This document shows, in pieces, positions 1 through 64,000 of a stretch of 64,000 bases of DNA. The first letter of the stretch is position 1. Every line of letters starts with the position of its first letter. The position numbers and the translations under genes were made by a program. The notes below the pieces were generated by a model that ran no database searches, was not told where the DNA came from, and saw only the letters and a program-made list of their open reading frames with translations. The stretch comes from Lytechinus pictus (Eukaryota), in the NCBI RefSeq assembly GCF_037042905.1, contig NC_087252.1, forward strand, positions 744,001 to 808,000. Direction: 5' to 3'.

Positions 1-298
1 CTTCACTGCAACCGAGTCAGAATAATAGTAAATGTTATATTTTATCTGAATAATGTACATCTATTCAAGACTATATATTCATACTTGGAGTTTTCCTATT
101 GAAAATAACTTTGAATCAATTTACTTATGAATTAGAACATAAATGATTACAAGGTTATTCCAGCGGTATGGTCATTATGATTATTATTATTTGCTTTTGC
201 TGTTCACACAAACGAAGAGAAAAGCTGATCATTCTGTGAAAGTATATATCTTTAAGTCAATTACTTGCCTTTTTCTCATTCCTACCATTGCGTCACAG

Positions 299-396
299 GA
301 CTGGTCTTAACTGGTGAAAATGGTGTTTTTGAGTATCACATGAATCTCGAGGATTCCTTCGACGTGCGTTGCCTTGATAATGCTCCACCAGTTCAG
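299..396 (+). CDS. Exon of STAND/TPR gene (FBA-like region)
   Basis: cag|GA...CAG|gtaag; LVLTGENGVFEYHMNLEDSFDVRCLDNAPPVQ; phase matches next exon. Confidence 0.75.
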
Positions 397-3300
397 GTAA
401 GATTAAGTTCTTCCTAGAAACACTGTAAAGTCTGAACTGAATTATCGAAGAAAGCATACTAACATTAAATTATGTTTTTTTTCAAGGTTATCAAGTTATT
501 AAATGTGCAGGAACCAATGGACCGCCTGAAATGGTAGCCACCTACAGATGTCTAGATCACCAACGATAAAACATTTCGCATTGGTATACATTTCATGTAG
601 TCGTTAAGGCCATAGCACACCTAACGATTGCTTTGCGACCCGATTTTTAAATAAAAGATAGTAGAAATTGATGCTAATATTGAAACATGAAGTATCTTAC
701 TGTATAATGTTCTAAATCATCGTAACGATATCTATTCCCAAATCGGTGACTATGCTATCATCCTTATTAGAATAAAAGCGAATTTAATATATAGTCGAAA
801 GGACGTCATAGTAATCGTACGACTGGCTACGATTTGAAACTAAGTTGGCTTTTACACCAAAATAAAGGCTTGCAATCATCCAAAATTGTTATTAGGGTTC
901 TTTCCGGTAATTTGAACCTCAAATAAAAAGATACTTTTCATTCACATTTTCATGAAATGAGCCAAATGTGATTTGGTCCAAAATTGGATCGATGACCAGT
1001 CAGTCGTAAGGTGTGCGGTGGCCTTAATAGTCATGTACATGTAGTTGACATCTTTCAGGTTAAATATTAGACCATGCTAAGTTCTATATGCAACATTTTC
1101 CTTTGAAAGAGTTCCTTTCATGATTTATGCTTTCACAGTTCTCTTTATCACTGCGATCTTCCACTACCTCTGGATCTACATTCCAAATAACACTCACTCT
1201 AGAAAGATCTGATGGCACAGTGGTCCAAACGAAATGCACGAATGGTACACTAGAAAGGTCTGATGCTTGGTCAAGGGTCACACTTACCGTTGAGGAATAC
1301 GGTGCAGGAGCAAGGAGCGTAAGGATAACGACAGAAGGTACCGGTATACGATGTTTCTTATCAATCACTTATGATTTACCAAAGAAGTATTATGACTCTT
1401 TTTAAAGACTGAACGAAACAAAGGGGAAAGGACTGGGTAATGGGTCTTTTACAGTTATAACTGATATTCTAACGTAAGCCCAAGCCAGTTCTAGCATTAT
1501 GAAACATGCGAGTAACTCTTTACAAGTACAATTTATTTGGGTTGCATTGTGGAATCTTCGAGTTAAGCTCGTTTCACTTACCGGTACTTGACTTTAAAGC
1601 AGTTAGGTTCCACTTCTTTGAAATATCCTGGGATCACCAAATTGTAGACTTCTACCAATGAAAGACAATGACTTTGATTATCAGTTGCAGGTCGAGGGAT
1701 TGAGGTCTCTGCAGCCAGTTTGAGGATGAAGTGTCGTCGGCCACATAGGACTGGTCTCAAGAATACTCTATGTGATGTCAAGATTATCAAGGACACCAAG
1801 AAGCTAGTCACCCTGATACGGGGCTTGGTTCAGAAGTACGGCCTCCCTACCTGTCCAATGTCAACAGATCGACCCGGAAGTGAAAGTAATTCTTGTTTGC
1901 CTTTAAAGTTTTAATATCATCCATTTTACATATAACATGATAGACAAAGCTACAAGTTGCCAGACAATCATCATAAATCTGTTCCTAGTTCTCCTTTCCT
2001 TGATTACATGGCGACATCGTGAGCCTGTGTTTCCGACTATCATTCTTCAATTGGAAAATTCTGCACTAAATCCAGATGAGATGAATTAGTACCCGACAAC
2101 ATGTATTCCTTTAATGCACTGAGCGCATGTAACGGCAGCTCGAGCTAAAGCTGGATTAGTGATAACCATGCGCGTAGGAATTGATTGTATTCAATAGATG
2201 GCGCTTTACTGTTTATTGTTAATATGTGTATTATTTTGATGGGTTTGTAATAAGTATTTTCATCAAAACGGAAACAAATAATTTCTTTCACAGAGCATTG
2301 CCAAGGGCCATATTTTGATTATTAAACTCTATTTATCAGATGATCACTTTGGTTAGTCCTATAATACCTTGTTAGTATAATGATATATCTACGTGTCCGT
2401 CTCTGATAGGCTCAATATCAACATCCCCGCAAGCGAGTCCGCTGAAGCTCGAGACAGATTCGGACGACGGCAAACCAGCAGCTTCAGAACATCAAGGAGT
2501 CGGCAAAGACGGCATCAAGGGGCAAGGGGAACAAGTCCTAAAGCATCAAAGAAAGAAGAGAGAGATCAGGGCCTTTTTGTCCAGTACGTTCCTTGACTTT
2601 ACAGCCGAGAGGGAGATTCTGATCAAGAAAGTGTTCAATGAGATAAAAAAGATGTGTCTTGATCGTGGTGTGTTCTTCAGTTATGTTGATCTCCGTTGGG
2701 GCATCACTAGCGACCAGAGCAATGACGGAAAGACACTTTCAATATGTCTCAGAGAGGTAAGTTTAGAGGCCCGTTGCAATCGAACACAACTTGAGTTTCA
2801 ACCAATGAAACGTGCGTACTGACTTGGGCTTGACTTTTGTTAGTTGCGTTAAATCTAAGTCTTTTTGCAATGGGTTCATGGTGGTTTCATTAAGCTGTTC
2901 GTAACGAATTACTTTGCGCATGTTTGCACTAAATGATACATCTCTGTATAGTTAAGTTAGCACCTAAGAACATTTTCTAATTGTATGTACACTTCTGCGT
3001 ATTTATGAAATACCGGGGTAGAGTGGATTTATTGTTATTTCGCTTCTTGAAACACTATAAACTAATACCAAGGTGTTTATTTATTTGCTTATAACCTTCA
3101 GATTGACCGATGTCGTCCTTACTTTCTCTGTCTTGTTGGTGATCGTTTTGGTTGGAGTCAAAGGGAAGGCGACGTCGATGAACTCCTCAATAAATCCTAC
3201 GACTACGCCATCGCAAACTTCAACCATCTGAAGTGGATTGATGAGTACAGATTCAATAGCAGTGTTACTCAGGTAACTGTGTGTCATTTCGGGTGCATTG

Positions 3301-6300
3301 TTCATTTTCAGAAATTAGAGTAATAATAATATTGCTCAGGTCAGAAACTTTGGTGTTAATGGTGTATGTCATTATTTTATCCTAGTGTTAGTTTGGTGTT
3401 AGTTAAGCACCCATGGGTATTAATGCAACACATTTGTTACTTATACACTATTTAATGCTATGTTCAATCTCTAGTGTGTAATTTTGATACCTTTTGATGT
3501 GATCCACTAGGGACACCGACTGATGTAATTTTTAACACCCCATTTTTTACAGTCAATGAAACGGTTTAAATACGCATTACTTCTCTCTTTGTCAATATGG
3601 TATTTTCATAATACCGTGAATATCTAAATCCGCTGTTATGTAGACTTGCCGCCGCTTGAAGATATCATCTGTTTGAGCAGTTTGCTCGTATGCTTATAAT
3701 TTTTTTTTTCTTCAGTTGGTCCATAGACATGTTCAAATTCAATTTGTAAAACATAAAAAAAAAATGCAGGCGGAAGGCGACAGTGTCCTTAAAGCCGTAT
3801 CTCACCAACGAAGACGTTTCCACGACGTGTACATTATTTTCTTGTTGCAAAATTCGTCACCAATACGTCCCTGCGACAAAGAAATATGGTTTGTGGTGTG
3901 CTCTCGCCAAGGCGGTAGGGACCTTCCTCAGAAGAAGACCCTTGAGAGGTTTCCTATAGCTGCAGCGACCTCTACGTGATGTCTCAATGATGTCCCAATT
4001 GGTAAAAGCGTCATGGATACGTCTCCGAGATGGGAAATAATTATTCAAACAATGATTCTCCCGAAAGTGAACATGTTAAAATCTCTTGCAACTACTCGGA
4101 GACTCCGTAATGTTCATGAGATATCTTAGAGATGGCTTTCTTTTTTTGACAGGACCGGAAGACCCTGACACGGATATAAATCCATATTTGCCTAAAATTG
4201 ATCCAAAATTTGACAATAGATCATTTTTTAAGTATTCCTTGATTTTTATTTTGTTGTGTGTGCAGCTGGAAGTTCTCCATTCGGCTCTCAGAGATAGAGA
4301 TACTGCATCCGATAAGACGTTCTTCTACCTAAGGAAGGCAAAGGTAAATTGATTGTCCTTCTTAATTTCATGAAATTCCCAAAAATAATCAACTATTTTT
4401 GTAATATGTTCAACTCCTATTTTCTTAGAACCAAGCGTATACAGTTTAATAAAATTATTTTTCCTATTCATTAATCTCGGTATTTGTAAGATCAAAATAT
4501 AAGATGATATTTTAAACATGTAAGATGTTTTTTTGCAAACTGTTTAAGTGTTTATTCTTTCAATACAGACGAAAGATGAGCTGTTGAATGAAAGTAGCCA
4601 CGAACCCGCATGGAAGATAGAGAAACAGAAAGAATTTCGTCAGACTTTAGAGGAATCTGGTCTATTAGTACGGCATTATGACGTTGCCGATGATGGCACA
4701 GAGCTTATTCGGAAGGTAAAGGTGTTTTTATTTTAGGTGATACAGTGATCAGTTTGACTTTTGCTTTAGTAATAAGCTCTATTAAGTATGATAAAAATAA
4801 GTTTGACATGATTGTGCTCATCTCCTAAAAGTAGAATTGATGACATTAGCATTGTGAGCGCTGTACATGAGGAGTGGCTGGAATACTTTCCAAGGAGCGG
4901 ATGATGTGCTGCGTTGTGTGTGAAAATGGCTGATTAAATCCGATGGAGGCGTTAATAATGTACGAGATTTTATACGCACAAAATATGTTTTAAGTTCCTT
5001 ATAGACAAACTGATTATTATTACTATTGTCTCTTTTAGATAATTACTCTATTCTTTGCCTTCTCTTTGTTTATTGTTTGATCTCTTCCCTCTGATTTAAA
5101 GAAAAAAGTATGATTGGGTTATTTTCTTCCTTCTTAAATTTATCCAGGATTTAGAAATGTGTATCAATCAAGATTTCCCACCCGAATCCAAACTCACTCC
5201 TCTTCAACGGGAACGCGAAGCTCACTTGTCCTTCGCCGAAGTCCGCCGAAGAGTGTACATCGGGCGGGCCGAATACTTCACGAAAATTGACGACTACTTT
5301 GCTGGAAATCCGAAGTTACCCTTCGTGGTTCTCGGCGAATCTGGGAGCGGGAAATCAGCCCTTGTCGCAAACTGGTGTGGCCGATTTGAGGATGAACATC
5401 CTGATGATTTCATGTTCATGCATTTCATTGGTAGCTCTGCAGACAGTGCTTCACATCTCAGATTACTAAGAAGGTATACACAAGAGGAAGAGAGAGATAT
5501 AAAGAGAGGGAGGAGAGGTAGAGAGAGGGGGAGAAAGAGAGAGAGTGGTGGAGGGAGAAAGAAAGAAAGAAGTTGGTGGGGTGTGAAATTCAAGATATAG
5601 AGATCATTATAAGAGCTGCACGAAGCCTTCTGGGATGATTTTCTCACTCATAAAATTCGATTTTAGCGAAATTTACCCATCCATTATTTATTCATATTAA
5701 AATATATTCATACAGGTACAAACGATCTACAAAATCTGCTTTTCATGAATGCCCTAAAGAAAAAAAATCTCAATTCATACAATGAACATCAGTATAAAAC
5801 TTTGAAATAAAATCCTATTGAGATACAAGGTTTTTTTTTTTTAATAATAGCAAAGAAAAACCTCAATAGCTTACATCCATTTCTTTCTTTCAATCCAGAC
5901 TTTTTGAAGAATTAAAGCAGCATTTTAATATCGACATGGGTATCCCGACATCTGATAAATCCTTGGCCCAGGATCTTCCAAAGTGGTTATCACTGGCCGG
6001 GAGTTACGGCAGACGAGTGCTTATAGTTCTCGATGCTTTGAATCAACTGGATTCGGGCGCTGTAGGAGAAGGTATCGACTAAAGATGCATATTTTTTACG
6101 TTTTTAAATCAATATTATGATATTTCATAACTTGTTTCATGTTGACACGATCTTAATAAATATAATCAGTATGACTAGCCAAACTCATCCCTTGAATAGC
6201 TGAAGTTTTTAGCCGGCTGAGTTTTTTTTCATAAAAGGTACATATAAATTAAGACACATATGATATTTACAATACGGATTAAAATCTAATACATTACACG

Positions 6301-6867
6301 TATATTCACAGAATTTATGTAGTTTATGTTTTGGCAGAGCTCATTTGTACATTTGTACAACTTCATTATGTAAACCCTAAATTTGACTGAGATATATATA
6401 TTTTTTTCAATTTCAACAGGAGATGAGCTTGAGCTAAAATGGCTACCGCTTGAGCTCCCACCAAATGTGCAAATGCTTCTTTCTACCTTACCGGGGAAGG
6501 TAATGTTGTAATTATCATTAATGTTATATATTAATGATTTGAAGAGATTGATTGACCCTTTTTTAAATTCCCGATCCCTTTTAACACTTGAACTCTTATT
6601 CGTTTCAATTTATATGAATTGTTATTTTAAGACTTATAATGATTGTTAATGACGATTATTATATGAATAGAAATCATACTAATATTGTTATTGACGAATT
6701 TCATCACAATAATTATAATGATAATTATGGTTATAACGAAGATGCGATAATGTTGATGATGCCGATGCCGATGCAAATGATGATGATGATGGTGATGATG
6801 ATGATGATAATGGTGATGATAATAATGGTGATGATGATGATGGTGATGATGACGATGATGATGGTGG

Positions 6868-6916
<49 letters not shown>

Positions 6917-9900
6917 GATGATGATGATGATGGTGATGATGGTGGTGATGATGATAATTATGATCATAATGGCGATGATGATGAAGGTGATGATGATGAT
7001 GGTTATAATGGTGATGATGATGATGATAATGATGATGGTGGTGGTGATGATGGTGGTGATGATGATGATGGTGATGATAATGATGATAATGCTGATGGTG
7101 ATGATGATGGTGATGATGATGGTGGTGGTGGTGATGATGGTGATGATGATGATGGTGGTGATGATGATGATGGTGGTGGTGGTGATGATGATGATGATGA
7201 TGATGATGATACTGGCGATGATCATTAGAGCAATTACTCTAATGTATCAGTTTCATTAGGGGTCGTAATATTGGCGTCCAATATTATATGATTGTATTAC
7301 TTTTACGAAAATTGTCTTTTACCCTCTACAGGCATTGGATGCCGTTAAATCGAACAACTGGCCAGTATTTCATGTTCATCCTTTAAACCAAGAAGAGAAA
7401 GGCGAGATCATACGATGTTATATGGAACTCTACTCAAAGAACCTCAATACTGAACAAACAGATTTGATAGTCAATGCTAAACAGACCTCCAATGCTCTAT
7501 ACCTAAGGGCTTTATTGGATGAGGTGAGCTTTAATTGATTCATTAATTAACTCAACTTATAATGATATTAATAATACTGATGATGGTGGTGGTGATGATG
7601 ATGATGATGATAATAATAATATCGATAATAATGATAATAATTATAATGGTAATAATGATAACATCAATAATAATATTCATCATCATCGTCATCATCATCC
7701 ACAGCATTAGCGTGTGTGTGTGTGTGTATTTGAGTTTTGTCAGACGTGTATCAATCAGATATGAATATTTACGTCTAGGACCGACCTTTAACGTCACCAT
7801 CCGAAAGACGTGACCAGGGCTCGAACCTCTGCATCAATTTGTAACTTCCCCACATAGCCTGGATTACAGGCGCACGCCACAACGCCCAGTTGTGGCGTCC
7901 TTTGGCAAGAGGTTTATCTACATTTGCTACTTCTCACCAAGGCGCAGTGAATGGGTACCTTGTAGGATATAATTCCTTGAATGCTCTAGCGTTTGATCAG
8001 GGTAGCCGTGCTTAGTCCAGTGTAATATTATGCAGCGTTTAGGGGGAAAATGCATCAAGCACTCTATAAATACTGCATAGTATTTATTCATTACTATAAT
8101 TAACTTGATATTTACACTATTTTTTTATTCACCCCCTTCTCAGGTGCGTGTTTATGGTTCTTTCTATCAACTGACTTCCTCAATCAAGAATTATTTAGAA
8201 GCGCAGGATCCTGGTCAACTGTTTGTCAAAGTTCTTGAACGTCTAGAGTCTGACTTTGAACGGGGAGAACACGGAAGGTATAAACATTCTTTATCACAAT
8301 TTTCATTAGATGCTAGGTTTACTAACTAATTCAGTAAGGTATGATGATATCAAACATTTGGTTAGTATTTTCAAATTATATTGCTTGAAATTAATAATTA
8401 AAATAAATGTAATTTATTCTTTCAAATTTTGTTGCTATTGCTGGTAAAAACGATGCTTTATTCTCTGTCATATTTTCTTCTTGTTGTTTTATTGTCTTTA
8501 ATGCGTGTCTACTGATATCTTATAATTGCATAGCCCCAAAGAATGAGGTTTAGAAATATTTGCACTCGCATTTCGTAAATGTCCATCTGTTTGTTGTACT
8601 TCCTTGATATAGACCTAACCTTGTTCGGGATGCAACTTGTGCTCTTTGGTGCAGTAGCAGAGGGCTGAGCGAAGAAGAACTGACGTCATTTCTACAGGTG
8701 GGGATAGGCATGACCTGCAAAACAATATGTTATCTGTGCATTCGTTTATATGATTTTATTTTTATTGGCATGATATCTGTTAACCATTATGTTATCATGA
8801 CGGGTGTAAATCACATACATAATTATGAAACAAATTTTCGTTCTAAAACAAGGTGCAAACTTCTCAAACAGAAAGTAGAAGGAGAAAATTAATCATATTT
8901 TCAAAGAAAGACTTTATTCAATATTTCTCCACAAATCATATAATCAAATACAAATTGCATGTTATCTATAACAAATAATGTCATACATGTATAGGGAAAA
9001 AAATTGAATACGTTTGATGTGCCTGGATCCATCTATATCTACAATAAATTTGTTGCATATTCATAATGCGTTCTAACTCTTGTTGATATTTAAGTTTCTT
9101 TTGAAATGAGAGAAACGATATAAAACTTTGTAAACATCGAATGAAAATATATAATATTTAAATATAAAATATCACTATTAAAAGCACAATAATTTTCGCC
9201 TGGTATGCCAAATACAAAATTAAGTAGTTGATAAGAACCCAGCAAACGCTAGTTGCTAACTAATGAAGGGTGATGGGTTTTCTTTGATTCTCTTTTCCCC
9301 TAGGTTCCATCACGTATTTGGTCGCCTTTCTACCTCTCCCTCGAGGAAAACCTTGTTAACCGTAACGGCATCGTGAACTTCTTCCACGATCATCTGCGCC
9401 AGGCTGTTGAGAGGAAGTACGTCTCAATCCCTGCAGAGAAAAGACGAAGCTTCCTGAAGCTTGCCGAGTTCTTTGAAGAGCAGGACATAAATGAGAGATA
9501 TGTATGTAATTTCGTAAAAATATCTTGATAGAATAAATCAAAGCCGATACGTTTCCTCGTGTCCTATACGTCTCGCGATAAATAGTCAAGTTTCCACGCA
9601 GGTTAGGATGGGGGGGGGGGGTGATGTCTCCTCGAGTCTTTTTAGACTTCATTATGGCTTGGTGTTTTTATGTTTAGAGAGTTCATTTTAAGATTGGTTT
9701 CAAATTCGTAAGTGCTGATTATTAACACCAATAATAAATTATTATATAACTGGATATTGTCTACTAATTGATAAGAGGTTTAGTCAGTAAAAGGAAATTA
9801 TTTAACTGAACATATATTGGGGACCAATTCTAATACTGATTATTCTATAATCACATGTTTGCATTTTCTATGGATAATACAATATTTAAACCGTCACAGG

Positions 9901-11609
9901 TCAAGAGGTTGAATCCGTAGATGCAAGTCATTCAACTGAAAATAGATAAGGGACCAATTAACAACTGAAGTTCTTATCATTCTAAGAAAGGCCATTCCGA
10001 AATCACATCTATACTATTCCTACAACCTTCAAATCCTGACAGGTGGAAGAGCTACCATCATTGTTGATGGAACTGAGTGATCTTCCTCGACTCAAGAAGG
10101 TTGTCATGATCCCCAAGGCATTCCAGCTTCTCATGAACACATCGGAAGGCAAGGTTCGACTCATCCAAGCCTGGAGAATGGTAAGATCCAATAGCTTCAA
10201 GGAGTGTTCACATTGCTGTATGTATTAGATGGCGGTTCGTCATACTTTACCCAGGGCGGCCACTTCAGTTCTGATATCTGCTTTCCCCGTGGCCCTGCGT
10301 AATAAAACATCTCTATTACCCCAGCTTCAGCACGGCTACTTTGAATGGGCGCTCGAGCATTCAAGGAATTTCTTCATACCAACTACCCATTTCCACGTAT
10401 GTGTGTTTGTGGGTGTGGGTGAGGGCATGAGTGTGTGTGTATTTCGAGTGTAACAGGTATTTAGGGATGAATAGATCACTGGCATCAGAGATTATGTCAG
10501 TGACATACATCATTACTGTTGTGAAACCCTGCACAAATGGAGTGACTAGCAACAATGTCAATGTGCATCCAGCTGTCCATTATGGTCATGGGAAGCAGGG
10601 ATGAAAAGACCTACATTTTTCAGTATAAACCCTTTTTTCATGTCAAATATCTCATCATCATCATGATTATTTACTTGGCGTGACCTGTGCCTGGGAGACG
10701 AAAAGCAAACTTGAATCACTGTTACCCGCAGGTCTATCTTCCCGGTATAACTGATTTGGGGGGGGGTGCAGGTGGACTACTACAGCGGGGTTTCCCCCTA
10801 CCCTTATACCAATAGTGACTGAAATTACCTTCATTTTATACGGAAACCCCTGTTTTGTTAAATTGAAACTGGCACCCCCTATTGTCAATGTTACCTCCTC
10901 CAACAATCTGAATTACATCCCTTCTATGAATATTAAGGAGTATCCTAAATTCATCAGTTTATGATTGGTCATTTTCTGCTCGTCGGATAAACATTATTTT
11001 ATGTGTCAGAACTGCGCATACTCAATGAAACATTGGGCATGCGCAATTCTGCTGCCTCGACTAAAATATCAAAAAACTATTCGGACCATTCGCCAAGTCT
11101 CTGCAAAGTGAATAGCGAGTTGTCTCTACGGACCAACTCTTGTCAAGAAATCCATCATTATCATAATGATGAATGCGCAAATGGCTTAAATTCCTTAAAT
11201 TATGTAGGGGTGAAAATTCCCACTTTCGTTACATCATACTGATTATGACATAATTACTTATGCAACCAACTTTAAATTGCTTTCGTTTTTCAGCTTGGAG
11301 GTTTTGAGCAAGCAGGACAGGCCTACCTTGAATTCGTCAACCATTCTAAAGCTTTCAGCGAAGTCAAAGAGAAGGAATCCCTGCTAGCCTGTCTCACAGA
11401 CTTCTTCACAGAACTGGGTATCCTCAAAATTGCCAGGTAAGACCGAGCCAAAGGGCAAGACGTCAATGTCATGATATATCCAGTGGCGGACCGTGACAAT
11501 TGATTAGAGGGGTACCGTATTGTTTGTGAGCAATGCTGTGCCCCTCCAATGCTTTGTTATGTATAACAATATTTATGCGATCAAAGTAAACTTTGCAAAT
11601 ATAGAATGA

Positions 11610-11695
<86 letters not shown>

Positions 11696-14550
11696 CTACT
11701 ACTTCTACTACTACTACTACTAATAATAATAATAATAATAATAACAATAATAATAATAATATATTCATTTAGGCAGGTGCTTCAGGCGCTCCTATATTAT
11801 CCCGGCTTAGCCAGGCTATTTGTCACAAACATTCTTTAAAATAATTTGCCCACAGTTAATCAGATGTTGTTGGGTTGTTTAGAATCTTATTACAGTTTAA
11901 GTGAAAATCAGATGTGATAGGTTTTTTTTAATACAGTGGTGCGCAAAAGTTATTGAAGCCCACCAGAAAATGGAATATTGAAGTTCTGCTATGTTTTTGT
12001 GAAATCAGGTGATAAATTATTACATTCATTAAAGTTTATCTTGGCTCGCCAAACATTGTTGTCAACACTCAGCATGAATTAGTGTATTTTTGGTGGGGTT
12101 CACTAACTTTTGAGCAACACTGTATGTCCTTACACACTATTATCATATATTATCGTTATTGTGTTGATTTGTTATAGACAATTGAATGAGAGGCTTCTGA
12201 GTACACTGGAAGACCTTCATGCAGGAAAAGACATCTGTCATGTGACTCATCACGTGAGTTATGAGACCAAGAAAAGAAGTAGACATCGTGATGTCATTGA
12301 AGTAAGTTTATTCTAACAAAATATGTAAATTGATCGGCAAGATGTAAAAATACATCTGAAGAAAGTGATATGTAATGTATTAGTTCATTCTTAGTAGAAT
12401 AATACTTGAAAACAGCATTTCTACGTCTATTTTTCATCGACCTTTGGCCTCTCTAAAAAATCGCTACTGATATTTGCAGGGGTATTTTTACACCAAATCC
12501 CACAAGCAAACCCATACCCCAGGACCACAATTCCAATATAATTTACTAACTTTACTGATATAATCTATTGCCTTTTCTATAGTCTGTTTCTTCTTTTTAT
12601 CAAGTTCAGTTTGATTTGTATACTGTTAATTCAACTCTTTAAGGATAATCTTAAAGTGGTTTATGGGAGCTTGTCTTTATTTTCCCCGTTTGCAGAACTT
12701 GCTTGAGTTGGGTATCGTATGTCAGAAGTTAGCCGACTATACCGCTGCCACTGCCTACTTCGAGGACGCCCTCAACCGGTTGTCCCACCCTGACACAGTT
12801 GAACATCGCCTCCAGATGATCAAAGCTCTTACTGGACTAGGGTTAGATATTTTTTTAAAGTAGCACTAGATCTATTTAACCTATTACATGTCTGATATCC
12901 TGATAAAGAATAATAAAATAGTACATAGATTTTGACAAAATATATTTATACTATAGTACAGTTTCTGAAATTCTCCTCAATGATTATTTGAAGAAAAAAA
13001 AAATTATCGAAATGGTTTATCTCTCACGATTTGCTTCCATTTTTTCTTTGCCGAAGAATCTTTGTTTGCATCATACCATGTGGAACTTCTATTCTCAATA
13101 TTTTCACTCTTAACCACCCCTCCAATCTTTCTCTCTGTCTCTCTCTTTCTCTTTCTGTCAATGGCAATCTCTATATCTTTGCCCCCAAAGCTTTTTAGTT
13201 AACAAACCATCTCCTTTTTCCCATTTAATTATGTTAGCCAAGCGTATAGTATGACATCACAACCGTTGGAGGCTCACCGATTCTACCTAAAAGCCATTGA
13301 GATATGCGACCAGGTTCTACCAGTCAACCATCACTACACTGCCACTCTAAATGGACTGGTAATGTCTTTACATAATTTCTCTCTATCATTGCTGAATTTC
13401 TGTTTTGCGTTTCACCAAAAAGCGCAATTATTATTTCCCATTCAAGCTATAACAAAATTATAAGCCACGTTCAGTGCATTAAAGGAATTAAGTAATCCTA
13501 CCCGTTTACCGCACCTGGGTCAAGTGCAGCATATTGTGGATCAATTTCTCGCTGAAGGAAATTATGTCATGTCTGGCGTTATAACCAATCACACTCTGTA
13601 TCAAATTCCCGAGATTCACTGATTGGTCATAATTTTGATGGCCTTGATTAGTTAAATCCTGAGATATGAAGATAAGTTGAAAATAATATAATATTTTGGT
13701 CGAAAAAAGAGACGGTGAGATTCGCTTTTTTAACATGTGTAGTTATAGGACATCCCCTTGTATGTTCATGTTACAGATTGGAGAGTTATACCAGAATCAG
13801 GGAAGGGCAACAGATGCATTGCAATACCATATCCTTGACATAATTGAGACTCAACGCACTGCAGGACTGGGGAAGCCACGAGTAGCGGCCATCTTAAATA
13901 ATATTGGGTTGTCTTTGATGGACCTCGACCCAACTGGAGAGGACGCCCTTCCATTTTTCGTTGAGGCCTTGTCCATACTCATCGATGCTTATGGACTAGT
14001 GCATGTCGATGTTGCTTCCGTCAGGTAATATTCACTAGTAGGTTGATTTCTATGGAAACTTGCATGATAGAAGAGTCGAGCACAATTCAAATTGTAACGT
14101 ACACTACAAGATACATTGCCTTATAAACTCAATCAATTTGTCTTAATCAGGTCAGCATTCCTACATGACCAAAAGGAGCTAGGATTCGGGTGGGTCCGCA
14201 TTGTTCTAAACCTACCAGCCAGTTCCCGACATAAACCATAAGCTCTGTGCTTAAGTCAAATCGTTTGCATTTATCACATTTACTAGGTTCTTCATTGCAA
14301 ACATTTACAATCTGTTCCTACTCTTGGTTCTGTTTTGTAACATTGTTGTACAATTTATTTTTCTTCTCTTGTCCACAGAATGAACATAGCTGCCTACTTC
14401 TTCAATGCCAAGCTGTACAAGTATTCTCTCTTTCAATATAAGAGAGCATTCGAGATTTTCAAGGTTTATATGGGATCTCTCCATCCGAAGTCTCAGGAAG
14501 CCAGGCAAGGACAGAAAGAGTTGAGGCCGTTTACCATGGTGCAAAAATAA
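299..14550 (+). CDS. Multi-exon FBA-like/DUF4062/NACHT(AAA_16)/TPR protein, nephrocystin-3- or TEP1-like STAND NTPase; 5' end lies upstream of the window
   Basis: 21 GT-AG exons join in one frame to TAA at 14548-14550: 299-396, 1139-1337, 1691-1885, 2410-2756, 3102-3272, 4266-4343, 4569-4715, 5148-5473, 5899-6071, 6420-6499, 7332-7523, 8144-8277, 8613-8697, 9304-9501, 10043-10180, 11294-11436, 12178-12301, 12696-12841, 13238-13358, 13777-14024, 14379-14550 (3515 nt). Motifs: IRAFLSSTFLDFTAERE and VDLRWG (DUF4062), Walker A GESGSGKS, Walker B VLIVLDALNQ, TPR-like VAAILNNIG. Confidence 0.9.
608..1023. mobile_element. MITE with TIRs GGCCA(TA/CC)GCACACCT(A/T)ACGA, flanked by TTAA
   Basis: Imperfect 23 bp TIRs; TTAA at 604-607 and 1024-1027 (Kolobok- or Harbinger-type, not resolved). 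Confidence 0.7.
1139..1337 (+). CDS. Exon of STAND/TPR gene (FBA-like region)
   Basis: cag|TTC...GAAG|gtacc; FSLSLRS...WSRVTLTVEEYGAGARSVRITTE. Confidence 0.78.
1691..1885 (+). CDS. Exon of STAND/TPR gene
   Basis: gcag|GT CGA; GRGIEVSAASLRMKCRR...; donor gtaatt (an alternative same-phase donor 6 nt earlier is possible). Confidence 0.72.
2410..2756 (+). CDS. Exon of STAND/TPR gene (DUF4062 start)
   Basis: EIRAFLSSTFLDFTAEREILIKKVF...VDLRWGIT...ICLRE; donor gtaagt. Confidence 0.9.
3102..3272 (+). CDS. Exon of STAND/TPR gene (DUF4062)
   Basis: IDRCRPYFLCLVGDRFGW...SSVTQ; cag acceptor and gtaact donor. Confidence 0.9.
4266..4343 (+). CDS. Exon of STAND/TPR gene
   Basis: LEVLHSALRDRDTASDKTFFYLRKAK; canonical splice sites. 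Confidence 0.85.
4569..4715 (+). CDS. Exon of STAND/TPR gene
   Basis: TKDELLNESSHEPAWKIEKQ...ELIRK; canonical splice sites. Confidence 0.85.
5148..5473 (+). CDS. Exon of STAND/TPR gene (Walker A)
   Basis: VYIGRAEY...VVLGESGSGKSALVANW...HFIGSS; donor gtatac. Confidence 0.92.
5899..6071 (+). CDS. Exon of STAND/TPR gene (Walker B)
   Basis: LFEELKQHF...RVLIVLDALNQLD. Confidence 0.9.
6420..6499 (+). CDS. Exon of STAND/TPR gene
   Basis: DELELKWLPLELPPNVQMLLSTLPGK. Confidence 0.88.
6750..7222. repeat. Degenerate (ATG/GTG)n microsatellite
   Basis: Seen directly; intronic. Confidence 0.95.
7332..7523 (+). CDS. Exon of STAND/TPR gene
   Basis: ALDAVKSNNWPVFHVHPLNQEEK...SNALYLRALLDE; donor gtgagc. 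Confidence 0.9.
7713..7890 (-). mobile_element. SINE with 7SL-like head, Deu/Nin-like core and (CA)n tail, copy 1
   Basis: Minus strand: ACTGGGCGTTGTGGCGTGCGCCTGTAATCCAGGCTA...GGTTCGAGCCC...GTCTTTCGGATGGTGACGTTAAAGGTCGGTCC...(CA)n; second copy at 55971-56153. Confidence 0.8.
7896..8080 (+). mobile_element. Degenerate CORE-like SINE fragment that hosts the 7SL-like SINE
   Basis: GTCCTTTGGCAAG...GTGAATGGGTACC resembles the CORE-SINE block; related fragments near 2050-2210, 10230-10390 (-) and 13470-13620 (-). Confidence 0.5.
8144..8277 (+). CDS. Exon of STAND/TPR gene
   Basis: VRVYGSFYQLTSSIKNYL...VLERLESDF. Confidence 0.88.
8613..8697 (+). CDS. Exon of STAND/TPR gene
   Basis: PNLVRDATCALWCSSRGLSEEELTSFLQ. 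Confidence 0.88.
9304..9501 (+). CDS. Exon of STAND/TPR gene
   Basis: VPSRIWSPFYLSLEENLVNRNGIVNFFHDHLRQAVERKY... Confidence 0.9.
10043..10180 (+). CDS. Exon of STAND/TPR gene
   Basis: VEELPSLL...LIQAWRM; donor gtaaga. Confidence 0.88.
11294..11436 (+). CDS. Exon of STAND/TPR gene
   Basis: LGGFEQAGQAYLEF...DFFTELGILKIA; donor gtaaga. Confidence 0.85.
11611..11760. repeat. (CTA)n followed by (TAA)n microsatellite
   Basis: Seen directly. Confidence 0.95.
11934..12122. mobile_element. Tc1/mariner-type MITE
   Basis: TA|CAGTG...CACTG|TA with imperfect TIRs of about 35 bp. Confidence 0.75.
12178..12301 (+). CDS. Exon of STAND/TPR gene (last exon before the duplicated block)
   Basis: QLNERLLSTLEDL...HRDVIE; donor gtaagt, phase 0. 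Confidence 0.85.
12696..12841 (+). CDS. Exon of STAND/TPR gene (TPR)
   Basis: NLLELGIVCQKLADYTAATAYFEDAL... Confidence 0.87.
13238..13358 (+). CDS. Exon of STAND/TPR gene (TPR)
   Basis: QAYSMTSQPLEAHRFYLKAIEICDQVLPVNHHYTATLNGL. Confidence 0.87.
13777..14024 (+). CDS. Exon of STAND/TPR gene (TPR)
   Basis: IGELYQNQGRATDALQYH...VAAILNNIG...YGLVHVDVASV. Confidence 0.9.
14379..14550 (+). CDS. Terminal exon of STAND/TPR gene
   Basis: MNIAAYFFNAKLYKYSLFQYKRAFEIFKVYMGSLHPKSQEARQG...QK then TAA. Confidence 0.88.
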
Positions 14551-17269
14551 AGGATCTTCCAAATCATTGCCTAATGTTAGAATTTATGTTACCTCTTTCT
14601 TCTAAGCTATTAAATCTTACTTTATATACACTATATACTAACATATATTTTGTTTACTCTGAAGTACAATGTACATTATATTATGTGTAAAATGCGTCAT
14701 AAAAGAACAAAGTATTGTTTGATTATTATCATTGAAATTATACCTTGTATGGTAAATGCAATAGAATTATATCCCAAAGAACATTGAAATAAGAGTTTTT
14801 CTGTGGTGCTGAGCTATCAAAGATAAAGTTGGTGCTTGAATGCAGATCTTAAATAAGCCCACTCCAAAGATGGATTGGTTAAAATATGCAATCTTTTGTG
14901 TGTCAAACCAAAGATAGTCAGTCCTGACTGAAATTCTGGTATAATCTAAACCATGAATTGAATGTGGATTGATTTATTCCCTATTAAATTGGTTATCCAT
15001 GACCATTCCTTTTGAAGCGTGACAGGGCATTCGTTCCGGCGACAGTGGCTCCAGGCCTTTTTCGCATAAGATATACGGTTGGGGTTGCAATAGGTTTTTT
15101 ATGTTAGGGTAAGGATAGTTTGTACATGTAGTTTCAAATCCAGGGTTGAAGTTGGCCATTCAATAAGTGTATGGAATTAACACCGGAGCAATTGTCGCCA
15201 GAGTAAATGTCACGGAACCCTTTCTAAGACTGTATAGTTCGAGAACATATGATATTCTGTTCAATACGTTAGTGCCTCTTTCCAGTTATACGTGTGTGGG
15301 AACTGTATTTTTTTACCAAAGCCCTTACCTATGTAAGAATGATGATCATGATATTGACATTTATAAAGCGCTTTTGACAATAGTTTATAAAGCGCTGTTT
15401 ATAAAAGTATACAGAGTGATACACTTGCAACATTCTACCTCCATGCTTGCAATTATTCCATCAAATAGAAAACACATATTCTCTTATTTCCCACTTTTTA
15501 TGGGGGTGTTTGGGGTTTTTCCTACTAAAACTCGAATCGACCTTTATCTCAAGCTATTGTTGATAAAAGCTGTCGCTATTTGACGCATCCAATTAAAGTA
15601 TGGTCTTTGCCAGGCAAATCTATTGTGAAGTTCACCCACTTTCACGTAGGCACTCGCTCAGGAATGGCACATCAAGAAAGCCCAGCTACATATTTTGTTT
15701 ACAAAGACAATCATGACAGTCGAAAATAAACTGTCGAAAATGTTGCGTCAAGAGGTAACCAAACTTGTTTTAAAGGTTATGACGCGTATTAAAAGAAATT
15801 ACCGAAAGGAATATGTCATGTGTTGCATGAACAAACCCACTACATCATGATATTGTAATGAAATCGTCATAAAATCTTTATGAATTCAGGAGATTTATTT
15901 TTACCCAACTTTGGACTATTGTGTAGACTTGAAGGATGCAATAAGCGTTTATGAGCACAGGTTGTGCAGAAAGTATCACCATGTCTGAACAATATATTTG
16001 TGAAGACTATTGGTCGAGCTTTGTTGATCTGAAAAAGCTTTACTTTGGGGCTTCTATCAAGGTTGTAATGCCAAGCGTGGGCCTGTTTCATAGACATTGT
16101 TATGTACAAAATAATACCCATTACCAGTTTAAAGCTACTGAAATCATTCGATCTGATTGGCTGATTGCAAACTTGTTATAGATATGGTGCATTTGTTATT
16201 ATAAAAAGTCTTTATGAAATGGGACTTTTGTTTTGAAGCTGGTAGTCCGATAATATCAGAAAGTATTGGTGTAGAAACATGATTACAGGAAAGGGGTTTG
16301 GCCTTATACCAACAATCAAAATGCATGATTAGGTAATAACAAACGATTTGAAAAAATGGCAGTCAAATAAATTCTAGAGGCAGAGGTGAGAGCTTTTTTG
16401 TTTACAAAGTGATAACCATTTATTTTTCATAATTATGTTGCTATATCCTACCTGAGCCAGTAAATATGGCTAATCTCCATGTTACTATTGGTCTTCGAAT
16501 GTATACAATGCATTTTCTTGTATTTATCCTTGTTCAGTTACTTATGAAGAAAATCGTTTTATCAGTTCAGAGGCGCACTTATTATTATTCTGAATTTAGC
16601 CTCGGTTGAAGTTTTATTAGCCCCTCAGTTCTTGAGGTAATTCTTATCGGGTATCTGTTACCCGATCATTATAAACTCTTCTTGCCATATCGCATCATTG
16701 TTTACTATGAATTCCTAATTGAACTCCTTAAAGATACAAATAGGGAGGGGAAATTTTTTTTAATAATAATATCTTGGTATATTTTTAATTTGCATGTGTG
16801 GTGCAAATTAGACAGGAATTGTGATTTATGCTAGAGCAGTGTAGAAGAGAATACAATAAATGTGTCACGATATACAAATACATGTTATGTTGATTTATTT
16901 GTCTTTTTTTGTCTCTGTAATTTTTATGTGTAGTTGGTGCAGCTGTGGTAGATTAGAAAAGATTATCGCCACATTATTATGACAGAATATTAACCCTAAT
17001 AGTTCAAAAGTATCAATTAAAGAATAATGATAATGGGACTGAGTCTGTTTTGTTTTCATGGACTAACGATCGATGAAAAGAAATTGTGAGAAAATAACGA
17101 TCATTTTGTGTAATATTTTGCATATCACAATGATTTTGTGCAATATTTATGTGAGCTTGTCAAAAGTTGGAAGTCCTCACTCAAGCGAAATGTACTGTCA
17201 GTATCTCACACTGTTCTCTAATAAAAATAGAAGGAAGCCCAAGGGAAATATATGAACAAGAATATCGTT

Positions 17270-17638
17270 CGTTGATGTGGTTTACGGTACACCATGTGGA
17301 GTGTTATAGAAACAGTGGATAGAAGAAGAGAAGAAATGGATAGGCGAGAAAGTGGAGATTTGAGAGTAGAGTATTCTTTCTTGAAAGTAGTCCTGAAAAG
17401 GACTGTAAACCAGGAAAGATTGATGAGTTGAGAACAGCTTGAGTAGTAGAGCTAATGAGGAGATGCTGGCTTGAGTCGGCGAGTAGAGATGATGAGTAGT
17501 AGAGAGACTCGACGTTTCGGACAGCTTGACTGTCCGTCTTCTTCTCTTCTTCTATCCACTGTTTCTATAACACTCCACATGGTGTACCGTAAACCACATC
17601 AGCGATTGTACATGCCACCATGCAAACCTTTAAACAAC
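17270..17638 (-). mobile_element. Penelope-like element remnant with inverted terminal segment
   Basis: Flanking direct repeat ACAAGAATATC(G/C)TT at 17256-17269 and 17639-17652; empty site near 37116; about 65 bp inverted repeat; minus-strand GAAGAC-GGACAG-loop-CTGTCC-GAAACGTCGAGTC resembles a hammerhead 3' half. Confidence 0.65.
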
Positions 17639-18398
17639 ACAAGAATATCCTTGTATTTTATTTTATTTTTTTCAATTTGCCAGGACCTTTTTCAAAGAGT
17701 AAACTTTTATTGAAATGAACTGTATCTAGGATCAACTCCCATAACTTCCGAAATAAAAAGAAAATTCGTGTCCAAATAGGAATTAGGTATTGATTAACAA
17801 CAACAGTTTACACTAGGTGATCAGACGTGGTGCTGGAGGCATTGCATGTCAGGCATAAAATAGGCACTTTGGTAAACATCTATTCTACTCATAAAAATAA
17901 ACATCGACCTTGCATAATAATTAAAATACCTTTTCAAATCCTTATAAAATTGACCTATGCACCTGATGCATGCAAAGCCATTGTTCGCAGACTGAAATCA
18001 TGAAATCGGCTTTTGAATAGCATGGTCTTGACAGAGTTTACTCTTTTATTTTGTCAGTCAACCAGAAATCGTAAAAAAAAGATTTATGCACTTGACGCCC
18101 GCCGTCGCCAGTTGCTGAACTTCTAAATATGACAAAATATGTCAATTCAATTCAATGCCAGAAGCAGTCCCAATGTACTGTGACAGGGAGGAGGTGAGGG
18201 AGGGGGGCATTTATGACAACCTTAATGTTACAGCTTTTCTCCATTGATTTACACGAGTCGGATCTTTATTGTTTAACATTATTCTCTCTGCTTATTCCCA
18301 TTTTGCCTCCTCCCCATGTGTTTTTTTTTTCTTTTTACCTTTCCACTTCTTAAAATATCATGGAGATCATTGCTCTCTGAACCCCTCGTTAACGCCCA

Positions 18399-18649
18399 CA
18401 CTGTAAAGAATATTGGGTAAAATTTTAACCAGCGCGAGGGTAATTATGTGCCCAAATTATGTGTCCAACCAATTTGGGACAGTATTATACCAAATGCGGG
18501 AAGCATATTGTCCAGTAAGGTAAACAAGATAGAATGGGCAAAATTTTTATCACACTGGATAAATAAAAATGCCCCAAACGAAATGCCCAATGTTGATTGG
18601 ACAATAATTACCCTCATGGAGCACTTTTACCCAATATTTTTTTAGAGTG
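18399..18649. mobile_element. CACT...AGTG (CMC/EnSpm-type) MITE
   Basis: TIRs CACT(G/C)TAAA.AATATTGGGTAAAA; also present in the other duplicate copies. Confidence 0.6.
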
Positions 18650-20553
18650 GATTAGGGTACCATTGGGTCGCAAATCTCGCTTTTGGATCATCTTCTCTTC
18701 TCGTCAGACTATATTATCCGACCGCATTTAAAGGGCTAAACTTTCCATCCTCTGGACTCGGGTTTAATTCAAACTCTGGCCTAAAGTTGTGATTTAACTA
18801 TGAATATACACGTGTAATACAGCACAGGTTCAATTATTTATCACTTAATTCGACTCCGCGCTATCAGAGAATAATAACATATTTGTTCACCTTTAACGCA
18901 TTAATAGAGAGCACAGTCATACAAAAAATACAATCAAAACAGCACTTTGGGCTTCCCATAAATTTAACATCGTGATTATAACAAAGTAACACAGAAGGCT
19001 CTTGGATCCTCGGTGAAGAGGGAAGATCCCCTCCGGTTTTGACACAGACTTTTTACAATAACAGAATCAAAATTTATATTTAAAAAAAATTAGCCAAAAT
19101 ATAATGTGATTTAGTCTTGTAGATTTTATTAAACAGACCCCAGGTCCTGTCAAGGTTCCATGACATTTATTCCGACTACAATTGTTCCAAAACTAAATGA
19201 ATTCTTATCCTAATCCTTACAATATTCTAAACAAAAATTATATACAATCCCCCTCTAACCCTATGGCCTCTAAAACAGGGTAAACGGGGGGGGGGGCTGA
19301 GTGGGCTTCAGCCCCCCCCCCACACACTTTTACCAAAACCGTCGGTACAAGAACGTAAAAAATGACCAACTGATTATGATTGTTTGCATGGTCAGCCCCC
19401 ACCTCCTCCCCCCCCCCCCCACTTCCAAAACCGTTCCGTGGCCCCTGAAAGCAGTGTACAAAAACGTAAAAATAACTATCTGATTGTGATTTGTGCATGG
19501 TGCAAGAGTATAAGAAGCATATGTCGTGTCGTCTATGTGTAAGTATATGGAAAGTCGAAAGCCATTACCGGGCAAGTAATATAATAACACCTTAATTATT
19601 ATAATATTAGTCAGCCTTCACGTTCAATGTTTTTTGAAAAATTAAAACCTTTATAAGATTGGAATTAGAAAATGATCTATTTTACTTAATCAACAGAAAC
19701 AGTGCCAATACTGCGGGTTTTGCGTCAGGGCAAAAATCATTTTTGATTTTTAAATATTTCCTAACATGACAGACATCTTGTAAGACTCAAACATGCAAAA
19801 TAATGAATTCCATTACCTTTTCAAATACTTTAAACATTCACACAAATGTAAGTCAAAATTAATCAAATTGACTTTCCGAAGGTATTGTCGTGAATGAATG
19901 ATTTTTACTTTTTCATATTTTCTCAGTCGACCCGAAGATTTATGTTCAAATATGTCTTTGCTAACACCCACTCTCGGTGGTTATTGAAGTTTTATGACCC
20001 CCCCCCCCCCAGTTTGTTCAGTAGTCATGCAGCAGGGAGATCTGGGGGGTCTCTCTAAAAAATCGCTACTGATATTTGCAGGGGTATTTTTACACCAAAT
20101 CCCACAAGCAAACCCATACCCCAGGACCACAATTCCAATATAATTTACTAATTTTACTGATATAATCTATTGCCTTTTCTATAGTCTGTTTCTTCTTTTT
20201 ATCAAGTTCAGTTTGATTTGTATACTGTTAATTCAACTCTTAAAGGATAATCTTAAAGTGGTTTATGGGAGCTTGTCTTTATTTTCCCCGTTTGCAGAAC
20301 TTGCTTGAGTTGGGTATCGTATGTCAGAAGTTAGCCGACTATACCGCTGCCACTTCCTACTTCGAGGACGCCCTCAACCGGTTGTCCCACCCTGACACAG
20401 TTGAACATCGCCTCCAGATGATCAAAGCTCTTACTGGACTAGGGTTAGATATTTTTTTTAAAGTAGCACTAGATCTATTTAACCTATTTCATGTCTGATA
20501 TCCTGATAAAGGATAATAAAATAGTACATAGATTTAACAAAATATATTTATAC

Positions 20554-20901
20554 TGTAGCCCACGTAATAATTAGAGGTTGGTTACCAAAGATAAGATAGC
20601 TCTTGAGATGAGTCTGTAAAACAGGAGGCAAGTAGAAGATGTTATATGATTGAAACTCGTGAAACGGACTGCGAAGAGTCGAGCGGGTTCCACGAGTCCT
20701 TGGTAATTTGCATATTTCATGAAAGAGGAAGAGTCTGCTGATTTGAATAATGTGTAGGGATAACATCATCGTGTCGTGGGGTCAGGTGTCATGGGTAATT
20801 TGCATAGATAGCGTCATGTAAAATCTAGCATCTCATATACATGACATAGGAAATATGGTGGGGCATGCATGTATAGTCTATACACTAGTCACTTTGTTAC
20901 A
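20554..20901 (-). repeat. 3' LTR of the Gypsy element
   Basis: Matches 26954-27301 with 4 differences; PPT (GGAGGAGGGGAGAG on minus strand) abuts at 20902-20915. Confidence 0.96.
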
Positions 20902-21043
20902 CTCTCCCCTCCTCCGAAACAATGCCGTCCCGGCATGTATTACAAACAAATTAAAATAAAACAAACAATTCGTGTCAACAAATTACAGAATAAATGGGAA
21001 ATGAATTAAAAAAATAAAATCACGAATGATAAGGACCGTAAGA

Positions 21044-22960
21044 CTATGCCATTCCTAGCTTTGCCCTCTTTAAGGCCATACCGGGGCTTTTCCACCGTGC
21101 CCACAACTTCTTCCCAGCCTCTAACTTTCTTTGATAAACAGATAGATTTAAAAGGTGGCCAAGAGCATTATACTGGAGCCGTTCGACAGGGCGCCTTGTC
21201 CGTCCACTCCTTCTGGTTTGAGTTCCAGGGTCATCAGCGCGGTTTTCGTCTTCGGGGCGGGGGCCATCTCCATCTAGCGTTTGGTTATCAGGACAAGGAG
21301 TGCGGGAAAGAGGCGACTCAACTGCGGGAGGAAGGTCAACTGCGGGAGGAAGGTCGGAGGAAGAAGGAAGGTCATCTATGGCGGATTGGTCATCTACTGA
21401 TGTTCCATCAGATGATATGGCAGGAGAGGAGGGTTCAGTAGTGTAATGTGGGCCATGGATGGAGGGTGGATCCTCTGCAGGGTAATGGGGATGTGTTTCC
21501 TCCCGGGGAGTGTAGGTGTCGCCACTTCGTTGGTGTATATCCGTGACAGTTTCAGGTTCCAAAAGGAGCAGGTCTTCTGTTTCCTCGTTGTGGGGAAGGT
21601 CAGCCCTGGGCGTCTCGGTTCGCTTTAATGTAGCAGAGCCAGATTCTGCTTCAGATTTTAGGACAGGTTCAAGTGGAAGAAACATGCATGGCGTCAGAAG
21701 ATTTCGATGAACAGTCCTCTGTCTCTTCGAGTCAGGCTGTTCGACAATGTACACAGGAAGCTCAGGATGTTTACTGATCACATTGTAAGGTGTTGCCTCC
21801 CATTTGTCCGCCAACTTTTGTCCACCTGTACTTTTGTCCATCACCAGTACACGGTCCCCTGGGAAAAGGGGAGACAACTTAGCCCTTTTGTCGAACTGTG
21901 CCTTCTGATGTTCCTTGGCGGCTCTTGACTTCTTTGCTGCTGTTTCGTAGGCCGTACGGAGACCTTCCCGGAACTGATTAACAAAATCTTCGTAACCTTG
22001 GTTTATGTCTTCATCGGCCACGGAACCAAAGATGACATCCACTGGTAAGTTAGGATGCCTACCAAACATTAAGTAGAAGGGAGCATAGCCTGTGGACTCG
22101 TGTGTTGTAGCATTATACGCATGGGTAAGATGCCCAAGATGGTCTTTCCAGTTAGTTTTCTCACTAGGGTCAAGCGTCCCAACCATGTCAATCAGTGTCC
22201 GGTTGAACCTTTCTGTTGTTCCATTTCCTTGGGGATGGTACGCAGTAGTCCGGCTCTTTTGAATACCAGCAACTTTGCAGAGATCCGCAATGAGGCGGCT
22301 TTCAAAATTCCTTCCCTGATCAGCATGGATTCGGCGGGGAAATCCGTAGTGTACAAAGAAATTCTCCCATAATGTCTTTGCTACTGTTGTCGCAAGCTGA
22401 TCTCTAGTGGGATAGGCCTGTGTATACCTGGTGAAATGATCAGTAATTACCAAGACATTTTCGTAACCTCCTCTAGACCTGTCCAATTTTAGGAAGTCGA
22501 TGCACACTAGTTCCAGAGGCTCGGAAGTATGGATACTGGAGAGGGGAGGGCGATTACTTGAAGTTGGGGTCTTCCTCAAGCAACAGCGCCTACAGGTGAT
22601 ACACCAGTTTTGCACATTCTGTGCCATCCTTGCCCAGTAGAAACGCTTCCGAAGATTTCCCAGTGTCCGGTCTGCTCCGGGGTGACCAACATCATCATGG
22701 AGGTGGCCTAAGACCAGTTTATGATGGCATCGTGGGAGCAACAGTTGATGTCGTTCTACTCCAGTTGGATCCTGGCACCGGCGATGGAGCACTCCAGACC
22801 TTAGCTCCAGCCGCTGAAATTGTCTGAGGATGATTTTAGCATCTGAAGAGCACGCTTGAAACTCCAGTTTGGATGGCTTTGAACCCCTTTCTACAAAGCT
22901 GAAAATTTCGGAGAGATCGGGGTCTGATCTTTGTTGCCTAGCGAGTGTATCTAGGGGGAT
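21044..22960 (-). CDS. pol: Gypsy pol, integrase part, separated from RT/RH by a frameshift
   Basis: H-x4-GHPG...CITC zinc finger, CIDFL, IHADQGRNFES, PQGNGTTER (DDE); frame is open upstream of the listed ORF to about 22960 (IPLDTLARQQRSDPDL). Confidence 0.92.
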   Translation of the reverse strand: MPLDTLARQQRSDPDLSEIFSFVERGSKPSKLEFQACSSDAKIILRQFQRLELRSGVLHRRCQDPTGVERHQLLLPRCHHKLVLGHLHDDVGHPGADRTLGNLRKRFYWARMAQNVQNWCITCRRCCLRKTPTSSNRPPLSSIHTSEPLELVCIDFLKLDRSRGGYENVLVITDHFTRYTQAYPTRDQLATTVAKTLWENFFVHYGFPRRIHADQGRNFESRLIADLCKVAGIQKSRTTAYHPQGNGTTERFNRTLIDMVGTLDPSEKTNWKDHLGHLTHAYNATTHESTGYAPFYLMFGRHPNLPVDVIFGSVADEDINQGYEDFVNQFREGLRTAYETAAKKSRAAKEHQKAQFDKRAKLSPLFPGDRVLVMDKSTGGQKLADKWEATPYNVISKHPELPVYIVEQPDSKRQRTVHRNLLTPCMFLPLEPVLKSEAESGSATLKRTETPRADLPHNEETEDLLLLEPETVTDIHQRSGDTYTPREETHPHYPAEDPPSIHGPHYTTEPSSPAISSDGTSVDDQSAIDDLPSSSDLPPAVDLPPAVESPLSRTPCPDNQTLDGDGPRPEDENRADDPGTQTRRSGRTRRPVERLQYNALGHLLNLSVYQRKLEAGKKLWARWKSPGMALKRAKLGMA

Positions 22961-25490
22961 CGATCATCTCGACGGAGGGTGTTCCCGGTTCGGACTGAAT
23001 TGGGGTGTCTGAGTTGGCAAGTCCAGCAGCTAGCTGGAGGCTTGTAGGATAAATAGAACCAGGTGGGTGGTACCCAGATTGCAATATTGCTGACACTGTT
23101 ACGAGATTGCAGTTGGTCTGTTCAACATCTCGTATTGATTCTGTGGCCTCCGGCAACCTGGAGAGTGCATCTGCTGCTGCGTTGAGTCTTCCACTTCTGT
23201 ATTCAACGCTGAAGTCGAAATCAGCCAGGGCTGCCACCCACCGCTGCCCAGTAGCATCTAGTTTTGCTGAACTGGTTACGTAGAGAAGTGGGTTGTTGTC
23301 GGTTAATACATGAAATCGACGGCCCAGGAGATACTCACGGAACTTATCCACTACAGCCCACTTTAGGCCAAGAAACTCAAGCTTGTGTGCTGGGTATCTA
23401 GCCTCGGCTTGGGTTAAGGCCTTGCTTGCAAATGCGATAACTCTCTTCAACCCATCCTGGACTTGACTTAGGATCGCTCCAAGACCTGCTCCAGATGCGT
23501 CAACCTCGAGAAGGAATGGTTTCTCGAAGTCGGGAAACCCAAGGACCGGGGAAGAAGTTAGCTTGGACTTAAGAGTTTGAAAAGAAGCTTCGCACTCCTC
23601 AGTCCAGATGAAGGGAGGGAGGGGTTTTCTGGCACCCTTGCGTCGTCCACCACCTTCAGTAAGTTGGAACAGTGGCTTAGCTACCTTTGCGTACCCAGGG
23701 ACAAACCGCCGGTAATATCCTGTGAATCCTAGGAATCGCCGCACGTCTCGACTGTTCTTCGGGATCGGCCAGTCTTTCACAGAAGAAGTCTTCTCGGGAT
23801 CTGTCTCAATACCCTCCTGGCTGATGATATGACCAAGGTACTTGACCTTTGTTTGGAGAAGGTGACATTTCCTTGGCTTGAGTTTCAGACCCTGTTGATG
23901 GAGTCGCCCAAGAACTAACTTCAGTCGTTCCAGGTGCTCTTCAAATGTGGTGGAGAAGATGATAATATCATCCAGGTAGATCAGCAGCGAATGAAACTGC
24001 TGGTCACCTAGACATGACGTCATCAACCTCTGGAATGTTGCAGGGGCATTCTGGAGACCAAAAGGCATGCGGACACATTCAAAGAGTCCCATCGGTGTTG
24101 TGAAGGCAGTCTTCGGTCGATCCTCCTCGGCAACCTGTACTTGCCAGTATCCACTTGTAAGGTCAAGGGTGGTGGAATATTTTGCATTCCCCAGGGCATC
24201 CAGCGCCTCGTCGATTCGTGGCATGGGGAAAGCATCTCTCCTTGTCTTACTATTGAGGTGACGATAGTCCACGCAAAGACGAATGGAGCCGTCCTTTTTG
24301 TGTACCACTACGATTGGCGATGCATACGGGCTGTGGCTTTTCTTGATGACCCCAGCTCGTTCCATCTCTAGGATGTGTTCCCTCACCTCTTGGAACTGGG
24401 TAGGCGGTATCCGACGATATGGAAGGCGAAATGGGTCATTGTCGACAAGGGGGATAGCGTGTTCGACCTCCGTGGCACATCCATAGTCGAAGTCATGTTG
24501 AGAGAACACGTCTGAGAATTGAGCGAGAAGATTTTCCAGTCTCGTCCTTTCTGTCTCGGAGATGGGTGAGTTGGTCAAATCTAAGTCTGGAATTGATGCT
24601 GAAGTGTTGCCAATGAAAGAAGGGGTTCCGGGTGGGGTTGAGACTTGTCTCGCTGGGTTTTCCTCGATGGCACAGACCAGAAACAGCTGAGCGAGAGAGA
24701 CATTCTTGCCAATTGTGACTGGTCGATCCGAAACATTCCACACCCGAATCGGGACAAACCCACCTGGTGACACATCCACCAATGTCCTGCCTACCATCAG
24801 ACGTGTCCCTTTTGTTGACTGTCTAAGAGGTTCCACCATGGCTGTACAGCTTGGGCAGGTTCTTGCTACTTGGCACATCACCTCCACCTCAACTCCTGGC
24901 TCTATACGCTTGTTTCGGCCTCGATGGATAGCGTCTCCCAGTTTTCCACTGTCATCTCCTGGTCGATGTCTTTCCACTGCAGAGCATGCAGCAGACCATA
25001 CTCTGCTCTGTCTTGAAACTTCTTGGAGATAGAGTGTGCCATGTCGCTTAACTTGGTCCCGCTGAGCCAACCTGATGAGATTTGTTCCTATGAGAGCATC
25101 AATACCAGGCCCGTAGCTCCCTGGGGGAACGATGAAGGCTGGCACTCGAGGGTAAGTTTGGCCAAGACACTCAACCTCGATGAGGACAATTCCTTCATGG
25201 GACAAAGGGTGACTACCAGCTCCGTTTATCTGTACAGGAGAAGAAATAGGGGTTGTTTTACAGAGGGATGGATGAGAGGCGATGAAGGAAGACGACACAG
25301 TAGTCACCTGTGATCCCGAATCAACCAACGTTGGGACGGGGACACCATTGATGACTACTGTGTCGAGATTTGTGGGACCAACAATGGGAATAGGGTCATG
25401 GACATGGTCTAGGGGGTTGCTTGTGTTATATGGGATTTCCTTGCCCGCACTCTGTTCCTCCACCTTTAGTGCGGGCCGTATCCGTTTAAA
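22938..25490 (-). CDS. pol: Gypsy pol: protease, reverse transcriptase, RNase H
   Basis: LVDSGS (protease), RMPFGL and YLDD (RT), VDASG, LEFLGL, TDNNPL (RNase H); entered by -1 frameshift from gag. Confidence 0.95.
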   Translation of the reverse strand, partial: FKRIRPALKVEEQSAGKEIPYNTSNPLDHVHDPIPIVGPTNLDTVVINGVPVPTLVDSGSQVTTVSSSFIASHPSLCKTTPISSPVQINGAGSHPLSHEGIVLIEVECLGQTYPRVPAFIVPPGSYGPGIDALIGTNLIRLAQRDQVKRHGTLYLQEVSRQSRVWSAACSAVERHRPGDDSGKLGDAIHRGRNKRIEPGVEVEVMCQVARTCPSCTAMVEPLRQSTKGTRLMVGRTLVDVSPGGFVPIRVWNVSDRPVTIGKNVSLAQLFLVCAIEENPARQVSTPPGTPSFIGNTSASIPDLDLTNSPISETERTRLENLLAQFSDVFSQHDFDYGCATEVEHAIPLVDNDPFRLPYRRIPPTQFQEVREHILEMERAGVIKKSHSPYASPIVVVHKKDGSIRLCVDYRHLNSKTRRDAFPMPRIDEALDALGNAKYSTTLDLTSGYWQVQVAEEDRPKTAFTTPMGLFECVRMPFGLQNAPATFQRLMTSCLGDQQFHSLLIYLDDIIIFSTTFEEHLERLKLVLGRLHQQGLKLKPRKCHLLQTKVKYLGHIISQEGIETDPEKTSSVKDWPIPKNSRDVRRFLGFTGYYRRFVPGYAKVAKPLFQLTEGGGRRKGARKPLPPFIWTEECEASFQTLKSKLTSSPVLGFPDFEKPFLLEVDASGAGLGAILSQVQDGLKRVIAFASKALTQAEARYPAHKLEFLGLKWAVVDKFREYLLGRRFHVLTDNNPLLYVTSSAKLDATGQRWVAALADFDFSVEYRSGRLNAAADALSRLPEATESIRDVEQTNCNLVTVSAILQSGYHPPGSIYPTSLQLAAGLANSDTPIQSEPGTPSVEMIDPPRYTR
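25443..25490 (-). promoter_or_regulatory. -1 ribosomal frameshift signal
   Basis: U UUA AAC in gag frame, 7 nt spacer, 9 bp stem GCCCGCACT/AGTGCGGGC. Confidence 0.85.
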
Positions 25491-26443
25491 CGGCTCGCTT
25501 GGGCGATCGCATCCCCTCGGCCCCCGACTTTGTCGTTGCTGGATGGGGCCGGCCTCCGATTTGGACAGTTCCGTCGCCAGTGACTTCTCTGCCCACATTC
25601 ATAGCATTCCGACGGCCTGTTGGCTGCTGCAGGCACTTGAATTTCCATTGCGCTGATGCGCTTTTCCAGGGAAGCCACCCTCTCATCTGTCTTGCCCTGT
25701 TGATCTCTTATATCCGACACCAGACGCAGCACATCCTCGGTGTTTTTGCTAATTTGATTTAGCCGCGCCTGGTTACTGTCATCCTGGATCGAGACCTGTT
25801 GAGAGTAGGCGGCCGCAGGCCTTCTATTCTTCGGATGACGCTCCCGCGAGATTCGTCTAACCTCCTCCCGCAGACTCCTATACGTCATCATCCGGGGCCT
25901 CATTGGAGCTAGTCGGGTGCGTAGATCTTCATCTTTGAGGCCCCGCATGAATTGGGTGCAGAGGACTGAGTCCCTCTGCATGTCGCTAATGGCGGTGGGG
26001 AATTCCCTCTCGATTCCCTGGAATAGCGTCTGCAGTCCTATTGCGTAGGACTGTGCAGACTCTCCAGTTCTCTGCACCCGCTCGTAGAAGGCGGCGAATG
26101 GGTCATCCGTGTAGGAATCCCCATACTCCGCCTTTAACTCTGTGAAGGCATCTGATGCAGTCTGCTCTTCCAGGGGTTGGTTGAGTACTAACCTTCTAGC
26201 CTCCCCACCCAGGTTCCTAACGACCGTCGAATATTGAAGCGAGGGTGGTGTGCGACTTGCAATGAAGAAGTACTCGATGTCTCGCACCCAGTCTTCAATT
26301 GAAATCTTGGAGTCTTTCCCATTGAAAATTGGAACTCCTCTTACTTGAGATACAGCGGTTCCGGATGATTGTTGCATCTCGGGCTGGGTGGTCAGGTTAA
26401 GAGGAGAGTCGAAACTCAGCTCAGCTTCTGCTCGGGTGGCCAT
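25466..26443 (-). CDS. gag: Gypsy gag (PNMA-like capsid with CCHC zinc knuckle)
   Basis: 325 aa ORF; CYECGQRSHWRRNC; located after the PBS. Confidence 0.93.
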   Translation of the reverse strand: MATRAEAELSFDSPLNLTTQPEMQQSSGTAVSQVRGVPIFNGKDSKISIEDWVRDIEYFFIASRTPPSLQYSTVVRNLGGEARRLVLNQPLEEQTASDAFTELKAEYGDSYTDDPFAAFYERVQRTGESAQSYAIGLQTLFQGIEREFPTAISDMQRDSVLCTQFMRGLKDEDLRTRLAPMRPRMMTYRSLREEVRRISRERHPKNRRPAAAYSQQVSIQDDSNQARLNQISKNTEDVLRLVSDIRDQQGKTDERVASLEKRISAMEIQVPAAANRPSECYECGQRSHWRRNCPNRRPAPSSNDKVGGRGDAIAQASRLNGYGPH

Positions 26444-26933
26444 TTTGATTTTGATTTAAATGGACGAAATAAAATACTAAAAAAAACTAAAGTGAAATCC
26501 AATAGATAAATGAGGTTATGGCGGGAAAGCGAAGTTGTGGTTCGGTATATTATAAGGAAAAAAACCCCACTAAAACGCTGTACAAACAAATCGAATGATT
26601 ACTATTACTTATCAAATTCAAGATAGTAAGAATCCTATCAGTAGATCAAGCTAAACATATATTATATAAGATAAAATTTGAAGAATTATATACAAATGAT
26701 AGTCCCGAACAATTAACTGAATTCTTAAGCTAAAACAAAATACTTCTGTTAGATCAGTTTACAAAAAATGCTATTCCTTCTCAGAAGATGCCAGTTCTGA
26801 TCAATGAGACTCCAGAGTCGCTGCCAGTTCTGATCCAGACCTCTGTGACACTGTCAATGTTGGAACACGGTCGTGTGTCCTACTTCCCTCGCAAATTGCC
26901 GTCCTTGTTTTAGAGACTCGCAATCCGTTCACG

Positions 26934-26951
26934 ATCCTGCTGACTACGCCA
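26934..26951 (-). promoter_or_regulatory. Primer binding site, tRNA-Ser type
   Basis: TGGCGTAGTCAGCAGGAT 2 nt inside the 5' LTR boundary, complementary to a tRNA-Ser 3' end. Confidence 0.85.
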
Positions 26952-26953
26952 AA

Positions 26954-27301
26954 TGTAGCCCACGTAATAATTAGAGGTTGGTTACCAAAGATAAGATAGC
27001 TCTTGAGATGAGTCTGTAAAACAGGAGGCAAGTAGAAGATGTTATATGATTGAAACTCGTGAAACGGACTGCGAAGAGTCGAGCGGGTTCCACGAGTCCT
27101 TGGTAATTTGCATATTTCATGAAAGAGGAAGAGTCTGCTGATTTGAATAATGTGTAGGGATAACATCATCGTGTCGTGGGGTCAGGTGTCATGGGTAATT
27201 TGCATAGATAGCGTCATGTAAAAGCTAGCATATCATATACATGACGTAGGAAATATGGTGGGGCATGCATGTATAGTCTATACACCAGTCACTTTGTTAC
27301 A
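26954..27301 (-). repeat. 5' LTR of the Gypsy element
   Basis: 348 bp, TG...CA, next to the PBS; two ATTTGCAT octamer motifs. Confidence 0.96.
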
Positions 27302-29005
27302 ATACTATAGTACAGTTTCTGAAATTCTCCTCAATGATTATTTGAAGAAGAAAAAATTATCGAAATGGTTTATCTCTCACGATTTGCTTCCATTTTTTCT
27401 TTGCCGAAGAATCTTTGTTTGCATCATACCATGTGGAACTTCTATTCTCAATATTTTCACTCTTAACCACCCCTCCAATCTTTCTCTCTGTCTCTCTCTT
27501 TCTCTTTCTGTCAATGGCAATCTCTATATCTTTGCCCCCAAAGCTTTTTAGTTAACAAACCATCTCCTTTTTCCCATTTAATTCTGTTAGCCAAGCGTAT
27601 AGTATGACATCACAACCGTTGGAGGCTCACCGATTCTACCTAAAAGCCATTGAGATATGCGACCAGGTTCTACCAGTCAACCATCACTACACTGCCACTC
27701 TAAATGGACTGGTAATGTCTTTACATAATTTCTCTCTATCATTGCTGAATTTCTGTTTTGCGTTTCACCAAAAAGCGCAATCATTATTTCCCATTCAAGC
27801 TATAACAAAATTATAAGCCACGTTCAGTGCATTAAAGGAATTAAGTAATCCTATCCGTTTACCGCACCTGGGTCAAGTGCAGCATATTGTGGATCAATTT
27901 CTCGCTGAAGGAAATTATGTCATGTCTGGCGTTATAACCAATCACAATCTGTATCAAATTCCCGAGATTCACTGATTGGTCATAATTTTGATGGCCTTGA
28001 TTAGTTAAATCATGAGATATGAAGATAAGTTGAAAATAATATAATATTTTGGTCGAAAAAAGAGACGGTGAGATTCGCTTTTTTAACATGTGTAGTTATA
28101 GGACATCCCCTTGTATGTTCATGTTACAGATTGGAGAGTTATACCAGAACCAGGGAAGGGCAACAGAAGCATTGCAATACCATGTCCTTGACATAATTGA
28201 GACTCAACGCACTGCAGGACTGGGGAAGCCACGAGTAGCGGCCATCTTGAATAATATTGGGTTGTCTTTGATGGACCTCGACCCAACTGGAGAGGACGCC
28301 CTTCCATTTTTCGTTGAGGCCTTGTCCATACTCATCGATGCTTATGGACTAGTGCATGTCGATGTTGCTTCCGTCAGGTAATATTCATTAGTAGGTTGAT
28401 TTCTATGGAAACTTGCATGATAGAAGAGTCGAGCACAATTCAAATTGTAACGTACACTACAAGATACATTGCCTTATAAACTCAATCAATTTGTCTTAAT
28501 CAGGTCATGAAAACTATAGGGCGGTAGCATTCCTACATGACCAAAAGGAGCTAGGATTCGGGTGGGTCCGCATTGTTCTAAGCCTACCAGCCAGTTCCCG
28601 ACATAAACCATAAGCTCTGTGCTTAAGTCAAATCGTTTGCATTTATCACATTTACTAGGTTCTTCATTGCAAACATTTACAATCTGTTCCTACTCTTGGT
28701 TCTGTTTTGTGACATTGTTGTACAATTTCTTTTTCTTCTCTTGTCCACAGAATGAACATAGCTGCCTACTTCTTCAATGCCAAGCTGTACAAGTATTCTC
28801 TCTTTCAATATAAGAGAGCATTTGAGATTTTCAAGGTTTATATGGGATCTCTCCATCCGAAGTCTCAGGAAGCCAGGCAAGGACAGAAAGAGTTGAGGCC
28901 GTTTACCATGGTGCAAAAATAAAGGATCTTCCAAATCATTGCCTAATGTTAGAATTTATGTTACCTCTTTCTTCTAAGCTATTAAATCTTACTTTATATA
29001 CACTA

Positions 29006-32000
29006 CCCAGGTAACAATACAGCGTTGGACCAACGTTGGATCAACGTTGGGAATTTTTTTCCCAACGTTGCCTCAACGTTGGCAGGCCAACGTTGCATCA
29101 TCGATAGAAGTGCACGCGCATACATCGTCAGACCAACAACATTTCCAACGTTAGTTCAACGTTGTCCAGCAACAATGTTTCAACGTTGTCTGGCAACGTT
29201 GATCCAATGTTGGCTAAATAGACAAATACAACATTGCTACAACGTTGGTAAGCAACGTTGTATCATCGATAGAAGTGCACGTCCATACATCGTCAGACCA
29301 ACAACATTTCCAACGTCAGTTCAACGTTGTCCACCATCAATGCTCCAACGTTGGTATAATGTCGGCTGAGTCATCAATAACAGCGTTGCTGCAACGTTGA
29401 TGGGCAACGTTGAAGCAGCGATGGACGTGCACTTGCATACATCGTCAGTCCAACTATGTTTACAACGTTGGTTCAACGCTGTCCAGCAACAATGCTCCAA
29501 CGTTGTCTGGCAACATTGCTCCAACATTGTTACAACGTTGTCACAACGTTGCTCCAACATTGCTCCAACGTTATTCCAACGTATGGCAGTAATTAACAAA
29601 ACATTAATTGGTTTCAAGGTGAAGTCCACCATTACAACTCTACACTCAAATCTTTATCATCATATGTCTTATCCTATCCTAAAATCCTACATCCTAATCC
29701 TATATCCTATTCCTATCATCCTACACCTATCCACTGTAACCTGTCATTGACTCCTATATATAGAGCAACTTTGCTATACTTGGCAGAATACAGTTAATAT
29801 CATTTTCCACACTTAACCTTGAATATTTCACTTAGAATAATATGTTTTGATTATATATGATATGGTAATGGAGCCACATACTTTTCTGAAACTTTTCATG
29901 GTGGAAATATTGAATAAACATAAATACTCTAATTATTATAGCAATATTACCTAAAATTTTGGTCATTTACTGATGTAATGAATATTCATGAGTGCATAAT
30001 CATTGTCCAGATGAGGCAGGTATGGCAGCGTTGGTCCAATGTTGGTCCAACGTTGGGTGACGTTGATCCAACGTTGGTATAATGTTGGTCCAATGTTGAT
30101 GGAAAGTTGATTCAACTTTAGTCCAATGTTAGTCCAACGTTGGCGTAAACGTTGATTCAATGTTTGTCTAATATCGGTTAAATGTTGTTGTAACGTTGAT
30201 TCTTTGTTGGTCTAATTCTAAACAAATCCAACGATGCGCCATCTCCATCAAACAGTTTTCAACACTGTGCCATCATCATCTGTAATCTGTTCATGATTCT
30301 ATCAAAAAACATTACAACTATTATTACAGCTATTCATTTCTTTTCATTCTTTCTGTTACAAGTCTCTTCACATAATTAAGAGAAATCAAGATAATTACGT
30401 GTGATATTTATTGAGGCCTTTGTAGCATTCAAACTTTTTTGACATCCTCTTTTTCTCAAACAAGACTAATACCAAAAAAACATATGCATATGTAATAAAA
30501 ATTAAGATGTATTACATTTTCTTGCGAGTTGCAATCTCTGTTTCTGTCTACAATTGTTTAATGACTCGGTATGCAATGCCAATTGCAACGTCAGTAATCA
30601 TCACAAAAACTCACATGTGTAATTGCAGTCTCTCAGTATTTACAAAATCAAAAAAGGAGGTCGCGTAACTTGGCCTCACTCAGAGTAACGTAGCTACTGC
30701 CTACTGTAACTAAAGAGTGCCTCTTTTTGATTAAGATAGAAGTCAACTGATATCTCAATATGCATGGCCATGGCCTAGTCTCGCTCGTGCCATAACTATT
30801 AAATGATATTTCAGCGTCAAGTGTAGCATGCCTCACATAGCAACTACAGGTTTGACTGCAGTTGGAAAACACTCGGTCCAGGCTAGGCCAGGCAGGACCG
30901 ACCAAGTCAATTCAAGGCAGCGTATAATAAATAAGGCAGGAATGCCAGGTAGCAAGTCATTTGGGTGATTTCAAGTACGGTGTTGATGCGTGAAAGGGCT
31001 GCTGAACTGAGCTCCAACACCAAGCGTAATATTATTTTTCATTGAAATGTATTAAAACTCTAATGATTTGCTCTCATCTTAAATGTAAAAGATAATTTTA
31101 CGGAGATGGTTCGTCGTGTTCGCCCCCTGTTCGTAATAGCTACAGTTCATCAACACCAACACTGAACTTTAAATCACGATTCTCCCAATCCCTGGGGTAC
31201 GTCGGTGTTGCTGAATGGGGAAATTGCTTGTAGATCATCAACACCATGCAGCCACAGTGCAGTGTTGGGTTCAGCAGATGACAATCAACACCAGCCTTCA
31301 ACACAAACTGCCGGAAATACACCATATTTTCCGAGGTCAATCTTAACACCAGCCTGATTCAAGTACGGTGTTGTCACAACACCAACACTAACCCAGGGAG
31401 CTCCGGCCCGCTCAGCGGGCCGGAGCCCAGGGGCTTACCGTGTAATTCACCATACCCACGGTAGTAGCGTGAAGTATGGTCTAAATAATTATCCGGATAA
31501 ATAGTTAAAACAGAAATTAAGCACTTACCACGATTATATGGATGAAGGTCTAACGATTGGCAGCTTCCTGACATCGAGGTCTCAATCGGCCATTTTGTTT
31601 TGAATTCTGAAAGAGGAGAGCTACCGCGACAGAACTTTTCGTTTTTTTAGGTTCCAGTCTGTGCCTCGATGTCAGGAAGCTGCCACTCGTTAGACCTTCA
31701 TCCATATAATCGTGGTAAGTGCTTAATTTCTGTTTTAACTATTTATTCGGATAATTATTTAATATTTAGACCATACTTCACGCTACTACCGTGGGTATGG
31801 TGAATTACACGGTAAGCCCCTGGGCTCCGGCCCGCGCAGCGGGCCGGAGCTCCCTGGGTTACACTCGCACGTATTGCCAGGTTAGTGGGTTACACCCGTT
31901 ACACCAACACCAGATTTCAACACTGTACGTACTTGAATTTTGAAAATCATCCAATGACTGTTGCCTTGCCATTGGTATCGCATACTCGTTCCCACTCACA

Positions 32001-34500
32001 CGTATTGCGAGGTTAGTATTAGTCACTCACACAAGCTAATTACGAGGTTAGTTAGTATGTTATACTGTGCAGTGACTGGTGTTAAGTACTACTTTACTAC
32101 TACTTACAGTACACGAATATACTAGCGTCGGACTGTACGCACACAGAAGCTGACTCCGGGATCTTTCGGAGGGGATCAATGGTTGCAGTTACCGATTATC
32201 TGCAAGTGCAAAGAAAATTCAACTGTAGATTGTAGGTCCTAAATATACAGCTTATAAGTACTGTTCCAGATCACTAGATATTCTGGAATTTACTTATCTA
32301 TATCCACTATCCAGTCCAAATTCTGCCAGATTCTTCAAGTTCAAAATTGAAGGAAGCAGACTACACAGACATGACAGAAGGAGTCCGACGTCGCGACTAA
32401 TTCTGCGCATCAGAATAGTATGGTATTTTTAAATAGGCACATTTGATGCTTGTATTTCCTTCTTCAATTTCTTCTAGTTATGTGACGGTAGGCCTATGAC
32501 ATATCTCGTACTTACTGTGAAAGGCCTTGCCAGCTGCAAAGGATCGACGAGGGCGTTTCTGGAAATTCTGGTCTTGAACTACATTTTTTTTCTTGTTTTT
32601 CTTCTTTATTTTCTATATTAATCGACACATTTGCATCCCCAGGTGCATGCAGCCTCTCTATTCTACCCCATCTTTATTTTTGTTTTCCCCTTAGACTTAG
32701 TTTTAGTTCCTCTTTCCCTTCCCATTATTTTCCTTCTCTCTCGATTTCTTTTCCCCTTATTGCTGGGGGATACCAAGGGTGACATGGATAGACAAGCAAA
32801 CTTACTTGATCGACCCCCCCCCCCCTTGGCCCCATTGGAAATTATGCCAGTAGTCTTGTCTTGTCTTGGGTTAAGTCGGCATATGCAGACTTGCTGTACT
32901 CCGCCAACTTTATCAATTATCAATTCTCCAATGAACCAGTTTCTAACGTTCTCAACACTGTGTATATTATGCCAGGATATTATGTTGACTGTCAAACAAA
33001 TATCCAACAAACTATAGTTTCCAACATTGTGTCAATGTTAACTGTCCAATAAACTATTCCAATTACGCTGTCCACGTTGTGCCATTGTCCGTTGTTCAAC
33101 AACTCTCCATCAAACTAGTTTCCAACTTTGTCAACGTTGTGCCATTGTCGACTGTCCAACAAATCTCCAAGAAAATAGTTTCCAACGTTGTTCCTTTGTC
33201 GGTTGTTCAGCAACTCTCCATCGAACTAGTTTCCGACGTAGTCAACGCTGTGCCTTTGTTGGCTGTTCAACACCTATCCAATCCAACACACTAGTTTCCA
33301 ATGTTGTGCCATTGTCTGTTGTTCAACAACTTTCCAACGTTGCCAACGTTGTGTCATCGTCGACTATCCTACTGATCTCCAATTAGTCTACCAGTTTCCA
33401 ACGTTGTGCCAGTGTCAGTTGTTCAACAACTTTCCATCTAACTAGTTTCCAGCTTTATCAACGTTGTGTCATTGTATACTATCTAACTAATCTCCAATCT
33501 ACCAGTTTCCAACGTTGTGCCATCGTCGACTATCCAACAAATCTCCATCGAACTAGTTTCTAGCTTTGACAACGTTGTGCCATAGTTGGTTGTTCAACAA
33601 CTTTCCATCGAACTAGTTTCCAACGTTGCCAACCTTGTGTCATCGTTGACTATCCAACTAATCTCCAACCTACTAATTTCCATCGTTGTGCCATTGTCGA
33701 CTGTCCAACAACTCTCCAACTAACAAGTTTCCAACGTTGCCAACGTCGTGTCATTGTTGATTGTTCAACAACTTTCCAGCGAACTAGTTTCCAACGTTGC
33801 CAACGTTGTGTCTTTGCTGGCTGTCAACAACTATCCAATCAAACGTGTCTCCAACGTTGTGACATTGTCGACTGTCCAACAACTCTCCAACTTACTAGTC
33901 TCCAACGTTGTGCCATTGTCGACCGTCCAACAAATCTCCAACAAACTAGTTTCCAACTTTGTCAACGTTGTGCCATTGTCGGTTGTTCAACAACTTTCCA
34001 GCGAACTAGTTTCCAACGTTGCCAACGTTGTGTCTTTGCTGGCTGTCAACAACTATCCAATCAAACGTGTCTCCAACGTTGTGACATTGTCGACTGTCCA
34101 ACAACTCTCCAACTTACTAGTCTCCAACGTTGTGCCATTGTCGACCGTCCAACAAATCTCCAACAAACTAGTTTCCAACTTTGTCAACGTTGTGCCATTG
34201 TCGGTTGTTCAACAACTTTCCAGCGAACTAGTTTCCAACGTTGCCAACGTTGTGCCTTTGCTGGCTGTTCAACAACTATCCAATCAAACGTGTTTCCAAC
34301 GTTGTGACATTGTCGACTGTCCAACAACTCTCCGACTAACAAGTTTCCAACGTTGCCAACGTCGTGTCATTGTTGATTGTCCATCATCTTTCCATCAAAC
34401 TAGTTTCCAACGTCGATTCAACGTTAATCCATCAAGTTTTCCCAACGTCCAACGACTTTCAAGTTTCCAACGTGGAGCCAACGTTGGCTTGTTACCTGGG
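29006..34500. mobile_element. Non-autonomous CMC/EnSpm-type DNA transposon (5495 bp)
   Basis: TIR CCCAGGTAACAA/TTGTTACCTGGG; 2 bp TSD TA confirmed by the empty site near 14632; subterminal arrays of palindromic CAACGTTG; no transposase ORF. Confidence 0.88.
33766..34320. repeat. 222 bp higher-order tandem repeat (about 2.5 units)
   Basis: Units start at 33766, 33988 and 34210, each built of four monomers of about 51-60 bp. Confidence 0.85.
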
Positions 34501-37500
34501 TATATACTAACATATATTTTGTTTACTCTGAAGTACATTATATTATGTGTAAAATGCGTCATAAAAGAACAAAGTATTGTTTGATTATTATCATTGAAAT
34601 TATACCTTGTGTGGTAAATGCAATAGAATTATATCCCAAAGAACATTGAAATAAGAGTTTTTCTGTGGTGCTGAGCTATCAAAGATAAAGTTGGTGCTTG
34701 AATGCAGATCTTAAATAAGCCCACTCCAAAGATGGATTGGTTAAAATATGCAATCTTTTGTGTGTCAAACCAAAGATAGTCAGTCCTGACTGAAATTCTG
34801 GTATAATCTAAACCATGAATTGAATGTGGATTGATTTATTCCCTATTAAATTGGTTATCCATGACCATTCCTTTTGAAGCGTGACAGGGCATTCGTTCCG
34901 GCGACAGTGGCTCCAGGCCTTTTTCGCATAAGATATACGGTTGGGGTTGCAATAGGTTTTTTATGTTAGGGTAAGGATAGTTTGTACATGTAGTTTCAAA
35001 TCCAGGGTTGAAGTTGGCCATTCAATAAGTGTATGGAATTAACACCGGAGCAATTGTCGCCAGAGTAAATGTCACGGAACCCTTTCTAAGACTGTATAGT
35101 TCGAGAACATATGATATTCTGTTCAATACGTTAGTGCCTCTTTCCAGTTATACGTGTGTGGGAACTGTATTTTTTTACCAAAGCCCTTACCTATGTAAGA
35201 ATGATGATCATGATATTGACATTTATAAAGCGCTTTTGACAATAGTTTATAAAGCGCTGTTTATAAAAGTATACAGAGTGATACACTTGCAACATTCTAC
35301 CTCCATGCTTGCAATTATTCCATCAAATAGAAAACACATATTCTCTTATTTCCCACTTTTTATGGGGGTGTTTGGGGTTTTTCCTACTAAAACTCGAATC
35401 GACCTTTATCTCAAGCTATTGTTGATAAAAGCTGTCGCTATTTGACGCATCCAATTAAAGTATGGTCTTTGCCAGGCAAATCTATTGTGAAGTTCACCCA
35501 CTTTCACGTAGGCACTCGCTCAGGAATGGCACATCAAGAAAGCCCAGCTACATATTTTGTTTACAAAGACAATCATGACAGTCGAAAATAAACTGTCGAA
35601 AATGTTGCGTCAAGAGGTAACCAAACTTGTTTTAAAGGTTATGACGCGTATTAAAAGAAATTACCGAAAGGAATATGTCATGTGTTGCATGAACAAACCC
35701 ACTACATCATGATATTGTAATGAAATCGTCATAAAATCTTTATGAATTCAGGAGATTTATTTTTACCCAACTTTGGACTATTGTGTAGACTTGAAGGATG
35801 CAATAAGCGTTTATGAGCACAGGTTGTGCAGAAAGTATCACCATGTCTGAACAATATATTTGTGAAGACTATTGGTCGAGCTTTGTTGATCTGAAAAAGC
35901 TTTACTTTGGGGCTTCTATCAAGGTTGTAATGCCAAGCGTGGGCCTGTTTCATAGACATTGTTATGTACAAAATAATACCCATTACCAGTTTAAAGCTAC
36001 TGAAATCATTCGATCTGATTGGCTGATTGCAAACTTGTTATAGATATGGTGCATTTGTTATTATAAAAAGTCTTTATGAAATGGGACTTTTGTTTTGAAG
36101 CTGGTAGTCCGATAATATCAGAAAGTATTGGTGTAGAAACATGATTACAGGAAAGGGGTTTGGCATTATACCAACAATCAAAATGCATGATTAGGTAATA
36201 ACAAACGATTTGAAAAAATGGCAGTCAAATAAATTCTAGAGGCAGAGGTGAGAGCTTTTTTGTTTACAAAGTGATAACCATTTATTTTTCATAATTATAT
36301 TGCTATATTCTACCTGAGCCAGTAAATATGGCTAATCTCCATGTTACTGTTGGTCTTCAAATGTATACAATGCATTTTCTTGTATTTATCATTGCTCAGT
36401 ATACTTCTAAAGAAAATCATATTATCAGTTCAGAGGCGCACTTATTATTATTCTGAATTTAGCCTCGGTTGAAGTTTTGTTAGCCCTTCAATTATTGAGT
36501 TATATTTATCGGGTACCTGTTACCCGATCATTATAAACTCTTTGCCATATCGCATCATTGTTTACTATAAATTCCTAATTGAACTCCTTAAAACTACAAA
36601 TAGGGAGGGGGAATTTCTTTTATAATAATATCTTGGTATATTTTTAATTTGCATGTGTGGTGCAAATTAGACAGGAATTGTGATTTATGCTAGAGCAGTG
36701 TAGAAGAGAATAAAATTAATGTGTCACAGTATACAAATACATGTTATGTTGATTTATTTGTCATTTTTTTGTCTCTGTAATTTTTATGTGTAGTTGGTGC
36801 AGCTGTGGTAGATTAGAAAAAATTATCGCCACATTATTGTGACAGAATATTAACCCTAATGGTTCAAAAGTATCAATTAAAAAAATGATAATAATGGGAC
36901 TGAGTCTGTTTTGTTTTCATGGACTAACGATCGATGTAAAGAAATTGTGAGAAAATCACGATCATTATGTGTAATATTTTGCATATCACAATGATTTTGT
37001 GCCATATTTCTGTGAGCTTGTCAAAAGTTGGAAGTCCTCACTCAAGCGAAATGTACTGTCAGTATCTCACACTGTTCTCTAATAGAAATAGAACGAAGCC
37101 CAAGGGAAATATATGAACAAGAATATCCTTGTATTTTAGATTTTTTTTTTCAATTTGCCAGGACCATTTTCAAAGAGTAAACTTTTATTGAAATGAACTG
37201 TATCTAGGATCAACTCCCATAACTTCCGAAATAAAAAGAAAATTCGTCTCCAAATAGGAATAAGGTATTGATTAACAACAACAGTTTACACTAGGTGATC
37301 AGACGTGGTGCTGGAGGCATTGCATGTCAGGCATAAAATAGGCACTTTGGTAAACATCTATTCTACTCATAACAATAAACATCGACCTTGCAAAATAATT
37401 TAAATACCTTTTCAAATCCTTATAAAATTGACCTATGCACCTGATGCATGCAAAGCCATTGTTCGCAGACTGAAATCATGAAATCGGCTTTTGAATAGCA

Positions 37501-38917
37501 TGGTTTTGACAGAGCTTACTCTTTTATTTTGTCAGTCAACCAGAAATCGTAACAAAAAAGATTTATGCACTTGACGCCCGCCGTCGCCAGTTGCTGAACT
37601 TCTAAATATGACAAAATATGTCAATTCAATTCAATGCCAGAAACAGTCCCAATGTACAGTGAGAGGGAGGAGGTGAGGGAGGGAGGGGGGCATTTATGAC
37701 AACCTTAATGTTACAGCTTTTCTCCATTGATTTACACAAGTAGGATCTTTATTTTGTAACATTATTCTCTCTGCTTATTCCCATTTTGCCTCCTCCCCAT
37801 ATGTTTTTTTTTCTTTTTACCTTTCCACTTCTTAAAATATCATGGAGATCATTGCTCTCTGCGCCTCTGGTTAACGCCCATACTGTAAAGAATATTGGGT
37901 AAAATTTTAACCAGCACGAGGGTAATTATGTGCCCAAATTATGTGTCCAACCAATTTGGGGCAGTATTATACCAAATGCGCCCCTGGTTAACGCCCACAC
38001 TGTAAAGAATAGCCTAGTGGGTAAAATTTTAACCAGCACGAGGGTAATTATGTGCCCAAATTATGTGTCCAACCAATTTGGGGCAGTATTATACCAAATG
38101 CGGGAAGCATATTGTCCAGTAAGGTTAAAAAGATAGAATGGGCAAAATTTTATCACACTGGATAAATAAAAATGCCCCAAACGAAATGCCCAATGTTGAT
38201 TGGACACATAATTACCCTCATGGAGCACTTTTACCCAATTTTTTTTTTTTAGAGTGGATTAGGGTACCATTTGGTCGCAAATCTCGCTTTTGGAGCATCT
38301 TCTCTTCTCGTCAGACTATATCACCCGACCGCATTTAAGGGGCTAAACTTTCCATGCTCTGGACTCGGGTTTAATTCAAACTCTGGCCTAAAGTTGTGAT
38401 TCAACTATGAATATCCACTTGTAATTCAGCACAGGTTCAATTATTTATCACTTTATTCGACTCCGCGCTATCAGAGAATAATAACATATTTGTTCACCTT
38501 TAACGCATTAATAGAGAGCACAGTCATACAAGAAATACAATCAAAACAGCACTTTGGGCTTCCCATAAATTTAGCATCGTGATTATAATAAAGTAACACA
38601 GAAGGCTCTTGGATTATCGGTATAGAGGGAAGATCCCCTCCCGTTTTGACACAGACTTTTTACAATAACAGAATCAAAATTTAAATTAAAACAAATTTAG
38701 CCAATTATATAATGTGATTTGTTCTTGTAGATTTTATTAAACAGACACCAGGTCCTGCCAAGGTTCCATGACATTTGTTCCGGCTTAAATTGTACCAAAA
38801 CTAAATGAATTCTTATCCCAATCCTTACAATATTCTGAACAAAAATCTCTATACAATCCTCCTTTAACCCTATGGCCTCTAAAACAGGGTAAACGGGGGG
38901 GGGGGGCTGAGTGGGCT

Positions 38918-39666
38918 TTTCTTGGACGGTTAAGACATGTTGTTAACGAATCAAGCTTAAATTTGATATACAAATCTGCCATTTTGCCACATTTTGATTA
39001 CGCGAACGTCATTTGGTATTCCGCTTCACAAGGTTCTCTGTCAGCCCTTCAAAAACTCCAGAATAATGCTGGCCGTATAATTATGAAAATAAATCCCTAC
39101 TCTTTTGTCTCTAATCAACATATTCATGAGACTTTGCATTGGGAATTTCTTGAATGCCGCTATAAAAAGCATATATGTACAATGATTTATAAAATATTGC
39201 CCAATCTTTTTCCAAACTATATGTCTGATAACATTTTTAGAAGAACTTTAAATTATTCACTTCGTTCGAACCAAAATCTTAATTTACCCAAGCCAAATTC
39301 TAACAATTGTAAAAGGACATTTTGCTATAGGGGGATATCAATTTCTAATCAATTGCACAATGAAATTCGTAATGCACCAACTTTAAGTTCCTTTTTATAC
39401 TCTGTTATATGATTATTTAGATTGAGCATTTGTATTTCTTTTTTATTCTTTCTTTTTGTTTTTATAGTTTTAGTAATTTTTTTTTTATAGTATTTTTAAT
39501 GGTGTATATTACTTTGTATGGTAAATGTAGGACCCCAAGGAAGAACAGCAGTATTTTGTAAATACAGCTGAATTGGGTGATCCTCCGCTATTGTATATAT
39601 CTCTCTTGTATATTGTATATTTTTCTTTTTTTAAATCTGATTTCGGAAATAAAAACAAACAAACAA
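38918..39666 (+). mobile_element. 5'-truncated CR1/L2-group LINE (RT C-terminus, 3' UTR, AAAC tail)
   Basis: YKSAILPHFDYANVIW...LQKLQNNAGRII; absent at the paralogous site 19308; no clear TSD. Confidence 0.85.
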
Positions 39667-42600
39667 GCCCCCCCCCCCACCCACTTTTACCAAAACCGTC
39701 GGTACAAGAACGTAAAAAATGACCAACTGATTATGATTGTTTGCATGGTCAGCCCCCACCTCCTCCCCCTCCCCCCCCCCCCCCCCACTTCCAAAACCGT
39801 TCCGTGGCCCCTGAAAGCAGTGTACAAAAACGTAAAAATAACTATCTGATTGTGATTTTGTGCATGGTGCAAGAGTCTGAGAAGCATATGTCGTGTCGTC
39901 TATGTGTAAGTATATGGAAAGTCGAAAGCCATTACCGGGCAAGTAATATAGTAACACTTTAATTATAATATTAATCAGCCTTCACGTTCAATGTTTTTTT
40001 GAAAAATTAAAACCTTTATAAGATTGGAATTAGAAAATGATCTAGTTTACTTAATCAACAGAAACAGTGCCAATACTGCGGGTTTTGCGTGTGGGGAAAA
40101 ATAATTTTTGATTTTTAAATATTTCCTAACATGACAGACATCTTGTAAGACTCAAACATGCAAAATAATGAATTCCATTACCTTTTCAAATACTTTAAAC
40201 ATTCACACAAATGTAAGTCAATTAATCAAATTGACTTTCCGAAGGTATTGTCGTGAATGAATGATTTTTACTTTTTCATATTTTCTCAGTCGACCCAAAG
40301 ATTTATTTTCAAATATGTCTTTGCTAACACCCACTCTCGGTGGTTATTGAAGTTTTATGACCCCCCCCCCCCCCCCCCCGAGTTTGTTCAGTAGTCATGC
40401 AGCGCAGGGAGATCTGCAGGGGCCCGTTGCAAAAAGAGTTGCAATCAAACGCAACTCAAAAAATATTGTGCAACCTGATTTTCAGCCGATGAAGCACCCA
40501 TATTTGGAACTTGCGCTTGATATTTTGACTTGCGTTTAAACGCAACTCCTTCGGCAACAGGCCCCTGGGCCCTATCTTACATAGAGTTACTATTGATCCG
40601 ATCAACCTTGTGTATATGGAAATCCACCAATGACTTTTTTTTTTCTTCAGGAAATTGCACGATTTCCTTTGTAAACAAAAAGAAGCACACTTTCAAGAAA
40701 AATATGAATATACATTATATCCAGAAATTATTTTGAACAAATTTGCATTTTAGATGTTGAGGTTGCTGGCTTTCCATAGTTGTAGTTGATCTGATCAATC
40801 GCAGCTCTTTGTATGACGGGGTCCAGATATCTTTGAAAAAATACTTCACATTCATATACCCTGGAAATATCTCGAGATCCTCAGGAACTTCAACTCTTGA
40901 AAACTGATGTAGGGCCTAAACATGCAAAAGCAAAACCCCAGCGAAATAATTCATTTCACTTCATTTATTTCATTTCCCACAAAATATATCAAAATACAGT
41001 TTGATCAAATTCATTAAGTCAATGCAATAAACAAAATTGTAACATCATTGAAATGATTGAAATTTTACTTAGTTTAATTTTAGTCACACGTTTTTAAAGT
41101 AATTTCCTTTATTTCTATGATTTTGTTCGTCTTTTAAACTGTCTTGATTTTAATCTAGGTTTTTATTTTTGTTTTGATTCATTTAATGTGATATCATTGA
41201 TATGTCATGTAATTTTGATTGTGTATTGTATTTTACTTTATATTAATTGTATTTCATTTATTTTGTAAATCTTTCTATGTCTACAGGGCTCTTTTGTAAA
41301 GCAGGCCTTTGGGCTCTGAAAGGACTACCCTGTTTTTAAATAAAACTGAATAAATAAATAAATTAATTAAATGAAAATGTATCAACTAACAATAACAAAA
41401 AAGGTGTGACACTTAAAGAAACAGATTTATGTTTTGTTAAAGTGGGGTAGCCAATTCCATTATCACAAAATATATTTTTTTTAGGGGGTTCACAACCAGT
41501 GGCGGTCCGGGGGTGGCACATCCGGTGCGTGCTCCCCTTCTGAGAGTCATAACATAATCATTCAGAGAATATGCCGTCCATATAGTGAATTGAAAAAATT
41601 TTTGTCATTTTTTTCTGGAAGTAAATGATCTGCATTTTGTAGTGAATACGTTTTTTTTCTTGACATTTTTTTCCGCCAACATAATGCCCCCCCCCCCTTG
41701 GAAAATCCCAGATCCGCCCCTGTTCACAACCTCAGCCAATTTGTTGAGTCTACTAAGGGACGCCCCATAAGATACCCAGGGGGGGGGGGCGTGAATTTTG
41801 GGTTGATGCAATTTTTTTTCCTTTCTTCTTTGAGTAAAGTTTTTTTTCCTTAGTCTGTTGAGACAATTTTTTTTGCCCCTTTCAGATGATTTGTCAGTGG
41901 ACCAATTTTTTTTTTTTACTCTGATGGTGAGTCAAGTTTTTATTTTTGCTTATAAAGCAAATCATTTTTTTTTTGGGGGGGGGACTTCCAGCCCCCCCCC
42001 CCCCCAAATATCTAATAGTGCGTCCCGTAGAAAAGGGTTGTGAAAGTAAACGGAAAGAGGGAGGAAGGGCAGAAACAATATGGGAGTGAAAAGAAAGGGA
42101 CTTTTCTTCTTCCAGGGTATTGAGTCGTATGACCTTTGATCTCTGTTTCGTTCGAACCTTCCATAGGTCAAGTCCACTCCAGAAAAAAAAATTGATTTGA
42201 AGAAAAAGACAAAAAAATCAAACCAGCAAAACACTGAAAATTTCATCGAAATCGGATGTGAAATAATATAGTTTTAAAGTTTCGCTTATTTTCACAAAAA
42301 CAGTTATATGCACAATACAACTCAGTGGTATGCAAATGAGAGAGCCGCCGATGTCCCTAACTCACTATTTCTTTAGTTTTGTATTGTTTGAATTATACAA
42401 TATTCCAATTTTTACAGATTTTTAAGGACCCTCTTGTTAGAACCACAAAATGTTAAAATAATTATAATTACACTTGTTCAGGGAAGAATAAAACTTTGTT
42501 TTATATGACAACGGGGAGAAAATTATAATATTTCATATTCTATGTAATGAAATACAAAAGAAATAGTGAGTGGATGATGTCATCAGTCAGAAATTGTGAG

Positions 42601-43318
42601 TTAATCACGATCATTTTGTGTAATATTTTGCATATCACAATAATTTTGTGCCATATTTCTGTGAGCTTGTCAAAAGTTGGAAGTCCTCACCCAAGCGAAA
42701 TGTACTGTCAGTATCTCACACTGTTCTCTAATAAAAATAGAACGAAGCCCGAGGGAAATACATGAACAAGAATATCCTTCACTGATGTGGTTTACGGTAC
42801 ACCATGTGGAGTGTTATAGAAACAGTGGATAGAAGAAGAGAAGAAATGGATAGGCGAGAAAGTGGAGATTTGAGAGTAGAGTATTCTTTCTTGAAAGTAG
42901 TCCTGAAAAGGACTGTAAACCAGGAAAGATTGATGATTTGAGAACAGCTTGAGTAGTAGAGCTAATGATGAGATGCTGGCTTGAGTCGGCGAGTAGAGAT
43001 GATGAGTAGTAGAGAGACTCGACGTTTCGGACACCCGGGGGGGGGGGGGCACTCAGTATATAATGCATAGTGGGTATGTGCCGCGGAGGGGACCCCCATT
43101 TTTACACTCAAATTTCCGTTCCAAGGCATAGCATTTTTGTCTTATTGAGAAAAAGAACAAAGAAAGCCGCTCCAAGGCATAGCATTTCCTTCTTATCGAG
43201 AAAAAAAGAAGAAATCCGCTCCAAAGCTTCGCATATTTTTCGTTACGCCGTTCCGGTCGCATTGATCTGCTACAATTTTGGTGAAAAGCGGCCGTAGAGC
43301 GCTTTTCGACCATCGCCT

Positions 43319-43553
43319 TAGTCTAGTTCTAGACGATTTTAAACGAATCTATTTGCACCACGATATAATACGTTCTATTCCGTGCGTACGCCCAGCCGAG
43401 TGTGCGCGCAAAACCGAGAACCTGTACTCCGAGGAAATTTCCTCGGAGTACAGGTTCTCGGTTTTGCGCGCACACTCGGCTGGGCGTACGCACGGAATAG
43501 AACGTATATATCGGTGCAAATAAATTCGTTTAATATCGTCTAGAACTAGACTA
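43319..43553. mobile_element. 235 bp fold-back MITE, TAG...CTA ends, 9 bp TSD
   Basis: Near-perfect palindrome; TSD CCATCGCCT at 43310-43318 and 43554-43562. Confidence 0.9.
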
Positions 43554-44219
43554 CCATCGCCTAAGCCCGAGCGCACCCTAGTCTACAATTGTAGACCCAC
43601 ATCTGCAGTGTGTGTATCACAGCTGATTCAAGGAGTCTGCATAGCAGACTAGGTCTACTAGAGCCTACAATTGTAGACCCACATCTGCAGTGTGTGTATC
43701 ACAGCTGATTCAAGGAGTCTGCATAGCAGACTAGGTCTACTAGAGCCTGCAGATCTGGGTCTACAACATGTTTGACCAATGTACACGAAACGTGTACACA
43801 AGGCGGAGCTTGCTGAAACCCTCCGTTGCCAGTAGATACCATGATTGACAGCAGATTTGTGGAAGTAGGGGCAAGAGAGGGATTAGGATCCAGCTGTTCT
43901 GACCATTTCTTATCTTGTGGAATTTAAACAAATAGGGTATACTCCTCTTTCACTTTTGGGGCTTGCTACATACACATAGGATCCATATACATGCATAGAT
44001 ACATATATGAATGTACTTGAGTAGTCAGGAGATGGAATGGTTTGGATGATAGGTCCATGATGATACCAAAGTCTGTAATAGCTCATGGTTATAATAGCAT
44101 AGGGCATATTTTGAAACATTTTTTGTTACAGCAAGGAACGTGTATGGAACTAATACAGTATATGAATGTGTAGAAGATGCCCTGATCACCCCCCCCCCCC
44201 CCGGGTCTTTTATAAGTGA

Positions 44220-44600
44220 CATGGAATAAACCTTGTCTTTTTCTTTCTTTCTCTTCCTTTTTTTCTTTTTTCCTCTATTCATTCTTCTTGATTTTTTTTT
44301 CTTTTCCTCTTTTCTTCTCTTTTGTTTTCTTTCTTTTTTCTCTCTTCTTTTTCTCTTTATATCTTCCTTTCTTTCCTTTCCTTTCTTCCTTTTTCTTTCT
44401 TTCATTCATTCATTTTTTCCTTCCTTTTTTTTCATTTTTATCTCTTTCTCTCTCTCTCTCTTTCTTTCTTTCATTCTTTCCCTTCCTCCTCCTTTCTTAT
44501 TTTTTCTAATTTTATTTTCATTTTTTATTTCATTTGCTCTCTCATTCTTCTTCCTTTCCTCCAATGTCCTGTTTTTTTTTATGTTATTTATCATCCTACG
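44220..44600. repeat. CT-rich low-complexity tract
   Basis: Seen directly. Confidence 0.9.
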
Positions 44601-44644
44601 TGTATCTTTATCATTTCTACAATATAATGGAACTGATTGATTAA

Positions 44645-45234
44645 AGGACAAGTCCACCCCAACAAAACTTGATTTGAATAAAAAGAGAAAAATTCAACAA
44701 GCATAACACTGAAAATTTCATCAAAATCGGATGTAAAATAAGAAAGTTATGACATTTAAAAGTTTCGCTTCATTTCACAAAACAGTTTGATATGCACATC
44801 TCGGTCGGTATGCAAATGAGGGAACTGATGACATCACTCACTCACTATTTCTTTTGTATTTTATTATATGAAATGTGAAATATTTTTATTTTCTTGTCAT
44901 TGTCATGGTGAAATGAAGTTTCATTCCTCCCTGAACACGTTTAACATTTTATGCTTCAGGCAAAGAGGTCCTAATCATCAAATTCGTAAAATTGAAATAT
45001 TGTGTAATTCAAACAATAAAAAACAAAAGAAATATTGAGTGAGTGACATCATCGACTCTCTCATTTGGATGTAACTGGCTCGTTCATATAACTATTTTGT
45101 TAAAAATAAGCGAAACTTGGAAATGTCATAACTTTCTTATTTTACATCCGATTTTGATGAAATTTTCAGCATTGTGCTTGTCTGATCTTTCTCTATTGAT
45201 TCAAATCAACATTTTTCTGAGGTAGACTTGACCT
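44645..45234. mobile_element. Kolobok-type MITE
   Basis: TTAA|AGGACAAGTCCAC...GTAGACTTGACCT|TTAA; long imperfect TIRs; related copies near 42165, 55880-56656 and 62740. Confidence 0.8.
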
Positions 45235-45897
45235 TTAATGAACCAAACCGTTTTCTAAAGTACAAAATAAGAAATTATATGAAATTTTAGCGTGCAACAT
45301 TAACCTTATGTACTACTCACATAAGATATGACTTGTTCTCTTTTCTTATACCCTCTTTATTTCTTCCCCTTCCTTTCCTTCTTGTTATCTTTTCTTTCTC
45401 TTTCTCTTTGTCTCTTTTCTTCTTTTCCGTTCCTTCTTCTTACATCTTAATAAATTAAGTTTTGTTTGCCCTGCCATTAGCATTTAGTTTCAAATTTTCT
45501 TTATAATTCTATTCTTTCGACTTCAATGTTTCCTTCTTCATTAAGCCTATTGTGAATGTTTTGATGTTTTGTTTTATGGCTAATATCAAATAAAGATAAA
45601 TTATATATATTTCATTTACAGATGAGATTCAGACATCCCCATTGCACATGAAATACAGGGGCCGCGGAAGCGGGGGGGGGGGGGGTGACCCCACTTTCAA
45701 AGCCGTGTACATAATCGTAAAAATGACCATATGATTGTGATTTTTTGCGTCATCAGCCCCCCCCCCCCCCTACTTTGAAAACCATTTCCACGGCCCCTGA
45801 AATATACACTGTTCATCATCACACCGGACACCTCGGGCCCACCCTGGATCCGCCTATGAAATGCATTTTTTTTTAGAAGAAGTAGCATACACTACAG

Positions 45898-46189
45898 CAG
45901 TGGCGTACCTAGGATTTTCCACAGGAGGGGAAAATTTGCCCGCCAAAAAATTTGACAAGCAAAAAAAAAAAGAAAGAAAAGGTCCTCAATCGAAAATAAA
46001 GGTTTTCGTACCAGAAAAAATATTGACATGCAAAAAAAAAGAAAAAGGCCTTCAAGCTTGTCAGGGGGGGGGGCAATAAAGGTCTTTCAAGCTCGTCAGG
46101 GGGGGGGCAGGGATATGTCTTTTGTATGGGTTGTGGCTCATCAGGGGGGGGGGCAGATTGCCCCCCCCCCCCCCGTAGGTACGCTAGTG
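45898..46189. mobile_element. hAT-type MITE
   Basis: CAGTGGCGTACCTA...TAGGTACGCTAGTG; 8 bp TSD CACTACAG. Confidence 0.85.
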
Positions 46190-46543
46190 CACTACAGCCA
46201 ATATAACTGGTAAGCACATATTTAACAGACAAAAAAAAAAAATTACCTACTTTCCACAATTCAAATCCAACAAATTAATATTTTGAAACAAAATAATTAT
46301 CCTTCAAAGCAATGGGGCATAGTACATGTAAGCAGTTTGCACTAATGAGTAAAGCATCAAGGCATATAGCTCCCGGGCATACCAATATGCAACTTTCACA
46401 TCTTTGGCATCGACATTGCATGTGTTGACAAAGCTAATTGTTTTCATATTCAGTTCATTCAGCAGGATTGGCTGATTTAAATCACGTTGATTTTAATCGC
46501 GATTTAAATCACTGTGATCATTTTTTTCAAATCATTGATTTAA

Positions 46544-47898
46544 AGGTCATATCAACCCCAGAAAAAAGAGTTTAATTTAATAAACATAGAGAAAAATCAA
46601 ACAAGAATAACGCTGGAAACTACATCAAAATTGGATGTAAAATAGTTTATGATAACATTTTAAAGTTTCGCTTATTTTTCACAAAACAGATGGGTGTTTT
46701 ATAAAGCTGTTCGTAAGTTAAGAGCGACTTTAAGAACGATTTGAGATCCTTTCTTGTGGTAAATTGTATATACATTGGCGATGGTTTATCGCGTAAGAAG
46801 TGTTCACCAGTCGTTCTTTAAAGGGGAATCCAACCCAAATAAAAACTTGTTTTTATAAGGAAAAGAAAAATCAGACAAGTTGATAGGTGAAAGTTTGAAC
46901 AATATTGGACATACAACAAGAAAGTTATGAATTTTTAAAAGTTGTAAATATTGGTAATCACTATACCCATGGAGACTTCAAATTGGCCGCATATGGGATG
47001 TCATAGTGATGTAAGGCAAGGACTACTCTTCCATGTACTCCAATACATATTATGGCTAAAATGTCATTTTTCCCAAAAGTTTTATTTCAAATTATATTTT
47101 TCTTTCATGAGGACATAAAACAATATACTACCTTGGTTATATTTAGATTACTCCCCCAGGGGAATGGGTACTTAGGAGAAAACCACAAATCCCTGATAAT
47201 AAAGTACATGGCCTATGGAAAAGTTGTCCTTGCCCCTTGTCATAATTTACTTACCCAGTTGCCAATTTGAAATCTACATAGTATTAGTGATCTCAATTTT
47301 AAAGCAGCTATAACTTTCTTTTTGCTTATCCGATTTCTTTCAAACTTTCACCATTCTGTTTAATTTATTTTTCTCCTTCCCAACACAACATTTTATGGCC
47401 AAGGCTGGATTCCCCTTTAAGTCGCTCTTAACTTGTGAACAGCTTTATGAAACGGCCCCCAGTTATAATGACAATTCAGTGATATGAAAATTAGAGAGTC
47501 GATGATGTCACTCACTCACTATTGCTTTTGCATTTTTACTGTTTGAATTATACAACATTTCAATTTTTACGAATTTAACAAATAGGACCCTCTTGTTTGA
47601 ACTACAAAATGTTAAAACAATGTAATCCCACATGGTCAGGGAGGAATGATTTTTTTTCATAAAAATATTTCATATTTCACATAATAAAAAAAAAAAAAAT
47701 ATGAGTGATGTCATCGCCCTAATTTGCATACCGACAAGGATTTGCATATAACCACGGTTTTGTGAAATTAAGCAAAAATTTTAAACGTCATTACTTTCTT
47801 CTTTTAGATCGGATTTTGATGAAATTTTCAGCGTTATGCTTGTCTGATTTTCTCTTACTATTCAAAGCAGCTTTTTGTTGGGGTGCATGACTTTTCCT
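46544..47898. mobile_element. Kolobok-type MITE carrying two further nested MITEs
   Basis: TTAA TSD; contains a CAG-flanked MITE (about 46690-47459), which itself contains a TTAA-flanked AGGGGAATCC...GGATTCCCCT element (46822-47416). Confidence 0.75.
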
Positions 47899-48810
47899 TT
47901 AAATCACTTCCATTGAAACATGTACAAATTATTTGGGATTTTTTATTGTTTGTGGCAGTTTTACTTTTTAAATTAAAAAGAGAAAGATTTTACCAACTTT
48001 ATATCATGAGAACAGGAATAAATCCTTCATATCTACTCAGAACAATTGAAATCAAATCAATGAAATCAAGTCAATCTTGCAAAACCAAAGATGAACATGT
48101 AGCCTACATTATATGCGACCCCAACTCAACTTGTATGTATGAGTAGACTTTGTTAATAGTAAAACAAATTTCTTGTTTCTTTATGTCAAAATTCAAAAGT
48201 GTTTTAGAGGGCAGTTTTCAAGAAAGTAAAGGAACTCTGAACTTATTAGGCTGAATCTCAACATGATAGATTTTTGCCAGGATGGGTTATAACCATGGAT
48301 CCTATACTAGAAAAAGCCTGTTCAGACATTCTGAGTAGGATTGTGCTTCATTCAGCCAGTTCACTGAAAAAGGTTCAGTAATTAAGTACATGTACATTTA
48401 TTTTAAAATATGTATGAATGTTCTTGGCAAAGGGCACTAACATGACTAAATCATAACAACTATACATTTTAGTGCCCTTTGCCAAAATGATTTATGTTTG
48501 TACATTTTTAAGTGAATATTTTGAATTGAGTACAATAAAAGTAAAAATCGGCAACGTCCCTGCTTACCCAATACACCGATATTTTAACATTTCTATTCCT
48601 TTACATGTTCCTGTATTCAAATAAATAGGCCGACACAGTAGTATAAGGGAACCCGTTTTCTTATTTTAGCAAAACTGCTGCTAAAATACCAGTTTTCCAG
48701 TTTATTGTAAACGAAATCATTTAAATCAACTTGCAAGTTTGTCAAAACTTTGCAAGCCAATGCTTTGAAACAGTCAAATAGTTCCAACTATGGCTCAAAG
48801 AAGAACTTAA

Positions 48811-49407
48811 AGGAATTGTCCAGGCTGGAGAAATTATGATACATGTATCAATAAATAAAGTAAAATTCACAGAGTAAAATACTGAAATTTGATCAAAATC
48901 GGATAACAAATAACAAAGTTATTGAATTTTAAAGATTTCTTTTCGATTATTCCGGTAAAACATTTCTAGGCATGTCTTCATGAATATCCGTTAGTTGGGC
49001 TTATGATGGCATATCTCCACTTGTTCTTTTGATTATGATTATGTGAAATTAGGTTTATTAAAAAGGAATTTACCAAGAACTAAAAACAATTGAATTGGCA
49101 ACTAATTAAGTACATTAGTTATTTATTGCCGCAACTTATTTCATCATAATGGAGACACATTATTTACACATGTATAAAAAAAATGAAACAATTATGATTT
49201 CATGTTATAAGAAAAAGGAAAGAGGGGATGTGACATCATCAACCCACCAAATGAACATTCATGACGATGTAAATATAACTGTTTTCACAAAATACTGATA
49301 AACTTTAAAATACAATAACTTTGTTATTTGTCATCCAATTTTGGTGAAATTTTCATCATTTTACTCTATTTATTTAGATCTGAATATTTTCAGCCCGGTC
49401 CATTCCT
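48811..49407. mobile_element. Kolobok-type MITE
   Basis: TTAA|AGGAAT...ATTCCT|TTAA. Confidence 0.75.
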
Positions 49408-50429
49408 TTAAGGTTGATACAAACAAAAATAAATGCAGTCGGTCAAAGCTTTGAAAGCCAATGCTTTGAAACTGTCGTTCCAACTGTGGCTCAAAGAACA
49501 ACTTGGGGTTAAAAAACAAAAGATAAATGCAGTTTTCTTTAACATGTATGATCTTCAATCCTTGACCTGAAAATAAAATTTAAAAAATATATCTCTTTGG
49601 AGAACTTGAATCTCTGAGTCATGGAATTCTTCCAAATAAACTGTTCCTCATTAAATACCAAGAGCTTTGAAAATGAGCACCAACTTTGCATGTTTGCAGC
49701 ATTAGCTGTACCAAGACAGTTCCTTTGAACCAGTACTTTAGACACAGCAGAAAATGTCAGCTTCTTTATGGCTTTAATATTTTCTATAAATTATATTTTG
49801 ACTGGATTTGATTATGAAATAGTTAAGAATAATTTTGGTGGTGAAATGCATAATTTTAAAATTGATGTCAGTGTAAAGGGTTATATTTTGGGTGTTTGCA
49901 CTTTGTTAAAAAAAAATTGTTAGAAAAAATCAGATTGAAATTTAAAAAAATCTGATTTAAATCAAATAGATCCGATTTAGGTTTATATAAAAAAATTGCC
50001 AACATTTTCATTCAGCATACTTTTGAGTTTGAAAGTACCTGATTATCACATACATTATGGCTGGCATAAAAACACTTTTAATATAAAGGTGAACGAATGT
50101 TGCTGGGCATGACAACTTACACAAGGCTAATTCAGGCTAATTAATATCAAACTGAGCTAACATAACAGTAAAACGGGTTGAATACAGTAGCATGGAGAAG
50201 TGACTACAAATACAAGATCCAATCAAGAAACTATGGTTAGAAGTTAATTCCAAACAGGAACAAAATAAAACATAGCTATCCTGTTTGATTAAAAGTATGA
50301 TAGTTTACAAACTTACAATCGTGAAATTTAAGATTTTCATTTTGTAAACTATCATATTTAATATTTAAGTTCTGAATTTTATGAGAATGGTGTTTTTGAG
50401 TTTGATATTTTGGGTTTTAAGTACCATAT

Positions 50430-51190
50430 GATAAATGTTTTAAGGAATACTGGTTTAATTTACAAACTTAAGCTTAGTTTGCTTCATAAAAATCTGATAA
50501 CTTTATACCATTCCATGATTTTCTCTTATTTAAAATATTGCAATACCAATGTAACCTCATATGAATTGGACTCAATATTCAAAAGAAATGTTTAAGAATA
50601 ATTACCTATTCTAATAGCACCATCCGCACCTTTATTTATAAATAAGCGAGAACTCACAATATTTATCTATAAGTTCAAGAAGAGGTAGTTGTTACCCATG
50701 TAGTTTTCAGATCTTTTTCAATGCAATAATCAAGTTCATAACCATAATACCCGTTCTTCCAATAAATTTCATTTATGGTCTATTAGGTCTATAGTCACGA
50801 AGCTGAGTTATGTAGGTCCCAAACAATGGAATGAGATTCCCCAAATAATAACTAATTCACAATTTATATATTCTTTTAGAAAACAGTATTCAAATTTTCT
50901 AGGAAATTATTATTAATTCTCACACATGATATCAATGCATACTTGTAACGTATCTACCCCCCTCAACTCGTGTTTTTTTCCTCCTTTTTATATACACTAT
51001 TAACTATAATGATATGATATTCTGTTTTGTATTAATGTTGTTTTGTTTTTACTATGTTTTGGCGAGCCTCACATGTTTCTTATTACCTTCATGGGAAGCC
51101 ACGCAATTTATTTTTATTATCTGATCACATTATTTGATGTTTCCTTGTATTTTTATCCTATTTGCGAAATAAAGATTGTATTGAATTGAA
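50430..51190 (+). mobile_element. Degraded CR1/L2-group LINE 3' fragment
   Basis: LITLYHSMIFSYLKYCN motif, broken frames, AATAAA and ATTGA-type tail. Confidence 0.65.
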
Positions 51191-53787
51191 TATATATAGA
51201 GAGCTATGATAAAACCATCCACTATTTTGGGCCATGGAGCAAGGTTTTGGCCATACATGCAGCTGCTCAGTGGAATGTCATATGTAAACACTGTCTGATG
51301 GCCTGAGCGAGGGTATTACATAATAACCCTGCTCATGGCTCTGTGGTTGAAGTAGGGGATTATCTATACTCCTCAGTGGTCATAAAATTTGGTTTACAGA
51401 CAGATGAAGTTATCCAATGAAAGCTCTCTGAAATTTTGGGTGGGTGGGACTTATTTTGACCGTGGGAACAAGATTTCCAAAGAAGAAGCAGACTCTGAAA
51501 TGGCTCGCTTCGCTCGCCCTTTCAGGCTGGTTTGCTTCGCAAACCAGCTGCAGATCCCACTTCACGAGCCATTCAGAGTCTGCATAGCAGACTAAGCGCA
51601 CCCGGCGGAGGCCGCGCTAGCTGCGTCATGCACGATTGCCCGTTCCATAGGGATGCATACGCACTCACAGAGATACGGAGATCCGTTCCGAGGACCCCCG
51701 TTTCACAAACATTTGTAGTTCCGAAGCCCGTTCCGAGGATCCTCCTTTTTACAATAAGCCCGCTCCAAGGCCCCCGTTTTTTTGCCTCGCCCGCGGCACA
51801 CCCCTACCACTTTTTTGGTCGAGTGCCCCCCCCCCCGGGTTCGGACAGCTTGACTGTCCGTCTTCTTCTCTTCTTCTATCCACTGTTTCTATAACACTCC
51901 ACATGGTGTACCGTAAACCACATCAGCAATTGTACATGCCACCATGCAAACCTTCAAACAACACAAGAATATCCTTGTATTTCAGATTTTCTTTTCAATT
52001 TGCCAGGACCTTTTTCAAAGAGTAAACTTTTATTGAAATGAACTGTATCTAGGATCAACTCCCATAACTTCCGAAATAAAAAGAAAATTCGTGTCCAAAT
52101 AGGAATTAGGTATTGTTAAAACAACCGTTTACACTAGGTGATAAGATGTGGTGCTGGAGGCATTGCATGTCAGGCATAAAATAGGCACTTTGGTAAACAT
52201 CTATTCTACTCATAACAATAAACATTGACCTTGCAAAATAATTTAAATACCTTTTCAAGTCCTTATAAAATTGACCTATGCACCTGATGCATGCAAAGCC
52301 ATTGTTCGCAGACTGAAATCATGAAATCGGCTTTTGAATAGCATGGTCTTGACAGAGTTTACTCTTTTATTTTGTCAGTCAACCATAAATCGTAACAAAA
52401 AAGATTTATGCACTTGACGCCCGCCGTCGCCAGTTGCTGAACTTCTAAATATGACAAAATATGTCAATTCAATTCAATGCCAGAAGCAGTCCCAATGTAC
52501 TGTGACAGGGAGGAGGTGAGGGAGGGGGGCATTTATGACAACCTTAATGTTACAGCTTTTCTCCATTGATTTACACGAGTAGGATCTTTATTGTTTAACA
52601 TTATTCTCTCTGCTTATTCCCATTTTGCCTCCTCCCCATGTGTTTGTTTTCTTTTTACCTTTCCACTTCTTAAAATATCATGGAGATCATTGCTCTCTGT
52701 GCCCCTGGTTAACGCCCACACTGTAAAGAATATTGGGTAAAATTTTAACCAGCGCGAGGGTAATTATGTGCCCAAATTATGTGTCCAACCAATTTGGGGC
52801 AGTATTATACCAAATGCGGGAAGTATATTGTCCAGTAAGGTTAAAAAGATCGAATGGGCAAAATTTTCATCACACTGGATAAATAAAAATGCCCCGAACG
52901 AAATGCCCAATGTTGATTGGACACATAATTACCCTCATGGAGCACTTTTACCCAAACTTTTTTTTGTGGATTAGGGTACCATTGGGTTGCAAATCTCGCT
53001 TTTTGGAGCATCTTCGCTTCTCGTCAGACTATATCATCCGACCGCATTTAAAGGGCTAAACTTTCCATCCTCTGGACTCGGGTTTAAATCAAACTCTGGC
53101 CTAAAGTTGTGATTTATCCACTTGTAGCACAGCACAAGTTCAATTATTTATCACTTTATTTGACTCCGGTCTATCAAAGAATGATACAATATTTGTTCAC
53201 CTTTAACGCATTAATAAAGAGCACAGTCATAAAAAAATGCAATGAAAACAGCAATTTTGGCTTCCCATAAATTTACCATCGTGATTAGACCATAATAAAG
53301 TAACACAGAAGGCTCTTAGATTCTCGGTGAAGAGGAAAGAAACCCTCCCGTTCCGACAAAGACTTTTTACAATAACAAAATCACAAATTATGTAAAAGCC
53401 AATCATATAATATAATTTGTTATTGTAAAATTTATTAAACAGACCCCCATTTACGTGACATTTGTTCCGGCTACAATTGTTCCAAAACTATATGAAAACA
53501 CGCAAAATAATAAATTCCAATACCTGTTCAAATACTGTAAACATTCACACGAAAGTAAGTCAACTGAATCAATTAAATTGACTTTACGAAGGTATTGTCA
53601 TGAATGAATGATTTTTACTTTTTCATATTTTCTCAGTCGACCCGAAGATTTATTTTCAAATATGTCTTTGCTAACGCCCACTCTCGGTGGTTATTGAAGT
53701 TTTATGACCCCCCCCCCCCCCCCCAGTTTGTTCAGTAGTCATGCAGCAGGGAGATCTGCAGGGGCCCGTTGCAAAAAGAGTTGCAAT

Positions 53788-53909
53788 CAGTAGCGTACCG
53801 TGAACCGCAGGAGACAAAGCATTGGGGGGGCAGTGCATTGTCTGTGAACAATGCTTTGCCCCGCCCCCCCCCCAATGCTTTGTCTCCTCCGAGTCACGGT
53901 ACGCTACTG
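53788..53909. mobile_element. 122 bp hAT-type MITE
   Basis: TIR CAGTAGCGTACCGTGA; 8 bp TSD GTTGCAAT; empty site near 40438. Confidence 0.9.
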
Positions 53910-55164
53910 GTTGCAATCAAACGCAACTCAAAAAATGTTGTGCAACCTGATTTTCAGCCAATGAAGCACCCGTATTTGGAACTTGCGCTTGATATTTTGA
54001 CTTGGGTTTAAACATAACTCTTTCGGCAATAGGCCCCTGGGCCCCATCTTACACAGAATTACTATTGATCCGATCAACCTTTTGTATATGGAAATCCACC
54101 AATGACATTTTTTCTTCAGAAAATTTGCACGATTTCCTTTGTAAACAAAGAGAAGCACACTTTATTTTCAAGAAAAATATTAATACATGAATATACATCA
54201 TATCCAGAAAATATTTTGAACAAATTTGCATTTTAGATGTTGAGGTTGCTGGCTTTCCATAATTGTAGTTGATCGGATCAATCGCAACTCTTTGTAAGAC
54301 GGGGTCCAGATATCTTTGAAAAAATACTTCACATTCATATACCCTGGAAATATCTCGAGATCCTCAGGAACTTCAACTCCGGAAAACTGATGTAGGGCCT
54401 AAACATGCAAAAGCAAAACCCCAGCGAAATAATTCATTTCACTTCATTTATTTCATTTCCCACAAAATATATCAAAATACAGTTTGATCAAATTCAATAA
54501 GTCAATGCAATAAACAAAATTGTAACATCATTGAAATGATTGAAATTTTACTTAGTTTAATTTTAGTCACACGTTTTTAAAGTAATTTCCTTTATTTCTA
54601 TGATTTTGTTCGTCTTTTAAACTGTCTTGATTTTAATCTAGGTTTTTATTTTTTGTTTTGATTAATTTAATGTGATATCATTGATATGTCATGTAATTTT
54701 GATTGTGTCTTGTATTTTACTTTATATTAATTGTATTTCATTTATTTTGTAAATCTTTCTATGTCTACAGGGCTCTTTTGTAAAGCAGGCCTTTGGGCTC
54801 TGAAAGGACTACCCTGTTTTTAAATAAAACTGAATAAATAAATAAATAAATTAAATGAAAATGTATCAACTAACAATAACAAAAAAGGTGTGACACTTAA
54901 AGAAACAGATTTATGTTTTGTTAAAGTGGGGTAGCCAATTCCATTATCACAAAATATTTTTTTTTTAGGGGGTGCACAACCAGTGGCGGTCTGGGGGGTG
55001 GCACATCCGGTGCGTGCTCCCCTTCTGAGAGTCATAACATAATCATTCAGAGAATATGCCGTCCATATAGTGAATTGAAGACATTTTTGTCATTTTTTCT
55101 GGAAGTAAATGATCTGCATTTTGTAGTGAATACGTTTTTTTTCTTGACATTTTTTTCCGCCAAC

Positions 55165-55433
55165 CAGTGGCGTACCTAGGATTTTCCACAGGGGGGGCAA
55201 AACCGTCCGCCAAAAAATTTGACAAGCAAAAAAAATTGACAAGCAAAAAAAAAAAAAAAAAAAAGGTCTTCAAGCTCGTCAGGGGGGCATTGAAGGTTTT
55301 AAAGCTCGTCAGGGGGGGCAAAAAAGGTTTTTCAAGTCCGTCAGGGGGGGGCAAAGATACGTTTTTGCATGGGTTTTGACTCGTCAGGGGGGGCAGAGTG
55401 CCCCCCCTGCCCCCCCCCGTAGGTACGCTAGTG
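55165..55433. mobile_element. hAT-type MITE, same family as 45898-46189
   Basis: 8 bp TSD CCGCCAAC; empty site near 41673. Confidence 0.9.
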
Positions 55434-55970
55434 CCGCCAACATAATGCCCCCCCCCCTTGGAAAATCCCAGATCCGCCCCTGTTCACAACCTCAGCCAAT
55501 TTGTTGAGTCTACTAAGGGACGCCCCATAAGATACCCAGGGGGGCGTGAATTTTGGGTTGATGCAATTTCTTTTCCTTTCTTCTTTGAGTAAAGTTTTTT
55601 TTTCCTTAGTCTGTTGAGACAATTTTTTTTGCCCCTTTCAGATGATTTGTCAGTGGACCAATTTTTTTTTTTTTACTCTGATGGTGAGTCAAGTTTTTAT
55701 TTTTGCTTATAAAGCAAATCATTTTTTTTTTTGGGGGGGCTAATAGTGCGTCCCGTAGAAAAGGGTTGTGAAAGTAAACGGAAAGAGGGAGGAAGGGCAG
55801 AAACCATATGGGAGTGAAAAGAAAGAAGAAAGGGATTTTTCTTCTTCCAGGGTATTGAGTCGTATGCCCTTTGATCTCTGTCCACTCCAGAAAAAAAAAT
55901 TGATATGAAGAAAAAGAAGAAAATCAAACCAGCAAAACACTGAAAATGTCATCGAAATCGGATATGAAAT

Positions 55971-56153
55971 GTGTGTGTGTGTGTGTGTGTGTATTTGAGT
56001 TTTGTCAAACGTGTATCAATCAGATATGATTATTTACGTCTGGGACCGACCTTTAACGTCACCATCCGAAAGACGTGACCAGGGCTCGAACCTCTGTATC
56101 AATTTGAAACTTCCCCACAGCTTGAATTACAGGCGCACGCCACAACGCCCATT
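55971..56153 (-). mobile_element. SINE with 7SL-like head, Deu/Nin-like core and (CA)n tail, copy 2
   Basis: Closely similar to 7713-7890; TSD T(A/G)TGAAAT at 55963-55970 and 56154-56161; absent at the paralogous site near 42257. Confidence 0.85.
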
Positions 56154-57422
56154 TGTGAAATAATATAGTTATGGCATTTTAAAGTTTCGCTTATTTTTCA
56201 CAAAACAGTTATATGCACAATACAACTCAGTGGTATGCAAATGAGAGAGCCGCCGATGTCTCTAACTCACTATTTCTTTAGTTTTGTATTGTTTGAATTA
56301 TACAATATTCAAATTTTTACAGACTTTTAAGGACCCTCTTGTTAGAACCACAAAATGTTAAAACTATAATAATTACACTTGTTCAGGGAAGAATAAAACT
56401 TTGTTTTATATAAAAACGGGGAGAAAATTAGAATATTTCATATTCTATGTAATGAAATACAAAAGAAATAGTGAGTGGATGATGTCATCAGTCCCCTCAT
56501 TTGCATACCGACCAGGATGTGAATATAACTATTAGCGTGAAATTAAGCAAAACTTTCTTATTTCACATCCAATTTGATGAATTTTTCAGTGTTATGCTTG
56601 TTTGATTTGTCTCTTTTCATTCAAACTATCTTTTTGTTGGGGGGACTTGTCATTTAATGATGTGGCACTGGAGCACAGATGGGGGTGGGGGCCTAGGGGT
56701 CATGCTCCACCGGCCCGACCAAGAAAACAAAAATGAAAAAGAAAGTTAAAGAGTAAAATTTGATATTTTCTGAATATTATATCAAAATTTATTCAATTAT
56801 AAGATCTCTTGTATGAAAAATGTCTAAATTTTCATTGCTCACTCGCTTCGCTCGCTCGCTTCTTTTTGTCTTATTTATAAAGTCCTTTTGCTCCGTCCGC
56901 CATTTCTGGCCCCCTCGAATTTCGAGGAACTTTTACGTCACTGAGTGGTGGTGTAAAATGTATCCATTATTTATTGGGGGAAGCTTTGCCATACCCTTCG
57001 AGACATAGGTGCCGCTGTTTCTCTCTTTGTCAATCATTTTCATATTCAGCTATATTGAATAAGGTTTTGCAGGCGAGCAGAGTCGTTCCCTTTTTTTTTT
57101 ATCTCTCTCTCTTTCTTCCAAAAATTATTCATATTTATAAGTAGTTGTAAATAGCTATAAATTTGTTTTTTTAAGTCAGCACTGCCCGCGATGTTGAATC
57201 GAGTAATGCAGGGCGAGACCAGAAGCATTCCATTTTGGCGCAAATATTCACTGCTGAATGATACAAGCCGTATAAGCTAAAACAACAACAACAACAATTT
57301 TCTCCCCCCCCCCCCACTCTCTCTCTCTATGTATTTCTTTTTTTTAAAGAAATATTCATTTTAGTAGTTATACCTAGCGTAATGTCGGCGAGACGGCCAG
57401 ATCAGAGGCGTTCCACTTATTA

Positions 57423-57537
57423 TGACGTCACTCTTTTCATAAGTGAAGAAAAAGGTCAAATTCTTATGGAATTTGGCACACCCTTTGTACATTTTTTTCA
57501 GTTGGGACAAAAATCATCGATCCGAAAAGATATAAAT
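57423..57537 (+). promoter_or_regulatory. Candidate promoter: CRE palindrome and TATA box
   Basis: TGACGTCA at 57423-57430 and TATAAAT at 57531-57537, about 120 bp before ATG 57655. Confidence 0.45.
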
Positions 57538-57654
57538 ATGCAGTGCGTTATTGTTGATAAAACTAGATCGACTCAATCCATGAAGGCTGCAGTATCCTCT
57601 TAGACCTCTTGATATATATTGTTTCTGGGTGTTGCTCTAAAACCAAATCTAACG

Positions 57655-60306
57655 ATGAATCGAACAGCTATCCTGTGTCTATTTGCCATGTTAGTTCTCT
57701 TCAGCTCTGTCAATGGCAAACGCCGTTTAAATTCTCGTCGATACAAAGAGAGTCCCATCATCAAGCGAGAGGCATATGAAGGGGTAAGATGATTAAGGTA
57801 TATTTTCAATTGGCCCAATGCCAATTCGTTCAATTACCAACTTGTATTCTGTATTTAGACCAGCTGGTTATGAGACGTAATGGTCATAGACCTAGACGCA
57901 CTGGTGATTAGGCGACGAAGTGATGATTAGACCAAATGGTTATTGGACCAAAAAGTTGTTAGACGAAATGTTGATGGACGGAATTGGCAATTTGCCGATC
58001 CAACATGCATGCATATCCTTAAAAAATGGATACGGAATTCTTCATACTGCTTGTGTTTTATTCAAGGCATATTATTGCCTAGGGAGCGTTTCATAAAATG
58101 ACTTGTGAGACGTTTTATCCGACAAGTCCTGTTTTATCTGACAGGAACCATAGAAAGAGCGCTTCTTAGCCAATCAAAATCAAGGGAAGTTGACGGATCT
58201 GACAAATTAGACGACAACCAACTATTGATGAGACGGTCCCAGAACTAACTTGCGTCAGGAATAGAACCGACTAATTCTAGATCACAAAGTTTTCATTGAT
58301 TAGTGATACAAATCGCAAATATCATCAAATACAATCCTGTATTTGTGATTGTATTTGTGTTTAATAATCATTTGCAAATCTTGCGATTTATTTCAATTTG
58401 TTATAATAAAAACATAATTATAAAACAGTAATATTCATATCTAAATATACCTAATCTCTAATTAACTTGAAAAACGATGTTATTTAAGGTACTCTGCATC
58501 CGGCTCTGAATGCTCTTCAAACAATTTTCGTTGATGCTTAGTTCCTATTATCACTATCAATGTAACATTATACAGTGCGTCCCACAAAAACGAAACCGAG
58601 ATTTATCGATGATTTATCATAACTTAATCACAAAAACAATAGACGAATGACCTACCATTGTAAAGCTTAGAATCTCTTCTTTCATCTGAAATTACTTAGA
58701 TTATTTCTCATTCACACATGAGTGAGCAAAAACAATTTGAAGAGGGGATACCAACAATTTATTTGGCGGGCTGTATCTGTGTTTCAAAAAGAAAACAAAA
58801 TTTTTTAAAAGTTCAATATCTGCTCTTTAATTTGATACCTCAATTACAGAAAATGGTCAAAAAGAAAAAAAGTTCTTGTTATTTAAAATAAGGCTTGTAT
58901 TTCAATAATTTCATAAAATGAAGAGGTTTTTACAGGCTAGCGTTCAAACTCACTCGACACTTCGTTTTGTTGACGATCAGCCATGCATTAAGTCTTTTGT
59001 TAACCATGCGATAGCTTCTGTGAGAAACCGGTGAAAACACGTTTATTTAATGAAATTATGGAAATACAAGCATTGTTTCGAGTGAACATAACTTTTTTAC
59101 TTCTTGACCATTTTTTGTGATTGAGGTGTCAAATAAAAGAGCAGATATTGAACTTTTTAGGCATGCGATTTTCTTTTTGAAATTCAGATACCCCCGCCAA
59201 ATGAGTTTTTGGTATCCTTTCTTCAAATTGTTTTTGCTCACTCATGCGTGAATGAGGAATAATCTAAGTAATATCAGATGAAAGAGGATATTCTAAGCTT
59301 TACATTGGTGGGTCATTTGTCTATTGTATTTGTGATTAAGTTATGATAAATCGTCGCTTAATCTCGGTTTCGTTTTTTCTGGGACGCACTGTATTCTGTC
59401 AAATTATTTCATACCTAATTTAGATGTCATCGATTGGTAATATGACCATGGGCCTATGGGAAATAGAGATTATCGGCGAGAAAGCAAAGCGACATAGTAG
59501 ATGAAGGTCGTGGGAGGGGTTTACCCCCCGGGGGGGCGGATCTAGGTCTCGCCAATATGGGGGCATAAAAATATTTTCATCCACATTTTTCCCAATTGGC
59601 TGCCAAAAGCGGATCCTTGTTGTTTTTAGCCCCGGGCCCGGGGATGGGGAGGGGACAGTCACATTCGTAACTTATAATTATCACGTCGACTTGGCGAGAT
59701 ACATATCTCACCATCTCTACAAGTCGATCACCCTGACAAAAAGTTTATTGTAAAAATAGCAGAAAAAATATATTGGCGAAGGTTTGAGGAAAATCCATCA
59801 AATAATGACAAAAGTTATTAGAATCTTAATTATTTGATGTGTGACGTCATATGCGACCAGCTTTCTTGCGTATTGTATGGTAAAAAATCAATGAAATGTC
59901 ATTTTCTCTGAAAAATGGAAATGTTTTTTTTTACCTTCAGTATATCAAAACACAAACAATGTCACACCTGCTCCTTAAAAGAAAATAAAAAATACGTCAT
60001 CATGGAACCATTAAAAATGAAATTTATGCATTTTATATTACATAACATATGGGGCAGCTGCTCGTTTATGAACACACAAGTAACAAAAATGAAATTCTAA
60101 TAACTCTCTTAATTCTTAATAGATTTTCCTGAAACCTTTAAAGCTTCCGTGCATGTGTATTGTATTATTACAATGCATGTTTTATTTGCTTGTATCGTTA
60201 ATAGATGGCTGGAGGTGCGATGAAGGTTTCCAAAATCAACCAGAAGGTGAATGCAGCCAATGAACCTCATGGAGTCATGCGGAAGAAGCTTGAGCACGGA
60301 AAGTAA
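57655..60306 (+). CDS. Candidate small secreted peptide precursor, exons 57655-57783 and 60205-60306 (76 aa)
   Basis: MNRTAILCLFAMLVLFSSVNG (signal-like) KRRLNSRRYKESPIIKREAYEG then gtaaga donor; pyrimidine-rich aatag acceptor then MAGGAMKVSKINQKVNAANEPHGVMRKKLEHGK and TAA; exon 2 assignment is less certain. Confidence 0.55.
58573..59391. mobile_element. Tc1/mariner-type MITE with long TIRs
   Basis: TA|CAGTGCGTCCCA...TGGGACGCACTG|TA; inverted similarity extends about 300 bp. Confidence 0.88.
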
Positions 60307-61135
60307 TTGACTGGCCAGGCTGGGAGGACGCGGGATCCATGCATCATCAAACATCTACCCAAACGAAAACCACACGATACCACACACCCTGACCACTCAC
60401 GCCCACCAGATCAACTTTAACACGAAAATTAGCGATCAATTGCTAAATGGACTGGCCAATAAAGATCAATATTACATGCGCATTTGGTTTAAAATATTGA
60501 CTAAGAAACAATCAGTGTGGTTCTTTCATATTTGCAATTCATCGCAAACCTTTGTGTTACGAAAGCCAGATCAGCTTTACTTATAAATTAAAAGTTCATT
60601 CTCGTATTCATCTATGAATTAATTAATGAATAAATTAATCAATTATCCCATGCAATAATGATAATCATTTTACAAATTTATAGCCAATTAGTTACGAATA
60701 CATCTAAAAGCAAGGATAATAGAAACCAGGAAATACCATGAATGCTAGTCAAGTATGGTCCCTTGGCAATGAAATAATGTAATGTTTTCTAACTTGTTAC
60801 GTTAAATTTATTACTTGGCTTATGAATACAAGATAATCGATGTTTCGACGTCAAATTTAAATTCAAATTAAAGAAAAGAAATACCTATGAATAGGTTAAG
60901 GAAATATTTCCTTCTGCTACCAATGGATCAATGTGGGTGGCATATATAGTCATCAAATAAACTTAAAGAAAAGCATGCGTTGTATTATACCACATGAATT
61001 CTTGGTTTTAATGGTTTGGGTGTTTTATCTTGTATTATCTACAAATTATTTCATTCTAGGTAAAACTGAATAAAGATAAATAATCAAACAGAAACTATTA
61101 ATGCTGTGTCTTATTCAAAAATCTTGGAAGCATTT

Positions 61136-61790
61136 CAGGGGTGGATCCAGCTTTTTATAAAGGGGGGGTTGGGGTGGTATGCGAGGGAGCGAAGCGACCG
61201 AGTCCAAGCGAGCGGAGCGAGCGAGGGGGGAGGGTGTGGGAGGGGGGTGTCCCCCCTCCCACAGTAGGGAAAATTTTTGAAAATCTGTGTGTGAAAATGG
61301 CGTTTTCTTGCATCTAAAACACCACTCTTTTTGGTATAGAGGTCGTTGCCAAATTAACCCCCATGAAAATTTGTAAAATTAAGTTGCATTTTCCTGCAAT
61401 GTAAGGCCAGTTAACAACACAGATACAAAGAATTGGGGACCTTGGAATAAGCACTGTTAGCCTAATACTTTTATTATGAACAGCTTGTCACTGATACTCA
61501 CTGGCAAATCTCAGTCAAATATGATGGACTGGCAGAAGAGACGCCTTGGATGTTTCTGTACAAATATTATTTTCATTCCCAAATATTTATTTTTCATCCC
61601 CAAAGACTTCAACAATCCCCCATTTTTTTTTTTTTTAATGTGGGGATTTTGGGGATGAGAATCGGCAACGCTGGCCTAGCTTGTCACTTCGGCGGTGGCC
61701 CGTGTCCTCAAAAAAGCTGATGGGGGGGGGGGGGGCAAGGGACTCTGTGACATTTGTTCGCCCAACCCCCCCCCCCCTCCCCCAAAAAGA

Positions 61791-61827
<37 letters not shown>

Positions 61828-61966
61828 GAAATAAATACATAGAAATAGAATAAAATTAAATTACAAGTTTTAAAAAAAGATAAGATTTAAAAAAATGGTC
61901 CCCGGATTTTTTTTTGGGGGGGCTGCAACCCCCCCCCCCCCCACCCCCCCTCTAGATCCGCTTCTG
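61136..61966. mobile_element. TIR element CAGGGGTGGATC...GATCCGCTTCTG
   Basis: Imperfect TIRs; GCATTT directly repeated on both sides. Confidence 0.6.
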
Positions 61967-63469
61967 GCATTTGCGCAAAGAGTTTTTTCCGGCTGAGGTA
62001 ATATCTTTAAAACCCTACTAGGCCTGAAGTTGATTTTTATGCCGAATGAAAGATGAATTCTGCATTACCGTCTTGCGAAATTAAGCGAAATTTGAAACAA
62101 AAAATAACCGTCTGTTATTTCACATCAGATTTTGATGGAGGTTTCAGCTTAAAAGTTTTCCCCTGCAATCAAAAAAAAGTTTTATAGGGGCGGACTTATC
62201 TTTGACATGCGGAAGGACAATATTCCGAATGTGGGTGTTGGTGGATGTGGTTGGATACGACGTTTATTTTGTGTAGAGTTATCAAGTGGGTGTTTCATAA
62301 AGCTGTTCGTAATCTTCGAGCGACTGTACGAAAGACTCATATCATTTCTTATGGTAAATGATATATACCGAACATAGAGAGGTTACAGAATTTTCATTGA
62401 TGTTGATTTAGCGCATAAAAAAAGGATCACCAGTCGTTCGTCAAGTGAAACACACACCAGGACCCCGTTTACAAGCTTAATAAGCTTATAAGTATTATAG
62501 TAGCTTTGCCATCCAATGGTAGCTACCATGGTAACGCTGGTAAACAGCCAATCAAAATCAAGGATTCCATGCAAGTTACTATTGGATGAACAAGTTTAGT
62601 AACTTTTATGCAACGGGGCCCAGGTCTGCAAGAGAAATTAATAAATGTAGGTTGATATCACTGTCATAATATTGAAAACAGCACAGTCAAATTCTGTACA
62701 TGGAATAACACATAGAACATTAGCAAAGATACCCATTTAAAGGTCAAGTCCACCACAGGAAAATGTTGATTTGAGTAAATAGAGAAAAATCAAACTAGCA
62801 TAACGCTGAAAATTTCATCAAAATCGGAAAATAACTGAGAAATTCATTTTATTTTAAAGTTTCGCTTAATTTCACAAAACAGTTATCTTCACATCCTGGC
62901 TGGTATGCAAATAAGGGGACTGATGACATCACTCACTATTTCTCTTGTATTTTATTATATGAAATATTCCGATTTTCTCCCCCTTGTCATGTAAAATTTT
63001 GTTTTATTCCTTCCGGAACATGTGGAATTAACATTGTTAAACATTATGTGGTTCAGTCAAGTTTTACAATACTGTCAATTCTTTAAAAATCATAAATATC
63101 GTATCATTCAAACAAGAAAAAACTAAAGAAATAGTGAGTGATGGCTAGCACCTTTGTTTATATTCCCGATTCTAGAGCCATTAATTGTATTTGTTTAATG
63201 AAACGATCAGTAGATCGTCAATAATCGGTTTACCTCACGTAGCTAGGATTTTTTTCCTGGGGGCACTGGGGGGGGGGTCCTTGCTTTTTTAGGGGTGGGC
63301 ACCATTTTTTCCGGTGTGTGTGTATGTGTCACAAGGGCGGATCCGACTTTCGCCAATAGGGGACGGGGCCCGAAAATATCTTCACCTATATTTTCTCCGA
63401 TCAGTCACTTCTTAGTTTTATTCTTATAAAACAAAATTAACATGAAATAATCTCATAAGCCTTATAAAA

Positions 63470-63960
63470 AGTGCGAGCGCGAAGCGCGAGCGATTTTTTG
63501 TTTTACTTTCATGTATTTTGTCCTGAAAATGTAATATTCTGGGCAATATTATGTATGATCCTGAACAAGATTCGTATGTAACTAGGTGGTTACTGCGAAC
63601 GCCAAGCGCGAGCAGAAATCTATATTGACTGTTCTAGCATTATCGAAAAGGGACCTGTTAAGGACTGCTTAGCCTACAGTTACCCACGAAGACGGTATAT
63701 ATTTCAATAATGGGAGCGCGAAGCGCGAGCAAATCTTTTGGGACATTCCGACCTAAAAAAGGTCATTCTAAGCACTTTTTGTATTAATAAATGGGATATG
63801 TATGTAACTAAACAATTGATGTGAGCGCGAAGCGCTAAAGGAAGAAAATTAAGATCTTAGACCTAAAAGCGGGACACTCTATTCATATTTTGTAAATCAT
63901 AAATAGGATATAGTTAATTGGGTATCATTAATAATGCGATCGTGAAGCGTGAGCAGACAA
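63470..63960. repeat. Degenerate tandem repeat of about 110-120 bp with a GCGAGCGCGAAGCGCGAGC motif
   Basis: Motif near 63473, 63595, 63713, 63821 and 63935; probably inside a TIR element that runs off the window. Confidence 0.7.
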
Positions 63961-64000
63961 TTATTGATATTCTGATGTGAAACTGGATAATTTAAGTAAA

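Follow-up and report, generated by a model that had tools for sequence, protein, structure and literature searches.

A SINE with a 7SL-derived head and a possible Deu-like core in the sea urchin Lytechinus pictus

The literature treats the independent birth of a 7SL-derived SINE as an extremely rare event, the published cases being the supraprimates, one hagfish family and, in 2026, the shrew mole. In Kojima 2018, 7SL-headed SINEs are known only from Euarchontoglires; the hagfish family SINE1-1_EBu (Eptatretus burgeri) has since been described as a chimera of 7SL and an older tRNA-headed SINE, with an RTE partner (PMC7245038), and the study by Kosushkin et al. 2026 adds the shrew-mole family Urop and holds that all 7SL-derived SINEs arose after a central deletion of ~183 nt (PMC13023118). 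From the architecture common to the published cases it has been argued that a SINE of this kind succeeds only with the entire Alu domain. As for sea urchins, the SINEs in print are tRNA-headed and include the DeuSINE SINE2-3_SP with a CR1 partner (PMC3747384); PMC4824008 and PMC5804259 also name SINE2-3_SP, and the supplements of PMC5804259 contain no SINE2-3, Nin or AmnSINE. SINE2-3_SP, which we know by description and not by sequence, could be a relative of the urchin family described here or of the metagenome copies discussed below.

In this study, we analysed a stretch of 64,000 nt of urchin DNA (the window), in which a sequence-only reading had noticed two minus-strand copies of an Alu-like SINE. 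Both copies lie where that reading had placed them: 55971-56153 and 7713-7890 are 94.9% identical over 177 nt (BLASTN), start alike with (A)CTGGGCGTTGTGGCGTGCGCCTGTAAT, carry the B box GGTTCGAGCCC at 56082-56092 (copy 1) and 7817-7827 (copy 2), and share the block GTCTTTCGGATGGTGACGTTAAAGGTCGGTCC followed by a (CA)n run. BLASTN found no third copy within the 64-kb window, the remaining matches being at most 27 nt long with E >= 0.03. We consider it probable, at roughly 85%, that the element is a non-autonomous sea-urchin retroposon (SINE) built of four modules, with a head that comes from the urchin's own 7SL RNA. Its features in the window are as follows.

55971..56153, minus strand: SINE copy 1, 183 bp, in one arm of a segmental duplication (BLASTN, self-comparison)
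56108..56153, minus strand: 7SL-derived head of copy 1, the 5' domain of the Alu fold (RF00017 positions 1-44, 13.5 bits; alignment with the urchin's own 7SL), with the 7SL-type box A stretch GGCGTTGTGG and the U-turn motif decayed to UGUAAUUC
56082..56092, minus strand: B box of copy 1, GGTTCGAGCCC, inside the non-7SL linker (no significant 7SL similarity past ~47)
56037..56080, minus strand: Deu/Nin-like core of copy 1, GGTCACGTCTTTCGGATGGTGACGTTAAAGGTCGGTCCCAGACG (by-eye comparison with published Deu alignments)
55994..56042, minus strand: 3' unit of copy 1, inverted repeat CAGACGT...ACGT(T/C)TG (conserved in metagenome relatives)
55971..55993, minus strand: (CA)n tail of copy 1
56154..56161, minus strand: 5' copy of the target duplication (TSD), ATTTCACA (self-comparison)
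55963..55970, minus strand: 3' copy of the TSD, ATTTCATA, one mismatch (self-comparison)
42257..42264, minus strand: empty paralogous site, a single ATTTCACA (self-comparison)
7713..7890, minus strand: SINE copy 2, 178 bp (RF00017 28.8 bits, E 6.3e-06 for 311 nt searched)
7843..7890, 7817..7827, 7772..7815 and 7713..7777, minus strand: head, B box, core, and 3' unit with (CA)n of copy 2, respectively

The urchin element resembles hagfish SINE1-1_EBu in several respects. Each joins a 7SL-derived head to the body of an older SINE lineage and ends in the microsatellite-terminated tail of a non-L1 'stringent' LINE, on which the urchin element presumably depends; each numbers on the order of a few thousand copies (2,363 in hagfish, ~1,500 in the urchin), is young, with top copies ~99% identical, and has an origin independent of Alu. 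The two differ in that the hagfish SINE keeps 96 nt of the 5' end and ~44 nt of the 3' end of 7SL, whereas the urchin SINE has only ~47 nt of the 5' end; the former has a complete Alu domain in which 7SL supplies both promoter boxes, while the urchin B box is non-7SL. The hagfish tail is bipartite, of RTE type, and ends in (AAC)n; the urchin SINE has a Deu-like piece and a (CA)n end. The urchin SINE would work as hagfish SINE1 does, without the complete Alu domain of every published SINE1. Alu, B1 and Tu of supraprimates and Urop of the shrew mole likewise use the 7SL 5' end, with box A and the UGUAAU turn, as a Pol III head, but they combine 5' and 3' 7SL sequence after the ~183-nt central deletion (PMC13023118) and have A-rich tails moved by L1, whereas the urchin SINE is without a 3' 7SL part and ends in a structured 3' unit and (CA)n.

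The window itself preserves a record of one insertion. Self-comparison revealed a segmental duplication in which 51840-56493 corresponds to 37117-42588; within it, 55434-55970 aligns with 41673-42264 and 56154-56493 with 42257-42588. Because the duplication alignment breaks at 55970/56154, the insert is exactly 55971-56153 (183 bp). The two flanking alignments share 8 nt in the paralogue, 42257-42264, where ATTTCACA occurs once and the SINE is absent, whereas at the filled site the SINE lies between ATTTCACA (56154-56161) and ATTTCATA (55963-55970). The 8-bp TSD with one mismatch and the empty site near 42257, both proposed from the letters, are thus confirmed, and this precise filled/empty pair supports the further proposal that the copy retrotransposed after the duplication. 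The window holds three paralogous segments in all (17516-20044, 37117-42588 and 51840-56493), which are 86-96% identical and represent local tandem or segmental duplication older than the SINE insertion. Two identical 138-aa open frames also lie ~19.9 kb apart, at 15167-15583 and 35029-35445.

Several lines of evidence tie the head to 7SL. A genome search with Metazoa_SRP (RF00017) returned seven 7SL genes at 272-283 bits and 18 sub-threshold matches at 32-35 bits, and all five of the latter that were inspected are SINE copies. The 7SL genes start ACCGGGCGTTGTGGCGTGCGCCTGTAATCCAGCTAC... (ACTGGG... in the variant L037) and the SINE starts ACTGGGCGTTGTGGCGTGCGCCTGTAATCCA(A)GCTA..., with its first base falling where the Rfam match to the 7SL genes begins. 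Exact runs of 28-33 nt are common to the SINE and the urchin's own 7SL genes. Four of five aligned copies match their own 7SL at 33-35 of the first 36 nt (92-97% identity) and at 37-40 of the first 47 nt (77-85%); the fifth, the decayed copy at 55971-56153, matches at 30 of 38 and is 79-82% identical over the first 36 nt, with a range of 71-82% across the two lengths. All six copies scanned matched positions 1-44 of RF00017 (13.5, 28.8, 28.9, 24.8, 24.0 and 22.6 bits), at permissive thresholds and with E-values that hold for only 311-1,412 nt searched, whereas none of the six matched tRNA (RF00005) or 5S (RF00001) at E <= 10, and ARAGORN found no tRNA in the window. The proposal of a 7SL head is therefore supported, with no copy fitting a tRNA or 5S model better. 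No copy reached the RF00017 gathering score of 70 bits, and a scan of the whole window at that threshold was empty, as expected because the head is a 47-nt fragment of a 299-position model.

The identity of the donor is indicated by box A. The stretch GGCGTTGTGG is the same in the urchin's own 7SL genes and in the SINE, and reads GGCGCGGTGG in human and GGCGCAGTGG in hagfish (Kojima 2020, PMC7245038); that these lineage-specific bases are shared argues that the head was copied from the lineage's own 7SL and not from a mammalian Alu. The head is predicted to fold into two hairpins, as 7SL fragments do. Its stability does not exceed that of shuffled sequence (z 0.28, range -0.77 to 0.33, for SINE heads and genuine 7SL fragments alike), and these z-scores are uninformative because genuine 7SL fragments score likewise.

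Similarity to 7SL ends at about position 47. When the SINE from position 34, 40 or 46 to its end was aligned locally with the rest of 7SL, 183-495 of 500 shuffles reached the score, and by the same comparison the 3' 7SL part is absent from the SINE. Two more extensive homologies were rejected since they did no better than shuffles, namely one reaching ~position 100 through scattered MAFFT matches and one in which cmscan aligned GGTCGGTCC... with the 3' strand of the Alu domain. The formal 7SL rule of SINEBase (PMC3531059) calls for at least 60% identity over an overlap of at least 60 nt; four of the five aligned copies have 70-77% over the first 60 nt and so fall under it, and the decayed copy at 55971-56153 has 58-59%, the figure being carried by the first 47 nt. 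Of the earlier label 'Alu-like', the 5' 47 nt of 7SL hold, while the missing 3' 7SL part means that the term overstates the likeness. Set against the definition of SINE1, the 5' region is indeed 7SL-derived, but there is no joined 5' and 3' 7SL forming a complete Alu domain, and of the promoter boxes only box A is 7SL, the B box lying in the non-7SL linker. Neither is the head tRNA-derived, as that of a SINE2 is, given the RF00005 result for the six copies (none at E <= 10) and the ARAGORN result for the window. A tRNA origin of the B-box linker is possible.

Beyond the head, the body begins at a junction that reads ...GGGGAAGT / TACAAAT... (slash at the junction). The core GGTCACGTCTTTCGGATGGTGACGTTAAAGGTCGGTCCCAGACG matches the start of the Deu domain in ~30 of 43 columns for AmnSINE1_HS (by eye, Kojima 2020 Fig. 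S4) and in ~31 of 43 for BivaMD-SINE1_AsNo (by eye, from the alignment printed in the Nishihara 2016 supplement). With DeuSINEs and Nin-DC the urchin SINE shares the motif GTC(T/C)TTCGGATG..GACGT(T/A)AA...GGTCC directly after the head, and with SINE2-3_SP, compared by description only, the same host clade. It differs from them in having only ~44 nt, the first third, of a domain of ~130-140 nt, and published members have tRNA or 5S heads. Since the remaining ~90 nt are absent, the core is at most a truncated one of Deu/Nin type, and the pattern for the canonical Deu motif gave no matches; what persists of the Deu/Nin-like core noticed from the letters is the resemblance by eye over that first third. 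In the 3' unit, an inverted repeat CAGACGT...ACGTCTG, presumed to be a LINE-recognition stem-loop, is followed by ACAAAACTCAAATA(CA)n, and the 3' end of the SINE can be written CAGACGT...ACGTCTGACAAAACTCAAATA(CA)n.

A different short repeat with a related-looking 3' unit occurs at 57239-57297 (plus strand) of the window and also at two genomic loci (L087 and L088). Its unit reads (G/C)GCGCAAATATTCA(C/T)(T/A)(G/T)CTGAATGA...(CAA)n and has a similar loop on a stem of GGCGC/GCGCC instead of AGACGT/ACGTCT, changed on both sides. A related LINE lineage may be the source of this tail, which would then be a sister to that of the SINE.

The same body is found elsewhere with other heads. A scan with a 24-nt stretch of the core identified three marine-metagenome contigs (L107, L108 and L109) that, from B box through core and stem-loop to tail, are 82-90% identical to the urchin copy L002 (91/101, 90/110 and 83/101), whereas their heads are unrelated, with 17/53, 14/71 and 16/53 identical head columns (20-32%), and none of the three has an RF00017 match. 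Their homology to the urchin SINE begins at TACAAA(C/T)TGA, at SINE position ~48, which is where 7SL similarity ends. L109, the tail of which is (CAAC)n, matches the linker of an old urchin copy (L082) in 19 of 26 columns, and L108 has the tail variant ACGTCTGTAAAAACCCAA in common with that same old copy. By eye, the metagenome heads contain tRNA-type A-box motifs, and neither RF00005 nor ARAGORN recognised any of the three. Word-seeded pattern searches gave no match to heads of the L108 or L109 type in the urchin genome, a result that is not proof of their absence, and linker patterns designed for an other-headed parent family gave 38 and 7 matches, all of them truncated or mutated copies of the SINE. 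Like bodies with unlike heads that part at the 7SL end amount to one body with two unrelated 5' parts. These relatives lend support to the head swapping that had been suggested on the evidence of the window, and the sequences thus favour a head swap in this SINE lineage. The heads of published Deu-type SINEs are of tRNA or 5S type, from which we infer that the 7SL part is the newcomer and replaced a tRNA-type 5' half.

The family is large. In the 812-Mb assembly (368 contigs), a 33-nt core pattern with up to 3 mismatches had 1,579 matches (785 + 794) and a 27-nt head pattern had 1,450 (750 + 700, the seven 7SL genes included), while the reversed control patterns of both had none. These counts are far above chance and put the family at ~1,500 copies genome-wide, not the two in the window; at ~178 bp and interspersed on many contigs, it exceeds the SINEBase minimum, which asks for at least 100 copies. 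Twenty of 20 fetched loci with an exact head and no exact core had the same SINE body with a mutated core. Conversely, of 20 loci with an exact core and no exact head, 14 had a mutated 7SL-type head, six were 5'-truncated or rearranged, and none had another head on the SINE body.

Copies of very different age coexist. Among the 30 best-match loci returned, eight copies match L002 at every position (100%) over 169-172 nt and ~20 differ from it at one position (99.4%), and in a less biased sample of 40 loci identity forms a continuum from 78% to 99.4%. Compared with the youngest family copies, the window copies are 96.5% (copy 1) and 98.3% (copy 2) identical, and much older, CpG-decayed copies with a 7SL-type head also exist (L089 and L095). 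It follows that the family has persisted for a long time and was still active very recently. One subfamily is marked by a 7-nt GTTCGAG duplication ahead of the B box, and L082 represents an older variant in linker and tail. The SINE also forms head-to-tail dimers and a trimer, for example at L106 (G000:C2:17634170-17634690; period 171, 94% matches) and further at L006, L019, L039, L041 and L042, with units joined through the CA tail (...ACACAC/TGGGCG); these arrays suggest that new copies landed in the tails of existing ones or that unequal exchange took place. A tandem repeat of ~100 bp, with units containing ...GGGTCTGGAAGAAAGACTACGCTATA..., houses SINE copies at five loci (L007, L016, L019, L085 and L087).

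Insertions elsewhere in the genome resemble the one in the window. Among 46 copies examined with a crude script, 10 have target duplications of 6-13 bp, 11 have ones of 4-5 bp, and the other 25 have none that it detects; the duplications often start in CA-like sequence. Some copies are 5'-truncated to the last ~35-100 nt and are flanked by target duplications of their own. The insertion pattern, TSDs, truncations and arrays fit target-primed reverse transcription by a LINE, with (CA)n annealing to the nicked target. In a search for the partner LINE, two tail patterns with 'not-SINE' letters in front had 119 and 18 matches, and the 23 loci inspected with 6 kb upstream held only truncated or mutated SINE copies, with no shared upstream sequence and no RT-like open reading frame. 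The window contains the C-terminal part of a CR1/L2-like LINE ORF2 at 38789-39412 (plus strand), with a (CAAA)n tail near 39646-39670; we rejected it as the partner because its tail is different.

The element is thus made up of four modules. The first is a ~47-nt head from the 7SL 5' end, spanning Alu-domain helices 2-4 and containing box A and the UGUAAU turn; the second, a ~30-nt non-7SL linker with a consensus B box that related SINEs with other heads have in common; the third, a stretch of ~44 nt similar to the beginning of the Deu/Nin SINE domain; and the fourth, a 3' stem-loop followed by (CA)n. RNA polymerase III would start at the 7SL start site, using box A of the 7SL part and box B of the linker, and would read through the SINE, inside which TTTT is absent. 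The reverse transcriptase of a LINE would then recognise the 3' stem-loop and repeat and copy the RNA at a nicked target, so that the SINE would depend on that LINE. That transcription is by Pol III is suggested by box A, by the lack of an internal TTTT and by a B box that fits the consensus GGTTCGANNCC. By analogy with the account of Alu in Kojima 2020 (PMC7245038), we hypothesize that the UGUAAU turn and two hairpins may give the head a role in binding SRP9/14. Structural work is a further basis for this hypothesis.

Could the element instead be an ordinary tRNA-derived SINE (SINE2, of DeuSINE type) in which the A-box region came to resemble 7SL by chance or convergence? The B box is a perfect one of tRNA type, Deu-type SINEs in print carry tRNA or 5S heads, SINE2-3_SP is listed as a sea-urchin DeuSINE with a tRNA head in PMC3747384, and the heads of the metagenome relatives show tRNA-type boxes by eye. 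An A box, however, explains only ~11 nt, as against exact runs of 28-33 nt and the same 5' end as the urchin's own 7SL genes, and RF00017 matched six of six copies where RF00005 matched none at E <= 10; we regard this explanation as very improbable. Equally improbable is that no self-propagating SINE exists, and that the copies are one-off chimeras made when a reverse transcriptase switched from a SINE or LINE RNA onto 7SL RNA, or were spread by segmental or tandem duplication alone. Small RNAs are known to form chimeras by template switching (Kojima 2020, PMC7245038), head-to-tail arrays exist, and some copies do share flanks as parts of a larger repeat (L010, L018, L020 and L027; L039-L042; L054/L055). 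Against this stand the uniform junction in ~1,450 copies on many contigs, the subfamilies that have the same head (those with the 7-nt GTTCGAG duplication, or of L082 type), the unrelated flanks of most inspected copies, the continuum of copy identity from 78% to 100% and the precise filled/empty site. On balance, the evidence favours a genuine, recently active SINE in which an own-7SL head and a Deu-type body were joined by head exchange.

A more serious alternative concerns novelty, in that the family may be real and already catalogued under another label, for instance as a relative of a sea-urchin SINE2 or DeuSINE in Repbase or Dfam, with at most the reading of its head being new. Libraries of sea-urchin SINEs go back to 2005 (SINE2-1 to SINE2-8_SP), SINE2-3_SP is recorded in PMC3747384 as a sea-urchin DeuSINE with a CR1 partner, and automatic libraries of newer urchin assemblies probably contain the repeat. 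Against this, in Kojima 2020 (PMC7245038) the first evident SINE1 from outside Euarchontoglires is the hagfish family, and the study by Kosushkin et al. 2026 (PMC13023118) reports no 7SL-derived SINE outside supraprimates and hagfish other than its own. Our search, which covered the literature and not Repbase, Dfam or SINEBase, found no publication on a 7SL-headed SINE in an invertebrate. We judge prior cataloguing to be a substantial chance, though the less probable outcome, and consider that the urchin 7SL-headed SINE is probably unreported as such.

The own-7SL retroposon that we favour invites a bolder interpretation, offered tentatively and with odds somewhat longer than those of prior cataloguing: it could be the first 7SL-headed SINE lineage outside vertebrates and a minimal one, in which a 47-nt 5' domain, 7SL box A plus the SRP9/14-binding turn, sits on a Deu-type SINE of a stringent LINE and acts as a portable proliferation module. 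If this were true, neither the complete Alu domain nor the recurrent ~183-nt deletion, both present in all published cases, would be required. With only the first 47 nt of 7SL, the urchin family would add a fourth lineage to those in print, as yet the only one from an invertebrate, and would amount to a deletion experiment done by nature. Through it one can test whether the 5' domain is only half of a promoter or also a recruiter of SRP9/14. The family also indicates that 7SL is among the sources from which Deu-type SINEs can exchange their heads, so that classification of SINEs by A and B boxes alone can hide such cases.

SINE copies also occur beside 7SL genes. An older copy ends 33 bp upstream of each of three tandem 7SL genes (L031, L035 and L036; G000:C10:7911947-7920824); these copies are 80-88% identical and are absent at the four other 7SL genes, and L031 has a second copy further upstream. 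Three tandem repeats of the arrangement indicate that SINE, 33-bp spacer and 7SL gene were duplicated as a whole unit. The adjacency may reflect chance, targeting of Pol III genes, or a link to the origin or upkeep of the head. Directly after the terminal T-run of the L031 7SL gene, at ~1810-1850, there is a tRNA-like 3' fragment, CCTGGTTCGAGTCCAGG, which may belong to a different SINE or be what remains of a tRNA.

The window contains other features. Three consecutive long open frames at 21044-26455 (minus strand; 329, 886 and 639 aa) resemble a Gypsy-type LTR retrotransposon in order and motifs: a gag frame containing a zinc knuckle, then protease/RT/RNase H, then integrase. A long GAT/ATC-rich microsatellite just downstream of SINE copy 2 (6618-7259) gives rise to spurious open frames in which His, Asp, Met and Ile abound. 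At 2376-2822 and 5100-5600 (plus strand) lie exons of a DUF4062 / NACHT / TPR gene. Its homologues place the genome, in the assembly of which no mitochondrial COX1 is present, among the sea urchins and hence the invertebrates: the gene is 97% identical to the Lytechinus variegatus 'TPR repeat-containing protein DDB_G0287407-like', and for the exon at 5100-5483 the values are 90% for Strongylocentrotus purpuratus, 83% for Diadema antillarum, and lower for crinoid, brittle-star and amphioxus.
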